Part shown: in pieces, positions 1-64,000 of the stretch
How the letters are laid out: each line of letters starts with the position of its first letter
Position numbering within the stretch: the stretch's first letter is position 1
Source: Parcubacteria group bacterium ADurb.Bin305
GTDB lineage: Bacteria > Patescibacteriota > Minisyncoccia > UBA6257
Direction of reading: 5' to 3'
Length of the DNA stretch: 64,000 nt
Assembly (NCBI GenBank): GCA_002069525.1
Contig: MWBJ01000001.1
Location: 21,896-85,895, forward strand
Program-made: the position numbers and the translations under genes
Notes under the pieces: generated by a model
The model's input: the letters and a program-made list of their open reading frames with translations, nothing else
What the model was told of the DNA's origin: nothing
Databases searched by the model: none

Positions 1-118
1 AATCTAATTAATCTGTACTTTTTCAGATTAATTTAATTTTATTATACTATAGCTTTTAAGAATAATCAAATTTTAGCTAAGACAGAATTAAAGCCAACCT
101 TTGATTGGTGGGCTTAAT

Positions 119-156
119 AAAAAAGGTCAGTAAATATCTGTTTACTGACCTTTATT
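119..156 (-). terminator. Rho-independent terminator candidate downstream of the 508-aa secreted-protein gene
   Basis: Perfect 13-bp inverted repeat aaaggtcagtaaa / tttactgaccttt with a 6-nt loop, followed on the minus-strand transcript by a U-rich tract (UUUAUUAAG). Confidence 0.5.
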
Positions 157-185
157 GTTCAATTTATCTAGTATCTCTAGATAAA

Positions 186-1712
186 TTAAATTATTAATTT
201 TATTTTGATCTTGATTAATTTTCTATCAGGATCGTTGGTTTCTAAAACCAATAATCCGGTTTGAGTCTGAGGGGCTATGAGATATTCTACGTCGTTGAGA
301 GTTAAAGTAATCACTGTTTCTTTATTGGGCTTGATAGTCCCACTAATTTTATTGGTTTTAATAAACTTAGGAATTTCTAAGATTTTCCATTGAAGATCCA
401 ATTGACCTACATTTTTCAAGGTCAATTCATAACTGTTTTTCTTTCCCAGAACTATGAGTAAGTTCCTGTCTACTGTCTCTGGCTTTAAAACCAATTGGGG
501 ATGAGGAAAGTCTGCTAGTTCTGACAGAGTGACAGAAGGGTCACCGTAAATTTCTAACGATAAGACGGAATATTTATACTGATGACTGTATTCTGTATCG
601 AACCCTTGGTACAGCTCTGGTAATTTAGAATGTATAAACTTACCAATAGTATCTTGGGGCAAATCAGATGAACAAAGACAAACCGCTCTAAGAATATTCA
701 ACCCGCTACTCATTATAGCAGCTTTTTTCCCAACCTCAAAAGGTAATTGAGTAATTCTGTTATCTATCTTCGGAACAATCGTGATGATGGAATTTTGAGC
801 TACTGTATCAATGTATTGATCAGAATCTAAATAAACTAAAACAAAGGCAATTCTGTTTTGTTTTTGGATTTCATCAGCTGGAACCAACGGAGTAATCTCA
901 ATTTCCTCGTCACAATCAGCATAAGAGTCTTTATCTAGATCTTCCCTCCAAATAATCCGCTGAGGCGAAGAAAAATAATGATATGGAATAATATTATTCT
1001 TTTGATCTGCGGGAAATTGGAGTTTTCCTGATTCTAAAAAAACTAAATGACTTTGATTAAAAATTTTTGTACTCTCGTTAAGTACAAAATCTGGCTGAGG
1101 TTGTTCCTCAAACCCATTTCCATCAGGACCTAGACCTTCGGTTTCATACAAGGCGGAAAACTGAATTCCCTGTTTGTGTAGGGCTGATTTTATTCTTTCT
1201 CCTTCCTCTGTAGGATTATACCCTTTCAAGTGCCATTTTTTACCTTCCCAAGACCCTAAATATTGCCTAAACTGACAAATAGGGAAAATTCCACTGGTAA
1301 TTATTTTCTTCGCTTTTTCTTTGACAACTGGCACAGAAATCTCAAAAGGCCATCTACCTATAGGCAAATCGTCGACAAAAAAATCAGTATTCAATCGCGC
1401 TTGATAACCGTACTCTGGAAAATCTATGGTCTCTGTTCTAGGTTTTAAATTACCCATAAACAGTACGTACTCCAAATTAGAAATAGAGTTGAAGTATTTA
1501 GTAAGTGCAGTAGGGTCATTGGGAATTTTTAAGTCAATAAGGGATTCAATTTTGAAACTAAACTGATGCTGTTTTTTATTAATCAGATCTTGTACTAATT
1601 CTGACTTCACCTCTTTTTCAAAAAGAACTAGATAAACAGGCTTGGTCTCAGCCCTAACTAAAGGGTTAATTAAAAACAACAAAACAATCAAAATTAAAAT
1701 TTTTTCTTTCAT
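186..1712 (-). CDS. hypothetical secreted protein (N-terminal signal peptide, 508 aa)
   Basis: Long ORF. N-terminus MKEKILILIVLLFLINPLVRA-ETKP fits a signal peptide with an AxA-like cleavage site. No family recognised by eye. Confidence 0.5.
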   Translation of the reverse strand: MKEKILILIVLLFLINPLVRAETKPVYLVLFEKEVKSELVQDLINKKQHQFSFKIESLIDLKIPNDPTALTKYFNSISNLEYVLFMGNLKPRTETIDFPEYGYQARLNTDFFVDDLPIGRWPFEISVPVVKEKAKKIITSGIFPICQFRQYLGSWEGKKWHLKGYNPTEEGERIKSALHKQGIQFSALYETEGLGPDGNGFEEQPQPDFVLNESTKIFNQSHLVFLESGKLQFPADQKNNIIPYHYFSSPQRIIWREDLDKDSYADCDEEIEITPLVPADEIQKQNRIAFVLVYLDSDQYIDTVAQNSIITIVPKIDNRITQLPFEVGKKAAIMSSGLNILRAVCLCSSDLPQDTIGKFIHSKLPELYQGFDTEYSHQYKYSVLSLEIYGDPSVTLSELADFPHPQLVLKPETVDRNLLIVLGKKNSYELTLKNVGQLDLQWKILEIPKFIKTNKISGTIKPNKETVITLTLNDVEYLIAPQTQTGLLVLETNDPDRKLIKIKIKLII

Positions 1713-1847
1713 TTTACCTCCTTTTACCTCCTTTTTATTGTTAAAATACTAAATATAGTATAACAAAATATCCCAGCAGTGTCAAACTAAAATAGCGGAA
1801 GGAAATCCGCTATTTTATTAACTTCTAAACTTATAAATGGTATTCAA

Positions 1848-3284
1848 TTAGAAACTGCCGGGATTAATTTCTCTCCAATTAAACATAGGGAAGATTTTAA
1901 TATTAATATCTTTAGCAACATAATTACCACTGGTTCCCCAACACTCAATCTTATAAGTGTAATTAACAGGACTGCTAACTCTGGGAAACCTAAAAGCATA
2001 CTCCTTATTAAATGGTTTATCTACATTGCCTTGCAGCTCAGAATTTAAACCGCAATTATCAGGCACGCACGACAATTCACAACGTTCACAATCTGTATCG
2101 CTATTAGTTTGAAAAATTAATTTAGTAGGTACTCCGGAAATATTAATTAAAGGATTTCTAATAGTATTATCTTGGCCATTAAAAGAAAAATCATTAATGG
2201 TGCAAATACCAGAAACAATAGGAGGAATTGTATCATCTCCAGAATCATCATCTCCTAAATCATCTCCTAAACCATCATCTTCAGAGCCATCATCGCCTAA
2301 ATCATCATCTACAGGTGGCTGAGTTACAAAACAATTATTAAAACACGCCTCAACATCAGTGTACAAACCTGATGAGTCTTGGTAGCACATTCCGAATTCA
2401 GAATCACAAGAAAAAGATACCTCGCAATCATTATCTAAATCGCAAGTATCAGGACCTTCTCCTAAGACTTCAAGGCAACGAAAGTTGTCACACATTCTAT
2501 GCTTTTGAATACCGCAATCTTCATCACTAGCACATTCATCTATCCCGCACGCCTCAGGTATAAGAATACACTGATTGCCTTGGCATTGAGTATAAGGAGC
2601 ATAAGTATAACCATAAGAAAAATCATAACCATTACCGGGTAGTGGAATTTCTATAGGTAGAATAGTTTCAGCCATAGCGTGAGATACAAAAGGCTGGATA
2701 AGACGAGAAAGCCCTTGGGGTATAAAAGGTAATTCCAGATTTTCACCTGCGCCCGGAAGAATAATAGTAGTATCACCATCTTCTATAATGCCTTCGGGGT
2801 CGATCTCTCCACCCCCGGGAAGAGTAGGCGTACTAGAATAATTCGGATTATCAGGATCCGGATCAGTCCATCCCGTCAGATTCACACGAGGCTCAGTAGT
2901 AGGGGCAGTAAGGTCAACCCCACCACCTCCCCCACCGATAGTAGTTATCAAAGGCCAAGGTGAAGGTATAGGAGGAATAATAGGCATAGGACCGGGCGAA
3001 GAAACAGGGGGCAGGGTAAGACCGGGCTCAACTGTAAGAGGAGGTTCGGAAACAGTAGGAGGTTGAATCGCACCCTCACAATCGCTATCTGACAAACATT
3101 GATCAGGTCCAATACCATCAACTATAACACATATATTATCTAAACATTCTGAATGAGCGCAAAGCATTCTCTCAGACTCATTAAAGGTAACAAGAGAGGC
3201 GGCTTTAGAAAATAAAACAGGCACTGTGGATAAGAAATAAATAGCTAAAAGAGTTAGCAGAAACGGCAAAATTTTCTTAATCAT
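1848..3284 (-). CDS. secreted modular Cys-rich protein with Pro-rich linker, Gly run and poly-acidic (D/G) tract
   Basis: Signal-peptide-like N-terminus. About four modules of the pattern C-x4-C-x5-7-C-x3-C-x-[SL]D-x-DC (examples CQGNQCILIPEACGIDECASDEDCG and CDNFRCLEVLGEGPDTCDLDNDCE). Also a PPxxPP-rich segment, a GGGGGG run and an acidic tract DDDLGDDGSEDDGLGDDLGDDDSGDD. Confidence 0.5.
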   Translation of the reverse strand: MIKKILPFLLTLLAIYFLSTVPVLFSKAASLVTFNESERMLCAHSECLDNICVIVDGIGPDQCLSDSDCEGAIQPPTVSEPPLTVEPGLTLPPVSSPGPMPIIPPIPSPWPLITTIGGGGGGVDLTAPTTEPRVNLTGWTDPDPDNPNYSSTPTLPGGGEIDPEGIIEDGDTTIILPGAGENLELPFIPQGLSRLIQPFVSHAMAETILPIEIPLPGNGYDFSYGYTYAPYTQCQGNQCILIPEACGIDECASDEDCGIQKHRMCDNFRCLEVLGEGPDTCDLDNDCEVSFSCDSEFGMCYQDSSGLYTDVEACFNNCFVTQPPVDDDLGDDGSEDDGLGDDLGDDDSGDDTIPPIVSGICTINDFSFNGQDNTIRNPLINISGVPTKLIFQTNSDTDCERCELSCVPDNCGLNSELQGNVDKPFNKEYAFRFPRVSSPVNYTYKIECWGTSGNYVAKDINIKIFPMFNWREINPGSF

Positions 3285-3305
3285 AAGATTTAATTAATTA
3301 TTGAT

Positions 3306-4127
3306 TTAGTGAAAAATTCCAATCACAGTGGCGGAGATAGGGGTAATTTTTCCTTGGGCCAAGAAAGAGTCAAAATCAGCTTTGTTGTTGACCTGAGGCA
3401 TTAGATCTTTGGGTAGATAATAATTTTTCATCATTAAGAGCTTGTTTTGACAAGTATCGCCCCACAAACCGGCAAAGCTAATCACTTCGGCCTGTTCTAA
3501 GTTGAGGTTGTAAGAACAAATTAATCCTTGATCATAAAACTTTAATTTTAAAGGGGTAATTAAAGTAAATTCCCCTGGTAAAGGATAAATTTCGTAACAA
3601 ACAGCGTAAGTATTAGGAATTTGTTGAGCAATTTTTTGTTGTCTCAAATGAGTACCATCATTAATATGCCTTAATTCCATTAATTGTTTGGAAGGATCTT
3701 TAGTGATAATAAATGGCAAATTCGTTTTAATAGGGTAAAGAGAAATTGATTGATTTACCAAAGATTGAGCGCTAGCACCTAAGAAAGATTCTAGTTCAGC
3801 TTGGTGGTCGTTAAAGCTAATGACAATATTTTGATTTCTTGATCTAACAGGCACCCAGAAAGTATTACCTGAGGAGGTCTTCATTTTGGTTATCTGGCGA
3901 TAGGATTCTGTGCCTAAACCGCTAGAAAAAACTTCATTCGGAAGAGGCACTAAACCAGAATCTTGAAGTAAGCGTTGAGGGGTAACATTATAAACCAACT
4001 CTTCTAAACGAGGGACTGAAGTTACTTTCGGAGTTTTTTTCTGGTAGTTAAGGATAAGCCCGATAACTCCCACTGCTAAAATAACCCCGATTAAGAGATA
4101 AATTTGTTTTTTGCTGGGTTTAGCCAT
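3306..4127 (-). CDS. hypothetical membrane-anchored protein (single N-terminal TM)
   Basis: ORF with N-terminal hydrophobic helix IYLLIGVILAVGVIGLIL. Lies 21 bp upstream of the Cys-rich secreted protein gene, so likely in the same operon. Confidence 0.45.
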   Translation of the reverse strand: MAKPSKKQIYLLIGVILAVGVIGLILNYQKKTPKVTSVPRLEELVYNVTPQRLLQDSGLVPLPNEVFSSGLGTESYRQITKMKTSSGNTFWVPVRSRNQNIVISFNDHQAELESFLGASAQSLVNQSISLYPIKTNLPFIITKDPSKQLMELRHINDGTHLRQQKIAQQIPNTYAVCYEIYPLPGEFTLITPLKLKFYDQGLICSYNLNLEQAEVISFAGLWGDTCQNKLLMMKNYYLPKDLMPQVNNKADFDSFLAQGKITPISATVIGIFH

Positions 4128-4354
4128 AAAGTTAATTAATTAAAAATTAATTTAAAGAATCTAAATGAAATCTCAAAAACTGACTTGGAGTCATAATTGG
4201 TCTTAGTGCTAAATTACTTTAATTATAACCTTAATAAAATATTAGTCAAGGGTTGATATTAGTCATTCCAAGCTATAAAAAAGCCAACCAAATCCCTCTA
4301 CCTCGCCCTAAAACTGTCTCAAGTTGCCCTAATCAAGAAAAGGGTGATAAAAAA

Positions 4355-5650
4355 TTAATTTATAAAACTCCCTAATAGTTTTTTTATTTTTTGATCTTCT
4401 TTAATAGGACCTAATAGGGCTAAATTTAAAAATTGCGGTTTAATTAACTCCTTGGCTAATTTTTTTACCTCACTGAACCTGACATCTTTAATTTTCTTCA
4501 GATGCTCTTCTAAGCTAATAATTTGATTTTTTAGCAACGCTTGCGAAGCATAATCTGCCGCTACAGCATGAACATTTTCCGAAGATAGAGATAATCTTCC
4601 AATTAAGCAATTTTTAGCTTTTTTGACCTCAGCTTCATCCAGCCGGCTAATCTTAAAAGATTGAAATTCTTTTAAGATATGAGATATAGCTTCTAATACT
4701 CGGCCATTATTTACACCAGCGCTTACTGCCCACCAGCCAGTGTCTGTTTTTAAAGAGAACCAAGAATTAACATAATAAGCTAAACCCAATTTTTCTCTCA
4801 ACAATTGAAAAAGACGACTTGACATTCCTGCGTCTAACACAGCATTTAAAACTTCTAAAGCATACTGACGGGGATCAAAGGTATTGAATGCTCGAAAACC
4901 TAACCAAAGATGAGTTTGTTCAGTGGATTTTTTTTGGATCAACAAATTAGGTTTAATTTGTTTTTCTCTAGTTTTTAATTTTGGCTTACCTTGCCCCAAA
5001 GGAATATTGTGAAAATATTTTTTTACTAAAGCTAAGGCTTTTGTTTCTGAAGAAGGCAATTTACCGCTAAGGGCCACCAACACGGACTGGCTTCTAAATT
5101 GAGATTGCCAATATTGTTGTAGGTCATCTCGAGACAATCGGGCTACTGTTTCCTTACTGCCTCCAATAGGCCAACCAGCTGGTTGATTGCCGTACAATAA
5201 TTTTTCCCATAACTCATAAGCTGTAACTCGAGGATCATCAGCTAACATATTTATTTCTTCTATAATTACGCCTTTTTCTTTTTCTAATTCTTTTTCTGGC
5301 AATAAAGGATGAAGTAATATGTCAGAGGAAACATCCAAAGCCAAATCGGTATAATCTGCGCCTAGTTGAATAAATAAACCTGTTATTTCCCTATCCGTGT
5401 AAGCATTATAATAACCACCAACACTATCAATCTCAGTAGCAATTTTAAAAGTAGAAGGCCGCTTAGGGGTTCCTTTAAAATACATATGCTCTAAAAGATG
5501 GGAAATGCCATTCTGTTCTTTGATTTCAAAATCAGCTCCAGTATTTATTAAAACCAAAACCTTAAATGACAAAACCTCTTTTGAGGGTAATAATAATACC
5601 CGTAAACCATTAGAAAGATTTGTAAAATAAAATTTCCCTGCCTTTAACAT
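4355..5650 (-). CDS. M16 family (pitrilysin/insulinase-like) zinc peptidase
   Basis: Inverted zinc-binding motif HxxEH present as GISHLLEHMYFKGT near the N-terminus. Size of 431 aa is typical of the M16B family. Confidence 0.75.
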   Translation of the reverse strand: MLKAGKFYFTNLSNGLRVLLLPSKEVLSFKVLVLINTGADFEIKEQNGISHLLEHMYFKGTPKRPSTFKIATEIDSVGGYYNAYTDREITGLFIQLGADYTDLALDVSSDILLHPLLPEKELEKEKGVIIEEINMLADDPRVTAYELWEKLLYGNQPAGWPIGGSKETVARLSRDDLQQYWQSQFRSQSVLVALSGKLPSSETKALALVKKYFHNIPLGQGKPKLKTREKQIKPNLLIQKKSTEQTHLWLGFRAFNTFDPRQYALEVLNAVLDAGMSSRLFQLLREKLGLAYYVNSWFSLKTDTGWWAVSAGVNNGRVLEAISHILKEFQSFKISRLDEAEVKKAKNCLIGRLSLSSENVHAVAADYASQALLKNQIISLEEHLKKIKDVRFSEVKKLAKELIKPQFLNLALLGPIKEDQKIKKLLGSFIN

Positions 5651-5690
5651 AAAATTAAATTAATAGCTTTATATGAGGTCACCAGTTAAT

Positions 5691-7043
5691 TTAAGAATTA
5701 AACATTTGGGATAACCAACCTATAATTTCTGGGATTTTTACTCTGACTTGATTCATAGAGTCTCGCTCTCTAATAGTTAAACTGTCATCTTCTAAGGTTT
5801 GGTAATCAATCGTTAAACAAAAAGGCGTACCTATTTCATCTTGCCGACGATAGCGCCTTCCGATAGAACCAGTAACATCATAATCGCAAGTAAAAGATGA
5901 TTTTATTAAATTAAAAACTTCTCGAGATTTTTTAACTATTTTTTCATTGTTTCTTACTAAAGGAAAAACGGCTACTTTAATGGGCGCCAATTTGGAATTC
6001 AATTTTAAGACCACTCTCAAGTCCCCATTCTCATCATGTTCTTCTGCATAAGCGTCTAATAAAATAGCTAAAAAGGCCCGCTCCACCCCAACTGACGGTT
6101 CTATAACGTAAGGAAAATATTTTTCACCTGATTTCTCGTCAAAATAGCTTAAATCTTGACCAGAAAACTGGCTATGATTTTTTAAATCAAAATCCCCCCG
6201 ATTAGCAATACCTTCTAACTCTGACCAGCCAAAAGGAAATTGATACTCAATATCTACGCACTTTTTGGCATAATGAGCTAGTTCTTCTAAGTTATGTTCG
6301 CGTTCTCTTAAATGATCTCTCTTGAGACCTAAAGAATCATACCAAGTTAATCGTTCTGTCTGCCAATAGTTAAACCACGAATCAGCTTCTTGGGGATTAA
6401 CAAAATATTCTAACTCCATTTGTTCAAATTCGCGAGTTCTAAAAATAAAATTACCGGGGGTAATTTCATTGCGAAAAACTTTACCTATTTGCGCAATGCC
6501 TAAAGGTAACTTACCCCTCATCGCTGTAAGAATATTTTTGAAATTAATAAAAATACCTTGGGCTGTTTCCGGTCTCAAAAATACTGCATTAGCTGACTCT
6601 TCAGTAGCTCCTAAAAATGTTTTAAACATTAAATTAAATTTTTTTTCAGAAGTAAGTTCTCCCCCGCATAAAGGACAAGATAATCGATCCTGCTTTTTTT
6701 CTGGATCTGCTGGGCTAACCGGCAAAGAATCTAACCTAAAACGATTATGACATTGCTTACATTCTACCAAAGGATCGTAAAAGTTTTGTAAATGACCTGA
6801 AGCTTCCCACACTTTAGAATTCATTAAAATAGAGCTGTCTAAACCTACTATCTCTTCCCGCTGAAAAACTATGTTTTTCCACCATAATTTTTTTATATTG
6901 TTTTTTAATTCTACGCCTAAAGGTCCAAAATCCCAACTATTAGCTAACCCTCCATAAATTTCTGAACCGGGAAAAATAAAACCTCGCCTTTTGCATAAGG
7001 AAATAATTTTATCCATTAAATTGAAGGAAGAATCATTGGTCAT
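5691..7043 (-). CDS. glyQS: glycine--tRNA ligase (alpha2 dimer type)
   Basis: N-terminal MDKIISLCKRRGFIFPGSEIYGGLANSWDFGPLGVELKNNIKKLWW is the conserved GlyRS class II signature. Size of 450 aa matches GlyQS. Confidence 0.9.
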   Translation of the reverse strand: MTNDSSFNLMDKIISLCKRRGFIFPGSEIYGGLANSWDFGPLGVELKNNIKKLWWKNIVFQREEIVGLDSSILMNSKVWEASGHLQNFYDPLVECKQCHNRFRLDSLPVSPADPEKKQDRLSCPLCGGELTSEKKFNLMFKTFLGATEESANAVFLRPETAQGIFINFKNILTAMRGKLPLGIAQIGKVFRNEITPGNFIFRTREFEQMELEYFVNPQEADSWFNYWQTERLTWYDSLGLKRDHLREREHNLEELAHYAKKCVDIEYQFPFGWSELEGIANRGDFDLKNHSQFSGQDLSYFDEKSGEKYFPYVIEPSVGVERAFLAILLDAYAEEHDENGDLRVVLKLNSKLAPIKVAVFPLVRNNEKIVKKSREVFNLIKSSFTCDYDVTGSIGRRYRRQDEIGTPFCLTIDYQTLEDDSLTIRERDSMNQVRVKIPEIIGWLSQMFNS

Positions 7044-7269
7044 TAATAAAGTTTAACTAAAAATTACGATAAAAGCAAGAGTTCTCTTAGAAAACATCAA
7101 GAATTAAAAAGAAAATTTTGAAAGACAGAATACGTCCTAAATTCAAAATTAAAGTTAATACCAGAACCAAAAAAGACAAGCTCCTTACCAACAAGACTGC
7201 CCACAAAAACGAAGATTTAATGCTTAATTTAAAATCCTTGAAAACTAAAAATACAATTTTGGCCTAATT

Positions 7270-9390
<2,121 letters not shown>

Positions 9391-9430
9391 CTAGCAAAAA
9401 GCCAATTAAATAAGCATTGGATAGTGCAAA

Positions 9431-9775
9431 TTACTCACCAATCCAAATTTCTAATCCCCTTCTAATAGTACCGGAAATTCCAATAGTCTCCATAGTGCCT
9501 AAAGTATCTAACTCATTAACCCATTCGCATGAAGTATTATTAAGCATTTCCGGTTTTTCTTGAATAACTCCGCTGATATTCTGGTAAATCAGCCACTCCA
9601 TACAGGCATCAGCCGCATAAAAAGCCTTGACTGACTCTGGGGTTTCTGTGGCCTGATGCAAACTTTTAGTAAAAATAGTGGCTAAAATAACAGCCAAAAT
9701 TAAAATAGAACTTAATAACAACAAACTTAAAAGAAAAATTTGACCCGAGGATGTTTGCTTAAATGTTAACAACAT
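9431..9775 (-). CDS. small hypothetical membrane protein at the distal end of the pilus gene block
   Basis: 114-aa ORF with a single N-terminal hydrophobic helix. Lacks a canonical GFTLxE prepilin motif. Confidence 0.35.
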   Translation of the reverse strand: MLLTFKQTSSGQIFLLSLLLLSSILILAVILATIFTKSLHQATETPESVKAFYAADACMEWLIYQNISGVIQEKPEMLNNTSCEWVNELDTLGTMETIGISGTIRRGLEIWIGE

Positions 9776-9836
9776 TGTTTTTTCTAAATTTTTGCCTAAA
9801 ATTTAAGCGAAATAAATGAGTAGGCTTAACACCTTC

Positions 9837-10373
9837 TTAAAAGGAAGAGAAAAATAGATGCACATTTCTAGGAGTCACAGCGGTTTCTGCTCTAAAATTA
9901 TAAGCTTCTTCCCTCACAGTCGTTTTAGCCTCCAATAAAATAATAATGCTTATTTGTGAGTTGCCACCCCCACCTTGTAATCTAAATTTGGCCTCTGTAA
10001 CCTCGACGGTTGGATCAAATAGAGCTTCGGGTAAACTGCCACCAATCTCTTGGAATATATTGTTATCTTTAAATTCATAACAAGTGTCTTGCCAAATATT
10101 ATCTACCCAATATTTAAAACAAATTTTTTTAGTATCTAAAATTTCAAAATCTTTTCCCATTCTAATGGCTCGCGCTATAATTTCTAAATTATTGCGGATA
10201 TTATTGTCAGCATTCAAAATGCTATAAGCAACTTTTTCTGCCCTAGTAGTGCTAATATAGATTTGACTTAGAACGATAACAGTCATCATAAAAATACCGG
10301 TAGCTACCAGCACCTCTACTAACGTAAAACCTTTTAAAACATTATTTTTATGACTGTTATAGCGCATAAACAT
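9837..10373 (-). CDS. prepilin-type N-terminal cleavage/methylation domain protein (pseudopilin)
   Basis: KGFTLVEVLVATGIFMM motif (G-F-T-L-x-E followed by a hydrophobic helix). Confidence 0.6.
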   Translation of the reverse strand: MFMRYNSHKNNVLKGFTLVEVLVATGIFMMTVIVLSQIYISTTRAEKVAYSILNADNNIRNNLEIIARAIRMGKDFEILDTKKICFKYWVDNIWQDTCYEFKDNNIFQEIGGSLPEALFDPTVEVTEAKFRLQGGGGNSQISIIILLEAKTTVREEAYNFRAETAVTPRNVHLFFSSF

Positions 10374-10413
10374 TATATCTAAACATTACTCTTATTTATT
10401 AAAATTACTTAAA

Positions 10414-10989
10414 TTAAAAATTAAAATAATTAAATAAATGATCTTCAACAACTAATTGGTAATCAGTGTTTTTAGTACGCCACTTCATAATTATTTCGAC
10501 TCTTATTTCATTTTGTTTTAGAAGATCGGGATGGACTGGATCACGAGTAGCTATATTAGTAATTTTAATTATTCTCTTAAAGGTAGTATCATCCCCTCGA
10601 GCATAATTAAAAAGTTTATCATTGGTATCATATTTTAGAGGACGCGCTGCTTCTTCATTCATTAAAGGAATTAAATAAGGAGTTTCTTCAGTAACCATAG
10701 CTTGAATTTCATACACTCCCTCATTTAACCCATTATTCCAGCTGATAGGCTCGCTGTTATTAAAAATCCTTAACAAGTTAGTATCTCGAATGTTTCTGAC
10801 TAACTCCAGACCCTCTTGCGCTAAAAAACTAGCCGTTAACCTATCGCTAATATTAGTAACAGAATATAAAACCCTATTAACTACCAAAAAACTTGATAAA
10901 ATCCCTACTATTAAAATAGAAATAGCCACTAAAGCTTCTATTAAGGTAAAACCTCTGGTTGAAGAAGATAAAATTTGCTTTACTCTCAT
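10414..10989 (-). CDS. prepilin-type N-terminal cleavage/methylation domain protein (pseudopilin)
   Basis: RGFTLIEALVAISILIVG motif. Confidence 0.6.
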   Translation of the reverse strand: MRVKQILSSSTRGFTLIEALVAISILIVGILSSFLVVNRVLYSVTNISDRLTASFLAQEGLELVRNIRDTNLLRIFNNSEPISWNNGLNEGVYEIQAMVTEETPYLIPLMNEEAARPLKYDTNDKLFNYARGDDTTFKRIIKITNIATRDPVHPDLLKQNEIRVEIIMKWRTKNTDYQLVVEDHLFNYFNF

Positions 10990-10994
10990 AAATT

Positions 10995-11600
10995 CTAATC
11001 CGTTATCAAATTTTTATAGACCTGCCCACTTTTTGAGACTGTAATTTTATAGTAAGGAATATCAACGCCCTCTAGTTTTAAAATTAGAACTGCTTGGTTA
11101 TTATCTCCGCTTAAAGCAGGGAAAAATACTACCCGCGGTTCTGGTGGGACATAACAAATACTATTTATATTTTTGTAAGATAGTTCTACTCCTTTTAAAA
11201 AAGAAATTTTTTCTACTGCCTCTCCTTCGTTGTAATGGTAATTGCCTTCTTTGGTAACAACGTTGCATAAATCTTTAAATATAATTATCTCGGTTTGCGG
11301 GACATCTTCTCCAAAATATACCCCCCAACCACAAATATTTTCTCCGGATTCGCTCAAAGTAGACATAGCTGAATGTTGCGCCCCTTGAAGCTCAAAAACA
11401 ATCCTAGTAGCCATTCGAGTGAGTAAAGATGTATTTTCTGCCTGTCGTGAATAACCTAAAATCATAGTACTTAAAAGAGTAATAATAGTTATGGTCACCA
11501 ACATTTCGATGATAGTAAAGCCAGCGTTCTGCTTAAACATTCCCAACTGTTTTACTCGCTGTTTTTGTGTAACTATTATCTTGTTATGGCCTAATTTCAT
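10995..11600 (-). CDS. prepilin-type N-terminal cleavage/methylation domain protein (pseudopilin)
   Basis: AGFTIIEMLVTITIITLL motif. Confidence 0.6.
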   Translation of the reverse strand: MKLGHNKIIVTQKQRVKQLGMFKQNAGFTIIEMLVTITIITLLSTMILGYSRQAENTSLLTRMATRIVFELQGAQHSAMSTLSESGENICGWGVYFGEDVPQTEIIIFKDLCNVVTKEGNYHYNEGEAVEKISFLKGVELSYKNINSICYVPPEPRVVFFPALSGDNNQAVLILKLEGVDIPYYKITVSKSGQVYKNLITD

Positions 11601-11623
11601 AATTCTTAACTTATAGCTTTACT

Positions 11624-12550
11624 TTAACTATATAAATACATCATGAAAGTATAAAAACCATTATGCATTAAATCTGAACATAAAAGCACCGCCAAAGCGC
11701 TAAAAGATAAAATCGGCACAAAAGGTAAATAACTTTTCAAAGTTTTTTTCTTACTTAAAATTAAAATTATACCAATAAGCCCCCCTAATAAAGCGCTGAT
11801 TAAATAAGCTACAAGAGCATTATTCCAGCCCAAAATAACCCCTATAAAAAGAATTACTAAAGCATCCCCCCAACCAAAATACTTTTCTTTAGTCAACCAA
11901 ATAAATAAAGCGCAAAGGCCAAAAGGAATAATAGTAGCTGCCAATAAAGACCAAGGAGCATAACTTATAAACCACGGCCGCACCATTTCGATTTCGCCTA
12001 AGGTATAAACTCTAGGCAATAAGGTCCATTTCTGATTACCAAAACGTGCTGTATTCCCAACCAAGAATGATAAAATTAATCGCCAGATAAAACTTAGACC
12101 AATAGCAGGAATTAAAACATTATTAAGCACTAAATATTTTTTAAGGTCATAAACCGAGATAATTATAAAAACACATACCCAATAAAACCAAAAACCAACA
12201 TTAATAAAAATCAATACCCTCTCCAAGATTGAAGTCGCCGGAGTCCAAAGTAGATATAAGGCATAGATCCTTCTAAATCTCCAGTATACTAACACGAACA
12301 AAATACCGGTAATTAATTCGACCAAAGGATACTGAGAAGAAATTTTTTTGTGGCAATGACTGCACCGGCCTTTTAAAATAATAAAACTCAACAAAGGAAT
12401 TAATTCCCACCAGCTTAATTTAGCTTGACACTGAGGGCAATGAGACCGACCTGAGAAAGCTGACTCCTCGGTGTCAGCCCTCATAATAATTGTGTTCAAG
12501 AAGCTGCCTATAATAGTGCCGATTATGAAAAAGAAAATATACCACCACAT
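11624..12550 (-). CDS. pilD: prepilin peptidase (A24 family)
   Basis: N-terminal tetracysteine CPQC..CSHC typical of PilD. Polytopic membrane protein with a conserved GWGD Asp box. Confidence 0.8.
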   Translation of the reverse strand: MWWYIFFFIIGTIIGSFLNTIIMRADTEESAFSGRSHCPQCQAKLSWWELIPLLSFIILKGRCSHCHKKISSQYPLVELITGILFVLVYWRFRRIYALYLLWTPATSILERVLIFINVGFWFYWVCVFIIISVYDLKKYLVLNNVLIPAIGLSFIWRLILSFLVGNTARFGNQKWTLLPRVYTLGEIEMVRPWFISYAPWSLLAATIIPFGLCALFIWLTKEKYFGWGDALVILFIGVILGWNNALVAYLISALLGGLIGIILILSKKKTLKSYLPFVPILSFSALAVLLCSDLMHNGFYTFMMYLYS

Positions 12551-12560
12551 AATAATTTAT

Positions 12561-13028
12561 TTACGGTTTAACACAGTAAATAGTATCTTCTATCTCTGTG
12601 CCGCAATTAACCCCATAGATATTATTACCATCAATATCGTCATCTAAAGCAGGATCTTTTGTTTCCAAGACACTACCTAAAACATAATCTTGACCAGAAG
12701 TACCATATTCATAGCTATACCCAGAATTAGATAAAGGATCCCGAGGAATTTTAGATACCCCAATTCCAATATAAGGGTCGGTTAAGATATCGGAAAGTTC
12801 TTCCCAATTTGAGGCTCGTGGATAAAATTGATACTTACTATAGTATAGCTCTAAAGCCACCATGGTATTATGTAAATCGGCAATTCGTCGAGCATCTCTA
12901 GCTTTAGCCCGAGAGCTACCTAACCCTACTAAAATTATAGAGGACAACAGAGCAATTATGGTTACCACGATTAACATTTCAATAAGCGTGAAACCATAGG
13001 AAAATCTTTTTCTACTAATGTTGATCAT
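12561..13028 (-). CDS. type IV pilin (likely major pilin)
   Basis: YGFTLIEMLIVVTIIALL prepilin motif. 155 aa. Sits immediately upstream of pilD. Confidence 0.65.
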   Translation of the reverse strand: MINISRKRFSYGFTLIEMLIVVTIIALLSSIILVGLGSSRAKARDARRIADLHNTMVALELYYSKYQFYPRASNWEELSDILTDPYIGIGVSKIPRDPLSNSGYSYEYGTSGQDYVLGSVLETKDPALDDDIDGNNIYGVNCGTEIEDTIYCVKP

Positions 13029-13115
13029 AATATTTAATTAATTATTTTAATTATTTAATTATTTTTAATATTGCTTAAATGTTTAGATAAAAAATTACAA
13101 CAGCCAACTAATTAT

Positions 13116-14324
13116 CTAAACACTTTGCGCTAATTGATAAATAGGCAAAAGCACAGCTGAAACTAATAAAGCTACCAATAATCCAATAATAACTATTAAA
13201 ATCGGCTGCAATAAGTCAATTAAAGTTTGGAAAGAACTTTCTACATCTTTTCTATAATACTCAGATACTTTTTTTAATGATTCGTCCAACCGACCAGTTT
13301 TTTCACCAACTGAAATCATTTGACTAACTAAAGGAGGAAAATACATTGGATATTTAGCTACTAAACTACTCAGACTTTCGCCAGTTTTAACGCCTTGAAC
13401 TATATCTTTGCTAAGACTCAAATAAACATAATTGCCAGTAGCCCCACCTCCTACTTCTAAAGCTACTACAGATGGAATGCCTCCACTTATTAAAGTACCC
13501 ACTGTTTCGCAAAATCTAGCTATATAGGTTTTTTTAAAAATATCACCTAAAACAGGGATTCCTAAAATTAATCTACCGATTAAACGACTTCCTTCATTAG
13601 AATGAGCATAATTAGAAACTAACCACGTCATTCCAATAATAAAGATAATAATCACATAGCCATATTGTCTCAAGAAACTACCCAGACCTATAAGAATTCG
13701 ACTAGCTAAAGGCGGAGTGGCACCAAATTCATCAAAAATAGCTACCATCTGCGGAGCTAAAGAAATAGTAATAACAGCCCCTATAATGATAAAAGTAATA
13801 ATTAAAAAAATTGGATAAGTAGCAGCTGCTTTAATTTTACTATTTAAATCATTTTCATGCTCAGCATAATCAGCTAAATAACTAAGGGTTTCTTCTAGCC
13901 GACCGGAGATTTCCCCCGATCGAATCATTTGAGTATAAAAATCACCAAACACTTCTGTTTTATTCTCCACTGCTTTAGATAATGGTAAACCAGCATCTAA
14001 ATCTGTAATCAATTCAAAAACTAAATCTTTAACAGCAGGGCTTGGAGCTTGCAATACCAAGGTTTTTAATGCTTCACCTAAAGGTACTTGACTTTCAAGT
14101 AAAGTGGCGAATTGCCTTAAAAAAATAGCGAGATCTTTTTTAGAAACTCGAAGTTTTTGACCAAAAATATTGTCTAACCATGACGGTCTTTTTACTGGTT
14201 TAACATCAACCACAATTAAACCATAACTTTGAAGCGTTCGGATTGCCGCCTCAGCGCTTCGAGCTTCTATAAATCCTTTTTTAGCATTACCCACTTTATC
14301 CCGAGCTTGATATTGAAATTTCAT
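13116..14324 (-). CDS. pilC: type IV pilus assembly platform protein (GspF/PilC family)
   Basis: 402 aa with two repeated T2SS-F-like halves, each a soluble domain followed by TM helices. Located between pilT and the pilin gene. Confidence 0.8.
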   Translation of the reverse strand: MKFQYQARDKVGNAKKGFIEARSAEAAIRTLQSYGLIVVDVKPVKRPSWLDNIFGQKLRVSKKDLAIFLRQFATLLESQVPLGEALKTLVLQAPSPAVKDLVFELITDLDAGLPLSKAVENKTEVFGDFYTQMIRSGEISGRLEETLSYLADYAEHENDLNSKIKAAATYPIFLIITFIIIGAVITISLAPQMVAIFDEFGATPPLASRILIGLGSFLRQYGYVIIIFIIGMTWLVSNYAHSNEGSRLIGRLILGIPVLGDIFKKTYIARFCETVGTLISGGIPSVVALEVGGGATGNYVYLSLSKDIVQGVKTGESLSSLVAKYPMYFPPLVSQMISVGEKTGRLDESLKKVSEYYRKDVESSFQTLIDLLQPILIVIIGLLVALLVSAVLLPIYQLAQSV

Positions 14325-14442
14325 AATTAAGTAATTTTTTATTAATTAAAAAAGAAATAAAAGAAATGAAATCTAGAAAAGTAAAGTTATATTTTATTAA
14401 TTCTCCCAAGGTTAGCTTAGGTAAAACACATAATTCCTAAAC

Positions 14443-15513
14443 CTATCCTAATAATTGTCTTAATTCTGAGGGATTTAAAGAATAAGCCTCGGCCACTTCG
14501 AGCGAGATCTCTCTCCGTTTTATTAATTCTACAAGAGAACGATTTAAAGAAATCATCCCCTCCTGTGTTGAAGTTTCTATGACTAAATCAATTTGATAAC
14601 TTTTCTTTTCTCGAATCAGGTTTTTAATAGCAGGATTAGCTATCATAACTTCACAGGCAGGAATTCTGCCCCCCCGAATTCTAGGCACCAATCTTTCTGA
14701 AACAGTACCCAATAAAGTCGTAGCTAATTGAGCCCTAATTTGATTTTGCTGATCAGCCGGAAAAGTATCAATAATTCTATCAATAGTTTGACTAGCGGAA
14801 TTAGTATGAAGAGTGGAAAGCACTAAATGACCAGTTTCTGCGGCAGTCAAGGCAATACTAATAGATTCAGCGTCGCGCATTTCTCCAATAACAATAATAT
14901 CTGGATCTTGACGTAAGACAGATCGCAAGCCCTTATTAAAACTCAGGGTATCAATACCCACTTCCCTTTGATCTATTAAAGCCCTGTCTTGAGCAAAAAT
15001 ATATTCAATCGGATCTTCAATAGTGATAATATGGTCCATTCTTTTATGATTAACTTCATCTACCACAGCAGCTAACGTTGTTGTTTTACCATGCCCTGCT
15101 GGACCAACTACTAGAAAAAACCCCTGATGATAAGTAGCTACCTCATGTAAAATAGGCGGCAAATTAAGTTCCTCCACAGTTCTTATTTTAGCTGGAATTA
15201 ACCGCAAGGCAGCTGCTAAATAACCTTTTTGGAAATAAACATTAATTCTAAAACGAAGTTTGTCTTCATAGGAAAAAGCAAAATCAATTTCTTTTTCCTC
15301 GATTAATTTTTCCTGCTGCTCTGGCACTAATAAGGCGGAAATTAATCCGGCCACCATTTCAGGTGTTAAAATCGGCTCATTGGATAAAGGCAACAAATTA
15401 CCATCAATCCTAACTGTAGGATGACGACCAACACTTAAATGCAAATCAGAAGCTCCTTGTTGCCCAGCCAAAACCATTAACTCTGCTAATTTTTTTTGAT
15501 AATCAAAAGCCAT
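14443..15513 (-). CDS. pilT: type IV pilus retraction ATPase (PilT-like)
   Basis: Walker A motif GPAGHGKTTT. 356 aa matches PilT/PilU size rather than PilB. Confidence 0.8.
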   Translation of the reverse strand: MAFDYQKKLAELMVLAGQQGASDLHLSVGRHPTVRIDGNLLPLSNEPILTPEMVAGLISALLVPEQQEKLIEEKEIDFAFSYEDKLRFRINVYFQKGYLAAALRLIPAKIRTVEELNLPPILHEVATYHQGFFLVVGPAGHGKTTTLAAVVDEVNHKRMDHIITIEDPIEYIFAQDRALIDQREVGIDTLSFNKGLRSVLRQDPDIIVIGEMRDAESISIALTAAETGHLVLSTLHTNSASQTIDRIIDTFPADQQNQIRAQLATTLLGTVSERLVPRIRGGRIPACEVMIANPAIKNLIREKKSYQIDLVIETSTQEGMISLNRSLVELIKRREISLEVAEAYSLNPSELRQLLG

Positions 15514-15598
15514 AAATTTAACTATAACTTTTACTTTTAATTTTAGGTGAATTTACTATACTTTCCCCCTAATCAAACTTTTTAACTTTCTTCCCTTT

Positions 15599-15619
15599 AT
15601 TATATCATTTATTATATCA
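15599..15619 (-). promoter_or_regulatory. tandem duplicated extended -10 elements (TGATATAAT x2) upstream of pilT
   Basis: Minus strand reads atgatataataaatgatataataa, about 85-100 nt upstream of the pilT start codon. Confidence 0.35.
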
Positions 15620-16667
15620 TAAATAAATCAAGAAAGTATAGAGCCAAGCCTAGTAAAGCCATCATAGCAGATATTAACCAAAAACGCATAATTACTTTGG
15701 TCTCTGGCCAACCTAAAGCTTCAAAGTGATGATGTAAAGGGGTAATTAAAAACAATTTGCGTTTTTTAAATTTTTTATAATTTAACTGAAGAATAACTGA
15801 TAAAGATTCTACCAACCAAATAAAAGCAAAAAAAGGTAAATAGAAAACTGTATCAGTCAAAAAAGCTATCACCCCTAAAGTGACACCTAAAGCCATAGAG
15901 CCAGTATCTCCCATAAAAAACCTAGCCGGGTGAATATTATACCACAAAAATGCCACTAAACTTCCTAGAAGAACAGCTAAAAAAGCAGCTAAATCATATT
16001 TACCTTGCACAAAAGCTATGATTAAATAACAGCTGAAAGCCACTAAAGCGGTGCCTTCCAACAACCCGTCTAAACCATTAGTTTCATTCGCAGAAAAAGT
16101 AGTGGCTAATAAAATAAATATTACCCAAGGAACATAAAACACGCCTAAATCCACTGTGCCTATAAAAGGAATCGTAATCATAGAAAAACCTAATTTAGCG
16201 CTAAACCACCAAGCCCCAATTAAAGCTACAATAGAATAAAAAATTAATTTTTCTTTCATGGCTAAACCCCCACCATGAGGACCAACGTGCCAAACCCCTA
16301 ATAGATCATCAATTAGGCCTATTAAAGCAGCCCCCAACATAGCCCCAAGAGGTAACAAAACTTGAGCCCTAGATAAAAAATTAATATTTTTCCAGATACC
16401 GTCAAAGCAGGTATCTAGTAAAAAAAACAGTAAAGTCACTATGAGCACTGTGCCCCAAATTATTATCCCGGCCATAGTAGGGGTACCCTCTTTCTTTCCA
16501 TGCAGCGCCGAAAAAAGAGGGCCAGCATCTGTTCTAATTTGCTTACCTAAATGATGTTTAAATAAAAAATTAGACACCAAGGGAGTGATTGAAAAAGCAA
16601 CAAAGGTGCTAAAAATTCCTAATAAAATTACCTTGATTAACTGAAAAGCTAAAATTTCTGAGAGCAT
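15612..16667 (-). CDS. mraY: phospho-N-acetylmuramoyl-pentapeptide transferase
   Basis: Motifs KKEGTPTMAG, NETNGLDGL, FMGDTGSMALG and PLHHHFEALGWPETKVIMRFW align with the conserved MraY blocks. Confidence 0.85.
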   Translation of the reverse strand: MLSEILAFQLIKVILLGIFSTFVAFSITPLVSNFLFKHHLGKQIRTDAGPLFSALHGKKEGTPTMAGIIIWGTVLIVTLLFFLLDTCFDGIWKNINFLSRAQVLLPLGAMLGAALIGLIDDLLGVWHVGPHGGGLAMKEKLIFYSIVALIGAWWFSAKLGFSMITIPFIGTVDLGVFYVPWVIFILLATTFSANETNGLDGLLEGTALVAFSCYLIIAFVQGKYDLAAFLAVLLGSLVAFLWYNIHPARFFMGDTGSMALGVTLGVIAFLTDTVFYLPFFAFIWLVESLSVILQLNYKKFKKRKLFLITPLHHHFEALGWPETKVIMRFWLISAMMALLGLALYFLDLFMI

Positions 16668-16670
16668 AAA

Positions 16671-17609
16671 TTAAAAATTACTAGCCGTTAAAGTTTGTTT
16701 AACCCAATTATAAAGCGCAATAGTATCATTAAATCTATCTAAAGAGTTAAGTACTATTATAGCTATGGCGATTTTGTTATTACTATCAGCCCTAGAGGCA
16801 AACTCATAAATTGTTAACAAACAGCCGCCGGCCTCTTGAGTTAAACCTGTTTTTCCTCCCCACAAATTATCTATTTTTCCCACTAACTCATTGGTATTTA
16901 CCAAATTATGAGCTCTACCCTCTAAAGAATAAACTGTCAGTTGAGGTTGACGCGTTATTTCACCAATTACAGGGTATTGGCGATAAATAGCTTGGCTTAA
17001 CTTAAATAAATCTAAGGCTGTGGAAAAATTACCTGTTCTATCTAAACCGCGCGAGTCAAAGAAGGCGCTATCCCCCATTTGAAATTCGTGAGTTTTATCT
17101 TCGGCTAAAGCGACAATGTTTTTTCCTTGTTTAGTTAAAGCCTCTTCAATGGCTACAGCTGCATCATTGGATGAGGTCACTAGCAATATTTTTAATAAAT
17201 CCTCGAGATAAAAGTGCTCACCAACCTGAAGATTACCTTCTTCACCTTCGGCGCTTACCGCGAAAGAACTAATTTCTATAGTATCATTATTAGTTAAATT
17301 ATCCAAGGCTAAAATGGCTGTCATTAATTTAGAAAGCGAGGCTGGAAATAGGTGTAAATTCTCGTTTTTAGCAATTAAAATCTGCTGAGAATTAAGTTCT
17401 CCCACCAAATATGACAAAGCAGAAACTTTAGGCTCAGGTTTTTGCAAATTCAAAACAGTATGATCAATTTTAGTTGATAGTGGCGGGCCATTAAGAAAAG
17501 GCTGCGTAGCTAAAAAATTACCATAAGCTACCACTAAACAACTAAAACAAAAAAGAAACCAAAAAACATATTTTCGCCAAGGATTTAATTGTCTAATTTT
17601 ATGTGACAT
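16671..17609 (-). CDS. D-alanyl-D-alanine carboxypeptidase (S11, PBP5/6-like)
   Basis: Signal or TM N-terminus. SxxK as ASLSKLMT, SxN as SSND, and KTG as KTGLT. Confidence 0.75.
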   Translation of the reverse strand: MSHKIRQLNPWRKYVFWFLFCFSCLVVAYGNFLATQPFLNGPPLSTKIDHTVLNLQKPEPKVSALSYLVGELNSQQILIAKNENLHLFPASLSKLMTAILALDNLTNNDTIEISSFAVSAEGEEGNLQVGEHFYLEDLLKILLVTSSNDAAVAIEEALTKQGKNIVALAEDKTHEFQMGDSAFFDSRGLDRTGNFSTALDLFKLSQAIYRQYPVIGEITRQPQLTVYSLEGRAHNLVNTNELVGKIDNLWGGKTGLTQEAGGCLLTIYEFASRADSNNKIAIAIIVLNSLDRFNDTIALYNWVKQTLTASNF

Positions 17610-17612
17610 TAT

Positions 17613-18161
17613 TTATTTATTTCTTATTTTTGAATTATTACTTTGCGCTTCATCATAATGCGGTAATTGTTTTATATCTGTCAGCCCTAAATATTGTAAA
17701 GTTTTAAAACTAATAGAATACAAAAAAACATTGGCTCGTTTTTCATCTGGCTGTCGCTCAATTAAACCGCGCGATAATAACTGATGTAGAGTATAAGTAG
17801 AATCAACTCCTCGAATAAAATTTATTTCGCTTCGAGGTATCGGCCCTTTATAAGCTATGATAGCTAAAACCTCCTGACTGGCTGGGCTTAAATTCCCCTC
17901 TAAATTTTCTGCTCTTAATTTTTGTACCACAGCTGATGCTTCTGGAGCTGTCACCATAAACCAGTCCTCACCTTTATTGATTAATCTAAGGCCGTGTTTT
18001 TGCTCCTCTAATAATTTAGCTAAAGCCATCAAGGAATCATTGATAATTGCTTTTTTTTCTCCGGTAATCTGAGCAATTTTATTTAAACTTAAAGGCTCTG
18101 AGGCGGCAAACAATAACGCCTCTAGAAGTAACATAGTATTGGTTAAAGGGAGGTTATCCAT
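17613..18161 (-). CDS. scpB: segregation and condensation protein B
   Basis: N-terminal LLEALLFAASEPLSLNKIAQI is typical of ScpB winged-helix repeats. Overlaps the scpA stop. Confidence 0.8.
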   Translation of the reverse strand: MDNLPLTNTMLLLEALLFAASEPLSLNKIAQITGEKKAIINDSLMALAKLLEEQKHGLRLINKGEDWFMVTAPEASAVVQKLRAENLEGNLSPASQEVLAIIAYKGPIPRSEINFIRGVDSTYTLHQLLSRGLIERQPDEKRANVFLYSISFKTLQYLGLTDIKQLPHYDEAQSNNSKIRNK

Positions 18162-18865
18162 ATTGCTTCAAAATTATTTTTTTGATCTATCGTAACAAAA
18201 CCATCTTTAGACAATTGAAGAATAGCTAAAAAGGTCAAAATCAAATCAGTTTTTCTTAAGGGGTCAGCTACTAGGTCTTCTAAAGTATAAGTTTGATTGT
18301 GAGCTAAACGAGATAACAAACTTTTAATTCGTTCCTCAAGAGAAATCCTTTTATTAATTTTGTGTTCCTCTAATTCTTCTTCTGGCTCTAAAATACTAGT
18401 GAGCTTCTGAAAGGATTGATAGAGATCAAAAGCGGTTAAATTAGGAGGGGGTAAAAATATAGCTACATCTTCATTATTCAAAGGTCGCGCATACAAAAAT
18501 TTTTTTTGTTGAATTTGTTCATTAAGATATTGACCTTGCTCTCGGAAAAATTTGTAAAGAGTTAATCTTTCCTCTAAGTTTAGCACTTCACTTTCTTCAT
18601 CTGAAGTTAACTCTAAATTCGGTAATAAAGCCTTAGATTTTATCAAAAGCAAGGTGGCCAAAATTACTAAAAAGTCAGCTAATTCTGTGGGAGAAAAATG
18701 CGTGGTATTATTGGCCACATAGTTAGTGTAATCACTAGTAATTTGAGCCAAAGAAATTTGAGTAATTTCTAAATTTTTACTAGTAATTAATTGCAGTAAT
18801 AAATCTAAGGGACCATTAAAAGCAGCTACAGTTACCTGATACATAATTTTAAAACTATTTAACAA
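18143..18865 (-). CDS. scpA: segregation and condensation protein A
   Basis: 240-aa protein immediately upstream of and overlapping scpB. ScpA-like N-terminal LDLLLQLI segment. Confidence 0.7.
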   Translation of the reverse strand: MLNSFKIMYQVTVAAFNGPLDLLLQLITSKNLEITQISLAQITSDYTNYVANNTTHFSPTELADFLVILATLLLIKSKALLPNLELTSDEESEVLNLEERLTLYKFFREQGQYLNEQIQQKKFLYARPLNNEDVAIFLPPPNLTAFDLYQSFQKLTSILEPEEELEEHKINKRISLEERIKSLLSRLAHNQTYTLEDLVADPLRKTDLILTFLAILQLSKDGFVTIDQKNNFEAIWITSL

Positions 18866-19004
18866 ATAATATAGTCAGGCCAACTTTAATTCCATCTAAT
18901 ATTTTGTTATCTAATAAAAATCTATATTGTTTTGTCTGGCTACATCTGACATTATACTATCATTTGACAAATAAAATTACAAATTACTAATGACAAATGG
19001 ATGA

Positions 19005-19290
19005 ACTTGTCATTCTGAGCAGAGCGAGGAATCTTTCCTTTTTTGTTATTCTGAGGAGCAAAGCGACAAAGAATCTCTGGGTTGGTCTCAAAAACTTCTT
19101 GAAAAATAAATTAACGACATCGTAAGTCGTTAATTGAAGAATCTCTGGGCTGGTCTCAGATACCTTGTAAAAAGGAATCTCGCCTTCGCGAGAGATCCTT
19201 CACTTCGTTCAGGATGACAGAACAAGGAGATCCTTCGCCTATGGCTCAGGGCGACTGAAACAAGGAAAGATTCTTCACTTTATTCAAAGT
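19005..19290. repeat. mosaic of short direct and inverted repeats (REP/MITE-like), GC-richer than its surroundings
   Basis: gtcattctgagcagagcgagg (19009-) has an approximate inverse copy ccttcacttcgttcaggatgac (19196-). Direct repeat aagaatctctgggYtggtctcaRa at 19068 and 19137. At least 7 copies of a GAATC/GATTC-centred core. Perfect hairpins at 19111-19133 (ttaacgac..gtcgttaa) and 19174-19198. Confidence 0.5.
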
Positions 19291-19358
19291 ACCAATAATT
19301 AATAAGGGCCCCCCTATGTATCTCGTCTTCCACAGGAATAAACTAAATATTATTTTTA

Positions 19359-19940
19359 TTATATCTTTTTTCTGGAAAATTCGCAACCACAATAATGCTG
19401 ATGATATAAATGATATTTAGCTAGTAATTCTTTCTCTCGCTGATAAGCTCTTTGGGAATTTAAATCAAAAGTTATATATTTAATCGGATGTTTTTTATAT
19501 TGTCGGGACAATTTATGGCCGACTTCATTAATAAACCTTGTATCTTTAAACATATTAATGCTTAAGGTAGTAGCTACTTGATTAAAGCGATTCATTTGAG
19601 CAAAAATAAATAATTGCCGCAAACGCCAAAAAAAACATTGCTGACAACGCTGACTATTTTCCTTATAATCCGCAGGTGATAAAAATAAATTTTTCGATAA
19701 ATACGTTAACCATTTATTATGATCATAAGCGCCATAATATACCTTAATAGAATAAATTTTAGCAATTTTTTTCACCTCAAGTTTTCTTTTCTCATACTCT
19801 GATCTGGGAAAAATATTAGGATTATAAAAATATAAAGCTAATTGAGACCGTAAATATAAATTACGCCTTTGATAATAATTATCTAAATATTCCAAAATAG
19901 GCAAAGCGCATGGGGCACAACAGGTATGAAGAAGTAACAT
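19359..19940 (-). CDS. queH: epoxyqueuosine reductase QueH (DUF208)
   Basis: Starts at internal Met MLLLHTCCAPCALPILEY (the HxCCAPC signature of QueH), with further conserved Cys residues downstream. The track ORF extended 77 codons upstream into the tgt C-terminus. The start is reassigned to 19940. Confidence 0.7.
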   Translation of the reverse strand: MLLLHTCCAPCALPILEYLDNYYQRRNLYLRSQLALYFYNPNIFPRSEYEKRKLEVKKIAKIYSIKVYYGAYDHNKWLTYLSKNLFLSPADYKENSQRCQQCFFWRLRQLFIFAQMNRFNQVATTLSINMFKDTRFINEVGHKLSRQYKKHPIKYITFDLNSQRAYQREKELLAKYHLYHQHYCGCEFSRKKI

Positions 19941-19944
19941 AAAA

Positions 19945-21102
19945 TTAAATATTTTCCCGTAAGCGATGAAGTAATTGAGTAATAAAATATAAATTATGCC
20001 AAGTAGCCAACCTAAAATATAAAGGTTCCTTAATGAGATAAAGATGATGCAAATAAGCTCGAGAAAAGTTTTGACAAGTATAACAATTGCACTCGTGATC
20101 AATCGGAAATTTATCTGCAGCAAAACAACTATTACTAATTTTGAGAAGACCTTTGCGGTATTCTGATTCAAAACTAATATCAGAACCGGAAGAATTATCC
20201 CCGATTACCAAGCGACCATTATACAAAGCACCGTGACGAGCTAATCTAGCCGGACTAACACAATCAAACATATCCACCCCCCGTTTAATCACTTCGATTA
20301 TATCGTAAGGGGAAGCGCCTAACCCCATGGTATAAAGAGGTTTGTCATAAGGAATAGATGAACGCAAAGCATCCAGAATTTCTAAAGTGCGTGGCATATC
20401 GTAGCCAATTGTTTCACCGCCCAGAGCCAAGCCATCAAATGGCAAACTAGTAATAAAATTAAGGGCTTCCAAGCGTAAGTCTAAAAAAGAACCCCCTTGA
20501 ACAATACCAAAAATTAAAGTGTTATTTTCTGGCGCCATTTTTTTGAGTTCTTGAAATCTTTTCAACGATTTTAACGCCCACTTCTTAGTTCTTTCTAAAC
20601 TTAATTTAACATAATTTTTGTTGTCTAAATTAGGACTACAGTCATCAAAAGCCATAATAATATCGGAACCTATCTTAAACTGAATCTCAATCGCTTTCTC
20701 GGCGTCAATAAAATGCTTCGAACCATCGTAGGGAGAAATAAACTCAATTCCCTTATCTGTCACTTTGCTCAAAACACCTAATTTAGCAGAGTATCTTTTT
20801 TGAGAAAAACTCCAGCCTTGGAACCCCCCTGAATCACTTAAAATAGTTTTGGGCCAACCCATATAATTATGAATGCCCCCGAAAGAATTTATTAATTCTT
20901 CGGTGGGCCTCAAATGTAAATGTAAAGCGTTCACTAAAATAATTTCTATACCTATTTCCTGCAAATCTTGGGGACTCAAAGCTTTAACAGCAGCTTTCGT
21001 GGCTGGAGGCATAAAAACAGGTGTTTGAAATTTACCATGATTAGTAATTACCTCTCCAGCACGAGAAAAATTATATTTTGATTTTTTAAGGATATTAAAC
21101 AT
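19945..21102 (-). CDS. tgt: queuine tRNA-ribosyltransferase
   Basis: FQTPVFMPPATKAAVKAL and IILVNALHLHLRP blocks. C-terminal zinc site CNCYTCQNFSRAYLHHL. Confidence 0.9.
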   Translation of the reverse strand: MFNILKKSKYNFSRAGEVITNHGKFQTPVFMPPATKAAVKALSPQDLQEIGIEIILVNALHLHLRPTEELINSFGGIHNYMGWPKTILSDSGGFQGWSFSQKRYSAKLGVLSKVTDKGIEFISPYDGSKHFIDAEKAIEIQFKIGSDIIMAFDDCSPNLDNKNYVKLSLERTKKWALKSLKRFQELKKMAPENNTLIFGIVQGGSFLDLRLEALNFITSLPFDGLALGGETIGYDMPRTLEILDALRSSIPYDKPLYTMGLGASPYDIIEVIKRGVDMFDCVSPARLARHGALYNGRLVIGDNSSGSDISFESEYRKGLLKISNSCFAADKFPIDHECNCYTCQNFSRAYLHHLYLIKEPLYFRLATWHNLYFITQLLHRLRENI

Positions 21103-21249
21103 ACGCTAATTAATTAACCATTAAGTGCCAAATATAAATCTAAAATTAAAGCAATAAAGCAATATTTTATAGCGGTTCTCTAACCTTCTTGGCCAATTAG
21201 TGGATTTTGAATTTTCTTTATTCCTAGTAGTTTTTATTTGACCTTAATT

Positions 21250-22290
21250 TTAAACTATCATCATCGCATCACCAAAAGAAAAAAATCTATATCTTTTCTC
21301 AACAGCCTCTAGGTACGCTGACTTAATCAAGTCCAAACCAGCAAAAGCCGACACTAACATTAATAAGGTTGATTTAGGTAAATGAAAATTAGTGATTAAT
21401 GCATCAACAATCTGAAAATTATAAGGTGGGAAAATAAATAAACTAGTTTCGCCTTCCCGAGGAAATAAAACACCATTTTGGGCGCAAGATTCCAATACTC
21501 TAACAACAGTAGTCCCAACTGCAATAATCCTTTTGTTCAAATCTTTGGCTTGATTAATCCTTTTGGCAACCTCAGGTTCTAAAATGAAATACTCAGAGTG
21601 CATTTTATGTTCTTCTATTGTGGTCTCTTTTACAGGTAAAAAAGTGCCTAGACCAATATGAAGAGTCAAAAACTCCATTTGAACTCCTTTATGTTTTATT
21701 TTATCCAATAATTCTTGAGTGAAGTGAAATCCGGCTGTTGGGGCTGCTACAGCGCCAACCTTTTTAGCATAAACAGTTTGATAATTAGAAAATGAAGCGT
21801 TAGTAGGTTTTTTGATATAAGGAGGCAGCGGGATTTTGCCCAAAGATAAAATACTTTCTTTCAAGTTATCATCTTTTTGATTAAACTCAATCACAATTTC
21901 ATAATTATGCTTGGCTTGCACTCTTCCTTCTAGCGTTCCGCTAAATACAACTTTATCTCCTTCATTAAGATTTTTTCCCAGAGCTATCCAAGCAGCAGGC
22001 CACACCGAATAATCAAAAGAATTCTGACCCTGAGGCTTAATTAATAATATTTCTGTTTTCGCTCCTGTCTTTTCTTTATTTCCTAAAAGCCTAGCCGGAA
22101 CTACTTGAGTATCATTAAAAACTAAAACATCTTGGGGGGTTAGATAGTCTATAATCTCATAAAATTTATGATGGGCTATTTTCCCAGTTGATCTATTTAA
22201 AATTAATAAATTAGAGTGATCACGCGGAGAAATTGGCTCTTGGGCAATTAATTCTGGGGGTAAATAATAATTAAAATCCTCTAGTGTCAT
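21250..22290 (-). CDS. queA: S-adenosylmethionine:tRNA ribosyltransferase-isomerase
   Basis: N-terminal FNYYLPPELIAQEPISPRDHSNLLIL matches QueA. 346 aa. Confidence 0.9.
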   Translation of the reverse strand: MTLEDFNYYLPPELIAQEPISPRDHSNLLILNRSTGKIAHHKFYEIIDYLTPQDVLVFNDTQVVPARLLGNKEKTGAKTEILLIKPQGQNSFDYSVWPAAWIALGKNLNEGDKVVFSGTLEGRVQAKHNYEIVIEFNQKDDNLKESILSLGKIPLPPYIKKPTNASFSNYQTVYAKKVGAVAAPTAGFHFTQELLDKIKHKGVQMEFLTLHIGLGTFLPVKETTIEEHKMHSEYFILEPEVAKRINQAKDLNKRIIAVGTTVVRVLESCAQNGVLFPREGETSLFIFPPYNFQIVDALITNFHLPKSTLLMLVSAFAGLDLIKSAYLEAVEKRYRFFSFGDAMMIV

Positions 22291-22334
22291 AATAATTTTT
22301 ATAAAAATTAAACAACCTATAGTCTGAAAGATAC

Positions 22335-23696
22335 TTATTTATAATCTAATAGCTTCAAACCAAAATTGTAAATATCACCTGCTCCCATAATTATCACGAC
22401 CTCGCCTCCGTTGAGATTGTTAATCAAAAACCTCATAATCTCTGACTTATTCATAAATTTAACAGTCGGTTTATTAATGGCTTTAACCAGTTGCTCTGAA
22501 GAAACATCTATTGTCTTGACTATCCTTTCTCGACCAGCGACCTCAAAAATAGGAATAATTATAATCTCCACCCCTTCTAGTCTTTTAAAAACTTTTACAA
22601 AATCGGTAAATAAGTATTTCGTTCTTTGGCGCTGATGGGGTTGAAATATAATATAGATCTTTTGGTGAGGATACTTTTCTTTAGCAGCTAAGTAAGTAGC
22701 TTCAATTTCTTGAGGGTGATGAGCGTAATCTAAAATAAGAGTTAGCGGTTTCTGATTTATTTTAATTTTATGAGTTTCAAAACGCCTCCAAGCGCCTTGA
22801 TAAGACTTTAAGGCTGAATAAATATAACGATCAGGAACTTTTAATAATTGAGCTGCGGTTTTAGCAGCTAACGCATTAGCTACATTGTGCCAACCCGGAA
22901 TTGTCAAGGATTGCTTTACTTTTAAAGCTGCCTGATCCTGAAGAGAATAATAATGCACATTTATCGTCTTGCTATGATAGTGTCGATTTTGTTTAAGCCA
23001 AGGCATTAAATATTTTTGAATATTTTTATCATCATAATTTAAAACCAAAAAGCCATCCGGCGGTAAATGTGTAATAAATTTTTTAAAAGCTTTAATTATA
23101 TTAGAGAAATTTTTATAATAATCAAGGTGATCTTTAGCTATATTAGTTAGGATAATCATTTGCGGCCAGTAATTTAAAAAAGAAGCTTGATACTCATCAG
23201 CTTCTATAACCCAATAGTTTGATCGACCTAAACGAAAATTAGAATCGCCAAAATCTTGGACTTTTGTTCCCACTACAACAGTAGGATCTAACCCTGCTTT
23301 AACTAAGATCCAGCCTAATAAAGCTGTAGTCGTGCTTTTTCCATGAGTGCCAGAAACAGCTATAGTGTATTTATCCTTTGTTAATTCACCTAAAGCTTGC
23401 GGGTAACTTAAAATCTTTTTCTTTAATTTTTTAGCTTCTTTAAATTCTTGATTAGTTTTTGGTATAGCAGGACTATAAACCACCAAATCGGCTTTTTTAA
23501 TTAGATTAAGGTTTGCTTGAGAAGGTTGACCAATAATAATTTGAGCTCCTAACTGTTGAAAAAAATCAGTAATCTCTGAAGATTTAAGGTCTGAACCAGA
23601 AATTTGGCATTTTTGGCTTAAATAATATCGAGCTAAAGCGGAAATACCAATACCCCCTAGACCAATAAAATGAACGTGTAATCGTTTTTCCATCAA
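22335..23696 (-). CDS. murC: UDP-N-acetylmuramate--L-alanine ligase
   Basis: HFIGLGGIGISALARYYLSQKCQISGSD at the N-terminus. Mur ligase P-loop GTHGKSTTTALL. Confidence 0.85.
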   Translation of the reverse strand: MMEKRLHVHFIGLGGIGISALARYYLSQKCQISGSDLKSSEITDFFQQLGAQIIIGQPSQANLNLIKKADLVVYSPAIPKTNQEFKEAKKLKKKILSYPQALGELTKDKYTIAVSGTHGKSTTTALLGWILVKAGLDPTVVVGTKVQDFGDSNFRLGRSNYWVIEADEYQASFLNYWPQMIILTNIAKDHLDYYKNFSNIIKAFKKFITHLPPDGFLVLNYDDKNIQKYLMPWLKQNRHYHSKTINVHYYSLQDQAALKVKQSLTIPGWHNVANALAAKTAAQLLKVPDRYIYSALKSYQGAWRRFETHKIKINQKPLTLILDYAHHPQEIEATYLAAKEKYPHQKIYIIFQPHQRQRTKYLFTDFVKVFKRLEGVEIIIIPIFEVAGRERIVKTIDVSSEQLVKAINKPTVKFMNKSEIMRFLINNLNGGEVVIIMGAGDIYNFGLKLLDYK

Positions 23697-23701
23697 CTTA
23701 A

Positions 23702-24268
23702 TTATTCCTTACAACAATCAAGGATTTTTTTTAACATATCACCTAATTTATTCCAAACATTTAATGATCCTGCTTTATCCTTATTAGGATCATTATCATT
23801 TTGGAATATAATTTTTTCCTCACTTTCTGAATTAGTATAAGAATTAATATCTTTGACCTCAATTAATTCTAAATTTAACCCCCAAAAAATATTCCAGAGG
23901 GTATAAGATTTATCAAATAAATCTTTAGCCGATTGAGAATTGCCTTCATTTAATTTCTTGGTTCCAACTTCCATTAATCTCATACTGGCAGCTAGTAAAT
24001 GTTTAGAAATGCACCAAATTTCACCCTCGGGATTTTTCACTATTTCTTTAAGTAAAACTTTTCTCTCTTCTCTAATCGTAGTCAATAAAGTTAAATATTT
24101 ATCATCTTTAGTTTTACTGTAGGTAAAGAAAAAATGCTCTTCTAGGGATATTAAATTCATAATGGCAATGGCTAAATCTTCTTTAGAAGATAAATCTAAA
24201 GGATTGCCTCCTTTTTTTAATTCTGTTATTTTATCCAAAATTTTGGAAAATTGCTCTGCTTGAGTCAT
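23702..24268 (-). CDS. hypothetical cytoplasmic protein
   Basis: 188-aa ORF with no TM helix and no recognisable motif. Lies 5 bp downstream of murC. Confidence 0.4.
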   Translation of the reverse strand: MTQAEQFSKILDKITELKKGGNPLDLSSKEDLAIAIMNLISLEEHFFFTYSKTKDDKYLTLLTTIREERKVLLKEIVKNPEGEIWCISKHLLAASMRLMEVGTKKLNEGNSQSAKDLFDKSYTLWNIFWGLNLELIEVKDINSYTNSESEEKIIFQNDNDPNKDKAGSLNVWNKLGDMLKKILDCCKE

Positions 24269-24339
24269 AATTGTAATATTTTTAATATTAATAGTAGTAA
24301 ATTTTATTTAATGTCATATAACCGAATAACACAATATAT

Positions 24340-24774
24340 TTAACAAATAAAAACTTCGATAATAACGCTAACTAAAACCAAAGCCAAAAGGGGTACAATG
24401 GCCTTTTGGTAATAAAAATACACTTTATTGTTGTGCTTAGTAATGATTTTGTGATTAACCCAATCACTGAAAAATAAAATAAACATTCCGACCAAAGATC
24501 CTAAAATAACCCTCGGCATCCCGCAAATTTTAGGAGATTGCCAAATTAAATATTTATAAAGCGGCGCAAAACTTAAAATATAAAACAACCCTAAAATAGT
24601 AGCAAATCCCCCAAAAACTTTAACCTTCTTTTGAGATAAAAATCTAAAAAACAAAAGCGAGGCCGATAGAATCAAGGCGCCTACCCATATCCCTAAAGTT
24701 AAATCATTAATGCCTAACAACTTTGACAGACTTAATCCTCCCACAATACCGAAAGTACATAATGGACCACACAT
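24340..24774 (-). CDS. hypothetical polytopic membrane protein
   Basis: 144-aa ORF with 4 predicted hydrophobic helices. Confidence 0.4.
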   Translation of the reverse strand: MCGPLCTFGIVGGLSLSKLLGINDLTLGIWVGALILSASLLFFRFLSQKKVKVFGGFATILGLFYILSFAPLYKYLIWQSPKICGMPRVILGSLVGMFILFFSDWVNHKIITKHNNKVYFYYQKAIVPLLALVLVSVIIEVFIC

Positions 24775-24789
24775 AAAATTAATTTAAAT

Positions 24790-24885
24790 TTTTATTTTTT
24801 TAGTTTTTTGTTTTTACTTTTTAGTTTTTTGCTTTTACTCGCTTGTTTTTCTTATTATTCTTTAATTTTTAGTTTTTTATTCATT
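24790..24885. repeat. degenerate ~21-bp T-rich tandem repeat (tttttagttttttgYttttac x3)
   Basis: Direct repetition seen in the intergenic region between the trxB stop and the start of the downstream membrane-protein gene. Confidence 0.3.
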
Positions 24886-24909
24886 TTCATTTTGAATCTA
24901 TATTTTCAA

Positions 24910-25833
24910 TCAATTTTGATTTTCTCTCAACCATTTAATAGCCTCTAAGGCTGCCATGGCCCCGAAACCGCTGGCCGTAATAGCTTGGCGATATTTAAAA
25001 TCACAGACATCCCCAGCTGCAAAAACTCCGGGAATTGAAGTTTTTACATTATCAGTAGTTTTAAGATAATGCTCATCAGTAACTGCTAATTGACCCCCTA
25101 AAAACTTAATATTGGGCACGAATCCTATAGCTACAAAAAGACCAGCTACTTCCAGCGATTTTCTTTCATGGGTTTTATTATTTTCTATGATTATACCTTC
25201 TAACATCTTCTCCCCTTCTAATTTTTTCACTTCTGTGTTAAAAAAAATTTCTATTTTAGAATTATGGTATATCTCATCCTGCAATATTTTAGCTGCCTGA
25301 AATTCGTTCAACCAATGAATAAGATAAATTTTCTTCGCATACTTAGAAAGATACAGGGCATTTTCTATAGCCACATCGCCGCCCCCTACCACTGCAACTA
25401 CTTTATCCTTAAAAAAAGCCCCATCGCACACAGCGCAACTAGAAACCCCGTGGCCAAGTAACTCCTGCTCTTTCTCTAAACCTAACCATCGATTAGTTGC
25501 CCCGCTTGAGATAATAACCGCTTTAGCTAAATATTCTTTATTAGCCGCCGAATAAATTTTAAAAGGATATTCAGAAAAATTAACCCGAGTCACATCCTGA
25601 GTAATTAACTCAGTGCCAAATTTATTATTTTGTTGCGTTAATAATTTTACTAACTGCGGTCCTGTTATTCCCTCTGGAAAACCCGGAAAATCATCAATAA
25701 ATATAGCTAAAGAAATTTCTCCACCTTGGGTCCCTGTAAATAAAGCAGTTTTTAATTTAGCCCGACCGGCAAATATCCCTGAGGTTAAACCTGCCGGACC
25801 ACCCCCTATAATAATTAAATCATAAATATTCAT
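24910..25833 (-). CDS. trxB: thioredoxin-disulfide reductase
   Basis: FAD-binding GGGPAGLTSG. Redox-active CAVCDG. NADPH-binding GGGDVAIENALYL. Confidence 0.85.
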   Translation of the reverse strand: MNIYDLIIIGGGPAGLTSGIFAGRAKLKTALFTGTQGGEISLAIFIDDFPGFPEGITGPQLVKLLTQQNNKFGTELITQDVTRVNFSEYPFKIYSAANKEYLAKAVIISSGATNRWLGLEKEQELLGHGVSSCAVCDGAFFKDKVVAVVGGGDVAIENALYLSKYAKKIYLIHWLNEFQAAKILQDEIYHNSKIEIFFNTEVKKLEGEKMLEGIIIENNKTHERKSLEVAGLFVAIGFVPNIKFLGGQLAVTDEHYLKTTDNVKTSIPGVFAAGDVCDFKYRQAITASGFGAMAALEAIKWLRENQN

Positions 25834-25837
25834 AAAA

Positions 25838-26332
25838 TTAAAAAAATAAAGTAATTAAATCATGCCAAAATTTTTTATAAATAGCAACTATTCTCTCCGC
25901 TTCTTTAATGTTTAGGTTATAATTGGGATCTAAAAGAATTTTTGTTTGCACCTCATGCGCTTCATTTAAAATTGATAAATTTCTCAAACCCATATTCTCC
26001 AAAGCTTTAAGAACGTTGGCCCAATCGTTTACCTTAAATCCTAATTTGATTAATAATTTTTCTACCAAAGCCCCGGCCTCCAAAACAGCTATTTTCCAAG
26101 AAGAAGGGTAGGGTTCTTTTAAATAATTTTCTATGGCTGCCCATTCTTTATTAACCTGTAAAGATTGAAGTGGAATTAATCCAAAAATTTCCGACCATTT
26201 ATGATGCCAATAACTAAATACTGAAGTTTTAATCTTTCGCCAATAATAAATAATCCCCAGCAAGAAAAAAAAACTTAATATTAAAGAAACAAATTTAGCT
26301 ACCAAAAAAATTTCTATTAACACCTCCTCCAT
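25838..26332 (-). CDS. hypothetical membrane-anchored protein
   Basis: 164 aa with an N-terminal TM helix and a cytoplasmic helical domain. No recognisable motif. Confidence 0.4.
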   Translation of the reverse strand: MEEVLIEIFLVAKFVSLILSFFFLLGIIYYWRKIKTSVFSYWHHKWSEIFGLIPLQSLQVNKEWAAIENYLKEPYPSSWKIAVLEAGALVEKLLIKLGFKVNDWANVLKALENMGLRNLSILNEAHEVQTKILLDPNYNLNIKEAERIVAIYKKFWHDLITLFF

Positions 26333-26449
26333 AAAATTTTAACCTCAATTATCGAGATGTAAAACGATTAAAAATTTTCATTTATAAAAAGTTATTTTAA
26401 TCTAATAAATAATCAATTGCAGTGCTAGGAAACATATTATTAATAATAA

Positions 26450-27922
26450 TTAATTTTCAGCCAAAACCCCCTCTATCTTTTCTGCTACCTTCAAAAGTTG
26501 CCAGTCAGATCCCTTAGGTCCTAAAATTTGTAAACCGATAGGCAACCCTTCAGAGTCATTACCGCACGGCAAAGAAATAGCTGGTAGACCAGCTAAATTA
26601 GCATTAACTGTTAAAACATCGGACAAATACATAGCTAATGGATCGTGAGCTTTCTCTCCTATTTTAAAAGCCGTGGTAGGAGTGGTCGGAGTAATAACAA
26701 AGTTAACCCTCTCAAACACTTCTTCCCATTGACGAGCTATTAACTTTCTAACTTTTTGAGCTTTATTATAATAAGCATCATAATAACCCTTAGAAAGCAC
26801 ATAAGTACCTAAGATAATTCGCCGTTTAACTTCGGAGCCAAAGCCTAGACCTCTATTTTTTAAATAAATACTGCTTAAGTTCAAGTTCGCCTCTGGAATC
26901 ACCGGGGAGGCATACCGCAATCCATCATAACGGGCTAAATTTGAATTCACTTCAGCTGGCATAATTATATAATAACAAGGAAGGGCAAATTTAGCTAGAG
27001 GAATATTAATCTCCTCTTGGCTAAATCCATAATTAACTAATTTATTAACACCAGCTAAAACCGCATTTTTAACTTCAGCCGAAACTCCTTCACTAAAAAA
27101 TTCAGAGGGTAAACCAATTTTAATATTCTGAGAAGAATTTTTTTTGTTATCACCATTACTCCAACCATCCTCAGCCACTACTTCAATAGAAGTGCTGTCA
27201 TTTTTATCTACGCCCTGCAAAACCTGAAATATAATTCTTGCATCTGCTACATTTTGAGTTAAAGAGCCTATCACATCTAAGGAAGAAGCCATAGCTATTA
27301 AACCAAATCGAGAAATAGCTCCATAAGTTGGCTTAAAACCAACTAGACCACAAAAAGCCGCCGGCTGCCTGATAGATCCTGCTGTATCAGAACCTAAAGC
27401 AAATACAGCCATTCCACTAGCTACCGCGGCAGCTGAACCGCCTGAGGAACCACCGGGCACCCTATCTAGATTATGAGGATTATGAGAAGTAAAAAAAGCA
27501 GAATTTTCGGTAGAAGACCCCATCGCAAATTCGTCCAAATTAGTTTTTCCTAAGCAAATAGCTCTGGCTTCTTTTAACTTTCTAACTACAGTGGCATCAT
27601 AAGAGGCAGAATACTTAGCCAGCATTTTAGAACCCGCAGTAGTAGGAGTACCCTCAAATAAAATATTATCCTTCAAGGCATAAGGAATTCCGGCTAACAT
27701 CCCTATTTTCTCACCGTTTTTTATCCGACTATCCACCGCCTGAGCCTCCCATATCGCTCTTTCTTCTTGCAGGCTTAAAAAAGCTTTGACTTGCGGATCT
27801 TTAGCGTTAATCACTTCAAAATAATTAGTTACCAAATCGCAAGCTGTTATTTCTCTATTAATTAATTGCTGATGTAATTCTTGAATCATATTTAAGAAAA
27901 TTCGATTAAAATCACCACACAA
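26450..27922 (-). CDS. gatA: Asp-tRNA(Asn)/Glu-tRNA(Gln) amidotransferase subunit A
   Basis: Amidase signature GGSSGGSAAAVA and KTNLDEFAMGSSTENSAF. No gatB or gatC adjacent. Confidence 0.85.
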   Translation of the reverse strand: MCGDFNRIFLNMIQELHQQLINREITACDLVTNYFEVINAKDPQVKAFLSLQEERAIWEAQAVDSRIKNGEKIGMLAGIPYALKDNILFEGTPTTAGSKMLAKYSASYDATVVRKLKEARAICLGKTNLDEFAMGSSTENSAFFTSHNPHNLDRVPGGSSGGSAAAVASGMAVFALGSDTAGSIRQPAAFCGLVGFKPTYGAISRFGLIAMASSLDVIGSLTQNVADARIIFQVLQGVDKNDSTSIEVVAEDGWSNGDNKKNSSQNIKIGLPSEFFSEGVSAEVKNAVLAGVNKLVNYGFSQEEINIPLAKFALPCYYIIMPAEVNSNLARYDGLRYASPVIPEANLNLSSIYLKNRGLGFGSEVKRRIILGTYVLSKGYYDAYYNKAQKVRKLIARQWEEVFERVNFVITPTTPTTAFKIGEKAHDPLAMYLSDVLTVNANLAGLPAISLPCGNDSEGLPIGLQILGPKGSDWQLLKVAEKIEGVLAEN

Positions 27923-27923
27923 A

Positions 27924-28478
27924 TTAGATCTGTTCGATCGCTTTTTTTAAGGATTGTAAAGCTCGATGCAATAACACTCTAATAGCTCCTTCTGTTTTGT
28001 TTAAAATTTGGCTAATCTCTGAGATAGATAAATCGTCTATGTAATACCAAATAAGAACATGACTATAAAGCTCATTGATTCTTTTTAAAGCCTGCTGCAC
28101 TTTTTCTAAAGCTAGATCGGTGGCCACTTTTTCTTCCACTAACGAAGGAACTGCAAATTCCGGCATTTCATATCCGTTTTTTTCAAAAAGTTCATCCAAA
28201 GAAAAGGTTTTTTGTTTTCGCTGACGATAAAAATCAACTAATAGATTATGATTAATTCGGTATAAAAAAGCGAGATGGTTTTTAATATTATTTTTTTTAT
28301 TTTTTCCAATGCTTTCGACCCCGAGTGAGGCTTTTTCCCAAAATTTCAAAAATGCCAAAGATGTTAAATCTTGAGCTGCTTCTAAGTCATCAGTTCTCAG
28401 ATAAAAAAAACGAAACACTTTATCAATATTTTGGTAATAAAAATCAGTAAATTCTTTTTGGTTCATAAAATTAGTCAA
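27924..28478 (-). CDS. RNA polymerase sigma factor, sigma-70 family (ECF-like)
   Basis: Region 2-like DKVFRFFYLRTDDLEAAQDLTSLAFLKFW. Region 4 HTH LSISEISQILNKTEGAIRVLLHRALQSLK. Confidence 0.65.
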   Translation of the reverse strand: MTNFMNQKEFTDFYYQNIDKVFRFFYLRTDDLEAAQDLTSLAFLKFWEKASLGVESIGKNKKNNIKNHLAFLYRINHNLLVDFYRQRKQKTFSLDELFEKNGYEMPEFAVPSLVEEKVATDLALEKVQQALKRINELYSHVLIWYYIDDLSISEISQILNKTEGAIRVLLHRALQSLKKAIEQI

Positions 28479-29421
28479 TTATATCAGCTAAAATTTTAGC
28501 TAATTTGTGGGGGTCATGGCGTAAAAATTGGGTTTTTCGCAGTAAAGGAGCTTTAATTAATTTATATTTTCTTTCTTTGAAAAAACCCTCATCGCGTAAC
28601 TCTACAGGCTGAGCTCGTTCTTTACTGTATTTCTTTAAATTTTTCTTAGATATTTTTTCAATATTAATTATTACATAATCTATAACATTTTTGCCTAAAT
28701 ATTTCTCTATCTCGCGACAAAAATCTTCCACAGTAAAATTATTAGTTTCTCCATATTTAGTCATTACATTACAAATATAAATTTTTTTCGCTTTAGATTG
28801 TTTAATTGCTTGGGGAATACCATCCACTAATAAATTAGGAATGATGCTTGAATACAAATCACCGGGGCCTAAAATAATAGCATCGGCTTTTTGAAGAGCC
28901 TTGAGGGCCTTAGGGTTAGCTTTAACCCGAGGATTCAAAAAAACTTTTTCTATTTTTAGATTAGGATCGTGTTTGGGAATATCAATATTAGTCTCACCTA
29001 CCACTAGATAACCATTCTCCAATTGAGCAAACAAACGAGCATTTTCTAATGACACAGGGATAACCTCACCTTTAATATTTAAAATTTTACCTGCCTCCTC
29101 AATAGCTGAAGAAAAATCTTTAGTAATTCTTTCTAAGGCGGTTAAAAATAAATTACCAAAGCTATGCCCTTTCAAATTATTACCATCTTTAAAACGATAG
29201 GAAAAAAGCTTAGTTAAAACAGGAGAAGCAGAAGATAAAGCTATTAGCGCTCGACGAATATCGCCCGGGGGTAAAATACCAAAATCTTCCCTTAAAATTC
29301 GAGAAGACCCCCCATCATCAGCTATGGACACAATAGCCGATAAATGATAGGGATAATCTTTTAACCCCACTAACACCGTAAAAACTCCGGTTCCTCCTCC
29401 TATAACTGCTACATTCTTCAT
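28471..29421 (-). CDS. YvcK/CofD-like (UPF0052) gluconeogenesis factor family protein
   Basis: VAVIGGGTGVFTVLVGLK...IVSIADDGGSS matches the YvcK N-terminal signature. Confidence 0.75.
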   Translation of the reverse strand: MKNVAVIGGGTGVFTVLVGLKDYPYHLSAIVSIADDGGSSRILREDFGILPPGDIRRALIALSSASPVLTKLFSYRFKDGNNLKGHSFGNLFLTALERITKDFSSAIEEAGKILNIKGEVIPVSLENARLFAQLENGYLVVGETNIDIPKHDPNLKIEKVFLNPRVKANPKALKALQKADAIILGPGDLYSSIIPNLLVDGIPQAIKQSKAKKIYICNVMTKYGETNNFTVEDFCREIEKYLGKNVIDYVIINIEKISKKNLKKYSKERAQPVELRDEGFFKERKYKLIKAPLLRKTQFLRHDPHKLAKILADIID

Positions 29422-29434
29422 ACTTCAAAATGAA

Positions 29435-31945
29435 CTAAATAACAAAATTAATAAGTTTATTAGGTACAAAAATAATTTTTTGAGGTTTTTGGGTTAAATA
29501 TTTTTTGACCTTCTCGGAATTTCTAGCTAACTTTTCTACTTCTGCCTTATTAGCACCTATTTTAACTTTTATCTTATCTCGGGCTTTTCCGTTTACCTGA
29601 ACGATTAAGAGAAAATATTTATCGGTAATTAGATTTTTATCATAAGTTGGCCATGATTCTAAGCTAACGGATTTATTATGTTTAAGCACCATCTGCCAAA
29701 GTTCTTCTGATAAAAATGGAGCAAAAGGCGACAACAATAAAACTAAAGTTTCCCAGTGTTTTTTAGTTATAATGTTATTGGGTAATTCGCTTAATTTATT
29801 TACATAAGTCATCAAAGAACTAATAGCTGTATTGAAATGTAGCCGCTCTATGTCTTCTGTCACCTGCTTAATAACTTTTTGTCTAATCGATTCTAAGTCT
29901 TTTTTTAGAGAAGAAATATCCTGTTGAGAAAACTTAACTAAGATGCCTGATTTATTTTTTTTGTTCTTTAAATTATTTCCAATTTTATTTTTTTCTTGAC
30001 TGCTAGTAACTAATGACCAAACTTTAGACAAAAAACGAGAGATACCATTAATACCTTTGGTGTCCCAACTTTTGGTAAAAGTTAAAGGACCCATAAACAT
30101 TTCGTACATCCTTAAAGTATCTGCCCCATAAGTTTTAATTACTTCATCTGGTGAGACTACATTTCCTCGAGATTTTGACATTTTTTCACCATCTTCACCT
30201 AAAATCATACCTTGATTTATCAATTGCTTAAATGGTTCCGGCTGGCTAACAACACCTAAATCATAAAGAAACTTATGCCAAAATCTAGCATATAACAAAT
30301 GTAGCACTGTATGTTCTGCTCCGCCAACATAAATATCCACTGGCAACCAATATTTCTGTTTGGAGAAAGATACTAATTGCTTCTCATTTTTAGGATCAAG
30401 ATAACGAATATAATACCAAGACGAACCTGCCCATTGAGGCATAGTATGAGTTTCCCGTTTAGCCGCTCCTCCGCAATTAGGACACTTAACGTTAACCCAA
30501 TCTTCAATAAGAGCTAAAGGCGACTCTATCGCTCCTGAAATTTGATACTTAGTTATTTTAGGTAGTTTTAGCGGCAACTGAGATTCTTTCAAAGGAACAT
30601 TGCCGCATTTTTCACATTTAATAATAGGAATGGGTTCCCCCCAATAACGCTGCCGAGAAAAAACCCAATCGCGTAACTTGTAATGCACAGCTTTTTTCCC
30701 TCCAACATAAAGGCAGATCGAATCAATAACTTCCTGACTTCTTCTGCCATTAAAAGGTCCTGAATTAATTAAAAACCCCGGCTCAGTGATAGGCTGATGT
30801 AACCCTTCCAATTCTTTAATTTTAGGGTCTAACACAATAACTGGCTTTAGGCCTAAATGATGAATTTTAGCAAACTCAAAATCTCTTTCATCATGAGCAG
30901 GAACCCCCATTACAGCTGCAGTCCCATAATCTGATAAAACATAATCTGCCACCCAGATAGGAATTCTTTCTTTATTAGCTGGATTAATAGCATAGGCTCC
31001 AGTGAAAACTCCTGTTTTTTCTCTATCTAATTTTGTTCTAAAGCTTTCTGGTTGCGTTAATGATTGCTCTACATATTTTCTCACTTCTGGAGCATAAGGT
31101 GGAGTGGTAATTTTAAAAATTATCGGATGTTCTGGTGCCAATACTAAATAAGAAGCACCAAATATAGTATCAAGGCGAGTAGTAAATATCTTAATACAAT
31201 CATCGCTTCCTTCGACTTTAAAATTTACTTCTACCCCCTCTTTTCTCCCAATCCAATTACGCTGCATAGCCTTGACATTTTCAGGCCAGTTAACTAAATC
31301 TAAATCTTCTAATAGCCTATCAGCATAGGCTGTAATTCGCAAAAACCATTGCTTTAATTTTTTTCTAGTCACAGTTTCCCCGCAACGTACACAACGATTT
31401 TCATTATTCACCTCTTCATCAGCTAAAACAATTTCACATTTAGGACACCAATTCACTACAGCTTCTGCCTCATAGGCTAAACCTTGCTTAAAAAGCTGCA
31501 AGAAGATCCACTGAGTCCATTTATAATATTTAGGATCTGTAGTGTTAATTTCTCTGGTCCAATCATAACTAAATCCAGCTGTCTGCAGTTGTTGTTTAAA
31601 GCGTTTAATGTTTTTAGCTACTATATCTTGCGGAGGTTTTTTAGTTTGCCGAGAATAATTTTCAGCAGGTAAGCCAAAAGCATCCCACCCCATCGGGTGA
31701 AGAACATTTTTCCCTCTCATTTTCCAATACCTAGATAAAATATCAGTTGCGGTATAACCCTCGAAATGACCTACGTGTAAACCTTCTCCAGAAGGATAAG
31801 GGAACATATCCAAAATATACATTTCCTCTTGGCGACTAGGTGGATTTTTAGCTTGCCATAATTGAAAATTGTTTTTAGCCCAAGATTTGCGCCATTTTTT
31901 TTCTATTTGTAGGTGGTTATATTTTTTAGAATAATTTCGCTCCAT
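29435..31945 (-). CDS. leuS: leucine--tRNA ligase
   Basis: MFPYPSGEGLHVGH (HIGH region) and KMSKSRGN (KMSKS) motifs. 836 aa. Confidence 0.9.
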   Translation of the reverse strand: MERNYSKKYNHLQIEKKWRKSWAKNNFQLWQAKNPPSRQEEMYILDMFPYPSGEGLHVGHFEGYTATDILSRYWKMRGKNVLHPMGWDAFGLPAENYSRQTKKPPQDIVAKNIKRFKQQLQTAGFSYDWTREINTTDPKYYKWTQWIFLQLFKQGLAYEAEAVVNWCPKCEIVLADEEVNNENRCVRCGETVTRKKLKQWFLRITAYADRLLEDLDLVNWPENVKAMQRNWIGRKEGVEVNFKVEGSDDCIKIFTTRLDTIFGASYLVLAPEHPIIFKITTPPYAPEVRKYVEQSLTQPESFRTKLDREKTGVFTGAYAINPANKERIPIWVADYVLSDYGTAAVMGVPAHDERDFEFAKIHHLGLKPVIVLDPKIKELEGLHQPITEPGFLINSGPFNGRRSQEVIDSICLYVGGKKAVHYKLRDWVFSRQRYWGEPIPIIKCEKCGNVPLKESQLPLKLPKITKYQISGAIESPLALIEDWVNVKCPNCGGAAKRETHTMPQWAGSSWYYIRYLDPKNEKQLVSFSKQKYWLPVDIYVGGAEHTVLHLLYARFWHKFLYDLGVVSQPEPFKQLINQGMILGEDGEKMSKSRGNVVSPDEVIKTYGADTLRMYEMFMGPLTFTKSWDTKGINGISRFLSKVWSLVTSSQEKNKIGNNLKNKKNKSGILVKFSQQDISSLKKDLESIRQKVIKQVTEDIERLHFNTAISSLMTYVNKLSELPNNIITKKHWETLVLLLSPFAPFLSEELWQMVLKHNKSVSLESWPTYDKNLITDKYFLLIVQVNGKARDKIKVKIGANKAEVEKLARNSEKVKKYLTQKPQKIIFVPNKLINFVI

Positions 31946-32017
31946 AAATTATTATGATTTTTCGTTATTAAAATTTAATTAAAACACTTAACGATAAATA
32001 AAAACTTTGCAATTTGA

Positions 32018-33847
32018 TTATTTCTTCTTAGTTAATTCGTGCTTAATTTTATTCAAAAATTGCTCTAGGGGTAACACGGTTAAGACCTTAGAACCCCGTT
32101 CGCGCACACTTACAGTTTTTTCTTTCTTTTCTTTGTCGCCTAACACTATAATGTAAGGAATTTTTTGCAATTCTGCCTGTCTAATTCTTTTAGAAATAGT
32201 TTCGTCTTCCCATACCTCAACCCTGAGTTCTTCTTTTCTCAAAGTAGTAGCTACGGTTTGACTATAGTGAGCCTGCTTACTGGAAACTGGCAATAAAACT
32301 ATCTGCACTGAGGCTAACCATAAAGGAAAAGCTCCGGCAAAATGTTCAATTAAAAGCGCTAAAAATCGTTCGTAAGAACCTAAAATCGCTCGATGTATCA
32401 TCACTGGGTTTACTGCTTTTCCTTGCTCATTGATATAAGTTAGGTTAAACCTTTTAGGAGTAGCAAAATCTAATTGTATGGTGGGAATTTGAATTTCATT
32501 TCCTAGGGCATCTTTAAACATAAAATCCAATTTAGGGCCGTACAAAGCTGCCTCGCCTTCTCGCCGTTTAGCTTGAAGATCCATGACATTAGATATTTCT
32601 TGTAAAATTTTTTCGCATTTATCCCAATCTTTAGGATCACCGATATATTTTTCAGGATGACTATAATCTCGCAGAGATAAAGAAACCCATTGGTTTTCCC
32701 ATAAACCTAAACTACTATAAAACTCTTTAATTATCTGAACTAAATTTTTAATCTCGTCTTTTACTTGGTCAGGCCTGCAAAAAATATGGCCATCTTCTAC
32801 GGTAATAGCATAAACTCTACTTAACCCTCCAACCTCTCCCGGTTTTTCAGCCCGATACATTTTATCTGACTCCATGTAGCGAATAGGCAATTCTTTATAA
32901 GAACGAAGCCGAGAAGCATAAAGTTGAGTATGGTGGGGGCATTGAACAGGTTTTAGGACAAAGGAGTGCCCTTTAGGTGAGGTTACTCTAAACAATTCAT
33001 CATTAAATTTTTGAGCATGGCCAGAAATTTCAAAAAGTTCAATTTTAGCCAAACTAGGAGTGGTCACCTTTTCAAAACCATATTTTCGGCAAACCCCTTC
33101 AATGTATTTTTTTAACTCCTCAATTATAATAGTCCCCTTAGGTGTGAATAAAGGTAAACCAGAACCCACCAAGTCTGAAAAAGTAAATAAATCTAACTGC
33201 CGACCTAATTTTCGATGATCCCTTCTTTCTGCTTCCTGCAGCCAGTCAAAGTATTTTTCCAATTCTGCTTTAGTTTCAAAAGCTACCCCCTCTATCCTAG
33301 TAAGCATAGAATTTTTTTCATTTCCCCGCCAATAAGCTCCGGCTATTTTGGTTAACTTAAAATATAACGTCATCTCGCGAGTGTTTCTAATATGAGGGCC
33401 TCGACACAGATCTACGAATTCACCTATTTGATATATAGTTACTGTCTTAACTTTGTTAATTTTTAACTTTTGACTTTTAATTTTCGATTTTTGACTTTCT
33501 ACAGTAGTGCCATATTGTTCTAGATCTTTCAAAAGTTCTAATTTATATGGCTGCTTCAACTTTTTAAAAATTTTTTTAGCTTCACTAATGGAAACGGTTT
33601 TCTTTTTAAAAGGTAAACCTTCCTTAATAATTTTATGAACCTCCTCTTCAATTTTGGGCAACTCTTCTAAAGACAGGCTGTTCTGCCCGCTATTCTTTAT
33701 TTCCATATCATAATAAAAGCCCTGTTCTGTAACTGGACCAACCCCAAAGCAAACTTGGCCCCTATAAAGCCTTAGGACGGCTAAAGCTGTAATATGAGCC
33801 AAAGAATGTCGTAAAGTTTCTAAGGAATAATTATGTTTAATTGGCAT
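32018..33847 (-). CDS. thrS: threonine--tRNA ligase (lacks N-terminal TGS domain)
   Basis: Starts in the second additional domain with HSLAHITALAV. Class II core. Anticodon-binding FPLWLASVQIVLLP. Confidence 0.85.
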   Translation of the reverse strand: MPIKHNYSLETLRHSLAHITALAVLRLYRGQVCFGVGPVTEQGFYYDMEIKNSGQNSLSLEELPKIEEEVHKIIKEGLPFKKKTVSISEAKKIFKKLKQPYKLELLKDLEQYGTTVESQKSKIKSQKLKINKVKTVTIYQIGEFVDLCRGPHIRNTREMTLYFKLTKIAGAYWRGNEKNSMLTRIEGVAFETKAELEKYFDWLQEAERRDHRKLGRQLDLFTFSDLVGSGLPLFTPKGTIIIEELKKYIEGVCRKYGFEKVTTPSLAKIELFEISGHAQKFNDELFRVTSPKGHSFVLKPVQCPHHTQLYASRLRSYKELPIRYMESDKMYRAEKPGEVGGLSRVYAITVEDGHIFCRPDQVKDEIKNLVQIIKEFYSSLGLWENQWVSLSLRDYSHPEKYIGDPKDWDKCEKILQEISNVMDLQAKRREGEAALYGPKLDFMFKDALGNEIQIPTIQLDFATPKRFNLTYINEQGKAVNPVMIHRAILGSYERFLALLIEHFAGAFPLWLASVQIVLLPVSSKQAHYSQTVATTLRKEELRVEVWEDETISKRIRQAELQKIPYIIVLGDKEKKEKTVSVRERGSKVLTVLPLEQFLNKIKHELTKKK

Positions 33848-34132
33848 AGATACAAAAAATTAAGCCTAGTTAGCATTTTTATTCATTGCCTTCTATTAAA
33901 CTATAAAATGCAAAAAAAAACAAGGGGAATTAAGTAGGCTTAAATAAACAATTTAAGCCAAACAAGATAGGAATAGCCTGCAATTGATTTCCCTAAGGGA
34001 GGTTTTGTAGAGTAGCTGGCCATTCTGTTGCGTTAAATGCTTAAAACCTAATTGTATTTGATAAATTTTTGTAAACCAAGCCTACTTGCCGTTTTAAGAT
34101 AAAAATTCCCTTGGATTAAATTGCGACAGTAG

Positions 34133-34954
34133 TTATCTTAATTTCCTAACAGCTAAAATAATCATTAGGGCATCAAATAAAATAAGAAAAGCGCAACATT
34201 GATGAAAATTAAAAAAGGTTATTTCCGCGATAGTTTTTTGAGGCAAAGTGTTTGCCAACATCAACCACCGCACACCATCTACTCCATAAGTAAAAGGATT
34301 AATGTAAAGAAAACGCATCAACCATTGAGGCAATTGGGTCAAAGGAAACAAGGCACCAGACAAAAACGACATAGGAGCAATTAACACTTGAAGCACAATG
34401 GAAAAACTTTCAGTTTTTTGAATAGAAGAAGCGATCAACACACTCAGTGCTCCTACCCCTATATTAAAAATGCAGATAAAGATAAAAGTTTTGATAAAAA
34501 TTAAAAGATTCATTTCTATACCTATCCAAGACGACAAAGCCAACAAAATTCCACCTTGAATTAAAGAAGTAGTAACAGCTCCTAAAATTTTTCCTAAAGC
34601 AATATTAGAACGAGGCACAGGAGATACTAAAATTTCTCGCAAGAAACCAAATTCTTTATCCCAAACAATGGATAAAGTAGACGTCATAGTTACCACAGCT
34701 GTGCCTAAAGCTAAAATACCGGAAAAGAAAAATTCTTTAAAATTATAAGAAAAATTAGATTGAGCAAAAAAAGATTGAAAACCTGCACTAAAGAAAAACA
34801 CTAATAAAATTGGTAAAAAAATGGAGGTAAAAACCTTAATGCTATTGCGTAGATAAATTAAAATTTCCCGATACCAAATTGCGTAGAGGGAATAAAGACG
34901 TTGTTTGAGAGAATAGCGATGAAATGGAGTGTTAGAATTGTTTAAGGAATTCAT
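34133..34954 (-). CDS. ABC-2 type transporter permease
   Basis: 273 aa with 6 predicted TM helices. Immediately downstream of the ABC ATPase. Confidence 0.65.
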   Translation of the reverse strand: MNSLNNSNTPFHRYSLKQRLYSLYAIWYREILIYLRNSIKVFTSIFLPILLVFFFSAGFQSFFAQSNFSYNFKEFFFSGILALGTAVVTMTSTLSIVWDKEFGFLREILVSPVPRSNIALGKILGAVTTSLIQGGILLALSSWIGIEMNLLIFIKTFIFICIFNIGVGALSVLIASSIQKTESFSIVLQVLIAPMSFLSGALFPLTQLPQWLMRFLYINPFTYGVDGVRWLMLANTLPQKTIAEITFFNFHQCCAFLILFDALMIILAVRKLR

Positions 34955-34999
34955 AAAAATAAATAAAATATTAACAGTTAATCTAATGATTGTACAAAA

Positions 35000-36076
35000 T
35001 TAAGTGGCAGGTTTTTTATTACCATTTTTACTCTTTTTAGACTTAGAAGGAATAAAAATAGAAAGTAATCCCGCTAAATCAAAAATCGGCTCCACCTCTA
35101 CCTCCGGAGCTTCGCGCATTTGCCTACCGGTCATTTGTAAAAAGACATCGTCTAAAGTAGGCCTTCTCAGATTAACAGTGATAATTTCAGGGGTAATCGA
35201 TTTAATTAAAGTAGGTAAAAACTCATCACCGCTAGCAACTTCCAATCTTAATTCTTTTCCAATTTTCCTAATTTTACATTCTGGAAAATTATCTAAAATT
35301 TCCTGCTCTGCTACATCATTATTTTCAGTGCGGATCACAATCACATCACCCCCAACAGCTCTTTTAAGGTTATCTGGGGTATCTAAAGCAATGATTTTAC
35401 CTTGATCTATAATAGCTATGCGATCACATTTTTCTGCTTCATTTAGGTACTGGGTAGTTAAAAATATAGTAGTATTATGTTGTTTTCTAGTAGTAAAAAT
35501 GTAATCCCAAATTTTAGTTCTAGTCTGAGGGTCTAACCCAATAGTAGGCTCATCTAAAAATAACACTGCCGGCCAGTGAATTAAGGCACGCGCTATTTCT
35601 AATCGTCGCTTCATCCCACCAGAAAAATGATCTACTTTAGATTTTCTTCTAGTCCACAATTCGCACAATTTTAAAACCTCCCTTTTCCGCTGAATAAATT
35701 CTTTTCTAGGCACCCCATAAAGCAAAGCATGTAAATACAAATTTTCTTCGGCAGTAAGATGGGTATCTAAGGTTATTTCTTGAAAAACTAGCCCAATTGA
35801 TTTACGCACCATATCAGGTCTAGACAATACATTATAACCATTCACTAAAGCGATCCCACTCGTGGGAAGTAATAAAGTAGACAAGATATTAATAGTGGTA
35901 GTTTTCCCAGCTCCATTAGGCCCAAGAAAACCAAAAATTTCCCCCCGTTTAACAGTAAAAGAAATACCATCTAAAGCTGTAACACCGTTAAACTCTTTTC
36001 TTAAATTTTCCACTTGAATTACTTCAAGAATCTTGTCCTGATTATTACTATTTACTCCATTATTAATAGTCTTCAT
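35000..36076 (-). CDS. ABC transporter ATP-binding protein
   Basis: Walker A GPNGAGKTTT. Signature FSGGMKRRLEIARAL. Walker B LFLDEPT. Confidence 0.8.
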   Translation of the reverse strand: MKTINNGVNSNNQDKILEVIQVENLRKEFNGVTALDGISFTVKRGEIFGFLGPNGAGKTTTINILSTLLLPTSGIALVNGYNVLSRPDMVRKSIGLVFQEITLDTHLTAEENLYLHALLYGVPRKEFIQRKREVLKLCELWTRRKSKVDHFSGGMKRRLEIARALIHWPAVLFLDEPTIGLDPQTRTKIWDYIFTTRKQHNTTIFLTTQYLNEAEKCDRIAIIDQGKIIALDTPDNLKRAVGGDVIVIRTENNDVAEQEILDNFPECKIRKIGKELRLEVASGDEFLPTLIKSITPEIITVNLRRPTLDDVFLQMTGRQMREAPEVEVEPIFDLAGLLSIFIPSKSKKSKNGNKKPAT

Positions 36077-36099
36077 GTTTTAAATAAACATTAATCAAT

Positions 36100-37107
36100 T
36101 TAAGGCAATCTCAAGCCCATTTTATCTTTGACTCCCTTAAGAACACGATTGGCTATTTTCTGGGCATATTGCTGGCCTTCTAATAAAATATTAACCACCT
36201 CGTCAAAATGCACCTCATAATACCTTCGTTTTTCTTGAATTGGTTTTATCTGTAAAAAAATAGTATGGGCTAACTGCTCTTTTAAATGTTGATAATTAAG
36301 ACCTTTCGTGGTGTAATCTTTTTCATACTGTTCACGTTGCTGTTTGCCTTCAAATAACTCCACTAAAGCTAATAACGCAGCCACTCCGCCTTCCTTGGGA
36401 CACTGTTTGCCACAACCGCTATCAGTGGGCACTTTGGCTATTTTTTTTCTAATAGTTACTTCGTCATCCAATAGATTCAAATAACTTTCGCTATTGGATT
36501 TAGACATTTTGCCCTCACCTGTTAAGGAGGGTAAAGACGGCATTGCTGTTAAGTAAGCTTGCGGCTCTTTCAGAGTTTGACCAAACATTTTATTAAATTT
36601 TCTGGCAATTTCTCGGCTTACTTCTAAATGAGGCAACTGATCTTTGCCAACAGGCACTAGCTCTGCTTCATAGAGAAGAATATCAGCTGCCATCAATATA
36701 GGATAATACAATAAACCTAGATTAACATACTCTGGTTGTGTTTGTTTTTTTTCTTTGTAAGTAGGCAATTGCTCTAAACGAGAAACCGGGTAGATGGTAG
36801 CTAATAAATAGGCTAATTCTAAATGTTGAGGCACTAAAGATTGAATAAAAAGATGACTTTTATGAGGGTTTAAACCGCAGGCTAAATATTCTAGGGCAAT
36901 TTCTTTTATTTGATCAGGGTACTGTTGGGGGTTATACGGTGAAGTAATACCATGAAGATCTGCCACAAAATAGAGACAATCATAATCAGGGTTATCTTGC
37001 AATTCTAAATAACCCTTTATGGCACCAAAATAATTACCCAAATGCAAAGGCCCTGTTGGCCTCACACCAGAAATTACTCTAATTTTAGTCTGCTTAATAT
37101 CACTCAT
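36100..37107 (-). CDS. trpS: tryptophan--tRNA ligase
   Basis: SGVRPTGPLHLGNYFGAI (HIGH-type) and KMSKS motifs. 335 aa. Confidence 0.85.
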   Translation of the reverse strand: MSDIKQTKIRVISGVRPTGPLHLGNYFGAIKGYLELQDNPDYDCLYFVADLHGITSPYNPQQYPDQIKEIALEYLACGLNPHKSHLFIQSLVPQHLELAYLLATIYPVSRLEQLPTYKEKKQTQPEYVNLGLLYYPILMAADILLYEAELVPVGKDQLPHLEVSREIARKFNKMFGQTLKEPQAYLTAMPSLPSLTGEGKMSKSNSESYLNLLDDEVTIRKKIAKVPTDSGCGKQCPKEGGVAALLALVELFEGKQQREQYEKDYTTKGLNYQHLKEQLAHTIFLQIKPIQEKRRYYEVHFDEVVNILLEGQQYAQKIANRVLKGVKDKMGLRLP

Positions 37108-37128
37108 TAAAATAATAACCTGATATAA

Positions 37129-37602
37129 TTATTGAGAAAACCTGATCGCGTCTAATTTCTTTTTTACCTCATAAGGTGAGGCAATGTGACTAATTTTTTG
37201 ACCTTGCTTGTTTTCCGAAAAACCAGTACCGGCAGTATTAATAATTAAATTACCGCTCCGAGTAATAAATTTATCAATGATACTTTCTTCTACAGTAATA
37301 TCAGTAATTTTATCATAATCTATAGAAATTAAATTAGAGCCTAACCAACCCCGATGAATCAACACTCTTTTATTGGTCAAAGCAAAAGCATTAGACCATG
37401 GGATTAAAAAATAACAATAAAAAAAAGAAAGTAAAATTATACCTAAGCCAGCTATATAAACCCTCATACCTATTAACCAAATACCCATAATTAAACATAA
37501 GCCGAAATAAAAAGTTCTATATAGGAAACTAATAGAAAATTCATATTTTAATTCTTCTTGAGGGGCTAGCGCCCTATCCCAAATTTTTTGATAATTAGCC
37601 AT
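37129..37602 (-). CDS. membrane protein with C-terminal bacterial PH-like domain (YdbS/YdbT-like)
   Basis: Two N-terminal TM helices followed by a roughly 90-aa soluble domain. Topology matches bPH_2 proteins. No catalytic motif. Confidence 0.4.
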   Translation of the reverse strand: MANYQKIWDRALAPQEELKYEFSISFLYRTFYFGLCLIMGIWLIGMRVYIAGLGIILLSFFYCYFLIPWSNAFALTNKRVLIHRGWLGSNLISIDYDKITDITVEESIIDKFITRSGNLIINTAGTGFSENKQGQKISHIASPYEVKKKLDAIRFSQ

Positions 37603-37671
37603 ATTATTATAAAATGATTATTATGAAAATTTATTAAAGTTTATTAAATTTAATTGTGCCACAAAATGCTA

Positions 37672-37699
37672 ATTATATTACTTTATATTTGATAACCAA
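37672..37699 (-). promoter_or_regulatory. sigma-70-like promoter candidate (TTGGTT-16-TATAAT) for the PH-domain/trpS/ABC operon
   Basis: Minus strand reads ttggttatcaaatataaagtaatataat, about 70 nt upstream of the start at 37602. Confidence 0.3.
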
Positions 37700-37724
37700 T
37701 AATCTTGGATTTACTGATTTCCAG

Positions 37725-37796
37725 AGCGGGCGACCGGAATCGAACCGGCATTTTCACCTTGGAAGGGTGACATAATAACCATTATACGACGCCCGC
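37725..37796 (-). tRNA. tRNA-Gly (anticodon UCC)
   Basis: Hand-folded. Acceptor GCGGGCG/CGCCCGC. Anticodon stem TCACC/GGTGA with loop CTTCCAA. T-arm GCCGG-TTCGATT-CCGGT. Discriminator U. No encoded CCA. D-stem is weak (3 bp). Confidence 0.75.
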
Positions 37797-38039
37797 TTAT
37801 CTTGGAGTCAGCCTATCAAGCCTAGTTACTATAATCCAATTAAACAAATATTTCAACGTCTTCCTAAGATTGACTTCTTGAATATCACCAAGAATTATGG
37901 AGTACAATTTAGAAGCTATTATTAAATATTTTAACGCACTTTGAGTTAGAATGCAAATTAAACCTCAAAGTGAAGAATTAAAACGCCTCAGATGTTTTAT
38001 TTAAATAAATTATGTGGTAAGATATTTAAATCTGAAAAT

Positions 38040-38762
38040 ATGGAGCAATATAATACCTTGGCTTTTGTTTTAAAAAAGGAGGCGCTGGGAGAAGCAGACC
38101 GCTTTTACTATTTTTATACTCAAAAATATGGCCAAATAAAAACCTTAGCTCGCGGCAGCTCTAAAATTAAAGCTAAATTAGCAGGTCATCTAGAAATTCC
38201 CTCTTTAGCCTCAATTGATTTTGTGAATTTTAATAACCCTCGCCTAATATCAGCTCTAGAACAAAATAGTTTTTCTTCAATAAAAAAACGAGTATTTTCT
38301 TTAGAAGTCGCTTTTCAAATCGCTAACTTGCTCTATGAATTTACCCTTCCTTACCAAACAGATCTAGAAATTTGGCAATTAACTTATGACTGCCTCTTCC
38401 TGCTAGAGCAAAATGTAACTTCATTCTTTGAAGTCTCTAATTTTGTGGCGCTATATTTTAATGCTCAATTATTAAAATTGATCGGTTTAGCACCCTTTTT
38501 AGACGGTTGCACCGCCTGTGGTAATAGATTAGAAACTAATTATTTTAATTTTGAAAAAAAGGGGCTTGTTTGTAAAAAACATAGCCACAAAACAGACTTG
38601 CCTATCTCCTCCAAACAACGTGACTTATTAATTCTTTTATTCAATTTCCCTTTAAACAACTTTAAGAAACCCCAATTAATTAAAGAAATATTAAAAGAAG
38701 AAAAGTTTTTAAAAAACTTCTTAACTGAATTTACTTTAGTAATAAAATCTAGTATAATATAA
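38040..38762 (+). CDS. recO: DNA repair protein RecO
   Basis: MEQYNTLAFVLKKEALGEADRFYYFYTQKYGQIKTLARGSSK aligns with the RecO N-terminal OB-fold. C-terminal Zn finger CTACGN...CKKH. The track ORF begins 16 codons earlier at 37992, an alternative start. A TGgTAAGAT extended -10 lies at ~38016. Confidence 0.8.
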   Translation: MEQYNTLAFVLKKEALGEADRFYYFYTQKYGQIKTLARGSSKIKAKLAGHLEIPSLASIDFVNFNNPRLISALEQNSFSSIKKRVFSLEVAFQIANLLYEFTLPYQTDLEIWQLTYDCLFLLEQNVTSFFEVSNFVALYFNAQLLKLIGLAPFLDGCTACGNRLETNYFNFEKKGLVCKKHSHKTDLPISSKQRDLLILLFNFPLNNFKKPQLIKEILKEEKFLKNFLTEFTLVIKSSII

Positions 38763-38806
38763 ACTAACCTAATAAAAAAATAAAAATAAAACTTTAAATA
38801 AAAAAT

Positions 38807-40555
38807 ATGAATTTCAAAGATTTTTTTCAATCTTTTTGGGGAGGCGTAATAACTGTTGGCCTGCTAGGCGGTTTAATTATTTTGTTCATTAACCTTGTAA
38901 GAGCACCAAAAGGCCCCATGGTGGAGTTTTCTATAGAAGGACCTCAAACAGTGCGATCTGGAGAAACTAATATCTTTAAATTACTAATTACCAACAACTC
39001 GCGAACACCATTAAATAATGCTGAAATAGAATTAAAGCTGCCAGAAGGGGTATCTGTTGAGGATCTGGCTCAAGAAAACCAAACAACTATTAATTATTTT
39101 TTAGGAGAAATTGAAGCCCGCAAACAGACTGAAAAAACTATTAATTTATTAATCACCGGCTTGCCCAAAACTAGTAAAATCATTGAAGCTGTACTGCGAT
39201 ATCGCTCAGGGTCAGTAACTGCCACTTTTGAAATTCCAACTAAAATATCTGTAGGTATTCAAGAATCCGCCTTTGTCTTGAATATAGATGTCCCTAAAGA
39301 AATCTTTACCGGCCAACTAGTACCTCTTGATATCCGCTGGGAAAATCAAACTAACAATACTTTTGATAATGTCTTTTTAAAAGCAGAGTGGCCTACTGGG
39401 TTCATCTTTCAAGAAGCTAATCCCCCAACTATCCCTGAATCCCTAAATAACACGTGGCTCTTAGGCAATATTAGCCCTCAATCTTCAGGAAAAATTCAAG
39501 TCAAAAGTTTAATTACAGGCCAACCCGGAGAAATGAAAAAAATTACTTTAACTTTAGAAACTAAATTAAATAATAAAGATTACCCCTTAGCTCAAAAAGC
39601 TACTTTTATTACCCTAACCAACAACCCTTTGGAAGTTCTAACTTTAATCAATAACGAACTTAATTATAATGCTGACCTAGGAGAAACTTTAAACGTAGTT
39701 CTAACTTTTAAAAATAATTATTCAAGCGCTTTAAGAAATTTAGTAGTTAAAACAACTCTGAATGGAGACGCTCTTGATTATTCATCATTAAAAGCCCCGA
39801 AGGCGGTTTACAATACTCGCCTACACTCTTTGGTCTGGGATGGTTTAAAAGTTAATGAGATTTATTCTTTAACTCCGGGGGAAACTAGTTCTTTAACTTT
39901 TTCTATCAACTTAAAACAAAATTGGCCAATGTCCAGTGAAACCCAAAAAAATCCTGTCATTGAAATTAGAACCGAAGTGCAAAGCTCTAATATTCCTGAA
40001 AACATCCAAATTTCAGAATTGCCCAAAGCCATTTCTATTAGCAACGTCAAAATCAATACTGAAGCCCAAATAAGTATTGAGAGCTATTTTAAGGAAATCA
40101 CCACCACCTTATTTAATAAAGGCAAGCTACCTCTTCGAGTAGGAGAACCAACAGAGTTTACTATTCATTGGAAGTTAACCAATTCCTACAATACTATAAA
40201 TAATGTTATTGTTAAAACCTCTTTACCTTTATGGGTGGAATTTACCACCTTGGTGGCAGGAAACTACCAAAACGCCCCTAAATATGATCCAAGCACCCGC
40301 CAAATTATTTGGCAATTACCTTCTGTGCCAGCTGGAGCCGGCTATCTAACTGAGGCCCCGGAATTAGTCTTCCAAATTCGCGTTACGCCTACAGCCAATT
40401 TTGTTAATCAACCAATCCCGCTTATAGAAAAAACCATCTTAACAGCTAGGGATTCTTTTACCAGTAAAGAAATTATCCAAGAGTATCCAGCTGTTATGTC
40501 AGACAGGTTGACTGATAAAAGTGTCTCTTATTTGGAAACGATAGTCCAACCATAA
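38807..40555 (+). CDS. membrane-anchored surface protein built of ~5 tandem beta-rich repeat domains (DUF11/CARDB-like)
   Basis: N-terminal TM helix. Recurrent ~110-aa units each carrying a G(E/D)T..x(L/F)x..NN block: SGETNIFKLLITNNS, GQLVPLDIRWENQTNNT, LGETLNVVLTFKNNYS, PGETSSLTFSINLKQN, VGEPTEFTIHWKLTNSYNT. Confidence 0.5.
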   Translation: MNFKDFFQSFWGGVITVGLLGGLIILFINLVRAPKGPMVEFSIEGPQTVRSGETNIFKLLITNNSRTPLNNAEIELKLPEGVSVEDLAQENQTTINYFLGEIEARKQTEKTINLLITGLPKTSKIIEAVLRYRSGSVTATFEIPTKISVGIQESAFVLNIDVPKEIFTGQLVPLDIRWENQTNNTFDNVFLKAEWPTGFIFQEANPPTIPESLNNTWLLGNISPQSSGKIQVKSLITGQPGEMKKITLTLETKLNNKDYPLAQKATFITLTNNPLEVLTLINNELNYNADLGETLNVVLTFKNNYSSALRNLVVKTTLNGDALDYSSLKAPKAVYNTRLHSLVWDGLKVNEIYSLTPGETSSLTFSINLKQNWPMSSETQKNPVIEIRTEVQSSNIPENIQISELPKAISISNVKINTEAQISIESYFKEITTTLFNKGKLPLRVGEPTEFTIHWKLTNSYNTINNVIVKTSLPLWVEFTTLVAGNYQNAPKYDPSTRQIIWQLPSVPAGAGYLTEAPELVFQIRVTPTANFVNQPIPLIEKTILTARDSFTSKEIIQEYPAVMSDRLTDKSVSYLETIVQP

Positions 40556-40839
40556 ATAATAAACTTAAAAGTAAATCAATAGTCCCCCAAAATTTTTTCT
40601 AAGAGAAAAACATCTTTTCTAAATATTAAAATCCAAACTAGTAAGAATCTAACAGGTCCACCCATTCGAGCACCGAAGATAACTTAAATTTACTGGGGAT
40701 TGCTTGAGATTTTAATTAATTTTTGCTATAGTTTAAATATCTGTCTCAGTTATTATAAAATTAAAAAACCCGCTCTTAGTAGCTGAAAATATTTTAGCGT
40801 ATTTTATTAATTATTGTTGGCAAAATCTAGCTGAAAAAT

Positions 40840-40913
40840 GCCGTCATCGTCTAGTCTGGTTAGGACACGGGGCCTTCAATCCCGTAACATGGGTTCAAAT
40901 CCCATTGACGGCG
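40840..40913 (+). tRNA. tRNA-Glu (anticodon UUC)
   Basis: Hand-folded. Acceptor GCCGTCA/TGACGGC. D-arm GTCT-agtctggtta-GGAC. Anticodon stem CGGGG/TCCCG with loop CCTTCAA. T-arm ATGGG-TTCAAAT-CCCAT. Discriminator G. Confidence 0.85.
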
Positions 40914-40939
40914 CTAGTAAATAAAATCATACTGAAATT

Positions 40940-42028
40940 ATGCTAATTTTATCAATTGAAACCTCTTGCGACGAAACAGCTATGGCTTTATTAAATATTA
41001 GCCAATCAAAATCTAAAATACAATATAGAGTTTTATCAGAATCGGTAGCCAGCCAAATCAAGCTCCATAGACGTTATGGCGGAGTAGTTCCTAATTTAGC
41101 TAGCAGAGAGCATGCCAAAAATTTTCCTATTATTCTAAAACAAACCCTTAAGACCTCCTACCCTCCAATCTCATTTAAAAACTTAGATTTAATAGCTGCT
41201 ACTATAGGCCCCGGGCTTTTACCCTCTTTATTAATAGGAGTCAATGGCGCTAAAACTTTAAGCTGGTTTTTAAATAAACCACTTGCGGGTGTTAACCATC
41301 TAACCGGACATCTGTTTAGTTTTTTACTGAACGAAGAATTTCAAACATCTGAAGGTTATTCTTTTGACCTATCAAAACAAAAAGATGTTTTCCCAGCTAT
41401 CGGCTTAATAGTGTCAGGAGGGCATACTACCTTAGTCAAGCTCTCGGGGTTTTCTAAAATTAAAATGTTAGGAGAGACCCGAGACGATGCAGCTGGAGAA
41501 TGCCTAGATAAATGCGCCAGATTATTAAATTTAGGATACCCCGGAGGTCCAATCATTGCTAAATTAGCTAAAAATAATCCTAAAATTACCAAAGTTAAAT
41601 TCCCGAGACCAATGGCTAATTCTGATAATTATGATTTTTCTTTTTCTGGCTTAAAAACTGCTGTTTTATATTTTGTTCAATCTTTAACAGAACAAGAAAA
41701 AAAAGAACTCTTGCCACAAATGTGCTATGAAATCCAAGAAGCTGTAGTAGATGTCTTAATAATCAAAGCGCTTAAGGCAGCTAGAGAATACTCAGCTAAA
41801 AGCCTTGTCTTGGGAGGCGGAGTAACAGCCAATAATAGATTAAGAGAAAAGATAATGTTAGCTGCCCAACGAGAACACCTCCAACTCTTCCTTCCACCTA
41901 TAAAATATGCTACTGATAATGCTACCATTATGGCCTTGCCAGCTTATTTACGCTATCATAAAGTTTCCCAAAAAACTTTAATTAATAATTGGAAAAAATT
42001 AGACGCCAAGGCTAATATTACCATATAA
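40940..42028 (+). CDS. tsaD: tRNA N6-adenosine threonylcarbamoyltransferase (Kae1/TsaD family)
   Basis: MLILSIETSCDETAMALL N-terminus. Metal-binding H-x3-H as NHLTGH. GxGG/acetate-kinase-like fold signatures. 362 aa. Confidence 0.85.
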   Translation: MLILSIETSCDETAMALLNISQSKSKIQYRVLSESVASQIKLHRRYGGVVPNLASREHAKNFPIILKQTLKTSYPPISFKNLDLIAATIGPGLLPSLLIGVNGAKTLSWFLNKPLAGVNHLTGHLFSFLLNEEFQTSEGYSFDLSKQKDVFPAIGLIVSGGHTTLVKLSGFSKIKMLGETRDDAAGECLDKCARLLNLGYPGGPIIAKLAKNNPKITKVKFPRPMANSDNYDFSFSGLKTAVLYFVQSLTEQEKKELLPQMCYEIQEAVVDVLIIKALKAAREYSAKSLVLGGGVTANNRLREKIMLAAQREHLQLFLPPIKYATDNATIMALPAYLRYHKVSQKTLINNWKKLDAKANITI

Positions 42029-42052
42029 AAATTTAGGGTTATTTAATAGGAT

Positions 42053-44263
42053 ATGAAATCTTTACCTAAAATTTATCCTTTCCAAGCAACAGAAAGTAAA
42101 ATATATAAACTGTGGGAAAAATCAGGTTATTTTAATCCTGACAATTTACCCCCAACCCCATCTGGCCACCGGCAAGATAAATTCTGCATCATAATGCCAC
42201 CCCCGAATGCTAATGATCCTTTACATATTGGGCACGCTGTTTTTATTACGTTAGAGGATTTAATGATTAGGTATAACCGTCTCCGAGGTAAAAAAACTCT
42301 TTGGGTGCCGGGTACTGATCACGCAGGATTTGAAACACAAGTAGTTTTTGAAAAAAAGCTAGAAAAAGAAGGAAAAAACCGTTTTTCTATGAGTCGAGAA
42401 GAATTTTATAACGCGGTTTATAAATATACCCAAAAAAATAAAAAAATTGTCAGGCAACAATTAAAAATGATGGGGGCTTCATGCGATTGGTCTCGAGAGA
42501 AATTCACTTTGGATAAAGATATTATCAACCTTGTCTATGAAACCTTCGCCCAACTCTACCACAACGACTTGATATATAGAGGTCAACGAATAGTTAATTA
42601 CTGCCCCAAGCACAAAACAGCTTTATCTGATTTAGAGGTAAAATACGAAACCGAAGAAGGCAAGCTATATTTTATCAAATATAATTTTACTAATAATTCT
42701 GAGCGCTACTTAGAAGTAGCCACTACTAGACCAGAAACTATCCCCGGGGACTTAGCGTTAGCAGTTAATCCTAAAGATAGCAGGTATCAAAGTATAATTG
42801 GCCAAACAGTAATAGAACCCATAACTGAAAGAGTAATCCCTGTTATTAAAGATAAAAGAGTGGAGATAGGATTTGGCACCGGGGTTTTAAAAGTTACTCC
42901 ATCTCATGACCCAGTAGATTTTGAAATAGGGCAAGAACACCAATTAGGCCAAAGACCAATTATAGACCTCAATGGCAAATTTAATGAACTAGCTGGCCCG
43001 CTTAATGGTTTATCTATTAAGGAAGGACGCGCCAAGGTGTTGACTCTGCTCCAAGACAAAAACGCCTTAATTAAAGAAGAAAGTTATAGCCACGAAGTGG
43101 GGCATTGTTATAAATGTTTTTCAGTTATAGAACCAATGGTAATGGATCAATGGTTTGTTAGAATGACTACCCCTTATCAAAATCAAAAATCATTACGCGA
43201 TTTAGCTTGGGATGCTGTTAAGCAAAAACAAATTAAAATTATTCCTGCTAAGTTTGAAAAAGTATTTTTTCATTGGTTAAAAAACTTAAAAGATTGGAAC
43301 ATTTCTCGTCAAATCTTTTGGGGTATTAGAATTCCTGTCTATTATTGCCGCGAGCAAAATAATTCAGCCTGCCAACAGCAAAAAGGAATTATTGTTTCAG
43401 CAAAAAAAATAACTAAATGCCCATATTGCGGCAGCCATGACATCATTCAAGATCCAGATGTGCTAGATACTTGGTTTTCGTCAAGTCAATGGCCTTTTGT
43501 CACCCTAATGTCTAATCAAGAAAATGATTTCGAGGAATTCTATCCTACTCAAGTAATGGAAACCGGCTGGGATATTTTATTTTTTTGGGTAGCTCGAATG
43601 ATTATGATGGGAATCTATAGGACCGGAAAAATACCCTTCGAAACAGTTTATTTACATGGTTTAGTGCGAGATAAAGATCGCCAAAAAATGTCTAAATCCA
43701 AAGGTAACGCCATTGACCCTTTAGGTGTCTCTCGTCTTTATGGAACTGACGCTTTAAGAATGTCTCTCATTATAGGCAATAGCGCAGGCAATGATATTAT
43801 AATTTCTGAAGACAAAATAAAAGGTTATAGAAATTTTGCCAATAAAATTTGGAATGTGAGTAGATTTATAGACCTAAACCTTCAAAATTTTGAGCCTCAA
43901 AACCAAATTAAATTAACAAGCCATGACAAAAAACTACTGAACGATCTGGTAAAAATAGAAAAAAAAGTTACTGGTTATCTAGATAATTTCCAATTTTCTT
44001 TAGCCGGAGAAACTATTTACCATTATTTTTGGCATACTTTTGCTGATAAAATAGTGGAAGAGGCGAAAATTAGAATACGAGAAAAAAACAATGACCAAGC
44101 TGCACAATATCTACTTTATTCAATTTTAAAAAATTGTTTAATTCTACTTCATCCTTTTATGCCTTTTGTTACAGAAACGCTCTGGCAAAGAATCATTGTT
44201 CCGCGCGAACCTAATAAAAAAAATGCTAATCTGCTACTAGTAGCGAACTGGCCCATTGAATAA
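42053..44263 (+). CDS. valS: valine--tRNA ligase (short form lacking C-terminal coiled-coil)
   Basis: MPPPNANDPLHIGHA (the PPPNxTGxLHxGH block of ValRS) and KMSKSKGN. 736 aa. Confidence 0.85.
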   Translation: MKSLPKIYPFQATESKIYKLWEKSGYFNPDNLPPTPSGHRQDKFCIIMPPPNANDPLHIGHAVFITLEDLMIRYNRLRGKKTLWVPGTDHAGFETQVVFEKKLEKEGKNRFSMSREEFYNAVYKYTQKNKKIVRQQLKMMGASCDWSREKFTLDKDIINLVYETFAQLYHNDLIYRGQRIVNYCPKHKTALSDLEVKYETEEGKLYFIKYNFTNNSERYLEVATTRPETIPGDLALAVNPKDSRYQSIIGQTVIEPITERVIPVIKDKRVEIGFGTGVLKVTPSHDPVDFEIGQEHQLGQRPIIDLNGKFNELAGPLNGLSIKEGRAKVLTLLQDKNALIKEESYSHEVGHCYKCFSVIEPMVMDQWFVRMTTPYQNQKSLRDLAWDAVKQKQIKIIPAKFEKVFFHWLKNLKDWNISRQIFWGIRIPVYYCREQNNSACQQQKGIIVSAKKITKCPYCGSHDIIQDPDVLDTWFSSSQWPFVTLMSNQENDFEEFYPTQVMETGWDILFFWVARMIMMGIYRTGKIPFETVYLHGLVRDKDRQKMSKSKGNAIDPLGVSRLYGTDALRMSLIIGNSAGNDIIISEDKIKGYRNFANKIWNVSRFIDLNLQNFEPQNQIKLTSHDKKLLNDLVKIEKKVTGYLDNFQFSLAGETIYHYFWHTFADKIVEEAKIRIREKNNDQAAQYLLYSILKNCLILLHPFMPFVTETLWQRIIVPREPNKKNANLLLVANWPIE

Positions 44264-44291
44264 TCATAAACTTAGACGTTAATAATATATT

Positions 44292-45008
44292 ATGATATGG
44301 CAATCTCTATTTTTAAGCAGCCTGCTCTCCGCCTTACCAATAGTGGCGTGGCTGATTTTTTTTCTCTGGCAGGACGTTAAAAAACCTGAGCCAAAGCGTT
44401 GGATTTTTTTGTGTTTCTCTTTGGGTGCTTTGACCACTCCAATTGCTTACTGGTTAGAAAATCGCTTTATTATATGGAGTGGAATTAATTTAGAAAGCGA
44501 GCTCTCAATAGGGGTAAATATCTTACTCTATGGAGTAATCGCCCTAATTGAAGAATTATTAAAGTTTTTAGTTATTAGAATAGCTTTAAAAGAAAATCGT
44601 TATTTTGATGAAGCCATAGATGCTATGATTTATTTAATCGCAGCTGCTTTAGGTTTTGGGGTGATAGAAAATATTTTAGCCAGTTTAGATTATTTTATCA
44701 TCCCAAATTATTATCTCAACGGAATAGGTGTTTTAGTTTTGCGTTTTATTGGAGCTAATTTAGTTCATGTTTTATCCAGCGGCCTGATAGGTTATTTTTG
44801 GGCTTTATTTTTAATCTCGAAGAAAAAATATTATTTGTACGAGGGTTTATTTTGGGGCATCCTCTTGCATTGGGGCTTTAATCTTGCTATTATATTCTTT
44901 GGACAAGCAGCTTTATTAAGCATTACAATTTTTTTGTTTGCAGTAACAATTTGTCTCTTATGGATATTTGATACTCTAAAGCATGTAGAAAAGCGAATAG
45001 AGTATTAA
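44292..45008 (+). CDS. PrsW-like intramembrane metalloprotease family protein
   Basis: Polytopic membrane protein with EELLK (EExxK), NLVHV and HWGFN (HxxxN) motifs in TM helices, as in the PrsW/CPBP-related family. Confidence 0.5.
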   Translation: MIWQSLFLSSLLSALPIVAWLIFFLWQDVKKPEPKRWIFLCFSLGALTTPIAYWLENRFIIWSGINLESELSIGVNILLYGVIALIEELLKFLVIRIALKENRYFDEAIDAMIYLIAAALGFGVIENILASLDYFIIPNYYLNGIGVLVLRFIGANLVHVLSSGLIGYFWALFLISKKKYYLYEGLFWGILLHWGFNLAIIFFGQAALLSITIFLFAVTICLLWIFDTLKHVEKRIEY

Positions 45009-45075
45009 TAATTTTATATAATTTTTAATGATGGTAGTTCAAATAATCAAATTAACACTAAACTAAATCAAACAT

Positions 45076-45492
45076 ATGACAGAAAAAAATAAAACTAATG
45101 ATCTCAATAATAATATAACAAATCATCTTTCTTGGCCAGCCAACGAAGAAGAAGGTGAATTAGCAATTGATTTATATGAAACCGACAAAAACTTAGTCTT
45201 AAAAGCAGTGGTAGGTGGTGTCAAAATTAATAATTTAGATATAGCTATTACCAATGATATGATCACTATTAAAGGAGAAAGAAAACCTGAGGAGCATGAA
45301 GAAATTAAAAAAGTTTATTATAATGAATGTTTTTGGGGAATATTTTCCAGAGCTATAATTTTACCGGCTGAAATTGATGCTGATAAAGCTAAAGCTACTT
45401 TAAAAAACGGCTTATTAACAATTTATCTACCCAAAATAGAAAAAAATAAGGAAAAAACAGTCAAGATTATTGAAGAAAACGAGGAAAATTAA
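45076..45492 (+). CDS. Hsp20/alpha-crystallin family small heat-shock protein
   Basis: ELAIDLYETDKNLVLKAVVGGVKINNLDIAITNDMITIKGER...GLLTIYLPK is the alpha-crystallin domain pattern. 138 aa. Confidence 0.8.
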   Translation: MTEKNKTNDLNNNITNHLSWPANEEEGELAIDLYETDKNLVLKAVVGGVKINNLDIAITNDMITIKGERKPEEHEEIKKVYYNECFWGIFSRAIILPAEIDADKAKATLKNGLLTIYLPKIEKNKEKTVKIIEENEEN

Positions 45493-45514
45493 AATAACCA
45501 ATAACCACCTGACA

Positions 45515-45599
45515 GCCGAAGTGGCGGAATTGGTAGACGCGCTAGGTTTAGGACCTAGTCCTTTTTATAAGGGTGAGAGTTCGAATCTCTCCTTCGGCA
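45515..45599 (+). tRNA. tRNA-Leu (anticodon UAG), long variable arm
   Basis: Hand-folded. Acceptor GCCGAAG/CTTCGGC. Anticodon stem CTAGG/CCTAG with loop TTTAGGA. Long variable arm CCTTTTTATAAGGGT. T-arm GAGAG-TTCGAAT-CTCTC. Discriminator A. Confidence 0.85.
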
Positions 45600-45623
45600 C
45601 TTAATGTATAAGCTGAGGCAAAT

Positions 45624-45663
45624 CAATAAAAACCCCTCTTAGATAAAAAGAGGGGTTTTTATT
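45624..45663. terminator. bidirectional Rho-independent terminator
   Basis: aaaaACCCCTCTTagataaaAAGAGGGGTttttatt: 10-bp GC-rich stem flanked by an A-tract and a T-tract. Sits between the convergent tRNA-Leu/hsp20 (+) and the pilin-like gene (-). Confidence 0.7.
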
Positions 45664-45683
45664 GTGGCCTTAAATTAAATATA

Positions 45684-46121
45684 CTATTTTGCTGTTGGCC
45701 ATTTAACCGTAGTAGAACTACCAGCAATAAATTGAGTTACTACATTAACTAAGAATTTAGCTAATAAGGCTACGGCAAAGCCGATTAAAGCATATATTAA
45801 AACCTGCATAGCTAATTTAATTTTATCTTCCTTACCACCAGCTGTCACATAAGTAAAACCAGCATAAACAATCATAATCGCTGAAACTAACAAAACTATA
45901 TTAGCAAACCAGTTTAAAGCTTTGGCTAATAACCCCCAAATATCTATATCTGTCATTTCTGGGGGCCAATTAGGATTAGGCGGCTCATTGGCCGCCTCGG
46001 TCACTACTGGCAAGCCAACAATACCACCAATCATAGCAGAGAGTAATATAAATGCAGCTAATTTATAAGTTAATTTTTTCATAAAACTTTGAGGAATTTT
46101 AATTTTACTAAAAATAAGCAT
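45684..46121 (-). CDS. small secreted two-TM protein, TrbC/VirB2-like pilin topology (paralog 1 of 3)
   Basis: Signal peptide ending VVTEA-ANEPP. Then two hydrophobic helices around the motif YAGFTYVTAGGKEDKIKLAMQVLIYALIGFAVALLAKFL. Confidence 0.45.
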   Translation of the reverse strand: MLIFSKIKIPQSFMKKLTYKLAAFILLSAMIGGIVGLPVVTEAANEPPNPNWPPEMTDIDIWGLLAKALNWFANIVLLVSAIMIVYAGFTYVTAGGKEDKIKLAMQVLIYALIGFAVALLAKFLVNVVTQFIAGSSTTVKWPTAK

Positions 46122-46200
46122 TAATTATCGACCATTAATAAGTTAATTTATTTTATTTAGTTTATTATAATCGAAAATGCCCACGAAGTCAAGAGAACAA

Positions 46201-46641
46201 TTAAATAATCGGCTGGCTAGGTGGCTGACCGGTAAAAAACTCATAAAGTAAATTAGGTACTGCTTGAGCAATAAGAGCTAACGCTAAACCTATTAAAGCC
46301 CAAACTAATACCCTTTGGGCTAATTTAATTCTTTCTTCATTGCCACCGGCTGTCGCGTAAGTAAAACCTGCATAAACCACCATAATAGGTGCAATGTAAA
46401 ACACTAGTCTAATCAAAAATTTTACGATATTTCTAACCACTTGACCAATAGTAGTGGTTTTACCCAAAGGATTAGGCAAAGAAATCGCGCCAGAACCACC
46501 GCCACTCGTACCGCCAATACCGCCGCCAATTCCACCACCACCAGCTCCCGGCTCATTTAGAGCCTTGGATAAAACAGGAAACCCTATGATGATAACAACG
46601 ATAACCATTAAAATGATAGAGACAAATAATTTAGAGTTCAT
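46201..46641 (-). CDS. small secreted two-TM protein, TrbC/VirB2-like pilin topology (paralog 2 of 3), with Gly-rich linker
   Basis: Signal or TM N-terminus. GAGGGGIGGGIGGTSGGGSGA low-complexity tract. Shared motif YAGFTYATAGGNEERIKLAQRVLVWALIGLALALIAQAV. Confidence 0.45.
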   Translation of the reverse strand: MNSKLFVSIILMVIVVIIIGFPVLSKALNEPGAGGGGIGGGIGGTSGGGSGAISLPNPLGKTTTIGQVVRNIVKFLIRLVFYIAPIMVVYAGFTYATAGGNEERIKLAQRVLVWALIGLALALIAQAVPNLLYEFFTGQPPSQPII

Positions 46642-46692
46642 AAAATAGTTTAAAATAATTTTAAGATAATGTTTCTTTGGGGGTCTTAAGTT

Positions 46693-47184
46693 TTAATAAC
46701 ATTCCAAATGCCACCAACTACCAGTCATATTGAAACCGCCTATTTCTTTAATGAACCAGAAAAAAGTATGCACAATCACCCAAGCTAAAAGCACAATAGC
46801 TAACCCTATTATAGCATTAGTGATCAGTTTTTGTCCAGCAGTAATGTTTTTTTGATTACCAAAAGATAACATCCACATAAAAGCTCCGACTATAATAATA
46901 ACTATACAAATCCAAAAAGCTAGTTGTAAAACAAAATTAATGACATTTTGCACTAAAACTAAAAGATCGCAAACGGTACACGCTAATCCTTCGCACGGAA
47001 CCAATCCTCCCTCAGAAATTTGAGGTAAAGCGCTCGGCGTTGAAGTAATGGTTACTGGTAAAATAGAAGGAATAAAAGGAAGCGTAGCCGAGGTAGCTCC
47101 GGTAACTAAAACAGGCAAGACAATTAAAATTATCAAGAAATTAATTAAATAAATTCGCGATAATTTTGATAAAAATTTTTTCAT
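46693..47184 (-). CDS. small secreted two-TM protein, divergent paralog 3 of the pilin-like triplet
   Basis: Signal peptide. Cys cluster CEGLACTVCD. Same two-helix architecture VGAFMWMLSFGNQKNITAGQKLITNAIIGLAIVLLAWVI. Confidence 0.4.
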   Translation of the reverse strand: MKKFLSKLSRIYLINFLIILIVLPVLVTGATSATLPFIPSILPVTITSTPSALPQISEGGLVPCEGLACTVCDLLVLVQNVINFVLQLAFWICIVIIIVGAFMWMLSFGNQKNITAGQKLITNAIIGLAIVLLAWVIVHTFFWFIKEIGGFNMTGSWWHLECY

Positions 47185-47233
47185 AGAGATGCCAAAATAA
47201 ATTTTATTTCTAAAGAAAAATTCTGTTGAGAAA

Positions 47234-48535
47234 TTATTTCCAAGAAAAATTTAAAGTATTAGCCCCATCTAAAACTACATCGTGAGGAGGTAGTTTTCTT
47301 ATACCCACATCATCTATCATCTGTTTAAAAACGTTGTCAAACTGTTCATAGTCGTATTGATAATAAATCCAACTATTCAATGATTGAGCTAAAAAAGTAC
47401 TATCTAGAGGTTCATTTAAATAAGCAGCAATAATATTCTTATTAGCAGGTGGCCTATGGGTTATATTATAATAAGCATCTGCCCCTTCATTGGAATTCAA
47501 AAATTTTAAAAATAACCAAGATTCTTTAGGGTGTTTGGTCTGTGTACTGACTAAATAATAAGAAATACGAGCATAATTATTTTGATTAGGGTTATTACGA
47601 AAATTAGGCAAAGAACTAATTTTAAAATTCAGCAAAGGATTGTATTCCCTTAGCACATCTATGGCTTGTTCGTAACCAATCATCAGCGCTGTTTTTCCTT
47701 GACTAAAAGCAATGACTGAATCGGGTAAATTCTCATTCCAAGAATAATTAATAGACAAAGGGTTGGCAAATTGAGTATAAAATTGCAAAGCTGCTTCAGC
47801 CGGCACTATTGGTTGATTCTGCCAAAGGGTGGCATCTTTAAAAACTACCAGACCTAAATTTTCATCAACCACAGGGCTGCCTAACTGACCCATTAAAGCA
47901 GAAAGAATATCCGTAGCCCAACGCACGTTATTGCTCGTACCCAAAGCAATGGCTGAACGAATCAAACGACCATTGGGCTCTAAAATTCTTAATTTAGGGA
48001 TAAGATCTAAAACTTCTTCCCAAGTTTTTGGAGGTAAAGGAATAGCCGAAGCATTAAAAATGTCTTGATTATAATAAAGAGCCAGAGTATCAATGCTTAC
48101 CGGTATACCATAAAGATAAGAATTATTAACCAGCACTGGTTTCAGGCTAGTTTCGGAATAAGTCTCTAGTAATTTTTTGACTGTGATTTGTTTATCCTGA
48201 GGAAGATACAAAGGCCAAGCTTTATTCTGATATTTAGGAAACCACGTGTCATAGACAAAAAAAACATCAGGGGCTTCATTATCAGCAAAAGCTTTCAGTA
48301 AGGCCTGATGATATTCTTCTTCTGAAAATTGGGTATAGAAAATTGTAAGATGCGGATAACCACTGGTAAACTGATCGAATACTTGAGTCATTTTCTCAAC
48401 TGACTCGATTCCCCACACTTGTAAAGTAATGGCTCTAGGTTTGGCAATAAAGGAAAAGTAAATTAAGGCCACAAATCCAATTACGGCTGCAATTACTCCT
48501 ATTACTATATTCCTTTGTTTTGGCGTTAAACTCAT
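47234..48535 (-). CDS. extracellular solute-binding protein (ABC transporter SBP family 1-like), membrane-anchored
   Basis: N-terminal TM anchor then a ~400-aa periplasmic-binding-protein-like domain (LQVWGIE...). No cognate permease or ATPase nearby. Confidence 0.55.
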   Translation of the reverse strand: MSLTPKQRNIVIGVIAAVIGFVALIYFSFIAKPRAITLQVWGIESVEKMTQVFDQFTSGYPHLTIFYTQFSEEEYHQALLKAFADNEAPDVFFVYDTWFPKYQNKAWPLYLPQDKQITVKKLLETYSETSLKPVLVNNSYLYGIPVSIDTLALYYNQDIFNASAIPLPPKTWEEVLDLIPKLRILEPNGRLIRSAIALGTSNNVRWATDILSALMGQLGSPVVDENLGLVVFKDATLWQNQPIVPAEAALQFYTQFANPLSINYSWNENLPDSVIAFSQGKTALMIGYEQAIDVLREYNPLLNFKISSLPNFRNNPNQNNYARISYYLVSTQTKHPKESWLFLKFLNSNEGADAYYNITHRPPANKNIIAAYLNEPLDSTFLAQSLNSWIYYQYDYEQFDNVFKQMIDDVGIRKLPPHDVVLDGANTLNFSWK

Positions 48536-48548
48536 AATGACTTTTTTA

Positions 48549-49103
48549 TTAATATGATGCAGGTAATTTTAACAAAAACCCATAATGGGCCGCCCCCACG
48601 GCTAATTCTCTTTCTAGTTCAAACCCATTATCTTCCAATAAAGACAAAAGTTCTGGTTTAGAGATAGGAAACAATTTTTGTGGCGAAGGTAGTTTATCAG
48701 ACTGCCAATCTATGACTACCAATTTTCCAGTATTTTTTAACACCCTTTTGGCTTCTAAGATCACTGCAGTTTTATTTTCTATCTGAAAAAGCACGTTAGA
48801 CATTAAAACTAAATCGCAATAATTATTAGGCAAAGTGCTGCCTTGGGGTGCTTCTAAATTAGCCCATCTAGTTTCTATAACATTGGCCAACCCTGACGCT
48901 TTAGCTCTAAAGGTTAAAGTTTCTAAAGAAGGCTTCCAGATATCTAAAGCGATAACCTTGCCTGATGGTTTTACTATTTGGGCTATAGCTAAACTAAAAA
49001 ACCCAGAACCACAACCAAAATCAGCTACTATCATGCCTTCTTTAAGGGGCAAAAGATTAACTACAGCTTGAGGATTTAAAAACCCATTCATATTGTTATT
49101 CAA
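48549..49103 (-). CDS. class I SAM-dependent methyltransferase
   Basis: Motif I VADFGCGSGFFSLAIA. Acidic motif II VIALDI. Confidence 0.65.
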   Translation of the reverse strand: MNNNMNGFLNPQAVVNLLPLKEGMIVADFGCGSGFFSLAIAQIVKPSGKVIALDIWKPSLETLTFRAKASGLANVIETRWANLEAPQGSTLPNNYCDLVLMSNVLFQIENKTAVILEAKRVLKNTGKLVVIDWQSDKLPSPQKLFPISKPELLSLLEDNGFELERELAVGAAHYGFLLKLPASY

Positions 49104-49128
49104 TAATATATTATACTGCTAAATTTTA

Positions 49129-51609
49129 TTAGAGTAAAGAGATGCTGGCCAATTCGTCTTGAGGATTTAATTTCATTACTCTAACACCTTGGGTTAAACG
49201 ATTCAAGACAGGAATAGAATCAAGAGCTAATTTTATGATCTGCCCCTCTTGGGAAACAGCTAACAGAAATTCAGTTTCTTTGGGCAACAAACAAACATTA
49301 ATTAAGACACCTGTTTTCTCGGTAACTTTAGCGATTTTAAGACCTTGACCTCCTCTTTTTTGTTTTCTAATTTGACTTAAAGGAGTCTTTTTTCCAAATC
49401 CTTTTTGGGTCACAGAAATAATGTTGGCGCCTCGTAATTCCTTAGTTATAGTAATTAAGGATATCACCTCGTCCCCTTTAGTTAATTTAATCCCAATAAC
49501 TCCGCTGGCTGCCCTCCCTGAAGAACGCAAATCATGTTCGCTAAAACGAATCCCCTGTCCTTTTTTAGTAGCCACAAGCACCTCATCGCTGCCTGTAGTT
49601 AAATTGGCTCCCACCACTTTATCATTATTATTTAATTTTATTACCAAAAGACCATTTTTGCGGTTAGTCTTAATTTCCTCTAAAGAAATTTTTTTAATCA
49701 GGCCGTGCTGAGTAGCTAAAACTAAATATTGATAATTATGGCCTTGCCCTAAGGGAGTAGTCTTAATCAAAGAAATCACTTTTTCTTTTTCTTGAAGACT
49801 AAGATAATTTTGAATAGATTTACCGCTGGCTGTCCTTGAAGCTTCTAAAATTTCAAATGCCCTAAGCCGAAAAAGCCTTCCCCGATCAGTAAAAAATAAA
49901 AGTTCGTCTTTATTATGACAAGAAATAATTTGAGTTATCATGTCGTCTTGGCTTTTGGGTTCATAACTAATCACACCCTTACCCCCTCTTTTTTGGTCAC
50001 GAATTAAATCAGAAGCCATTCTTTTAATATAGCCGCCTTGGGAAAAAGTAATTAAAGCTAATCCTTCCGGAATTAAATCCTCATCTTTAATGGCGGCTGG
50101 AGCTTGCCCTATAACCACAGTTCTTCTAGCGTCACCATAAGTTTTTATTAAATTTGTCAATTCTTCTTTAATTATCTTATCAACTTCTTTAGGGTTGCTA
50201 AGCACTAATTCATAATGTTTTATTAAAGCTTGTTTTTCTTTTAATTCTTCCTCAATTTTACCTCTTTCTAATCTGGCTAAATTATGAAGTTTAATTTCCA
50301 AAATCGCATTAGCTTGAATTTCATCAAACCCAAATTTATCTATTAATTTTTGCTGAGCTTCTGCTCGGCTATCTGATTTTTTAATTAACTGAATAATTTC
50401 ATCGATATGATTAATAGCTTTCACCAAACCTTCTAAAATATGTGCTCGCTCGGCAGCTTTGGCTAATAAATATTTAGTTCGGCGTACCACCACAATTTTT
50501 CTGTGATTGAGATAAGCCACTAAAATATCTTTCAGGGATAAAATTTGGGGTTGCAGACCATTTTCAATTAAAGCCAACATATTGATATAAAAAGTTTTCT
50601 CCAACTCAGTAAATTTATATAATTGACCAAGAATTCGTTGGGCTGGAGCATCATTTTTTAAATCGATCACAATGCGTAAGCCCTCTTTATTGGTCTCGTC
50701 TCGCAAATCTTTAATTCCTTCGATTTTTTTCTCCTCTACTAAATGAGCTATCTGGGTAATTAAATTGGCTTTATTTACTAAATACGGAATTTCAGAAATA
50801 ATAATTTTGGTATTTTTATCTTCTTCAATTTCTGCCTTGCCGCGACACAAAAAACTGCCTTTTCCATTAGCATAAATTTCCGCCAGCTTCTCTTGACCAA
50901 AAATAAACCCGCCTGTAGGAAAATCAGGGCCCGGAATATATTTCATCAAATCTTCGGTAGTGGCTGAAAGATGGTCAATCAAATAAATCAAAGCAGAACA
51001 CACCTCAGTTAAATTATGAGGCGGAATATTAGTAGCCATACCAACCGCAATACCCATAGAACCATTAATAATAAGCTGGGGCACTTTGGCTGGTAAAAAT
51101 AAAGGCTCTTGACGAGAATTATCATAATTTGAAACAAAATCAACGGTATCTTGACCAATATCTTCCAGCATTTCTTCTGCTAAAGGCGCTAATTTACATT
51201 CTGTGTAACGCATAGCAGCCGGCGGATCTCCATCAATAGACCCGAAATTTCCTTGCCCTTGAATTAAAGGATAACGCAGAGAAAAATTCTGAGCCATTCT
51301 AACCAAACTATCATAAACCGCGCTTTCCCCATGAGGGTGATAATGGCCTAACGTAGACCCAACTACATTAGCTGATTTTCTAAATTTACCGGAAAATCGA
51401 AAGCCCTCTTCAAACATAGTAAATAAGATTCTTCTCTGTACCGGCTTCAACCCATCTCTCACATCTGGTAAGGCGCGTGAAACAATCACTGACATAGCAT
51501 AATCTAAATAAGACTCTTTGAGCTCTTCTGTTATTTCTTTATTAATAATATGCTGATTATTATTAGGCTCTGATTTTTCAATCTTGTTTTTATGAATAGA
51601 ATTAGGCAT
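49129..51609 (-). CDS. gyrA: DNA gyrase subunit A
   Basis: [27 protein letters not shown] near the N-terminus (active-site Tyr region). C-terminal beta-pinwheel repeats. 826 aa. Confidence 0.9.
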
Positions 51610-51645
51610 AGTTACTGATTACTCAACAATATTTAATCTTAAAAA

Positions 51646-52314
51646 CTATTTTAAGTTATTTTCTTCATTAATTGAAGTACTGGCCTGCAAAATAACAAGT
51701 TGGGTATTTTGAGGCAATTGAGAACTTCGTATGACTAGTTTATTTAAATACTCGGGTTTTTTCCCAAATACTTTAATAAAATTATCCACAGAATCTAATT
51801 TAATTTTTAAACCGGGTAATTGATAATGCATAGGAATAACTATTTTAGGCTCAATTTGATTAATAACTGAGACCGCTTCTTCCGCATCTAAGGTATAAGT
51901 TCCCCCAACAGGAATAAATAAAATATCACTATTGGCAACTTTTTCCAGCGTTTCTTCTTTAATTCGTTTTTCACCTAAATCGCCTAAGAACACCAACTTC
52001 ATATCTTCACTCCGGATAAGATAAATTGTATTTAAACCTCGAAGTTTGCCCCCTTGATTATCATGGTACGACATGAGGCCATCAATAACTATATTCGCCA
52101 CTTCGATTTCGCCAGCTCCTGCCATCACAAATGGTTTACCTAAAATAAGATCTTGATTATTGTGATCATCGTGATTATGAGAAATTAACAAAATATCTGC
52201 CTTAAATCTCGGAGGTTTTAAGCCAGTAAAATTCTCGTGATAAGGATCTAGGGCGATCACTTTATTTTTAGTGTCAATTCTAAAATAGGATTGACCGAAC
52301 CATTGAATAATCAT
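51646..52314 (-). CDS. metal-dependent hydrolase, MBL fold (UPF0173-like)
   Basis: MIIQWFGQSYFRI N-terminus and HNHDDH-type motif SHNHDDH. Confidence 0.65.
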   Translation of the reverse strand: MIIQWFGQSYFRIDTKNKVIALDPYHENFTGLKPPRFKADILLISHNHDDHNNQDLILGKPFVMAGAGEIEVANIVIDGLMSYHDNQGGKLRGLNTIYLIRSEDMKLVFLGDLGEKRIKEETLEKVANSDILFIPVGGTYTLDAEEAVSVINQIEPKIVIPMHYQLPGLKIKLDSVDNFIKVFGKKPEYLNKLVIRSSQLPQNTQLVILQASTSINEENNLK

Positions 52315-52397
52315 AATATTAAAACTTTCTAACTACTTTAGTATAGCAAAAAAAAATTTAAATGCCAACTTTTTATTAGGGGCTAACTATTAAACCT

Positions 52398-53093
52398 TCA
52401 GTGGTCTATCAATCCTGCTTTAACAGCCACTCTTTTGTAGGCTACCCCTACCGGCCAACAACTTTGTAAAATTAATAAAGGACGGTCTTCCGGAGGAAAG
52501 ATAGTTTCGGTCGTATCTTCACCTTGAGGCCAAGGTAAAAAAATTCGTTTCTCCTGCACCTGAAACAATAAAACTTTATTTTTCCAAATTACAATTATCT
52601 CATCCCCTTGATCTAATTCATTTAGCAAGGAAAAAACAGATTTATAATGTCCCGGCTGCCAAGGATATTGGGAACTGTGCCCTAAAATTATAGTGTAGTT
52701 TTCGCCGGGTATCCCACCGGGATATATTACCACCCCTTCTGTTAATTTTTTCTCTATTAATTTTAGATCTGGAACTTCCACTGTTTTAATAGGGGCTTCC
52801 AGTTTTAATTTAGGGATAACCAAAACATCGCCGGTTAATTGGGTATAGGTCTCGGGTAATAAGGGTGGAACTGACACCTCAGTAGGCAACACGGTACTAC
52901 CTTGTGTTAAGGTGGTAGAAGTTGAGGAGGATAAAAAAGCTGGTTTTCTATAAACTTCGTAGACAATTTTTCCCCTCATTTCTGATACTTTATATTTAAT
53001 CCAAGCCATAAAAGCTGCTCCATTTAAAACAAAAAATAAACCAATAAAAACAGCGAAGAATATGGATAAAAAAATTTTGAAATCTTTTTTCAT
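52398..53093 (-). CDS. sortase family transpeptidase
   Basis: N-terminal TM anchor. Catalytic His (IILGHSS). Cys in an LxTC-like LILQSCWP motif. Conserved Arg 9 residues after Cys (AYKRVAV). Confidence 0.6.
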   Translation of the reverse strand: MKKDFKIFLSIFFAVFIGLFFVLNGAAFMAWIKYKVSEMRGKIVYEVYRKPAFLSSSTSTTLTQGSTVLPTEVSVPPLLPETYTQLTGDVLVIPKLKLEAPIKTVEVPDLKLIEKKLTEGVVIYPGGIPGENYTIILGHSSQYPWQPGHYKSVFSLLNELDQGDEIIVIWKNKVLLFQVQEKRIFLPWPQGEDTTETIFPPEDRPLLILQSCWPVGVAYKRVAVKAGLIDH

Positions 53094-53158
53094 TGAATCC
53101 TAAAATAACGATTTGCGTTAATCGCTAAATAATTAGGGCTTTATCAATAATAATTATT

Positions 53159-55375
53159 TTAGACATCCAAGTTTTTTACCTTTTGAGCGTACGCTTGAAT
53201 AAAAGTCTTCCGAGGCAAAACTTCTTCACCCATTAAAACATCAAACAACCTGTCGGCTTCTTCAGCATCAGCTATAGTCACCTTCTTCAAAATCCTTTGA
53301 GCCGGATTCATAGTAGTTTCCCACAATTGTTCAGGATTCATTTCTCCTAAACCTTTATAACGCTGCAAAGAAATATTTCCTTTAACCCCTGCAGAGGTCA
53401 TTTCAGTGTCTTGAGCTAAATCTGGTTCTTCTTCATTAGAAACTCTAAAGGTTATTTCACCTTGATTATTGTCCGCCATTTTTAATTTACGCACCTTGGC
53501 TTTTGCCTTCTGGGGCAATTTTGATTCTGCCTCCTCCAAATTTTGAATTATTTTATTTTTTTCCTCTTCAGTATAAGCATAGAATACTTCTTTATTTTTT
53601 TGAATTCTATATAAGGGAGGCTGAGCAATATACAAATAACCCTGATCTATAATGGCCCTAAAATATCTAAAAAATAATGTCAACAACAAAGTTCTAATAT
53701 GGGCTCCGTCGCTATCAGCATCTGTCATAATAACAATCTTATGATAACGTAATTTATTAATATTAAAATCCTCGCTAATAGCAGTGCCTAAAGCTACTAT
53801 TAAATTACGTATTTCTTCTGAAGACATCATTTTATCAAACCTCGCTTTTTCAATATTTAAAATTTTTCCACGTAAGGGTAAAACGGCCTGCGTATTTCTA
53901 TCCCGAGCCATTTTAGCACTACCACCAGCTGATTCCCCTTCTACGATAAACAATTCAGATTCTTCGGCTTTTTTAGAAATACAATCAGCTAACTTCCCCG
54001 GCAAACTTGCTCCCTCCAACACCCCTTTTCTTAAAATATTTTCCCGCGCTTTTTTAGCAGCCTGCCGAGCCCTATTAGCTAATAAGCATTTTTCTATAAT
54101 TCTCTTGGCATCATCTTTATTTATTTCTAAATATTCTTTAAAATTCTCAGAGGTTACCCGATCTACTGCCACCCTAACTTCTGGATTACCCAGTTTAGCT
54201 TTGGTTTGGCCTTCAAATTGCGGTTCTTTTAATTTAACACTGACAATAGCTACTAATCCTTCCCTAGTGTCATCGCCTGAAAAACTTTCTTCGCCTTTTA
54301 AGTATTCATTACTCCTAGCAACGTCATTTAAAACTCGAGTTAAGGCTGACCGAAACCCAGTTAGATGCATGCCTCCCTCAGGAGTATAAATGTTATTAGC
54401 AAACGTCAGCTCTACTGTTTCAGTATCGTTAATATAAAGCATGGCTACCTCCACGAGGATATTATCTATTTCTTTGTGGGTATAAAAAATGTTCTTAGTC
54501 AACCATTGATAATCGCGAGTTAAATAGCTGATAAAAGAAATGAGGCCATTTTCAAAATGAAATATATAATAAGGGATTGGCGCCTTTTCCCTTTTGTCTT
54601 TAAACTCAATCGTCACGCCCGGCGTCAAATAGGCCTGTTGCCTTAAATGATCTAAAATACGTTTGGTCTCAAAATTGATTTGAGGAAAAATTTCAGGATC
54701 TGGTTCAAAAGTAATTCTCGTGCCAGTAACCTTAGTCGTGCCAATCTTTTCAACCGGACCTTTAGGTATACCGCGACTATACTCTTGGGTATAAATAAAT
54801 CCATCCCTATAAACTTCTGCTTTTAAGTTTTGAGATAAAGCATTAACCACAGACACCCCAACTCCGTGCAAACCACCAGCAATCTTGTAAGATTGACCAC
54901 CAAATTTACCACCGGCATGAAGAGAGCATAAGACAGTTTCTAGAGCGGTCTTATGGGTTTTTTCATGAAGATCGACAGGAATACCCCGACCTTTATCTAA
55001 AACTGAGATTTTATTATCTGCTAATATTTCTACTAAAATATAATCGTTAAAACCAGCCAAAGCTTCATCTAGACTATTATCAACAACCTCCCAAATTAAA
55101 TGGTGCAAACCTTCAATTCCAGTAGAGCCGATATACATACCGGGCCTTCGGCGCACTGGCTCCAACCCCTCTAAAACATAAATGTCTTTGGCGGTATAGG
55201 AACTATTTTTATTGGCTTCGGTAAATTGTAAATCGTCTGGGGAGAAAGAATTATTATTTACTTTGGACTGACTCTCGCTGTCAATTGATTTTTGATTTTC
55301 CAATTTTTTTGTCTCGCGAGAGTTTTTTAATGGTTTAGGTATTGATTGACGAATCATGAATTTATTAATTAACAA
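53159..55375 (-). CDS. gyrB: DNA gyrase subunit B (with ~55-aa N-terminal extension)
   Basis: LEGLEPVRRRPGMYIGS, the GHKL ATPase domain, TOPRIM EGESAGGSAK, and C-terminal PRKTFIQAYA. 738 aa. Confidence 0.9.
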   Translation of the reverse strand: MLINKFMIRQSIPKPLKNSRETKKLENQKSIDSESQSKVNNNSFSPDDLQFTEANKNSSYTAKDIYVLEGLEPVRRRPGMYIGSTGIEGLHHLIWEVVDNSLDEALAGFNDYILVEILADNKISVLDKGRGIPVDLHEKTHKTALETVLCSLHAGGKFGGQSYKIAGGLHGVGVSVVNALSQNLKAEVYRDGFIYTQEYSRGIPKGPVEKIGTTKVTGTRITFEPDPEIFPQINFETKRILDHLRQQAYLTPGVTIEFKDKREKAPIPYYIFHFENGLISFISYLTRDYQWLTKNIFYTHKEIDNILVEVAMLYINDTETVELTFANNIYTPEGGMHLTGFRSALTRVLNDVARSNEYLKGEESFSGDDTREGLVAIVSVKLKEPQFEGQTKAKLGNPEVRVAVDRVTSENFKEYLEINKDDAKRIIEKCLLANRARQAAKKARENILRKGVLEGASLPGKLADCISKKAEESELFIVEGESAGGSAKMARDRNTQAVLPLRGKILNIEKARFDKMMSSEEIRNLIVALGTAISEDFNINKLRYHKIVIMTDADSDGAHIRTLLLTLFFRYFRAIIDQGYLYIAQPPLYRIQKNKEVFYAYTEEEKNKIIQNLEEAESKLPQKAKAKVRKLKMADNNQGEITFRVSNEEEPDLAQDTEMTSAGVKGNISLQRYKGLGEMNPEQLWETTMNPAQRILKKVTIADAEEADRLFDVLMGEEVLPRKTFIQAYAQKVKNLDV

Positions 55376-55380
55376 AATAT

Positions 55381-57432
55381 TTAACGAATAATTGCCCCAA
55401 GGTGTTTAAGTTTGGTAATAATTTTATCCAGTTCTTGATCTACCTCGCTTTTAGTTAAAGTTTTATGGGGCGACTGAAAAACTAAATGAAAAGATAAACT
55501 CTGCTTATTACCCATTTGCTCGTCCCGATACACATCAAATAAATCTACATCAACTAAGAGTTCCGGAGAAGCAGATTGCATGGCGTTTAAAATATTATCA
55601 ATTAAAACATCACTAGAGATAATAAAAGAAATATCGCGACTGACCGCAGGATATTTGGGTAAAGGTTTATAATATTTTTCGGCCTTGATTTCTGTAAACC
55701 AAGGAGCTAATTTAATTTCCCAAAAAACCACGTCGTTTTTAAGATCAAAAAAATTATTTAAGGTAGAATTAGAAATACCGACAACACCTACAGGTTTCGA
55801 GTTAATCATCAGGATGGCACCTGACTTCAATAACGAACTATACCAAGCATCATTTAAAGAGGCAAAAGAGTAATCGGACCTCGAAAATCCAAATTTCTTT
55901 AGTAAGTCCTCTAGGATTCCTTTGGCTTCTAAAAATAGGTCCTCACTGACAGCCTGACGTTGACTCAAAACACCACCAACTACTTCATCTTCAGAGAAAT
56001 CTGTCCCTTGTTGATAAATTTTACCCAACTCAAAAAGTCGCACTTCGTTACGAAAAGATAAATTATGTTGTACGTTTTCCAAAAAATTAAAAATTAAACT
56101 GGGGCGTAAATAATAAAAAAGATTGCTCAAGGGGTTAGCTAGTTTAATAACACGGCTACTATTATTTAAACCTACACTTTCTACCACTTCCTTAGAAATT
56201 AATGAATAATTATAAACCTCTTCTAGCTGGTAGGCTGCCAGCCAATCTTTGAATTGCTCCTTAAACACCCAGAACTCGTTCTCTTTTGGCAGAACTGAAG
56301 TTAATAAGGGCGCGTTTAGGGGGATATTATTGACCCCTATCAGCCGAGCGACTTCCCCCATCACATCTTGGGCACAAATAATATCGTTACGAAATTCTGG
56401 CGGCGTAATTAATAAATAATTCTTCCTTTCAATAAAAGAAAAACCTAAATTAGTTAAAATTTGTTTAATACGTGATTGAGATAAACTCCAGCCCAAAAAA
56501 TTTGACCACCTAGACCAAGAAATAGGAATAATGTTTTTTTGATTTTTTTTAGAAGAACGCTTTTTACTCTCTAAAACGCCAGCTAATATTTCCCCACCGC
56601 TCACCTCGCGAATCAGTTGAGCGAGTAATTCTAAACTATAAGGCGCGAGCTGGGGAGAAAGATTGTGTTCAAAGCGCCAACTAGCCTCAGTAATTAATTG
56701 GTGAAGACGCGAAGTTTTTCTCACAGTAACCCCATCAAAATTAGCGCTTTCTAAAACTATATTCTGGGTTTGCTGAGTAATTTCTGCTGCTTGACCACCT
56801 TTAATGCCTGCTAGAGCTAAAGGCTGCTTATGATCTGCAATAACTAAATCTGACGTTGATAATTCTAAAATTTCCCCATCTAAAGTAGTTATCGCCTCAT
56901 GAGGATGCGCTAACCTAATAATAATTTCCCGCTTGGGGCTATCTGATAAAATAGGGCTTAATTTGTCGTAATCAAAGACATGCAAAGGCTGCCCGGTCAG
57001 CAACATAATATAATTACTAGCGTCTACTACATTATTAATAGGGCGCAAACCACAATCTTTTAATCTCTGTTGCAACCATGAAGGCGATTTTTTAACTTGA
57101 ACACCTTGAATTAATCTGGCTGAATAATAATTACATAAATTGCTTTGATGGTTGAGAGCTAAATATTTATCAATGGCTTCTGAGCTTTCTTTAACTTTAA
57201 TACGAGGATAAACAAATTTTTTCCCCTCATAAGCTAAAAGCTCCCGCGTCAAACCTAAATGACAACCGGCATCAGCTACTCGATTAGGCAACAAATCCAC
57301 CTCTAAAACAGCAAATTTACCCGACTTGACCACCCGACTTTCAGCTAAATGTAACGTTAAAAGTTCAGCTACCTGATTAGGTGAAAAGGCAAAATGACCT
57401 AAATCTTTTAACCATTGATAAGAAAATTTCAT
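55381..57432 (-). CDS. pheT: phenylalanine--tRNA ligase beta subunit (short form)
   Basis: MKFSYQWLKDLGHFAFSPNQVAELLTLHLAESR matches the PheT N-terminus. B3/4 and B5 regions. 683 aa. Confidence 0.9.
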   Translation of the reverse strand: MKFSYQWLKDLGHFAFSPNQVAELLTLHLAESRVVKSGKFAVLEVDLLPNRVADAGCHLGLTRELLAYEGKKFVYPRIKVKESSEAIDKYLALNHQSNLCNYYSARLIQGVQVKKSPSWLQQRLKDCGLRPINNVVDASNYIMLLTGQPLHVFDYDKLSPILSDSPKREIIIRLAHPHEAITTLDGEILELSTSDLVIADHKQPLALAGIKGGQAAEITQQTQNIVLESANFDGVTVRKTSRLHQLITEASWRFEHNLSPQLAPYSLELLAQLIREVSGGEILAGVLESKKRSSKKNQKNIIPISWSRWSNFLGWSLSQSRIKQILTNLGFSFIERKNYLLITPPEFRNDIICAQDVMGEVARLIGVNNIPLNAPLLTSVLPKENEFWVFKEQFKDWLAAYQLEEVYNYSLISKEVVESVGLNNSSRVIKLANPLSNLFYYLRPSLIFNFLENVQHNLSFRNEVRLFELGKIYQQGTDFSEDEVVGGVLSQRQAVSEDLFLEAKGILEDLLKKFGFSRSDYSFASLNDAWYSSLLKSGAILMINSKPVGVVGISNSTLNNFFDLKNDVVFWEIKLAPWFTEIKAEKYYKPLPKYPAVSRDISFIISSDVLIDNILNAMQSASPELLVDVDLFDVYRDEQMGNKQSLSFHLVFQSPHKTLTKSEVDQELDKIITKLKHLGAIIR

Positions 57433-57445
57433 AATAAATAATCTG

Positions 57446-58453
57446 TTAAAATTGTTCTAAAAAGCGCACATCAGATGAATAAAATAACCTAATATCATCT
57501 ACCTTAAAGTTCAGCATAGCAAACCTCTCTACCCCTAAACCAAAAGCAAAACCTTGCCATTTATTATTTTCGTAACCGACCACCTTGAATAAATCCGGGT
57601 GAACCATTCCGGCGCCTAACAACTCTATCCACTTACCGGCTATTTTCACATCAACCTCAATTCCCGGGGTCACAAAAGGAAAATAACTAGGTCGAAACCT
57701 TAGTAAAATATTGTCTCCTAAAATTGACTTTAAAGCCATAGTTATTAATGACTTAAATCCAGCTAAAGTGATATGCTCATCTACCATTAAACCCTCTACT
57801 TGGTAAAATTGAAAATTATGAGTAGCGTCTGTAGCTTCGTAGCGAAAGCAACGACCCGGAGAAATAATCCGTAAAGGTGGGATATGCTGTTCCATATATC
57901 TAATTTGAACAGGGCTAGTGTGAGCTCGGAGTAATAATTTCTCCTCATCTTTCTTAGTTTTTCTAGCTGAAGGCGTCTTGTTTTTAGAATCTAACCAAAA
58001 AGTATTCCACATATCTCTAGCTGGATGATCGGGAAAAATCCTTAGAGCATCAAAATGATAATATTCAGTCTCTATCTCTGGCCCTTCCACTACCAAAAAA
58101 CCTAATTTTTCAAAAGATTTTATTATTTTTCGCAAGGATAATGTTAAAGGATGAAGATGTCCTTGAGTTATTTTTTTTCCGGGTCTTGTATAATCTAAAA
58201 TTGAAACTGTGCTTGAATTAGAAAATTGCTGACTAGCTTTTTGGTACCACTCTTGTAATTGCTGTCGCACCTCATTAGCTTGTTGACCTTGTCTTTTTTT
58301 TAGTTCATCTGAGAGATCCTTAAGTGTTTTAAAAAATGAAGCTAGACCGCTCTTGCGACCTAAATACTTAATCCGCCAACTCTCTAACTCTGCCTCACAA
58401 GACACCTGTTTTAAATCATTCTGCGCTTGTGTTAATAATTGCTTAAAATCCAT
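57446..58453 (-). CDS. pheS: phenylalanine--tRNA ligase alpha subunit
   Basis: Class II motifs FRPSYFPFVTPGIEVDV and GAGMVHP...FGLGVERFAML. 335 aa. Confidence 0.9.
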   Translation of the reverse strand: MDFKQLLTQAQNDLKQVSCEAELESWRIKYLGRKSGLASFFKTLKDLSDELKKRQGQQANEVRQQLQEWYQKASQQFSNSSTVSILDYTRPGKKITQGHLHPLTLSLRKIIKSFEKLGFLVVEGPEIETEYYHFDALRIFPDHPARDMWNTFWLDSKNKTPSARKTKKDEEKLLLRAHTSPVQIRYMEQHIPPLRIISPGRCFRYEATDATHNFQFYQVEGLMVDEHITLAGFKSLITMALKSILGDNILLRFRPSYFPFVTPGIEVDVKIAGKWIELLGAGMVHPDLFKVVGYENNKWQGFAFGLGVERFAMLNFKVDDIRLFYSSDVRFLEQF

Positions 58454-58518
58454 ATAATTATTATCTCGTTTTAATAAGGCCTAAATTATTTTGTAGAATA
58501 TCGTGAAGTGATAGCCCT

Positions 58519-58547
58519 AGTATACCTTACTTTATCTATTTTTTCAA
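58519..58547 (-). promoter_or_regulatory. sigma-70-like promoter candidate for pheST (TTGAAA-17-TATACT)
   Basis: Minus strand reads ttgaaaaaatagataaagtaaggtatact, about 65 nt upstream of the pheS ATG. Divergent from the yebC promoter. Confidence 0.4.
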
Positions 58548-58618
58548 GATAAAAATAATTATCCCTTAATCGTTAATAAGAATTAATTGTCTAGAATTTA
58601 TATTAAAGAAATTAAAAG

Positions 58619-58647
58619 TTGCAGATTTTAGAAAAATAGTATACAAT
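58619..58647 (+). promoter_or_regulatory. sigma-70-like promoter candidate for yebC-ruvC (TTGCAG-17-TACAAT)
   Basis: Plus strand reads ttgcagattttagaaaaatagtatacaat, 34 nt upstream of the yebC ATG. Confidence 0.4.
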
Positions 58648-58680
58648 AAAAGAAACTATAACGCTAATCAATTATTAATT

Positions 58681-59406
58681 ATGTCAGGACATTCTAAATG
58701 GGCCAAAGTCAAGCACCAAAAAGCGGCTAACGACCCTAAAAAAGGACAGAATTTTTCTAAACTGGCTAATCTGATAGCAGTAGCGAGTCGCGAAGGTAAA
58801 GATATAGAAACTAATCCTAAATTACGCATTGCCGTGGAAAAAGCTAAAGAAATAGGAATGCCAAAAGAAAATATAGAAAAAGCTATTAAGCGAGGCAGTG
58901 GAGAAACAAATGAAGCCATGACTGTAGAGGAAGTTTTGTACGAAGCTTATGGGCCTCAGGGCTCCGCCCTCTTAATTAAAACTATTACCGACAACAAAAA
59001 TCGCACTCTAAACGAATTGCGACACTTATTAAGTTTATTTGACAGCAAACTAGCCCAAACAGGCAGCGTACGTTGGTTATTCCGAGAAATAGCCATCTTA
59101 GAAGTACCTAAGAAAGATTGGAATGAAAATTTAGCCCTAGAGGTCATTGAACAAGGTGCTGAGGAAATTGAAGAAGCCGAAGAGACTATTTTTATTTACT
59201 GCCCTCCGTCAAAACTTAATCTATTAAAAAATTTTATCAGCGAACAGCTACCCCAAACAGAAATTAAAACTGATTTAGGTTTCCTGAGTTCTCAAAATTT
59301 AATTATTCAAGATCCGGAAACTAAAGAAAAAATAGATAATTTATATAATGCACTAATTGAACACAATGATGTAGAAAATGTGTATCTGAATGTTGATTTT
59401 GATTAA
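58681..59406 (+). CDS. yebC: YebC/PmpR family DNA-binding transcriptional regulator
   Basis: N-terminal MSGHSKWAKVKHQKAANDPKKGQNFSKL is the invariant YebC signature. Confidence 0.85.
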   Translation: MSGHSKWAKVKHQKAANDPKKGQNFSKLANLIAVASREGKDIETNPKLRIAVEKAKEIGMPKENIEKAIKRGSGETNEAMTVEEVLYEAYGPQGSALLIKTITDNKNRTLNELRHLLSLFDSKLAQTGSVRWLFREIAILEVPKKDWNENLALEVIEQGAEEIEEAEETIFIYCPPSKLNLLKNFISEQLPQTEIKTDLGFLSSQNLIIQDPETKEKIDNLYNALIEHNDVENVYLNVDFD

Positions 59407-59441
59407 CGTAAATACAGATAATAATTTAGAGTTTAATTCTT

Positions 59442-59930
59442 ATGATAATTTTAGGAATCGACCCCGGGACAGTAAGAGTAGGTTGGGCGGTGCTAAAAAC
59501 TAAAAAGCAAGGAGAACTTGTTCCGTTAAATTATGGCTGCTGGGAAATAAAAGAAATATCACAAGGACAAAGATTAAACAAAATTGCCACCTTGTTTACT
59601 CAAACACTCAAACAGCACCAACCTCAAGTTTTAGTTTTGGAAAAAGTATTCTTTTTCCAAAACACCAAAACAGCTTTAAGTATCAGTCAAGCTATTGGAG
59701 TTTTGATTTATCTATCACAAAAACATAAAGTTCCCTACCTTGAACTCACTCCGTTAGAAATTAAACAATATCTAGTAGGATATGGCCGAGCTGATAAAAA
59801 AGAGGTGCAAAAGTTAATTCAATGCTATTTTTCTTTTGCAGAACTACCGAAACCAGATGATACAGCTGACGCTTTAGCTGTAGCTTTAGCTGGATTTAAT
59901 AAAATTAAAAACAATAAACTGTCATTTTAA
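59442..59930 (+). CDS. ruvC: crossover junction endodeoxyribonuclease RuvC
   Basis: MIILGIDPGTVRVGWAVL carries the first catalytic Asp. C-terminal DDTADALAVAL. 162 aa. Follows yebC as in many bacteria. Confidence 0.85.
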   Translation: MIILGIDPGTVRVGWAVLKTKKQGELVPLNYGCWEIKEISQGQRLNKIATLFTQTLKQHQPQVLVLEKVFFFQNTKTALSISQAIGVLIYLSQKHKVPYLELTPLEIKQYLVGYGRADKKEVQKLIQCYFSFAELPKPDDTADALAVALAGFNKIKNNKLSF

Positions 59931-60005
59931 AGCTAGGTCGTCGTCTAGCCATTATCTATTCTTAACTAATCACTTCTCTTATAAATATTAAGATAGCACT
60001 CATTT

Positions 60006-62480
60006 ATGAAACTGGCCCATAAATTTCTTTTAATATTATGCTTAATCTTGGCGCTCGGTGGAATATATTTATGGTATTTAAGCAGAGACCTACCAGATCC
60101 TCAAAGTTTTCCGAAAAGAGTAATTCCTCAATCCACTAAAATTTATGATCGCACTGGTAAAGTTTTACTCTATGAAGTTTACCAAGGAGAAAAAAGAACA
60201 GTAATTAGTTGGGATCAGATTTCTCCTTATGTTGTTTACACCACCTTGGCTGCTGAAGATCATACCTTTTATACCCATCATGGTATAGTGTTAAAAAGTG
60301 TTGTCCGAGCTACCCTCCATAACCTCTTGCATCCCGGCAGTTTGCAGGGGGGTTCTACTATTACCCAGCAATTAGCCAGAAATGCTTTCCTCACTGCTGA
60401 TAAAACTATCAATAGAAAATTAAAAGAATTATTATTGACTTTTAGCATAGAAAAAAATTATTCCAAGCAAGAAATTTTGACTATGTATTTAAACCAAATA
60501 CACTTTGGTCATAATGTTTACGGAATAGAAAGTGCCAGTCAATTTTATTTCAACAAACCGGCCAAAAATTTATCATTAAGCGAAAGCGCTTATTTAACCG
60601 CCTTAATCCAAGCACCCAATTATTATAGCCCTTATGGGAACCACAGAGAAGATCTGGAAGTTAGAAAAAATTGGGTCTTATCTCGGGTGGATTTGTTAAA
60701 TTATTTTCCCAAGGATGTAGTAGAAAAAGCTAAACAAGAAAAAGTAGCTTTTGCCCCGCCGAGTTTTGGGATTAAAGCTCCTCATTTTGTTATGTATGTT
60801 AAAGACATTTTAGCCCAACAATATAGTGATGAAGATTTAGAAACTAACGGTTATTCTATTATCACTACTTTGGATATGCGACTGCAGACTATCGCTGAAG
60901 AAGTAGTAAAAAAGTACGGCGACCTGAATGAAAAAAAAGGAGCCCATAATTTAGCTTTAGTTGCTCTTGATCCTAAGACCGGTCAAATTTTAGCCATGGT
61001 TGGCTCTAAGGATTATTGGAATATCGAGGCTGAGGGCAATGTTAATGTGACCACCAGAATACGTCAACCCGGCTCTGCCTTAAAACCAATTATTTATGCC
61101 ACTGCTTTGGAAAAAGGTTATTCAGCAGAAACTATTCTTTTTGACACTGCTTTGAATGGGAGAGCTGCTAACTTTTCTTTAAACCCAACTCAACCTTATT
61201 ATGTTAGTAATTACGATGGTCGCACTAGAGGCCCAGTAACTTTAAGACAAGCCCTCGCTCAATCTTTAAATATTCCCTCAGTTAAATTGTTATATCTAGT
61301 AGGTATCCAAAATGTCTTAGATAATGCGAAAAAATTAGGCATCACTACTTTTACCCAACCAGCGCAACATTATGGTTTATCATTAGTTTTGGGTGGAGGT
61401 GGGGTTACTTTATTAGAACTCACTAATGCCTACTCTACTTTTAATCAAGAAGGATTGTTTCATCCTTACGCTTCTATTTTAGAGATAAAAGACTCTCAAA
61501 GTCACACTTTATCAAAATTAAACCCATCTCATCCTCAACGAGTATTTAGCCAACAAACCAGTCGTTTAATTAGTGATATCTTGTCTGATAATGAAAGCCG
61601 AGCCCCTATTTTTGGATACCAAAGCGCTCTTTATTTTCCTAATATGCAGGTGGCTGTGAAAACTGGAACCGCTGATGAATTTAGGGATTTTTGGGCTATT
61701 GGTTATACCACGTCCTTAACTGCCGGAGTTTGGGTTGGTAATAATGACAGAAGCCCAGCTACTACAGCGAATGCTTTAAGTTCAGAGTTAGCAGCGCCCT
61801 GCTGGCATGAATTTATAGAAAAGGCCAGTCGATATTACCCCAGCTCCACTTTTACGCCTCCAACTCCAACCACCCCACCTAACCCCTTAAAACCTATGCT
61901 AAATGGAAAATATATTAATGACCGGCTGTACAAAAATAAGGTCACTGGGGAATTAAAAACAGTAAAAGAGGTCCATACTATTCTCTATTTTATTAACAAA
62001 AACGATCCGGTGCATGGCTGTCCCGCCCAGCCAACTGATGATGCCCAATTCTATAATTGGGAAATACCAGTATTATTGTGGGCTAAAACCAATATTCCTA
62101 ATTTTGATCAAGAGTATAATCTAAATCCGGGACCCGATTATGAAGCTTTAGATTGCGAGATCTCACAACCGTTAGAACTACCTGAAATTATTGAATTTCC
62201 AGATATTCCTCAAATTACTTTATTAAACCCCCAAGATGGTCAAGGGGTAACTAATGATTTAACAATAGAAGTTCAAATTATAGGCCAATTAGGAGGGAAT
62301 AGGCCTAAAGTATACTTAAATAATAACCTGATAGGAGAGATGGTGGTTAATCCTAATGGTTCTTACTCTTTAATTTTACCGTACTCCCAATTATTATTAG
62401 AGAGTAACCAAATTAAAATAGAAGTGCAGGACCAATATAATCAAGTTAATAGTAAAGTGATAACGATTTTAAAAAAATAG
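60006..62480 (+). CDS. class A penicillin-binding protein (bifunctional glycosyltransferase/transpeptidase, PBP1A-like) with Pro-rich C-terminal extension
   Basis: N-terminal TM. GT51 motifs EDHTFYTHHG and GGSTITQQLAR. Transpeptidase SALK (SxxK), SLN (SxN) and KTGT. About 200-aa C-terminal extension containing TPPTPTTPPNP. Confidence 0.85.
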   Translation: MKLAHKFLLILCLILALGGIYLWYLSRDLPDPQSFPKRVIPQSTKIYDRTGKVLLYEVYQGEKRTVISWDQISPYVVYTTLAAEDHTFYTHHGIVLKSVVRATLHNLLHPGSLQGGSTITQQLARNAFLTADKTINRKLKELLLTFSIEKNYSKQEILTMYLNQIHFGHNVYGIESASQFYFNKPAKNLSLSESAYLTALIQAPNYYSPYGNHREDLEVRKNWVLSRVDLLNYFPKDVVEKAKQEKVAFAPPSFGIKAPHFVMYVKDILAQQYSDEDLETNGYSIITTLDMRLQTIAEEVVKKYGDLNEKKGAHNLALVALDPKTGQILAMVGSKDYWNIEAEGNVNVTTRIRQPGSALKPIIYATALEKGYSAETILFDTALNGRAANFSLNPTQPYYVSNYDGRTRGPVTLRQALAQSLNIPSVKLLYLVGIQNVLDNAKKLGITTFTQPAQHYGLSLVLGGGGVTLLELTNAYSTFNQEGLFHPYASILEIKDSQSHTLSKLNPSHPQRVFSQQTSRLISDILSDNESRAPIFGYQSALYFPNMQVAVKTGTADEFRDFWAIGYTTSLTAGVWVGNNDRSPATTANALSSELAAPCWHEFIEKASRYYPSSTFTPPTPTTPPNPLKPMLNGKYINDRLYKNKVTGELKTVKEVHTILYFINKNDPVHGCPAQPTDDAQFYNWEIPVLLWAKTNIPNFDQEYNLNPGPDYEALDCEISQPLELPEIIEFPDIPQITLLNPQDGQGVTNDLTIEVQIIGQLGGNRPKVYLNNNLIGEMVVNPNGSYSLILPYSQLLLESNQIKIEVQDQYNQVNSKVITILKK

Positions 62481-62590
62481 AGTTTTTTAAACAAAATAGA
62501 GTTTTTTAAACAAAATAGAGTTTTTTAAAAAAATAGAGTTTTTTTAAAAAAATAGAGTTTTTTTAAAAAAATAGAAATTTCTTTAAAAAG
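62474..62590. repeat. tandem direct repeat, ~19-bp unit AAAATAGAGTTTTTTAAAC x6
   Basis: The ATAGAG core recurs at 62478, 62497, 62516, 62534, 62553 and 62571 (spacing 19/19/18/19/18, last copy degenerate). The first copy contains the PBP stop codon. There is no spacer alternation, so this is not CRISPR. Confidence 0.8.
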
Positions 62591-62760
62591 AAAACCTAAA
62601 AAAAATAAAAAACAAAAAATAGAAAAATTAAGTAAGAATAATAACCCAGCAGCACTATGGCTATTATTAAGATAGAGAGCAAAGCGAGTTAAATAAAATA
62701 TTATAAAACCCAAAAACATAACAGCTGTATTTATAAAAATACAGCTGTTATAGTAAAACT

Positions 62761-63063
62761 CTATTGTACTTTAAAAGAAATTCTATTAATTTGTAGCTTA
62801 GGATTATTAGTCTGCTGGATTAAATAATTCTTTATTTCTCCCTCTTCTATTTTTAATTGAGAGGCAATGCTGGAATTTTTACAAATAATCACCAAGTGGT
62901 TTTTAGAATAATTAGCTAAACTCACCCAATCACTAGGCCAATGTTTCACTAAAGCGCAATATTGACCTAAAACCTCCTTTAAATTTCTTTCATTTTCGTA
63001 ACTTTGAAATCCTTTTTTAATAAACCATTGTTTAAATGAATTATTAAGCGCAATAAAAGACAT
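62761..63063 (-). CDS. DUF721/DciA-like protein
   Basis: 100-aa protein directly downstream of dnaN (4-bp gap). The pattern ...WPSDWVSLANYSKNHLVIICKNSSIASQLKIEEGEIKNYL...NRISFKV resembles DUF721, which typically neighbours dnaN/recF/gyrB. Confidence 0.5.
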   Translation of the reverse strand: MSFIALNNSFKQWFIKKGFQSYENERNLKEVLGQYCALVKHWPSDWVSLANYSKNHLVIICKNSSIASQLKIEEGEIKNYLIQQTNNPKLQINRISFKVQ

Positions 63064-63067
63064 AAAA

Positions 63068-64000
63068 TTACATTTTTAACGGCATTAATAAATAAAAGAA
63101 ATCATTTTCTTCTTTGCCTTTTATTAAAATAGGATTGATATCTTTATTTAAACCAATAAAAATTTCTTGATAATTTGTAGAGTTTAAACCATCTAGGAAA
63201 AAACGATAATTTAAATTTATTTCTAAATCATTTTTAGGGCCTTTAATATTAAGAATTGGGCTAATATTGGTAGCTGCACCTAGAGTAGGGTCTTCAGCGG
63301 TAGTAATAATTTGATGCTTAGTAGGTGAAAAAATAAATTTAACATTATTAATTTTACCGCTAAAAAGGCCGCTTAATTTAACAGCTTCAATTAAATCTTC
63401 TTTTGGGGTAATAATTTCATACTCAAAACTTTGAGGAATAATAGCAGAATAATTCGGATATTGAGCGTTCATTAATTGAGAAATTAATCTAAGATCACCT
63501 AAATTAAATTGAACCTGATTAATTTCTGGTATTATTTCTATTAATTCAGTTTCATTATTATTTTCAGCAATTAATCTTAATAATTCTTGGATTACTTTTA
63601 ATGGTATTATTAAAGAGATGTCATTAGTAATATTGGTTTTATAATTATCCTTAGTAATAATTTTTTCGGCTAACCGAAAACTATCAGTACCTACAAGCCT
63701 TAAATTATTTTTTTCTAATTTCAGAAAAACCCCATTTAATTCAACTTTGGAGGAAACATTATTGATAGCCGGAATAACTTGCTCTAAACTTTGTTGAAAT
63801 TTTATTTTATTTATCGAAATATATTTATCGGACTTAATATGAGGTATAATAGGAAAATCTTCAATATTAAACCCTTGAAACATTACACTATGTTTACCAT
63901 CTTCGACTTTTAAATTTTGACCATCTTGAATTAAATTAATCTTTTCTTCAGATAGGTTACTTAAAAAATTATTAAACACTTTAGCAGGTATAACCACTTC
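63068..64000 (-). CDS. dnaN: DNA polymerase III beta subunit (sliding clamp), N-terminally truncated by the window edge
   Basis: The ORF runs to the window end. ~310 aa of three-domain clamp-like sequence. Context: DUF721 and gyrB lie nearby. Confidence 0.75.
   Translation of the reverse strand, partial: EVVIPAKVFNNFLSNLSEEKINLIQDGQNLKVEDGKHSVMFQGFNIEDFPIIPHIKSDKYISINKIKFQQSLEQVIPAINNVSSKVELNGVFLKLEKNNLRLVGTDSFRLAEKIITKDNYKTNITNDISLIIPLKVIQELLRLIAENNNETELIEIIPEINQVQFNLGDLRLISQLMNAQYPNYSAIIPQSFEYEIITPKEDLIEAVKLSGLFSGKINNVKFIFSPTKHQIITTAEDPTLGAATNISPILNIKGPKNDLEINLNYRFFLDGLNSTNYQEIFIGLNKDINPILIKGKEENDFFYLLMPLKM

What the first reader, a model, noticed from the sequence alone, without database searches (positions are those of the whole stretch)
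186..4127. Operon of three exported hypothetical proteins including a modular Cys-rich, Pro-rich and poly-acidic surface protein
Downstream of the M16 peptidase, three consecutive minus-strand genes all carry export signals. The first is a membrane-anchored 273-aa protein. The second is a 478-aa protein with ~4 disulfide-type modules of the form C-x4-C-x5-7-C-x3-C-x-(S/L)D-x-DC, whose CxSDEDC ending is reminiscent of LDL-receptor class A calcium-binding modules. It also has a PP-rich stalk, a G6 run and a 26-residue D/G acidic tract. The third is a 508-aa secreted protein. Such Cys-rich secreted proteins are candidates for host-surface adhesion in episymbiotic bacteria. None has an obvious characterised homolog by eye. 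A tandem duplicated Shine-Dalgarno (ggaggtaaaaaggaggtaaa) precedes the last gene.
Basis: partly seen in the sequence, partly recalled or inferred. Interest (0 to 1): 0.5.

Follow-up and report, generated by a model that had tools for sequence, protein, structure and literature searches.

The report
Variable secreted surface-protein gene pair
In an uncultivated ultra-small bacterium (Pacebacteria), a secreted disulfide-rich modular protein is encoded next to a secreted protease look-alike that lacks catalytic residues; the pairing is kept across relatives, parts of both genes are swapped between strains, and the function is untested.

Summary
The three minus-strand ORFs exist as described (273, 478 and 508 aa). 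All three have N-terminal export or anchor segments, judged by rule of thumb. They are not one operon. A strong hairpin and a near-consensus promoter, both conserved in relatives, separate gene 2 from gene 3.

The 478-aa protein carries three copies of a real 4-Cys repeat, H-x2-C-x4-C-x10-C-x5-C. This spacing holds in 345 of 480 units across about 80 proteins from CPR bacteria and DPANN archaea. Pfam barely models the repeat, and no LDLa, EGF or Dickkopf match appears at E up to 10. The protein also has a fourth, different 4-Cys module, linkers, and a rare Ig-like C-terminal domain ending in an invariant NWREINPGSF tail.

The 508-aa protein probably has a gingipain (peptidase C25)-like body plus a PapD-like Ig domain. 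Its family has no conserved Cys or His, so it is likely a pseudo-protease.

Genes of these two families are adjacent in at least seven distinct loci, with gene order swapped in some. Gene 1 occurs only in close relatives. Two segments, one in each protein, are replaced as linked alleles between strains that are 98.7% identical around them.

My reading is a lineage-restricted, diversifying surface-protein pair; this function is inferred. A statistically significant match to EBV gp350 domain B remains unexplained.

The parts
4222..4249 (-). Promoter-like site upstream of p1 (TTGACT-16-TATAAT)
   Evidence: It matches 11 of 12 consensus positions; sequence checked. This is a consensus match only. 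Promoter-like sites are not enriched overall in the region (15 found against 15.2 expected).
3306..4127 (-). p1: a 273-aa protein with one N-terminal transmembrane segment (aa 9-27, nt 4047-4103). It matches no family and is found only in close relatives.
   Evidence: ORF and hydropathy. Pfam, NCBIfam, PHROGs and PADLOC give nothing. Only three homolog clusters were found, at 50-99% identity. It lies upstream of p2 in L004, L009 and L018 and is absent from L001, L006, L011 and L012.
1848..3284 (-). p2: a 478-aa secreted modular disulfide-rich protein. NCBI lists it as hypothetical protein KBI15_00250, Candidatus Pacebacteria MAG.
   Evidence: It has 24 Cys, and the signal peptide covers aa 1-28 (nt 3201-3284).
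3078..3161 (-). 4-Cys repeat unit 1 (aa 42-69: CAHSECLDNICVIVDGIGPDQCLSDSDC), with one extra Cys at its start
   Evidence: It fits the family consensus, with H at position -2, G11, G13, D15 and D-x-D-C. It aligns to repeat units of P0002.
2910..3068 (-). Pro-rich stalk plus G6 run (aa 73-125)
   Evidence: Read directly from the sequence. The AlphaFold2 model gives pLDDT below 50 and no secondary structure here.
2769..2978 (-). Strain-variable cassette of p2 (about aa 103-172)
   Evidence: Identity to haplotype B (L009) is 37-47% here, against 97-100% elsewhere in the protein.
2502..2822 (-). Segment matching Pfam Herpes_gp350_B (aa 155-261); unexplained and probably not a true family member
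   Evidence: Pfam scores 28.2 bits against a cut-off of 25, E=1.8e-6. The best PDB match is 8sgn_G at E=4.4e-5. Shuffle tests give z=15.6. The score drops to 16.3 bits in the 87% ortholog, and the AlphaFold2 model is disordered here.
2424..2585 (-). 4-Cys repeat units 2 and 3 (aa 234-287)
   Evidence: Regex hits. BLASTP to P0002 repeats gives 1e-12. This is the best-matching stretch for most of the roughly 78 repeat-bearing hits. The AlphaFold2 model shows beta-hairpins at pLDDT 55-66.
2331..2408 (-). Module 4 (aa 293-318, C-x6-C-x13-C-x3-C). It is conserved within the C-terminal-domain family but differs from the repeat.
   Evidence: It aligns with P0003, P0013, P0014 and P0096.
2232..2309 (-). 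26-residue D/G acidic linker (aa 326-351)
   Evidence: Sequence checked. The same position holds poly-Thr linkers in P0003, P0014, P0015 and P0061, so it is a low-complexity spacer rather than a conserved acidic site.
1851..2225 (-). Conserved C-terminal domain (aa 354-478): an Ig-like beta-sandwich with 6 Cys, ending in the tail PMFNWREINPGSF (nt 1851-1889)
1788..1817 (-). Hairpin between p2 and p3 (TAAAATAGCGGA-TTTCCT-TCCGCTATTTTA), terminator-like
   Evidence: Folding gives -18.9 kcal/mol and z -4.74, with 0 of 200 shuffles as stable. It is conserved in L008, L009, L010 and L001. The simple terminator scan did not list it.
1757..1785 (-). Promoter-like site for p3 (TTGACA-17-TATACT with TG)
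   Evidence: It matches 11 of 12 positions. TTGACA with a -10 box also stands upstream of p3-family genes in L001, L006, L008-L012.
1715..1734 (-). Tandem 10-nt duplication carrying two Shine-Dalgarno sequences (AAAGGAGGTA twice)
   Evidence: Sequence checked. It is present only in the window, L008 and L009.
186..1712 (-). p3: a 508-aa secreted protein. It has a signal peptide (aa 1-21), a gingipain/C25-like body without a catalytic dyad (about aa 25-405, nt 498-1640) and a PapD/ASH/MSP-like Ig domain (about aa 406-508, nt 189-497).
   Evidence: - Foldseek against PDB: RgpB 4ief_D ranks 2 at E=6.5e-7 over 547 columns; Kgp at about 3e-5.
- hhalign against RgpB gives P=9.3e-4 for aa 25-122 aligned to RgpB 10-114. 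The alignment stays colinear up to the GDPS motif when relaxed.
- The distant family member L011:156-1430 scores E=0.007 against Pfam Peptidase_C25.
- The family has no invariant Cys or His.
- The model is poor (pLDDT 55.6).
543..1352 (-). Allelic, mosaic central region of p3 (about aa 121-390)
   Evidence: The window and P0006 are 99% identical over aa 22-120 but only 45% over aa 121-390. blastn finds almost nothing between 1313 and 578, while the flanks are 98.7% and 86-89% identical.
122..153 (-). Intrinsic terminator-like hairpin after p3 (13-bp stem plus T run)

Best explanation
The locus holds two transcription units that encode Sec-exported envelope proteins of a Pacebacteria (Parcubacteria/CPR) bacterium. 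Their conserved core is a two-gene pair, p2 and p3.

p2:
- It is a secreted protein stabilised by up to 12 disulfides.
- From the N-terminus it has one 4-Cys repeat, a Pro/Gly stalk, a strain-variable cassette, two more 4-Cys repeats, a fourth 4-Cys module, a low-complexity acidic spacer, and an Ig-like C-terminal domain.
- It ends in a flexible, invariant tail, NWREINPGSF.

p3:
- It has its own strong promoter and a doubled ribosome-binding site.
- It is a secreted protein with the architecture of a gingipain: two alpha/beta subdomains followed by an Ig-like domain.
- Its family has no conserved Cys or His. It most likely acts as a non-catalytic binding or scaffolding partner, not as a protease.

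Proposed mechanism:
- The two proteins work together outside the cell. The most economical mechanism is that p3 docks onto the conserved C-terminal domain or tail of p2.
- The exposed variable parts, the p2 cassette and the p3 centre, are diversified by allelic replacement through recombination.
- This pattern is expected for molecules that face a host cell, a phage or a competitor.
- p1 is a membrane-anchored add-on found only in this strain group. It is co-transcribed with p2 and may tether the complex.

What is shown: the ORFs, the export-type N-termini (by rule of thumb), the repeat family and its conserved spacing, the conservation of the gene pair, the separate promoter and hairpin, the allelic mosaicism, and the lack of a catalytic dyad.

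What is inferred: disulfide formation, a physical p2-p3 interaction, surface retention, and any adhesion role.
For: Export-type N-termini.

Repeat family:
- 85 hits among 1.84 billion representatives, about 78 of them through the repeat.
- The 4-10-5 spacing holds in 345 of 480 units.
- In the 362 canonical units, H at position -2 occurs in 90%, G11 in 97% and G13 in 96%, and the period is about 30 residues.
- Companion domains are extracellular: PKD, CARDB, cohesin, LPXTG, PG_binding and PGF-pre-PGF.

Gene pair. C-terminal-domain-family and p3-family genes are adjacent in:
- the window, L016 and L017;
- L008, L009 and L018;
- L001-3;
- L006, with the order swapped;
- L010;
- L011, L012 and L021, with distant p3-like genes placed upstream.
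The surrounding genes differ between these loci.

Separate transcription units.

p3 fold and missing dyad: for the fold; for the dyad.

Tail: it is invariant and lies outside the beta-sandwich.

Mosaic alleles and linked haplotypes.

Background: CPR bacteria are reported to carry widespread extracellular disulfide-forming machinery (10.1101/335083).
Against: - No experiment or co-folding supports a p2-p3 contact.
- Both structure models are poor overall (pLDDT 55.6 and 47.9). The TM-score of p3 to RgpB is only 0.23-0.26, and hhalign gives 22% probability.
- The gingipain assignment therefore rests on several weak but concordant signals.
- No cell-wall or membrane anchor was found on p2 or p3, so they could simply be released into the medium.
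- The most distant C-terminal-domain relative (P0098, locus L014) has no p3-like neighbour on the flanks available.
- Only two haplotypes were seen, so the linkage of the two variable segments could reflect strain structure alone.
- Signal peptides were judged by rule of thumb, not by a trained predictor.
Confidence: 0.55

Rival explanations
1. The locus is one operon of three exported proteins. The middle protein is an adhesin whose Cys modules are LDL-receptor-class-A-like calcium-binding modules.
For: The N-termini are of the export type. The modules end in C-x-[SL]D-x-DC, and acidic residues are conserved in the family: D or N at position 15 in 89%, at position 20 in 81%, and D at position 22 in 69%. 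Calcium binding is therefore not excluded.
Against: - Pfam finds no LDLa, EGF or Dickkopf match at E up to 10 on the isolated modules or on the whole protein.
- The unit has 4 Cys in 30 aa, not 6 Cys in 40 aa.
- A hairpin and a promoter lie between genes 2 and 3.
- Gene 1 is not conserved with the other two.
Confidence: 0.1
2. p3 is an active processing enzyme, either a protease or a sortase-like transpeptidase in the manner of the C25-family PorU. It would recognise and cleave the conserved C-terminal domain or tail of p2, perhaps attaching p2 to the envelope.
For: - p3 has a gingipain-like architecture.
- p2 has a conserved Ig-like C-terminal domain with an invariant tail. By analogy, from my own knowledge, PorU removes an Ig-like C-terminal domain from type IX secretion cargo.
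- The gene pairing is strict.
Against: - No Cys or His is conserved anywhere in the p3 family.
- In the relaxed alignment, catalytic His211 of RgpB falls in a gap and Cys244 aligns with Asp298.
- This lineage is not expected to have an outer membrane or a type IX secretion system (my knowledge).
Confidence: 0.12
3. The adjacency has no functional meaning. These are unrelated, fast-evolving orphan secreted proteins that sit together in a variable genomic region.
For: All three proteins are lineage-restricted, with few homologs. The locus decays: L001 holds a truncated p2 next to a repeated 33-nt element, and L010 holds frameshifted p3 copies. L014 lacks a p3 neighbour.
Against: - The adjacency survives an inversion of gene order and changes of flanking genes, down to 21-25% identity between p3 homologs.
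- The variable segments of both genes change together in the two haplotypes.
Confidence: 0.15
4. Residues 155-261 of p2 are a true homolog of the Epstein-Barr virus gp350 domain B beta-sandwich, that is, a receptor-binding domain shared with a herpesvirus glycoprotein.
For: - Pfam PF20676 scores above its gathering cut-off (28.2 against 25 bits, E=1.8e-6).
- Five PDB gp350 sequences match at E between 4e-5 and 2e-4.
- Smith-Waterman scores 112 against a shuffle mean of 30 with sd 5 (p about 1e-9). With the Cys module removed, the score is 89 (p 6e-7).
Against: - Half of the signal lies in a strain-variable cassette that haplotype B lacks, where the score falls to 16.3 bits.
- The end of the alignment runs into Cys repeat 2, which has its own unrelated homologs.
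- No other protein among 1.84 billion representatives shares aa 126-229.
- AlphaFold2 predicts no structure there.
- At the scale of the full library, a 25-bit match is about what chance gives.
Confidence: 0.1

Closest known systems
Gingipains RgpB and Kgp of Porphyromonas gingivalis (peptidase family C25, clan CD)
   Same: - The domain order is the same: an N-terminal alpha/beta subdomain, a second alpha/beta subdomain ending in a GDPS-type motif, then an Ig-like domain.
- The motifs are colinear: NLEYVLFMGN against DLTYVLLVGD, LPIGRWP against VFIGRFS, and IYGDPSV against VFGDPSL.
- These are the only whole-length Foldseek matches among the top hits.
   Different: - The p3 family has no conserved Cys or His, so no catalytic dyad.
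- Sequence similarity is below family thresholds. The best Pfam C25 score is 16 bits against a cut-off of 23, and only in a distant family member.
- p3 shows no pro-domain and no type IX C-terminal signal.
- The central region is hypervariable.
PapD-like / ASH / MSP Ig domains (HYDIN/VesB-like PF22544; P. gingivalis PG_0320, PDB 2qsv)
   Different: The window protein scores below Pfam's cut-off (21 against 25.5 bits). Nothing indicates chaperone-usher function.
Bacterial cysteine-rich acidic repeats (TIGR02232 myxo_disulf_rpt / DUF4215; NF033662 acidic double-disulfide repeat; Pfam DUF7107)
   Same: - These are short extracellular repeats of about 30 aa, each with four Cys and conserved acidic residues.
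- They are arrayed in surface proteins.
- P0002 carries both this repeat and TIGR02232 repeats.
- DUF7107 passes its cut-off on one repeat-bearing protein, P0024.
   Different: - p2 matches none of these models.
- Only 2 of 43 repeat-bearing proteins touch DUF7107.
- The signature here (T-H-x-E-C-x4-C-V-x-V-x-G-x-G-x-D-x-C-x2-D-x-D-C) is not modelled as such.
   Same: Both have an acidic C-x-[SL]D-x-DC ending that recalls the D-x-S-D-E calcium cage, and both are small extracellular disulfide modules.
   Different: This unit has 4 Cys in about 30 aa, not 6 Cys in about 40 aa. No profile match appears at E up to 10. The His and G-x-G signature is absent from LDLa (my knowledge of the family).
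Epstein-Barr virus gp350 domain B (PF20676)
   Same: The sequence match is above Pfam's gathering cut-off.
   Different: The match is not conserved in orthologs or in the wider family, is not supported by the structure model, and overlaps an unrelated repeat.

Membership tests
LDL-receptor class A (PF00057) | Profile match to the roughly 40-aa module | tested here: not met
   Pfam gives no hit at E up to 1 on the whole protein or at E up to 10 on the isolated modules.
LDL-receptor class A (PF00057) | Six Cys per module forming three disulfides | tested here: not met
   The units have four Cys with spacing 4-10-5.
LDL-receptor class A (PF00057) | Calcium coordination by the acidic cluster | not testable with these tools
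   Conserved D/N residues exist at positions 15, 20 and 22, but metal binding cannot be assessed here.
4-Cys H-x2-C-x4-C-x10-C-x5-C repeat (uncurated; CPR and DPANN surface proteins) | Significant similarity to multi-repeat proteins | tested here: met
   About 78 proteins match at E up to 1e-3 through aa 41-73 or 229-293. BLASTP against P0002 gives 1e-12.
4-Cys H-x2-C-x4-C-x10-C-x5-C repeat (uncurated; CPR and DPANN surface proteins) | Conserved Cys spacing and the H / G-x-G / D-x-D-C signature | tested here: met
   Units 1 and 3 fit exactly. Unit 2 is a variant, with x11, Tyr in place of His and one extra Cys.
4-Cys H-x2-C-x4-C-x10-C-x5-C repeat (uncurated; CPR and DPANN surface proteins) | Two disulfides per unit | not testable with these tools
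   The model confidence is too low (pLDDT 55-66) to assign the pairing.
Peptidase C25 / gingipain (PF01364), for p3 | Profile match above the Pfam gathering score | tested here: not met
   None of the six close homologs hits the model. The distant relative L011:156-1430 scores 16.1 bits against a cut-off of 23.
Peptidase C25 / gingipain (PF01364), for p3 | Clan CD alpha/beta fold followed by an Ig-like domain | tested here: inconclusive
Peptidase C25 / gingipain (PF01364), for p3 | Catalytic His-Cys dyad | tested here: not met
   No invariant His or Cys exists in the family alignments. His211 falls in a gap and Cys244 aligns with Asp.
HYDIN/VesB/CFA65-like Ig (PF22544; PapD-like), for the p3 C-terminus | Profile match and beta-sandwich fold | tested here: inconclusive
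Herpes_gp350_B (PF20676), for p2 aa 155-261 | Score above the gathering cut-off | tested here: met
   28.2 bits against 25, E=1.8e-6.
Herpes_gp350_B (PF20676), for p2 aa 155-261 | Match conserved in orthologs and in the family | tested here: not met
   The 87% ortholog scores 16.3 bits. The segment is absent from P0003, P0014 and P0015, and no other homolog exists in the library.
Herpes_gp350_B (PF20676), for p2 aa 155-261 | Beta-sandwich fold | tested here: inconclusive
   AlphaFold2 gives pLDDT below 50 and no strands in aa 24-231. Only the query sequence covers this region in the alignment.
Sortase, PEP-CTERM or type IX style C-terminal sorting signals, for the p2 tail | A motif followed by a transmembrane helix and a basic tail, or a recognised type IX C-terminal domain | tested here: not met
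   p2 has no C-terminal hydrophobic segment. NCBIfam and Pfam give no hit on the C-terminal domain.
Single three-gene operon | No internal terminator or promoter | tested here: not met
   A hairpin at 1788-1817 and a promoter at 1757-1785 lie between p2 and p3, and both are conserved in relatives. The real transcripts cannot be tested here.

The most novel reading that the evidence does not exclude
p2 and p3 form a previously undescribed two-component, co-diversifying recognition module of ultra-small episymbiotic bacteria. A catalytically dead gingipain-fold protein uses its former substrate groove to hold the invariant C-terminal tail (NWREINPGSF) of a disulfide-rich partner. Matched variable cassettes in both proteins are exchanged between strains by recombination to change host or partner specificity.
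Probability: 0.15. Interest if true: 0.65.

Novelty: new variant of a known kind. Interest (0 to 1): 0.42.

Why it matters
CPR bacteria and DPANN archaea are thought to live attached to other cells, yet few of their surface molecules are known. This work gives three leads that can be tested.
- A 4-Cys extracellular repeat is shared by both groups and is essentially unmodelled in Pfam.
- A rare C-terminal domain with an invariant tail is always encoded next to a gingipain-like pseudo-protease.
- Allelic cassettes differ between near-identical strains, which marks the exposed and probably selected surfaces.

If the two proteins do bind each other, this would be a clear case of a protease fold reused as a receptor or scaffold in a minimal organism.

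In itself the locus is a lineage-restricted pair of hypothetical proteins, so its importance is moderate.

Tried and rejected
- Pfam, NCBIfam, PHROGs and PADLOC on all three proteins gave nothing for p1, nothing phage- or defence-related, and no LDLa, EGF or Dickkopf match.
- Rfam on 1-4500 gave no RNA family.
- PDB sequence searches with the p3 profiles and with the distant p3-like protein gave no hits at E up to 10.
- Paralog search: the 64-kb window holds no second Cys-rich ORF and no second p2- or p3-family copy.
- AlphaFold2 of p3 (6 sequences) and p2 (10 sequences) was confident only for the p3 N-terminal 70 aa, the p3 Ig domain and the p2 C-terminal domain. For the rest, the fold searches are only indicative.
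- The afdb50 fold library was unavailable.
- Aligning all 78 repeat-bearing proteins failed; a subset of 43 was used instead.
- The genome-contig scan returned a single locus, identical to L001 but labelled Caldisericota. This is probably a binning error.
- Literature searches found no description of these families. They found only general statements on secreted Cys-rich proteins and disulfide machinery in CPR bacteria.
- A sortase-type or WxL-type anchoring signal in the p2 tail was considered and dropped, because p2 has no C-terminal transmembrane segment and no matching motif.
- gp350 homology was considered and is kept only as an unexplained statistical signal.

Full report
**What is there**

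The window carries three consecutive minus-strand ORFs downstream of an M16 peptidase gene at 4355-5650. They are p1 (3306-4127, 273 aa), p2 (1848-3284, 478 aa) and p3 (186-1712, 508 aa). An identical copy of p2 is deposited at NCBI as 'MAG: hypothetical protein KBI15_00250 [Candidatus Pacebacteria bacterium]'. The organism is therefore a CPR/Parcubacteria bacterium, with about 34% G+C.

Each protein has a single N-terminal hydrophobic segment.
- p1: residues 9-27, flanked by Lys on both sides. It is an anchor, and its orientation is not determined.
- p2: ends ...VLFSKA|AS.
- p3: ends ...LVRA|ET. This end is conserved in all six homologs.

These are rule-of-thumb calls, because no trained predictor was available.

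**Transcription units**

p1 and p2 are 21 nt apart, and a TTGACT-16-TATAAT site lies upstream of p1. The 135 nt between p2 and p3 hold two elements:
- a hairpin, TAAAATAGCGGA-TTTCCT-TCCGCTATTTTA, at -18.9 kcal/mol and z -4.7, with no shuffle as stable;
- directly after it, a TTGACA-17-TATACT site with an extended -10 TG, matching 11 of 12 positions.

The same hairpin and promoter stand in front of the p3 orthologs in L008, L009, L010 and L001. Consensus-like promoters also precede the more distant p3-like genes in L006, L011 and L012. p3 ends with a 13-bp-stem terminator.

The arrangement is therefore p1-p2 plus a separate p3 unit, not a three-gene operon. This is inferred from sequence; transcripts were not examined.

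The doubled Shine-Dalgarno sequence is real (AAAGGAGGTA twice, 1715-1734).

**The Cys modules of p2**

A HMMER scan of 1.84 billion representative proteins found 85 matches. About 78 of them match p2 only through aa 41-73 or 229-293, and they carry up to 20 copies of the same unit.

Across these proteins, 345 of 480 detected units have the exact spacing C-x4-C-x10-C-x5-C. In the 362 canonical units the period is about 30 residues and the consensus is T-H-x-E-C-x-N-N-A-C-V-x-V-x-G-x-G-x-D-x-C-x2-D-x-D-C. His occurs in 90% of these units and the two Gly in 96-97%.

- Units 1 (aa 42-69) and 3 (aa 265-287) are canonical.
- Unit 2 (aa 234-257) is a variant with one extra residue and one extra Cys.
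- The 'fourth' module (aa 293-318, C-x6-C-x13-C-x3-C) is a different element. It is conserved only in the C-terminal-domain family.

Pfam shows no LDLa, EGF or Dickkopf match, even at E up to 10 on the isolated modules. NCBIfam's acidic disulfide repeats do not match p2 either. Pfam DUF7107 reaches its cut-off on one repeat-bearing protein, but touches only 2 of 43.

The repeat travels with PKD, CARDB, cohesin, PEGA, LPXTG and peptidoglycan-binding domains. It occurs in Pacebacteria and Parcubacteria, and also in DPANN archaea (Diapherotrites, and a Woesearchaeota PGF-pre-PGF protein). An extracellular location is therefore well supported by association.

**The C-terminal domain of p2**

Residues 354-478 are 46-66% identical to the C-termini of P0013, P0003, P0014/P0095/P0096, P0015 and a fragment in L010. 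They are 32% identical to P0061.

All of these proteins share one plan: a signal peptide, a variable Cys-rich N-terminal part, module 4, a low-complexity spacer, and then this domain. The spacer is poly-Thr in the relatives and D/G here.

The domain has six conserved Cys. It ends in the invariant residues W-R-E-I-x-P-G-x-F, and in all but one member this is the very C-terminus, NWREINPGSF.

The family is rare: about six clusters among 1.84 billion representatives.

**p3**

Word-based search found only five homolog clusters, at 44-88% identity. Context analysis then revealed far more distant members in L011, L012 and L021, at 21-25% identity.

By eye, the remainder resembled gingipains. I tested that as follows.
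I then used the PDB sequence itself for the comparison.
- hhalign of the p3 family against RgpB gives P=9.3e-4 (22% probability) for p3 25-122 aligned to RgpB 10-114.
- When relaxed, that alignment runs colinearly up to IYGDPSV against VFGDPSL, just before the Ig domain.
- Foldseek places RgpB second (E=6.5e-7). RgpB and Kgp (about 3e-5) are the only whole-length matches; every other top hit covers only the Ig domain.
- A distant family member scores E=0.007 against Pfam Peptidase_C25 over the same N-terminal region.

Against this, the model is poor (pLDDT 55.6), the TM-scores are 0.23-0.26, and no score passes a family threshold. I put the gingipain-like fold at roughly 0.7.

Whatever the fold, no Cys or His is conserved anywhere in the family. 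A Cys-His protease mechanism is therefore excluded for the family as a whole.

**The conserved unit is the p2-p3 pair**

A C-terminal-domain-family gene and a p3-family gene are adjacent in the following loci.

| Loci | Arrangement |
|---|---|
| window, L016, L017 | p2 then p3 |
| L008, L009, L018 | p2 then p3 |
| L001-3 | 3' remnant of p2, then p3 |
| L006 | p3-like then p2-like (order swapped) |
| L010 | p2-like, then p3, facing a frameshifted p3 paralog |
| L011, L012, L021 | distant p3-like, then p2-like |

The flanking genes differ between these loci. The window and L006 share the downstream AI-2E-transporter neighbourhood. L011 and L012 are followed by a radical-SAM gene. L001 sits beside an ECF-transporter component.

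The one exception is the most divergent C-terminal-domain protein (P0098, locus L014). Its tail is extended, and no p3-like gene lies on the available flanks.

p1 accompanies p2 only in near-identical genomes (L004, L009, L018) and has no detectable relatives beyond 50% identity.

**Allelic mosaicism**

Six independent assemblies fall into two haplotypes. Haplotype A is the window, L016 and L017. Haplotype B is L008, L009 and L018.
- The DNA is 98.7% identical from 2777 to 1313. That span covers the p2 C-terminal two-thirds, the intergenic region and the first 130 or so codons of p3.
- p2 aa 121-180 falls to 37-47% identity, and aa 91-120 to 73%.
- p3 aa 121-390 is only 45% identical.
- In p3 the N-terminal part groups the window with P0006 (99%), whereas the centre groups the window with P0005 (90%). 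There P0006 is as distant as any other lineage.

This incongruence indicates allelic replacement by recombination. The two variable patches change together in the two haplotypes. With only two haplotypes, that is suggestive rather than significant.

**Most likely mechanism**

I read the locus as a lineage-restricted, diversifying pair of exported envelope proteins.
- p2 is a disulfide-stabilised modular protein held on flexible spacers.
- p3 is a non-catalytic protease-fold partner.
- The invariant C-terminal domain and tail of p2 are the obvious candidates for the constant interface.
- The variable cassettes are the outward-facing parts.

Disulfide formation, the p2-p3 contact, surface retention (no anchor was found on either protein) and any adhesion role are all inferences. 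CPR bacteria are reported to have widespread extracellular disulfide machinery (10.1101/335083).

**An unexplained signal**

p2 aa 155-261 matches Pfam Herpes_gp350_B above its gathering cut-off (28.2 bits, E=1.8e-6). It also matches solved EBV gp350 chains (E=4.4e-5).

Composition does not explain this. Smith-Waterman scores 112 against a shuffle mean of 30 with sd 5. With the Cys module removed, the score is still 89 (p about 6e-7).

Several points argue against true homology.
- Half of the signal lies in the haplotype-A cassette, and the haplotype-B ortholog drops to 16 bits.
- The end of the alignment overlaps Cys repeat 2, which has its own unrelated homologs.
- Nothing else in the 1.84-billion library shares aa 126-229.
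- AlphaFold2 predicts no structure there.

I treat it as a probable coincidence, and it remains unexplained.

**Novelty and verdict**

Neither the repeat, the C-terminal domain nor the p3 family is curated in Pfam or NCBIfam, and I found no description in the searchable literature. The general kind is familiar, though: secreted Cys-rich repeat proteins, and protease-fold plus Ig-domain exoproteins.

I therefore class it as a new variant of a known kind, of moderate interest. It is wrong on the LDLa resemblance, the module definition and the operon, and it missed that genes 2 and 3 form the conserved unit.

Noticed in passing
window 2502-2822 (p2 aa 155-261): The segment matches Epstein-Barr virus gp350 domain B above the Pfam cut-off (28.2 bits, E=1.8e-6). 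Shuffles do not explain it (z 15.6). It is not conserved in the 87% ortholog and is unstructured in the AlphaFold2 model.
   Followed up: yes
window 9837-13028 (minus strand): A cluster of type IV pilin-like genes (N_methyl) with a prepilin peptidase (A24) at 11624-12550 lies upstream of the DNA ligase and tRNA synthetase genes. This is inferred from Pfam marks on the collinear contig L004, which matches the window at 98.4% over the one stretch compared (window 3129-4400) and has ORFs of the same lengths. No link to the p2/p3 pair was tested.
   Followed up: no
L001 4930-4962, 8722-8754, 9366-9398: A 33-nt element (AGTAGGAATAGTAACCTTGATGAATAAAGGACT) sits exactly where the p2-family gene is truncated to a 170-aa 3' remnant. 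It recurs on either side of a small two-gene pair that by eye resembles a HicA/HicB toxin-antitoxin pair (not profile-tested). This suggests truncation by recombination or insertion. The element is absent from the window.
   Followed up: partly
L001 9465-11930: The stretch holds dense families of short palindromic repeats (for example TGTCATCCCCGAA...TCGGGGATCC), which look like REP or MITE elements.
   Followed up: no
L015 (JBPOJC010000050.1): This contig is 99.98% identical to L001 and has 33% G+C, yet it is deposited in a MAG labelled Caldisericota. Its p2- and p3-family genes otherwise occur in records named Pacebacteria or Parcubacteria, so it is probably mis-binned.
   Followed up: partly
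L010 2020-4231 (minus strand); L006 2-349: Extra p3-family copies lie next to the pair. One is broken into at least three reading frames (a pseudogene or an assembly error). Further fragments lie at contig edges. The family is multi-copy and decaying in some relatives.
   Followed up: partly
window 3-74 and L006 4895-4964: A 72-nt stretch is 86% identical between the two. It lies downstream of the pair and, in L006, upstream of an AI-2E-family transporter gene. L008 also has an AI-2E-type gene after p3. The window therefore probably continues into that gene beyond position 1.
   Followed up: partly
window 62001-64000: G+C drops to 27% here, against about 34% elsewhere in the window.
   Followed up: no
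window 3285-3305 and 4128-4160: p1 and p2 have no recognisable Shine-Dalgarno sequence upstream of their start codons, whereas p3 has two perfect copies. This may point to very different translation levels within the locus (read directly).
   Followed up: no

What the first reader, a model, noticed from the sequence alone, without database searches (positions are those of the whole stretch)
19005..19290. Roughly 300-bp GC-richer mosaic of short direct and inverted repeats in the 490-bp scpA-queH gap
The 490-bp intergenic region is unusually long for this compact genome and is GC-richer than its flanks. It contains an inverted pair gtcattctgagcagagcgagg / ccttcacttcgttcaggatgac, a direct pair aagaatctctgggYtggtctcaRa (19068 and 19137), at least seven copies of a GAATC/GATTC-centred ~12-nt core, and two near-perfect hairpins (19111-19133 and 19174-19198). 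The gtcattctgagc...gaagaatc-type units look like a dispersed short-repeat family that produces spurious ORFs in uncultivated-bacteria assemblies. The region could be a REP/MITE-like element cluster, a structured ncRNA, or a recombination or insertion scar.
Basis: seen in the sequence. Interest (0 to 1): 0.5.

Follow-up and report, generated by a model that had tools for sequence, protein, structure and literature searches.

The report
Strain-variable cluster of REP-like hairpin repeats
The GC-rich patch between queH and scpA is a dispensable pile-up of a short hairpin repeat that is scattered through bacteria of many phyla and their phages; it is ordinary selfish or structural DNA, but tracing it showed that the repeat flanks a small nuclease gene that may be what spreads it.

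Summary
Window 19005-19295 is a 41.6% GC mosaic in the longest gap of the window that holds no RNA gene (514 nt).

It contains four significant copies and one decayed copy of a 25-27-nt hairpin unit, T-GTC-ATYCT-GA-RC-GAA-GY-GA-AGRAT-C-TC. Two copies lie on the + strand at the left and three on the - strand at the right. Between them are a duplicated 22-mer and two further hairpins.

It is not a conserved RNA. Rfam finds nothing. Strains whose flanks are 99-99.8% identical carry a 258-nt gap with no unit. More distant relatives have a different gap or secA directly upstream of scpA.

The unit is a widely dispersed repeat. The 25-mer pattern hits 69 viral contigs and at least 120 stretches in genomes of more than 15 phyla, with unrelated flanks. 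Both stems covary almost perfectly, and inverted doublets predominate.

The closest described kind is the CGTC/TGTC-tagged REP superfamily, which reportedly lacks a transposase. Here, a ~95-aa GIY-YIG nuclease gene is bracketed by inverted units in every lineage examined. That the nuclease moves the units is inference. None is encoded in the window.

Verdict: a REP/BIME-like cluster, a new variant of a known kind. It probably gives queH terminator-like hairpins incidentally.

The parts
18892..19324 (.). Strain-variable block. In strains with 99-99.8% identical flanks it is replaced by a 176-nt version that has no hairpin unit. The non-homologous core, 19001-19293, is bounded by the outermost inverted units.
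18964..19000 (.). Period-7 tandem tract (TGACAAA / AAATTAC). It lies in the scpA-proximal, diverged-but-alignable part of the block. The same kind of tract is part of the sister mosaic in L198.
   Evidence: TRF; L198 sequence; period-7 arrays enriched next to units.
19005..19037 (+). Unit A, the left outermost unit: TGTC tag, ATTCT-GA-GC-AGA-GC-GA-GGAAT, tail CTT.
   Evidence: R1 37.6 bits, E 2.8e-7.
19041..19079 (+). Unit B, with a 3+3-nt expansion of the inner stem region (GTTATTCTGAGGAGCAAAGCGACAAAGAATCTC). The same expanded variant is intact in L196.
   Evidence: 19.9 bits, E 0.009..
19069..19090 (+). Direct repeat copy 1: the 3' arm of unit B plus CTCTGGGTTGGTCTCA.
19109..19135 (-). Perfect 10-bp AT-rich hairpin followed by TATTTTTCAA on the - strand. 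It is terminator-like for queH. It lies in the 46 nt (19091-19136) between the two copies of the direct repeat and is absent from L196 and L198.
   Evidence: (DNA -7.8 kcal/mol, z -4.05).
19137..19158 (+). Direct repeat copy 2: an orphan 3' arm (no 5' arm) plus CTCTGGGCTGGTCTCA. It starts the ~84-nt composite shared with L196 and L198.
19173..19201 (-). Palindrome GGAATCTCGCCTTCGCGAGAGATCC. The core stem TCTCGC-GAAG-GCGAGA (19193-19178) is followed by TTCCTTTTTA on the - strand, making a second terminator-like site. It is conserved in L196 and L198.
   Evidence: (-8.6 kcal/mol, z -3.31).
19190..19222 (-). Unit C, a perfect family member (TGTCATCCTGAACGAAGTGAAGGATCTC). Both stems carry compensated variants.
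   Evidence: 49.3 bits, E 3e-10.
19225..19259 (-). Unit D (GTCGCCCTGAGCCATAGGCGAAGGATCTC), with a 3-bp inner stem and an ATA loop.
   Evidence: 17.5 bits, E 0.036.
19268..19290 (-). Unit E, decayed, the right outermost unit. Together with unit A it forms the 38-nt, 74% complementary terminal inverted repeat (19007-19044 / 19258-19295).
   Evidence: 8.1 bits, E 8.4, not significant alone; I1; homologous end in L198.

Best explanation
The mosaic is a BIME-like cluster of short REP-type palindromic units. The units belong to a very widely dispersed family.

**The unit.** It carries an unpaired T-GTC tag. A 5-bp stem follows, starting A-T, T-A. Inside that are a symmetric GA/GA internal loop, a 2-bp inner stem closed by a GAA loop, and a CTC tail. 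In the window the units are arranged as nested inverted copies, + on the left and - on the right.

**Status at this locus.** This is non-essential, selfish or structural DNA sitting in a permissive spot between the end of the queA-tgt-queH operon and the scpA promoter. It came and went as a block by recombination between strains. It has also been rearranged internally: a 22-37-nt duplication surrounds an extra hairpin.

**Shown:**
- membership of the units in the family
- the covarying hairpin
- the presence/absence polymorphism between strains
- sharing of composite pieces with other loci

**Inferred, local effect.** Read on the - strand, its hairpins followed by T-runs probably terminate or stabilise the queH transcript. 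This is a by-product and not the reason the element exists.

**Inferred, spread.** The family is probably spread or processed in trans by a small GIY-YIG nuclease. 'Autonomous' copies consist of that gene bracketed by a + unit and a - unit, by analogy with REP/RAYT 'REPtrons'. No such gene lies in this window.
For: **Family membership.** R1, a model built from copies in other genomes, finds only the mosaic in 64 kb.

**Dispersal.** The 25-mer pattern occurs in 69 viral contigs and in at least 120 genome stretches. These come from Saccharibacteria, Gracilibacteria, Parcubacteria, Acidobacteriota, Nitrospirota, Bacteroidota, Chloroflexota, Firmicutes, Verrucomicrobiota, Gemmatimonadota, Omnitrophota, Proteobacteria and others. 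Flanks are unrelated. It also occurs on plasmids of cultured cyanobacteria, Hymenobacter and Granulicella.

**Hairpin covariation.** In 217 non-redundant matches where four positions were left free:
- positions 6/22 are T-A 129, C-G 87, T.G 1, C.A 0 (Fisher 5e-61)
- positions 11/17 are G-C 161, A-T 53, G.T 2, A.C 1 (Fisher 5e-47)
- the two pairs assort independently

**REP-like behaviour.**
- 73% of units lie outside crude ORFs.
- There is no orientation bias relative to genes.
- Among neighbours within 150 nt, +/- inverted pairs number 59, -/+ pairs 16 and tandem pairs 7, with spacers mostly 15-45 nt.

**Dispensability.** Four assemblies carry the long allele and four the short one, inside 99-99.8% identical flanks. 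The short allele has no unit. Relatives at 79% and ~55% ScpA identity have other gap contents.

**Composite shared elsewhere.** L196 lies downstream of a pilin-like gene and L198 in a uvrA-uvrC gap. They share ~84 nt at 85-88% identity, plus the right end of the mosaic.

**Terminator-like sites.** Two are found on the - strand against 0.4 expected. None is found in the short allele.

**GIY-YIG link.**
- All 5 GIY-YIG genes (PF01541) in unit-seeded loci are bracketed by units.
- In loci seeded on the protein alone, units flank the gene on both sides in seven lineages (Melioribacter, Ignavibacteria, Deltaproteobacteria, Coleofasciculus, two unnamed metagenome contigs L216 and L218, and a viral contig L199 that is the same contig as unit-seeded L064). 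An eighth lineage (L219) has only one weak upstream hit.
- In the three 20-kb loci, 11 of 12 R1 hits lie within 160 nt of the gene, which is 3% of the DNA.
Against: - Single units are only marginally stable under nearest-neighbour DNA parameters (-0.8 to -1.9 kcal/mol, z about 0). The hairpin therefore rests on covariation and not on energy.
- No other copy lies in the 64-kb window. Copy number in this genome is unknown and may be very low.
- The strain polymorphism is a block replacement inside a diverged segment. It is not a clean insertion with a footprint, so it does not show transposition.
- No GIY-YIG gene, RAYT or other transposase lies in the window or was recurrent near units. Association does not show that the nuclease moves the units; the gene might instead home into doublets.
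- Terminator function is untested. The same palindrome lies in the opposite orientation relative to the upstream gene in L196.
Confidence: 0.8

Rival explanations
1. It is a structured non-coding RNA or cis-regulatory element: a leader of scpA/scpB, or a 3' UTR element or riboswitch of the queuosine operon.
For: - The region folds well (z -4.9).
- It lies between two co-oriented genes.
- Compensatory changes preserve each unit's stems.
Against: - No Rfam match even at E 10.
- It folds equally well on both strands, which marks a DNA palindrome.
- Units sit on both strands of the mosaic.
- Family-wide, units show no orientation preference relative to genes.
- The whole mosaic is missing in strains with 99-99.8% identical flanks.
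- It is not conserved in relatives.
- It is downstream of queH, so it cannot be the queH leader.
Confidence: 0.05
2. It is a functional, exapted terminator/insulator module. The repeats are kept here because they end queH transcription and protect the 3' end of the mRNA, as proposed for many REPs.
For: - Two terminator-like hairpins with T-runs lie on the sense (-) strand, against 0.4 expected.
- The short allele has no terminator-like site.
- REPs lie mostly downstream of ORFs and are thought to act as RNA hairpins (PMC3733652).
Against: - Short-allele strains do without it.
- One of the two hairpins is a local insertion absent from sister mosaics.
- The shared palindrome lies in the other orientation relative to the upstream gene in L196.
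- The scan is a consensus match only.
Confidence: 0.12
3. It is a recombination or assembly artefact, or a scar of a rearrangement without any repeat-element biology.
For: - The queH|scpA junction is a lineage-specific synteny breakpoint. Relatives at ~55% ScpA identity have secA 6-28 nt upstream of scpA.
- The variable block has sharp borders inside near-identical flanks, as expected for recombinational exchange.
Against: - The same mosaic is assembled independently in the window, L003, L004 and L197.
- Its units match a family model built from unrelated genomes.
- Composite pieces recur at other loci.
Confidence: 0.03

Closest known systems
CGTC-tagged REPs (Di Nocera, De Gregorio & Rocco 2013, PMC3733652). 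These include Neisseria dRS3 and Rickettsia RPE-4/RPE-6.
   Same: - A short palindromic unit with an unpaired tag at one end. The paper states that CGTC is 'changed to TGTC' in many repeats.
- The stem almost invariably starts with complementary A-T residues at positions 1 and 2.
- There is a short unpaired tail.
- Units are mostly intergenic.
- They are organised mainly as inverted dimers, sometimes in large clusters.
- No RAYT or classical transposase sits next to them.
   Different: - The stem is interrupted by an invariant GA/GA internal loop, giving 5 + 2 + 2 positions in place of 8-9 continuous pairs.
- The loop is GAA (3 nt), not 4-5 nt.
- The tail is CTC, not CCA.
- One near-identical sequence is spread over more than 15 phyla, Patescibacteria and phage contigs. 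The published families are mostly alpha-proteobacterial (5 phyla).
[quoted passage not shown]
- I could not see the paper's Figure 2 consensus sequences. The unit's strings are absent from its supplementary text.
REPIN / RAYT systems and REPtrons (Bertels & Rainey 2011, PMC3116915; PMC3337134)
   Same: - Inverted doublets of a short palindrome separated by a short spacer are the commonest arrangement.
- A small nuclease-type gene is bracketed by inverted copies of the repeat.
   Different: - The tag is not GTAG.
- The associated protein is a GIY-YIG nuclease of about 95 aa, not an IS200/IS605-type HUH tyrosine transposase.
- REPIN-RAYT systems are described as lineage-specific and vertically inherited. 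This unit is nearly identical across phyla.
BIMEs (bacterial interspersed mosaic elements) and MITEs
   Same: - It is a mosaic of REP units in both orientations, with other short motifs between them.
- The whole element is about 290 nt, non-coding, with terminal inverted repeats, and is strain-variable.
   Different: - No target-site duplication is seen at the outer borders.
- The terminal repeats are simply the outermost copies of the internal unit.
- No related transposase with the same ends was found.
d(GCGAAGC) mini-hairpin (Hirao and co-workers, 1990s; recalled from memory, not checked here)
   Same: The commonest inner stem-loop of the unit is exactly GCGAAGC (173 of 329 units). It has compensated variants such as ACGAAGT.
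   Different: Here it sits inside a longer, tagged palindrome. Its exceptional stability is not captured by the energy model used.
Heptanucleotide tandem repeats: cyanobacterial STRR (from memory) and the intergenic TAACTGA repeats of Beggiatoaceae (PMC4679880, title and abstract only)
   Same: Short period-7 tandem tracts lie in intergenic DNA next to stem-loops. Window 18964-19000 is one, and such tracts are enriched next to units.
   Different: The heptamer sequence differs from locus to locus. No link to these published families was tested.

Membership tests
CGTC-tagged REP superfamily (PMC3733652) | Unpaired terminal tag fitting CGTC (TGTC or CCTC allowed). | tested here: met
   GTC was fixed by my search pattern. 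The free position before it is T in 236 of 288 units and C in 32 of 288. Window units A-C read TGTC or TGTT; unit D reads AGTC.
CGTC-tagged REP superfamily (PMC3733652) | Stem of 8-9 bp whose first two positions are complementary A-T residues. | tested here: inconclusive
   The first two pairs are A-T and T-A in 285 and 277 of 288 units. The 9 stem positions are 5 Watson-Crick pairs, an invariant GA/GA internal loop and 2 Watson-Crick pairs, so the stem is not continuous.
CGTC-tagged REP superfamily (PMC3733652) | Loop of 4-5 nt and unpaired tail fitting CCA. | tested here: not met
   The loop is GAA or variants, 3 nt, in 304 of 329 units. The tail is C-T-C (T 225 of 288, C 167 of 288).
CGTC-tagged REP superfamily (PMC3733652) | Mostly intergenic, and organised predominantly as inverted dimers. 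| tested here: met
   241 of 329 units lie outside crude ORFs. There are 59 +/- pairs, 16 -/+ pairs and 7 tandem pairs.
REPIN-RAYT system | GTAG tag and an associated IS200/IS605-type tyrosine (HUH) transposase flanked by the repeats. | tested here: not met
   The tag is TGTC. Clustering of 1,442 flanking ORFs gave no recurrent transposase. The only recurrent bracketed gene is GIY-YIG. The rest of the window's genome could not be scanned.
MITE | Terminal inverted repeats plus a target-site duplication, and multiple copies of the whole element in the genome. | tested here: inconclusive
   TIR-like ends are 38 nt and 74% complementary. No duplication is visible at the borders. The whole element is not repeated in the window. 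Only an ~84-nt sub-block recurs elsewhere.
Known structured RNA family (Rfam 15), including the preQ1 riboswitches expected near queuosine genes | Match to a curated covariance model. | tested here: not met
   No match in the mosaic even at E 10. The two matches reported lie outside it and are at chance level. The whole window yields only three tRNAs.
Intrinsic (Rho-independent) terminator | GC-containing hairpin followed by a T-run on the transcribed strand, downstream of a gene. | tested here: met
   Two sites lie on the - strand downstream of queH (19193-19178 and 19135-19109), against 0.4 expected in shuffles. This is a pattern match only. In vivo termination is not testable with these tools.
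GIY-YIG 'REPtron-like' element (proposed here) | A small GIY-YIG gene bracketed by a + unit upstream and a - unit downstream. | tested here: not met
   This is met in L076, L064, L087, L081, L130, L201-L204, L207, L216 and L218. The window has no GIY-YIG ORF. The mosaic would therefore be a non-autonomous cluster.

The most novel reading that the evidence does not exclude
The TGTC-tagged GA-hairpin repeats, of which this mosaic is a decayed cluster, are the non-autonomous partners of a ~95-aa UPF0213-like GIY-YIG nuclease. The gene sits between inverted units as a REPtron-like selfish element that crosses phylum boundaries, partly on phages. This would be the first candidate mobilising or processing enzyme for the CGTC/TGTC REP superfamily, and a new enzyme class for REP-type elements (GIY-YIG in place of HUH).
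Probability: 0.35. Interest if true: 0.75.

Novelty: new variant of a known kind. Interest (0 to 1): 0.45.

Why it matters
**For this genome.** The region should be annotated as a repeat cluster. It is not a gene or a regulatory RNA. It marks a recombination-prone, strain-variable spot at a synteny breakpoint.

**More generally.** One 25-nt hairpin with near-perfect compensatory variation is shared by bacteria of more than 15 phyla, by Patescibacteria with tiny genomes, and by phage contigs. It generates spurious ORFs in metagenome annotation, so a model such as R1 could mask them.

**The open question it touches.** The published account of the nearest repeat superfamily left open what moves these elements. 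The tight bracketing of a small, highly conserved GIY-YIG nuclease gene by the units makes that question directly testable.

Tried and rejected
- **Rfam.** I searched at E 10 on the region and at gathering threshold on the whole window. Nothing relevant was found.
- **Self-similarity.** BLAST and the full covariance model were run on the 64-kb window. There are no further copies.
- **The 21-mer AGAATCTCTGGGNTGGTCTCA.** It gave 0 hits in viral contigs. In metagenomes it gave 3 hits, one of which is the same locus.
- **Recurrent transposase next to units.** None was found. The large clusters were phage structural proteins from related viral contigs.
- **GIY-YIG relatives in viral contigs.** Only 2 loci were found, one of them already known.
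- **Thermodynamic support for single units.** It is weak, with z about 0.
- **Orientation of units relative to flanking genes.** There is no bias.
- **Literature searches.** I searched for the unit sequence, for its translated peptides (RFAQND, VILSEAKN and others) and for any GIY-YIG/REP link. Nothing was found. One search failed on syntax.
- **Readings considered and rejected.**
  - queH leader or riboswitch: wrong side of the gene.
  - CRISPR array: no regular spacing.
  - Hammerhead-like core (CUGA...GAA): the conserved residues do not fit.

Full report
**1. What is in the sequence**

queA, tgt, queH, scpA and scpB all lie on the - strand. The gap runs from the queH stop (19359) to the scpA ATG (18844), which is 514 nt. 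It is the longest stretch of the window without a protein or RNA gene; the median gap is 44 nt. The window is 34% GC and its intergenic DNA is 26% GC. Positions 19005-19295 are 41.6% GC.

- The inverted pair is confirmed.
- The 22-nt direct pair lies at 19069 and 19137, with 2 matches against 0 expected.
- There are seven GAATC/GATTC/GATCC cores. The five strict ones compare with 0.39 expected.
- The two hairpins lie at 19109-19135 and 19173-19201.

**2. The repeating unit**

The mosaic resolves into copies of one 25-27-nt unit, T-GTC-ATYCT-GA-RC-GAA-GY-GA-AGRAT-C-TC. Its parts, from the 5' end, are:
- an unpaired tag
- a 5-bp outer stem
- a symmetric GA/GA internal loop
- a 2-bp inner stem with a GAA loop
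- a short tail

I built a covariance model (R1) from 53 distinct copies taken only from other genomes. I ran it over the whole window without filters. It finds four significant hits, all in the mosaic:

| Position | Strand | E-value |
|---|---|---|
| 19190-19222 | - | 3e-10 |
| 19005-19037 | + | 2.8e-7 |
| 19041-19079 | + | 0.009 |
| 19225-19259 | - | 0.036 |

A fifth, decayed copy lies at 19268-19290 (-), E 8. The two + units are on the left and the three - units on the right. The outermost pair forms the 38-nt terminal inverted repeat reported. This layout explains why the whole region folds as one long imperfect palindrome equally well on both strands, z -4.87 and -4.78. That symmetry is the signature of a DNA-level palindrome and not of a strand-specific RNA.

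**3. It is not a conserved element of this locus**

The identical ScpB protein occurs on contigs of two kinds.
- The window, L003, L004 and L197 have the 514-nt gap with the mosaic (L197).
- L001, L002, L005 and L006 have a 258-nt gap.

The flanks are 99-99.8% identical. Between window 18892 and 19324 the two alleles differ as follows:
- The scpA-proximal ~110 nt aligns at only about 78%.
- The 285-nt core, bounded exactly by the outermost units, is replaced by about 70 nt of unrelated sequence.

The short allele has no unit and no terminator-like hairpin. This pattern is a block exchange by homologous recombination. It is not a clean insertion.

Further out, the gap content changes again:
- A relative with 79% ScpA identity keeps queH next to scpA. 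Its gap is a different 220 nt, with one degenerate unit (E 0.18) and a different heptamer tract.
- Relatives at about 55% identity have secA 6-28 nt upstream of scpA.

The junction is therefore a lineage-specific synteny breakpoint with fast-changing content. The names that sources give to ScpA relatives (Paceibacterota, Minisyncoccia, Parcubacteria) place the organism in the Patescibacteria.

**4. The unit is a widely dispersed family**

The pattern GTCATYCTGARCGAAGYGAAGRATC gave 69 IMG/VR contigs. The hits come from Saccharibacteria, Gracilibacteria, Parcubacteria, Acidobacteriota, Nitrospirota, Bacteroidota, Ignavibacteria, Chloroflexota, Firmicutes, Verrucomicrobiota, Gemmatimonadota, Omnitrophota, Armatimonadota, Nitrospinota, Proteobacteria and others. 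Flanks are unrelated and range from AT-rich to GC-rich. BLAST also finds the unit on plasmids of cultured Calothrix, Planktothrix, Oscillatoria, Hymenobacter and Granulicella, almost always unannotated.

Four positions of the pattern were left free, so they give an unbiased test of the structure. In 217 non-redundant copies:
- The outer pair is T-A 129, C-G 87, T.G 1, C.A 0 (Fisher 5e-61).
- The inner pair is G-C 161, A-T 53, G.T 2, A.C 1 (Fisher 5e-47).
- The two pairs assort independently.

Window unit C carries both compensated variants.

With a looser structural search, 329 units were found in 189 loci:
- 73% lie outside crude ORFs.
- Orientation relative to neighbouring genes is unbiased.
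- Neighbours within 150 nt are mostly inverted +/- pairs (59, against 16 -/+ and 7 tandem), with 15-45-nt spacers. This is the REPIN-like doublet arrangement.

One caveat applies. Nearest-neighbour DNA energies for single units are weak (-0.8 to -1.9 kcal/mol, z about 0). The MFE shape is the proposed one for the consensus (both strands) and for units A and B. Unit C forms only the outer stem, and units D and E fold differently. The commonest inner hairpin is GCGAAGC. From memory, that is the unusually stable DNA mini-hairpin of Hirao and co-workers, which the energy model does not capture.

**5. The mosaic is a lineage-specific composite**

A 21-mer from the direct repeat recovered two other loci besides the same locus:
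- L196 lies downstream of a pilin-like gene.
- L198 lies in a 480-nt uvrA-uvrC gap. It comes from the same JGI series of metagenome sample numbers as L001 and L003.

Both carry unit + CTCTGGGCTGGTCTCAGATACC... + GGAATCTCGCCTTCGCGAGAGATCC + a reverse unit. They are 85-88% identical to window 19136-19218. L198 also shares the right end of the mosaic and ATGACAAAT/AATTAC heptamer tracts like window 18964-19000.

The alignment shows that in the window this composite is interrupted. The 22-mer (37 nt at 81%) is duplicated around an extra AT-rich perfect hairpin.

L198's 77-aa ORF, made only of repeats, is a called protein in JGI and ENA data. This bears out the spurious-ORF remark for the family, though not for this locus.

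**6. Probable local effect**

Read on the - strand, which is the sense strand for queH, the mosaic offers two terminator-like sites, against 0.4 expected in shuffles:
- TCTCGC-GAAG-GCGAGA followed by TTCCTTTTTA
- the 10-bp AT-rich hairpin followed by TATTTTTCAA

I infer that the mosaic terminates or stabilises the queH transcript. I regard this as incidental for three reasons:
- Short-allele strains lack it.
- One of the two hairpins is a local addition.
- In L196 the shared palindrome faces the other way relative to the upstream gene.

**7. What may spread the units**

No transposase recurs near units. However, five unit-seeded loci contain a ~95-aa GIY-YIG gene (PF01541). Every one is bracketed by a + unit on one side and a - unit on the other.

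To remove the seeding bias I searched with the protein alone.
- The subfamily is very large: at least 8000 clusters at E<=1e-10, with members 60-75% identical across phyla.
- I fetched eight lineages: Melioribacter roseus, an Ignavibacteria isolate, a Deltaproteobacterium, Coleofasciculus, three metagenome contigs (L216, L218, L219) and a viral contig (L199, the same contig as unit-seeded L064). Units flank the gene on both sides in seven of them. L219 has only one weak upstream hit.
- In the three 20-kb loci, 11 of 12 hits lie within 160 nt of the gene, which is 3% of the DNA.

At sequence level, the + unit ends 5-40 nt before the ATG. The - unit abuts or overlaps the stop codon. Further doublets often lie outside. 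The protein resembles the UPF0213 structural-genomics proteins 1ZG2 and 1YWL, whose function is unknown.

The association is shown. That the nuclease mobilises or processes the units is inference. The rival reading is that the gene homes into pre-existing doublets. The window encodes no such gene.

A further hint of DNA-level asymmetry comes from solitary units. Their GA-strand lies on the C-rich strand in 73 of 110 loci (p 8e-4). There is no bias toward the crude ORF strand.

**8. Comparison with what is known**

The nearest described kind is the CGTC-tagged REP superfamily of Di Nocera et al. 2013 (PMC3733652). Its features are:
- a CGTC tag, often TGTC
- a stem starting A-T, T-A
- a short tail
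- mostly inverted dimers
- sometimes large clusters
- 'apparently lack a dedicated transposase'

The present unit meets the tag, first-pair, intergenic-location and dimer criteria. It differs in several respects:
- the stem is interrupted by the GA/GA internal loop
- the loop is 3 nt
- the tail is CTC, not CCA
- it is distributed across many phyla and in phage contigs
- it partners with a GIY-YIG gene

It works like a REP/REPIN/BIME but fails the RAYT and GTAG criteria. I found no paper containing the unit sequence, its peptides or a GIY-YIG/REP link. The library is incomplete, so prior description cannot be excluded.

**9. Verdict**

The feature is an ordinary, dispensable repeat cluster of a known general kind.

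Its unit is an unusually conserved, cross-phylum variant with a candidate nuclease partner. I rate it 'new variant of a known kind' with interest 0.45. The most novel reading still open is a GIY-YIG-based REPtron-like system, at probability about 0.35.

Noticed in passing
Loci L076 7063-7483; L064 10727-11232; L087 6143-6606; L216 9841-10410; L218 9881-10372; L204 3910-4388; L207 3762-4453: A ~95-aa GIY-YIG (UPF0213-like) gene is bracketed by inverted copies of the hairpin unit in lineages from many phyla. In 20-kb loci seeded on the protein alone, 11 of 12 model hits lie within 160 nt of the gene.
   Followed up: yes
189 unit-bearing loci (L007-L195): Solitary units are oriented so that their GA-strand lies on the strand with negative GC skew: 73 of 110 loci with one vote each (p 8e-4), or 111 of 162 units. 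There is no bias relative to crude ORF orientation. The cause is unexplained.
   Followed up: partly
Window 18964-19000; L198 4020-4095; L208 250-340; many loci: Short period-7 tandem tracts sit next to hairpin units. Their sequence differs from locus to locus. 32 of 329 units have one within 120 nt, against 18.7 +/- 3.8 at random positions, and 23 of the 34 arrays have period 7.
   Followed up: partly
Window 18845-19358 versus L209-L215 2972-3001: The queH|scpA junction is a synteny breakpoint. Relatives with ~55% identical ScpA have secA ending 6-28 nt upstream of scpA, while the downstream genes (scpB, peptidase S11, glycosyltransferase 4, T2SSE) stay in the same order.
   Followed up: partly
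Window 18892-19000: The scpA-proximal ~110 nt, the probable promoter region, is only about 78% identical between the two alleles. DNA on either side is 99-100% identical. This indicates import of the whole block from a more distant donor.
   Followed up: partly
Window 19091-19136: A 46-nt segment with a perfect 10-bp AT-rich hairpin sits between two copies of a 22-37-nt duplication. It is absent from the otherwise homologous composites in L196 and L198. It could be an insertion with an unusually long duplication, or a slipped duplication.
   Followed up: partly
L198 4026-4259 (- strand): A 77-aa ORF made entirely of repeat units and heptamer tracts is present as a predicted protein in JGI/IMG and ENA data, in a cluster of 3 members. 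This is a spurious gene call caused by the repeat family.
   Followed up: yes
Window 19359-20171 and 19945-21102: The longest queH ORF (270 aa, TTG start) overlaps the end of tgt by about 230 nt. Public gene calls use a 193-aa QueH that starts 4 nt after tgt, so the long ORF is an artefact of start-codon choice.
   Followed up: partly

What the first reader, a model, noticed from the sequence alone, without database searches (positions are those of the whole stretch)
45684..47184. Tandem triplet of small secreted two-helix proteins with VirB2/TrbC-like (T4SS pilin-like) architecture
Three adjacent minus-strand genes of 145, 146 and 163 aa each encode a signal peptide followed by two hydrophobic helices. 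Paralogs 1 and 2 share a strongly conserved block, YAGFTY(V/A)TAGG(K/N)E(D/E)(K/R)IKLA..VL..ALIG(F/L)A.AL(L/I)A. The third has a diverged version plus a CEGLACTVCD cysteine cluster, and the second a poly-Gly linker. This topology and size are those of conjugative or T4SS pilins (TrbC/VirB2) rather than type IV pilins, which carry an N-terminal GFTLxE motif. Canonical T4P genes sit about 30 kb away in the same window. A small-genome organism that appears to encode both a T4P machine and a separate family of VirB2-like pilin paralogs suggests an uncharacterised surface filament or T4SS-like apparatus, possibly for host or episymbiont contact. No VirB4, VirB6 or VirD4 gene is present in this window.
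Basis: partly seen in the sequence, partly recalled or inferred. Interest (0 to 1): 0.65.

Follow-up and report, generated by a model that had tools for sequence, protein, structure and literature searches.

The report
VirB2-like pilin trio, Patescibacteria T4SS
Three neighbouring small genes in this ultra-small (Patescibacteria/Paceibacteria) bacterium encode VirB2-type secretion-system pilins, a kind of tandem pilin array already described for this phylum, and the matching VirB4 secretion machine lies just outside the window on the other side of the replication origin.

Summary
Three co-directional minus-strand genes (45684-46121, 46201-46641, 46693-47184) each encode a signal peptide, a low-complexity linker and a two-helix hairpin. 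All three pass Pfam's curated threshold for PF18895 (T4SS_pilin). The window comes from 'Parcubacteria group bacterium ADurb.Bin305' (Paceibacteria). Tandem arrays of divergent VirB2-like pilins are a published hallmark of Patescibacteria (PMC10633639, PMC12102498). NCBI already names an allele of pilin 3 'pilin'. The 'missing' VirB4 exists in the same MAG. In conspecific contigs (98% DNA identity) a PrgI/VirB3, TrsD-like, VirB4 (CD1110 family) cluster with a fourth pilin-domain gene lies across dnaA, about 23 kb from the trio. Beyond the published picture I found four things. The trio is a conserved ordered set. Strain variation is confined to the exposed N-linker and C-tail. An orphan sugar-type solute-binding protein abuts such arrays in 17 of 46 related loci. 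Many family members are single-chain fusions of 2-15 pilin domains. Verdict: a new member of a known kind, of modest interest.

The parts
45684..46121 (-). Pilin 1: a VirB2-like T4SS_pilin paralog of 145 aa as an ORF. The probable true start is Met14 at 46082, giving 132 aa. Layout: signal peptide, short Pro/Asn linker (ANEPPNPNWPPE), helix 61-93, loop AGGK, helix 98-134.
   Evidence: PF18895 at 41.6 bits, E=1.3e-10. Hydropathy. AF2 model. Annotated as OQA44509.1/BWY48_00068, with the 132-aa start used in MDD3434391.1.
46201..46641 (-). Pilin 2: a VirB2-like T4SS_pilin paralog of 146 aa, with a Gly-rich linker and a PNPLG cap. It is the paralog closest to the family consensus.
   Evidence: PF18895 at 29.4 bits. 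TrbC PF04956 at 22.5 bits, below its cutoff. Strain alleles of 146, 156 and 170 aa differ only in the Gly linker and the C-tail.
46693..47184 (-). Pilin 3: a divergent Cys-bearing subtype of 163 aa. It has a Pro/Ser/Thr linker, a PCEGLACTVCD cluster before helix 1, and a C-terminal WWHLECY.
   Evidence: PF18895 at 32.3 bits. A 185-aa allele in four other strains has an identical core. Both the N-terminal and the C-terminal Cys motifs are conserved in P0088 and in the L009 ortholog. NCBI names the 185-aa allele 'pilin'.
47234..48535 (-). A membrane-anchored SBP_bac_1 (sugar-type, MalE/GanS-like) solute-binding protein of 433 aa. It is co-directional with pilin 3 and ends 49 nt upstream of it. 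It is probably an accessory partner of the array; this is inferred from conserved adjacency only.
   Evidence: PF01547, E=4e-33. NCBIfam GanS/MalE-like hits are far below their cutoffs. A homolog lies within 57 nt of a pilin gene in 17 of 17 related loci that contain one, out of 46 loci. No polytopic permease-like ORF is adjacent.
46164..46192 (-). A sigma-70-like promoter match (TTGACT-17-TATAAT, 11 of 12) in the 79-nt gap upstream of pilin 1.
   Evidence: Consensus scan and sequence reading. Not evidence of function.
45633..45653 (-). An intrinsic-terminator-like hairpin followed by a T-run, 31 nt after the pilin 1 stop codon. It marks the end of the array's transcription unit.
63068..64000 (-). 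dnaN, cut off by the window end. It is an origin-proximal marker: the T4SS core (VirB3/PrgI, TrsD-like, VirB4, fourth pilin-domain gene) lies beyond it, across dnaA, in conspecific contigs.
   Evidence: Pfam DNA_pol3_beta domains. Sibling contigs L055, L063, L071 and L074. DNA identity of 97.8-98.3%.

Best explanation
The three genes are paralogous VirB2-type pilins that belong to the chromosomal, monoderm-type (MPF-FATA-derived) type IV secretion system of a Paceibacteria (Patescibacteria/CPR) organism. Shown: family membership, topology, presence of the VirB4 machine in the same genome, and its position across the replication origin. Inferred mechanism: each precursor is exported by Sec and its signal peptide is removed. 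The mature protein sits in the membrane as a helical hairpin, with its variable N-linker and C-tail outside and its short charged loop (GGKEDK, GGNEER, GNQKN) inside. The VirB4/TrsD/VirB3/VirB6-like machine encoded about 23 kb away then extracts the hairpins and polymerises them into a surface filament or conduit, which the epibiont uses to contact or exchange material with its host cell. The three paralogs are old, specialised subunits, probably one consensus-like major subunit and two accessory ones including a Cys-stapled type, and not recent duplicates. Their exposed ends vary between strains while the packing core stays fixed. The co-directional orphan sugar-type SBP probably acts with the array.
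For: Family: all three hit PF18895 above the gathering score. Of 20 relatives, 20 hit PF18895 and 9 hit TrbC/VirB2. Weak hits to the Mycoplasma ICE pilin-like family NF045849. Topology. Machine: P0214, a VirB4 named as from ADurb.Bin305, passes NF045971 at 349 vs 325 bits; the 221-aa neighbour is TrsD-like; PrgI hits PF12666 at 32.4 bits; a 693-aa protein has 8 TM-like segments; a fourth pilin-domain gene of 373 aa is present. Linkage: contigs L055, L063 and L074 are 97.8-98.3% identical to the window and carry VirB4...DnaA-DnaN-DciA-PBP-...-GyrB-sortase contiguously. Conserved set: L009 has SBP, pilin-3 type (55%, both Cys motifs), pilin-2 type (44%) and pilin-1 type (46%) in the same order. 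Exposed-end variation: variable or indel columns number 0, 1 and 6 in the cores against 28, 33 and 26 outside them for pilins 3, 2 and 1. Literature: such arrays occur in 383 Patescibacteria assemblies, with mean identity 25% and maximum 54% (PMC12102498). The Southlakia array SEML1_0014-0019 is essential and is followed by a convergent Hsp20, as in this window (PMC10633639).
Against: No experiment has shown a T4SS pilus in any Patescibacterium; the reviews call it a possibility. Monoderm MPF-FATA systems normally have no pilus. Neither a sequence profile nor a fold search links the proteins to any solved conjugative pilin, because the fold is a generic helical hairpin. The array is separated from virB4 by about 21 genes. 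In related genomes it is far more tightly linked to an SBP (17 of 46 loci) than to VirB4 (1 of 46 within 10 kb). Many relatives are fused 2-15-domain polyproteins or are attached to ORFs of more than 1,000 aa, which is unusual for subunits that must be extracted singly from the membrane. No VirD4, relaxase or VirB5 was seen in the sequence available; this was not tested genome-wide.
Confidence: 0.7

Rival explanations
1. The proteins are VirB2 homologs but do not form an extracellular pilus. They stay in the membrane as hairpin subunits of the translocation channel, or as a membrane platform or anchor, for example an oligomeric hairpin ring, or an anchor for large surface proteins.
For: Among the top 149 representatives, 128 carry 2-8 or more pilin domains in one chain, and the search itself reports up to 15. 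The repeat spacing of about 93 aa leaves only short linkers. Single pilin domains are attached to ORFs of 1,400-3,400 aa in several loci, and the T4SS-cluster copy carries a 240-aa extension. Monoderm T4SSs generally lack pili. Fold-search neighbours include ATP-synthase c-ring hairpins, though non-specifically.
Against: In VirB2-type pilins both termini are expected to lie on the same, outer side (general knowledge of solved conjugative pili, not tested here). End-to-end fusion is therefore topologically compatible with a filament. Variation confined to the outward-facing ends between strains fits surface exposure better than a buried channel. The array is essential in Southlakia, and the people who studied it interpret it as pilins.
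Confidence: 0.17
2. The SBP plus pilin array is an autonomous module that works independently of the VirB4 machine. One possibility is a ligand or host-glycan capture and uptake device in which the hairpin proteins are the membrane component partnered with an orphan sugar-type binding protein.
For: An SBP homolog abuts the array in 17 of 46 related loci, is always co-directional, and often overlaps it by stop and start codons. No ABC permease-like ORF is next to it. VirB4 lies within 10 kb in only 1 of 46 loci. The SBP is 25-43% identical across loci while the other neighbours have been shuffled.
Against: In L018 (Saccharibacteria) VirB4, the array and the SBP all lie within about 10 kb. Southlakia's essential array has no adjacent SBP. 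The T4SS cluster itself carries a pilin-domain gene. The family is sequence-related to TrbC/VirB2. No known transporter uses VirB2-like hairpins. The 46 loci are relatives of this window's pilins, so they are not independent samples.
Confidence: 0.1
3. The proteins are unrelated small membrane proteins (holins, bacteriocin immunity proteins or the like) that only mimic pilin topology.
For: The fold is a generic two-helix hairpin, and structure search cannot discriminate.
Against: Three independent above-threshold PF18895 hits. TrbC hits in 9 of 20 relatives. No PHROGs holin match. The chromosomal housekeeping context is conserved across classes. A T4SS is present in the same genome.
Confidence: 0.02

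Closest known systems
Southlakia epibionticum ML1 T4SS pilin array, SEML1_0014-0019 (Wang et al. 2023, Cell; PMC10633639)
   Same: Tandem, co-directional genes of about 125-140 aa that hit PF18895, some also TrbC. They sit in an origin-proximal chromosomal position (low locus-tag numbers) and are followed by a convergent Hsp20 gene, as in this window. They belong to a monoderm-type T4SS with PrgI and VirB4. The organism is a Patescibacterium that also has T4P.
   Different: Southlakia has six genes, inside the T4SS cluster next to a VirB6-like gene. Here there are three genes, about 23 kb and about 21 genes from virB4, on the other side of dnaA. The class differs (Saccharimonadia vs Paceibacteria). 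An SBP gene is adjacent here but not there. Essentiality was shown there and is untested here.
'VirB2 arrays' of Patescibacteria (Quinonero-Coronel et al. 2025, Microb Genom; PMC12102498)
   Same: Detected with the same Pfam models. Arrays hold 2-11 pilin genes with mean identity 25% and maximum 54%, and the trio here is 23-40% identical. T4SS genes in Paceibacteria lie near dnaA/dnaN, rnpA, rpmH and ksgA, exactly as in L071.
   Different: The paper analysed virB4 neighbourhoods of plus or minus 20 CDS, and this array falls at or just outside that range. The main text of the paper does not mention the SBP linkage, fused multi-domain pilins, the Cys subtype, or termini-restricted strain variation.
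Classical conjugative pilins VirB2 (Agrobacterium) and TrbC (RP4), Pfam PF04956
   Same: A long signal peptide, a mature two-helix hairpin of about 70-100 aa with a short polar loop, and dependence on a VirB4 machine. Remote sequence similarity exists: pilin 2 scores E=1.3e-4, and 9 of 20 relatives score E<0.01.
   Different: All three score below the PF04956 gathering threshold. The host is a monoderm with no outer membrane. Long low-complexity linkers lie between the signal peptide and the core. There is no evidence for head-to-tail cyclisation; pilin 3 instead has Cys residues at both ends. No VirB5, VirB7, VirB9 or VirB10 was seen.
VirB2 paralog arrays of Bartonella and Anaplasma (as cited in PMC12102498)
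   Same: Tandem amplification and divergence of T4SS pilin genes, interpreted as surface variation or a broader host range.
   Different: Those are diderm, host-cell-targeting MPF-T systems. Here the paralogs form a conserved ordered set, and the variation is in linker length, not in whole-gene diversification.
Mycoplasma ICE pilin-like protein, Mbov_0395 family (NCBIfam NF045849)
   Same: A small two-helix pilin-like protein of a wall-less or monoderm conjugative T4SS. There are weak hits at 18-24 bits, and its partner VirB4 family NF045975 also matches the VirB4 here.
   Different: All scores are below the 40-bit cutoff, so these proteins are not members. That protein is ICE-borne and conjugative, whereas this array is chromosomal with no relaxase seen.

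Membership tests
Pfam PF18895 T4SS_pilin (VirB2-like pilins of Patescibacteria and monoderms) | Profile HMM score at or above the curated gathering threshold (26.6 bits) | tested here: met
   Scores of 41.6, 29.4 and 32.3 bits for pilins 1, 2 and 3. All 20 of 20 aligned relatives also match.
Pfam PF18895 T4SS_pilin (VirB2-like pilins of Patescibacteria and monoderms) | A cleavable N-terminal signal sequence followed by two hydrophobic helices joined by a short polar loop | tested here: met
   Hydropathy segments. The AF2 model has helices 61-93 and 98-134 and a 4-residue loop, with core pLDDT 80-93. Signal-peptide cleavage itself is inferred from the AxA-like sites TEA|A, SKA|L and TSA|T.
Patescibacteria T4SS pilin array (sensu PMC12102498 and PMC10633639) | A VirB4-type T4SS encoded in the same genome | tested here: met
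   P0214 is 100% identical to the sibling-strain VirB4 and is named by NCBI as from ADurb.Bin305. NF045971 scores 349.1 bits against a cutoff of 325. PrgI, a TrsD-like protein and an 8-TM protein are adjacent.
Patescibacteria T4SS pilin array (sensu PMC12102498 and PMC10633639) | Two or more tandem pilin genes with low mutual identity (reported mean 25%, maximum 54%) | tested here: met
   Three genes with gaps of 51 and 79 nt and identities of 23-40%.
Patescibacteria T4SS pilin array (sensu PMC12102498 and PMC10633639) | Location near virB4 (within plus or minus 20 CDS in the paper's definition) | tested here: inconclusive
   In conspecific contigs virB4 lies about 22.8 kb and about 21 genes away, across dnaA. 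This is borderline. The paper itself found 813 of 1,948 assemblies with pilins not near virB4.
Patescibacteria T4SS pilin array (sensu PMC12102498 and PMC10633639) | Assembly into a T4SS-dependent extracellular filament | not testable with these tools
   This has not been demonstrated experimentally for any Patescibacterium.
Classical TrbC/VirB2 pilin (Pfam PF04956) | Profile HMM score at or above the gathering threshold (27.9 bits) | tested here: not met
   Pilin 2 scores 22.5 bits (E=1.3e-4). Pilins 1 and 3 have no hit. The relationship is at superfamily level only: 9 of 20 relatives score E<0.01.
Classical TrbC/VirB2 pilin (Pfam PF04956) | Sequence or structural similarity to solved conjugative pilins | tested here: inconclusive
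   The sequence profile against the PDB found only spurious repeat-protein hits. Foldseek against the PDB found nothing at E<=1e-3, only generic hairpins.
Type IV pilins (T4P, class III signal peptide) | N-terminal methylation / prepilin peptidase motif (PF07963, G|FTLxE) | tested here: not met
   No N_methyl hit in the trio. The window's four real prepilins at 9837-13028 all have it.
Holins / phage membrane proteins | A match to a phage holin or lysis family | tested here: not met
   PHROGs gave no family at E<0.01; the one hit (E=0.047) is to a family of unknown function.
ABC importer substrate-binding protein (for the adjacent gene 47234-48535) | An SBP fold family hit, plus a cognate permease and ATPase in the operon | tested here: inconclusive
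   SBP_bac_1 scores E=4e-33. No polytopic permease-like ORF flanks it in the window or in the 17 related loci; this was judged by hydropathy only. A permease elsewhere in the genome cannot be excluded.

The most novel reading that the evidence does not exclude
The conserved unit may be 'orphan sugar-type SBP plus an ordered set of VirB2-like hairpins', not 'VirB4 plus pilins'. In that reading the family builds a heteropolymeric surface structure in which different paralogs occupy fixed positions. Three observations point that way: natural single-chain fusions of 2-15 domains, an ordered paralog set conserved between species, and a Cys subtype whose N- and C-terminal cysteines could replace the head-to-tail cyclisation of classical T-pilins. 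The SBP would be the ligand- or host-glycan-recognising component. That would be a filament or conduit architecture and a targeting principle not described for any T4SS.
Probability: 0.12. Interest if true: 0.75.

Novelty: new member of a known kind. Interest (0 to 1): 0.3.

Why it matters
Patescibacteria make up a large share of bacterial diversity and live attached to other microbes. How they take what they need from their hosts is an open question. The T4SS with its unusual pilin array is one of the few machines shown to be essential, in one cultured Saccharibacterium. This locus adds no new kind of system. It does give a clean Paceibacteria example in which the array is split from its machine by the replication origin. 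It also points to testable details: which parts of the pilins are exposed and vary, a conserved SBP partner, and fused poly-pilins. These could guide structural and genetic work on what the filament is and what it binds.

Tried and rejected
1. A k-mer-limited homolog search with pilin 1 returned only 3 near-identical proteins, which was uninformative. The exhaustive profile search was needed instead.
2. A profile search against PDB sequences gave only spurious summed matches to designed 'Pizza' beta-propeller repeats, through the short motif aGxxYxTxxGN. No pilin was found.
3. A Foldseek search of the AF2 model against the PDB found nothing at E<=1e-3. The hits were generic helical hairpins (chemoreceptors, ATP-synthase c subunits, coiled coils). 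Structure cannot confirm or refute VirB2 membership for so simple a fold.
4. I tried to read past the window edge using the window's own DciA and PBP. The contigs in those assemblies break at dnaN. I got past this by using near-identical DciA variants from sibling strains.
I reached it through the search for homologous proteins instead.
6. The window's species is not among the GTDB representative genomes (best pilin hit 46%), so its genome could not be enumerated for VirD4 or a relaxase.
7. Holin, phage or immunity-protein alternatives: no support.
8. I asked whether Southlakia's SEML1_0023 is the SBP counterpart. It is not; it is an STT3/PglB-like glycosyltransferase.
9. Pfam and NCBIfam gave nothing for five T4SS-cluster genes (382, 384, 238, 693 and 320 aa). 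The VirB6-like call for the 693-aa protein rests on topology alone.
Full report
**1. Observation.**
The ORF scan reproduces the finding exactly. There are three co-directional minus-strand ORFs at 45684-46121 (145 aa), 46201-46641 (146 aa) and 46693-47184 (163 aa), separated by 79 and 51 nt. The conserved block shared by pilins 1 and 2, the poly-Gly linker of pilin 2 and the CEGLACTVCD cluster of pilin 3 are all present. Kyte-Doolittle profiles show an N-terminal signal-like hydrophobic segment and two further hydrophobic helices in each protein. AlphaFold2 on pilin 1, with a 20-sequence alignment, gives a helix 61-93, a four-residue loop and a helix 98-134, with pLDDT 80-93 in the core. Pairwise identities are 35-40% (1 vs 2) and 23-29% (either vs 3), with significant blastp E-values. 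Pilin 1 probably starts at Met14 (46082), as NCBI annotates a sibling allele.

**2. What it is.**
- All three proteins pass the Pfam gathering threshold for PF18895 T4SS_pilin (41.6, 29.4 and 32.3 bits against 26.6). Pilin 2 also has a sub-threshold TrbC/VirB2 hit.
- When 20 family members are scanned, 20 hit PF18895 and 9 hit TrbC/VirB2 at E<0.01, best 2e-7. The family therefore connects to classical VirB2 pilins at superfamily level.
- None has the type IV pilin N_methyl motif, which the four real prepilins at 9837-13028 do have.
- No PHROGs holin or lysis family matches.
- An HMM built from the three paralogs finds no further copy in the window.

**3. Source and context.**
An exact-sequence look-up identifies the window as part of an 86-kb contig of 'Parcubacteria group bacterium ADurb.Bin305', an anaerobic-digester MAG (by its isolate name) of the Paceibacteria. 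The pilins are BWY48_00068 and BWY48_00069, with pilin 3 presumably BWY48_00070. NCBI names the 185-aa allele of pilin 3 'pilin'.

The surroundings are housekeeping genes:
- On one side: ValRS, PrsW, Hsp20 and tRNA-Leu.
- On the other side: SBP, methyltransferase, GyrA, MBL-fold protein, sortase, GyrB, PheT, PheS, YebC, RuvC, PBP1, DciA and DnaN.

The window contains no VirB4, VirB6 or VirD4. A VirB4 profile also finds nothing. The window ends inside dnaN.

**4. The machine is next door.**
Contigs from conspecific strains are 97.8-98.3% identical to the window over 11 kb and run through the origin. Their gene order is sortase, GyrB..., DciA, DnaN, DnaA | RpmH, RnpA, YidC, Jag | a 373-375-aa PF18895 protein, a 225-aa protein, VirB4 (599 aa), a TrsD-like protein (221 aa), PrgI/VirB3 (132 aa), a 320-aa protein, a 693-aa protein with about 8 TM segments, three signal-anchored proteins, KsgA, and a LysM-M23 peptidase.

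The VirB4 passes NCBIfam's cutoff for the CD1110 (monoderm, MPF-FATA-type) family, at 349 against 325 bits. An identical VirB4 is deposited under the name ADurb.Bin305, the window's own MAG. Projected onto window coordinates, virB4 would lie at about 70.0-71.8 kb, some 22.8 kb and about 21 genes from pilin 3. The two loci flank dnaA. This layout (virB4 next to dnaA, dnaN, rnpA, rpmH and ksgA) is what the literature reports for Paceibacteria.

**5. Comparison with what is known.**
- Wang et al. [quoted passage not shown] Their supplement lists six PF18895 genes, SEML1_0014-0019, followed by a convergent Hsp20, the same array-then-Hsp20 arrangement as here.
- Quinonero-Coronel et al. 2025 (PMC12102498) found VirB2-like pilins in 1,948 Patescibacteria assemblies. 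They found 441 arrays of 2-11 genes in 383 assemblies, with mean identity 25% and maximum 54%. Only 1,135 of the 1,948 had pilins near virB4.
- A 2025 review calls these systems unique among monoderms for their potential to build conjugative-type pili.

The finding is therefore a further member of a described kind. Its mechanism, a T4SS-assembled filament or conduit, remains a hypothesis in the field.

**6. Additional observations.**
(a) *Family size and fusions.* A profile of the three paralogs finds 57,451 representative clusters at E<=1e-3 in 1.84 billion proteins. Of the top 149, 128 carry two or more pilin domains in a single chain. By the search's own count the maximum is 15 (P0093, 1,775 aa). 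The sequences show one signal peptide followed by repeats of linker, helix, loop and helix, with a median spacing of 93 aa. The main text of the 2025 paper does not mention such fusions.

(b) *Array size and VirB4 distance.* In 46 related loci from species-representative genomes, nearly all from MAGs labelled Patescibacteria or CPR (five are labelled Gammaproteobacteria, probably mislabelled), 41 hold arrays of 2-10 pilin ORFs. Only one (L018) has VirB4 within 10 kb.

(c) *Conserved order.* L009, from another species, has SBP, a pilin-3 type (55%, with both the N-terminal CxCxC motif and the C-terminal Cys), a pilin-2 type (44%) and a pilin-1 type (46%), in the same order as the window. The trio is therefore an old, ordered orthologous set. 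P0088 is another member of the Cys subtype.

(d) *Strain variation at the ends.* Among strain alleles the hairpin core is nearly invariant, and indels and substitutions cluster in the N-linker and C-tail:
- Pilin 3 has a 22-aa Pro/Ser/Thr indel.
- Pilin 2 has a +14-aa Gly-rich expansion and a +10-aa Pro-rich C-tail.
- Pilin 1 has alternative C-tails.
- Variable or indel columns number 0, 1 and 6 in the cores against 28, 33 and 26 outside them. Part of the 'outside' count for pilin 1 reflects start-site differences between annotations.

(e) *SBP linkage.* A homolog of the adjacent SBP_bac_1 protein (sugar type, one N-terminal TM anchor) is present in 17 of the 46 loci. In all 17 it lies within 57 nt of a pilin gene or overlaps one, and it is co-directional. 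It is upstream in 15 loci and downstream in 2. No polytopic permease-like ORF is beside it. Other window neighbours recur in at most 5 loci. I found no mention of this linkage in the three papers read, and a full-text search found none. It is not universal, because Southlakia lacks it.

(f) *Transcription signals.* A near-consensus promoter match lies upstream of pilin 1. A clean terminator follows pilin 1.

**7. Mechanism and rivals.**
- *Most likely (0.7).* These are Sec-exported VirB2-type hairpins, assembled by the origin-flanking VirB4 machine into a surface filament or conduit for host interaction. Family, topology and the presence of the machine are shown. Assembly and function are inferred.
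- *Rival A (0.17).* The hairpins stay in the membrane as channel or anchor subunits. The fused and giant forms, and the absence of pili in monoderm T4SSs, favour this.
- *Rival B (0.10).* SBP plus array is a module independent of VirB4. The much tighter SBP linkage favours this. L018, Southlakia and the pilin-domain gene inside the T4SS cluster argue against it.
- *Rival C (0.02).* Unrelated small membrane proteins. This is effectively refuted.

**8. Verdict.**
The novelty class is 'new member of a known kind'. Interest is 0.3. The locus itself is an expected feature of a Patescibacteria genome and is already annotated as pilin. The SBP linkage, the poly-pilin fusions, the Cys subtype and the termini-restricted variation are modest, testable additions.

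Noticed in passing
P0004, P0005, P0034, P0060, P0093 and many others; loci L014-L016, L018, L023, L024, L028, L029, L054: Single polypeptides carry 2-15 tandem VirB2-like pilin domains: one signal peptide followed by repeats of linker, helix, loop and helix, about 93 aa apart. Of the top 149 representatives, 128 are multi-domain. A recurring locus type is [3-domain][2-domain][~1,400-1,500-aa protein with one pilin domain]. The main text of the 2025 Patescibacteria T4SS paper does not mention this.
   Followed up: partly
window 47234-48535 (-), and 17 related loci (L009, L010, L014, L017-L021, L025, L030, L032, L039, L041, L046, L048, L051, L053): An orphan, membrane-anchored, sugar-type SBP_bac_1 protein is co-directional with the pilin array and abuts it, often with overlapping stop and start codons, in 17 of 46 related loci. 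No ABC permease-like ORF is beside it. This is a far tighter linkage than the array has with VirB4.
   Followed up: partly
L033, L037, L038, L042, L049, L052 (for example L037:9857-19939, L042:9824-19942): Very large stop-to-stop ORFs of about 1,000-3,400 aa each contain a single pilin domain, usually preceded by a pilin-domain ORF of about 550-770 aa. They may be giant surface proteins anchored or presented through a VirB2-like hairpin.
   Followed up: no
window 46693-47184; P0088; L009:1409-1816: Pilin 3 defines a conserved subtype with a PC..C..CD cluster just before helix 1 and a C-terminal W.H.EC. Cysteines at both extracytoplasmic ends could form a disulfide staple between the N- and C-tails, loosely analogous to the cyclisation of T-pilin.
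   Followed up: partly
window 46950-47090 (pilin 3 linker), 46470-46560 and 46201-46225 (pilin 2 linker and tail); alleles: Length polymorphism between conspecific strains is confined to the low-complexity N-linkers and C-tails: 163 vs 185 aa for pilin 3, and 146, 156 and 170 aa for pilin 2. The hairpin cores are identical.
   Followed up: yes
window 45076-45492 (+) Hsp20, convergent with pilin 1: An Hsp20 gene convergent with the end of the pilin array recurs in 5 of 46 related loci and in Southlakia (SEML1_0020, scored essential there). This suggests a deeply conserved array-then-Hsp20 neighbourhood.
   Followed up: partly
window 62000-64000 and the contig ends of L001, L071 and L064: The window ends in dnaN next to a DciA-like gene, and the last 2 kb are 27% GC. 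Several assemblies of this species break exactly at the dnaA-dnaN junction. dnaN is called at 347 or 375 aa in different strains, which suggests strain heterogeneity or repeats at the origin.
   Followed up: partly
window 9837-15513 (-): A type IV pilus cluster: four N_methyl prepilins (9837-11600 and 12561-13028), a PilD-like A24 peptidase (11624-12550), PilC/T2SSF (13116-14324) and a 356-aa PilT-like ATPase (14443-15513). No PilB-sized extension ATPase was seen in the window.
   Followed up: partly
window 186-1712, 1848-3284, 38807-40555, 52398-53093: Probable surface proteins and their anchoring enzyme: a 508-aa protein with an Ig-like (HYDIN/VesB) domain; a 478-aa protein with an odd above-threshold hit to the herpesvirus gp350 B domain (28.2 bits, probably compositional); a 582-aa DUF11/CLIPPER-repeat protein; and a sortase.
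   Followed up: no
L071:12526-13647 (373 aa; 374-375 aa in other strains): The pilin-domain gene inside the T4SS cluster has one PF18895 domain (residues 72-132) followed by an unannotated extension of about 240 aa. Its length also varies between strains.
   Followed up: partly
window 19359-20171 and 19945-21102 (-): The QueH and TGT ORFs overlap by about 230 nt as listed. The TTG start of QueH is probably too far upstream. QueA, TGT and QueH form a queuosine salvage cluster in this reduced genome.
   Followed up: no
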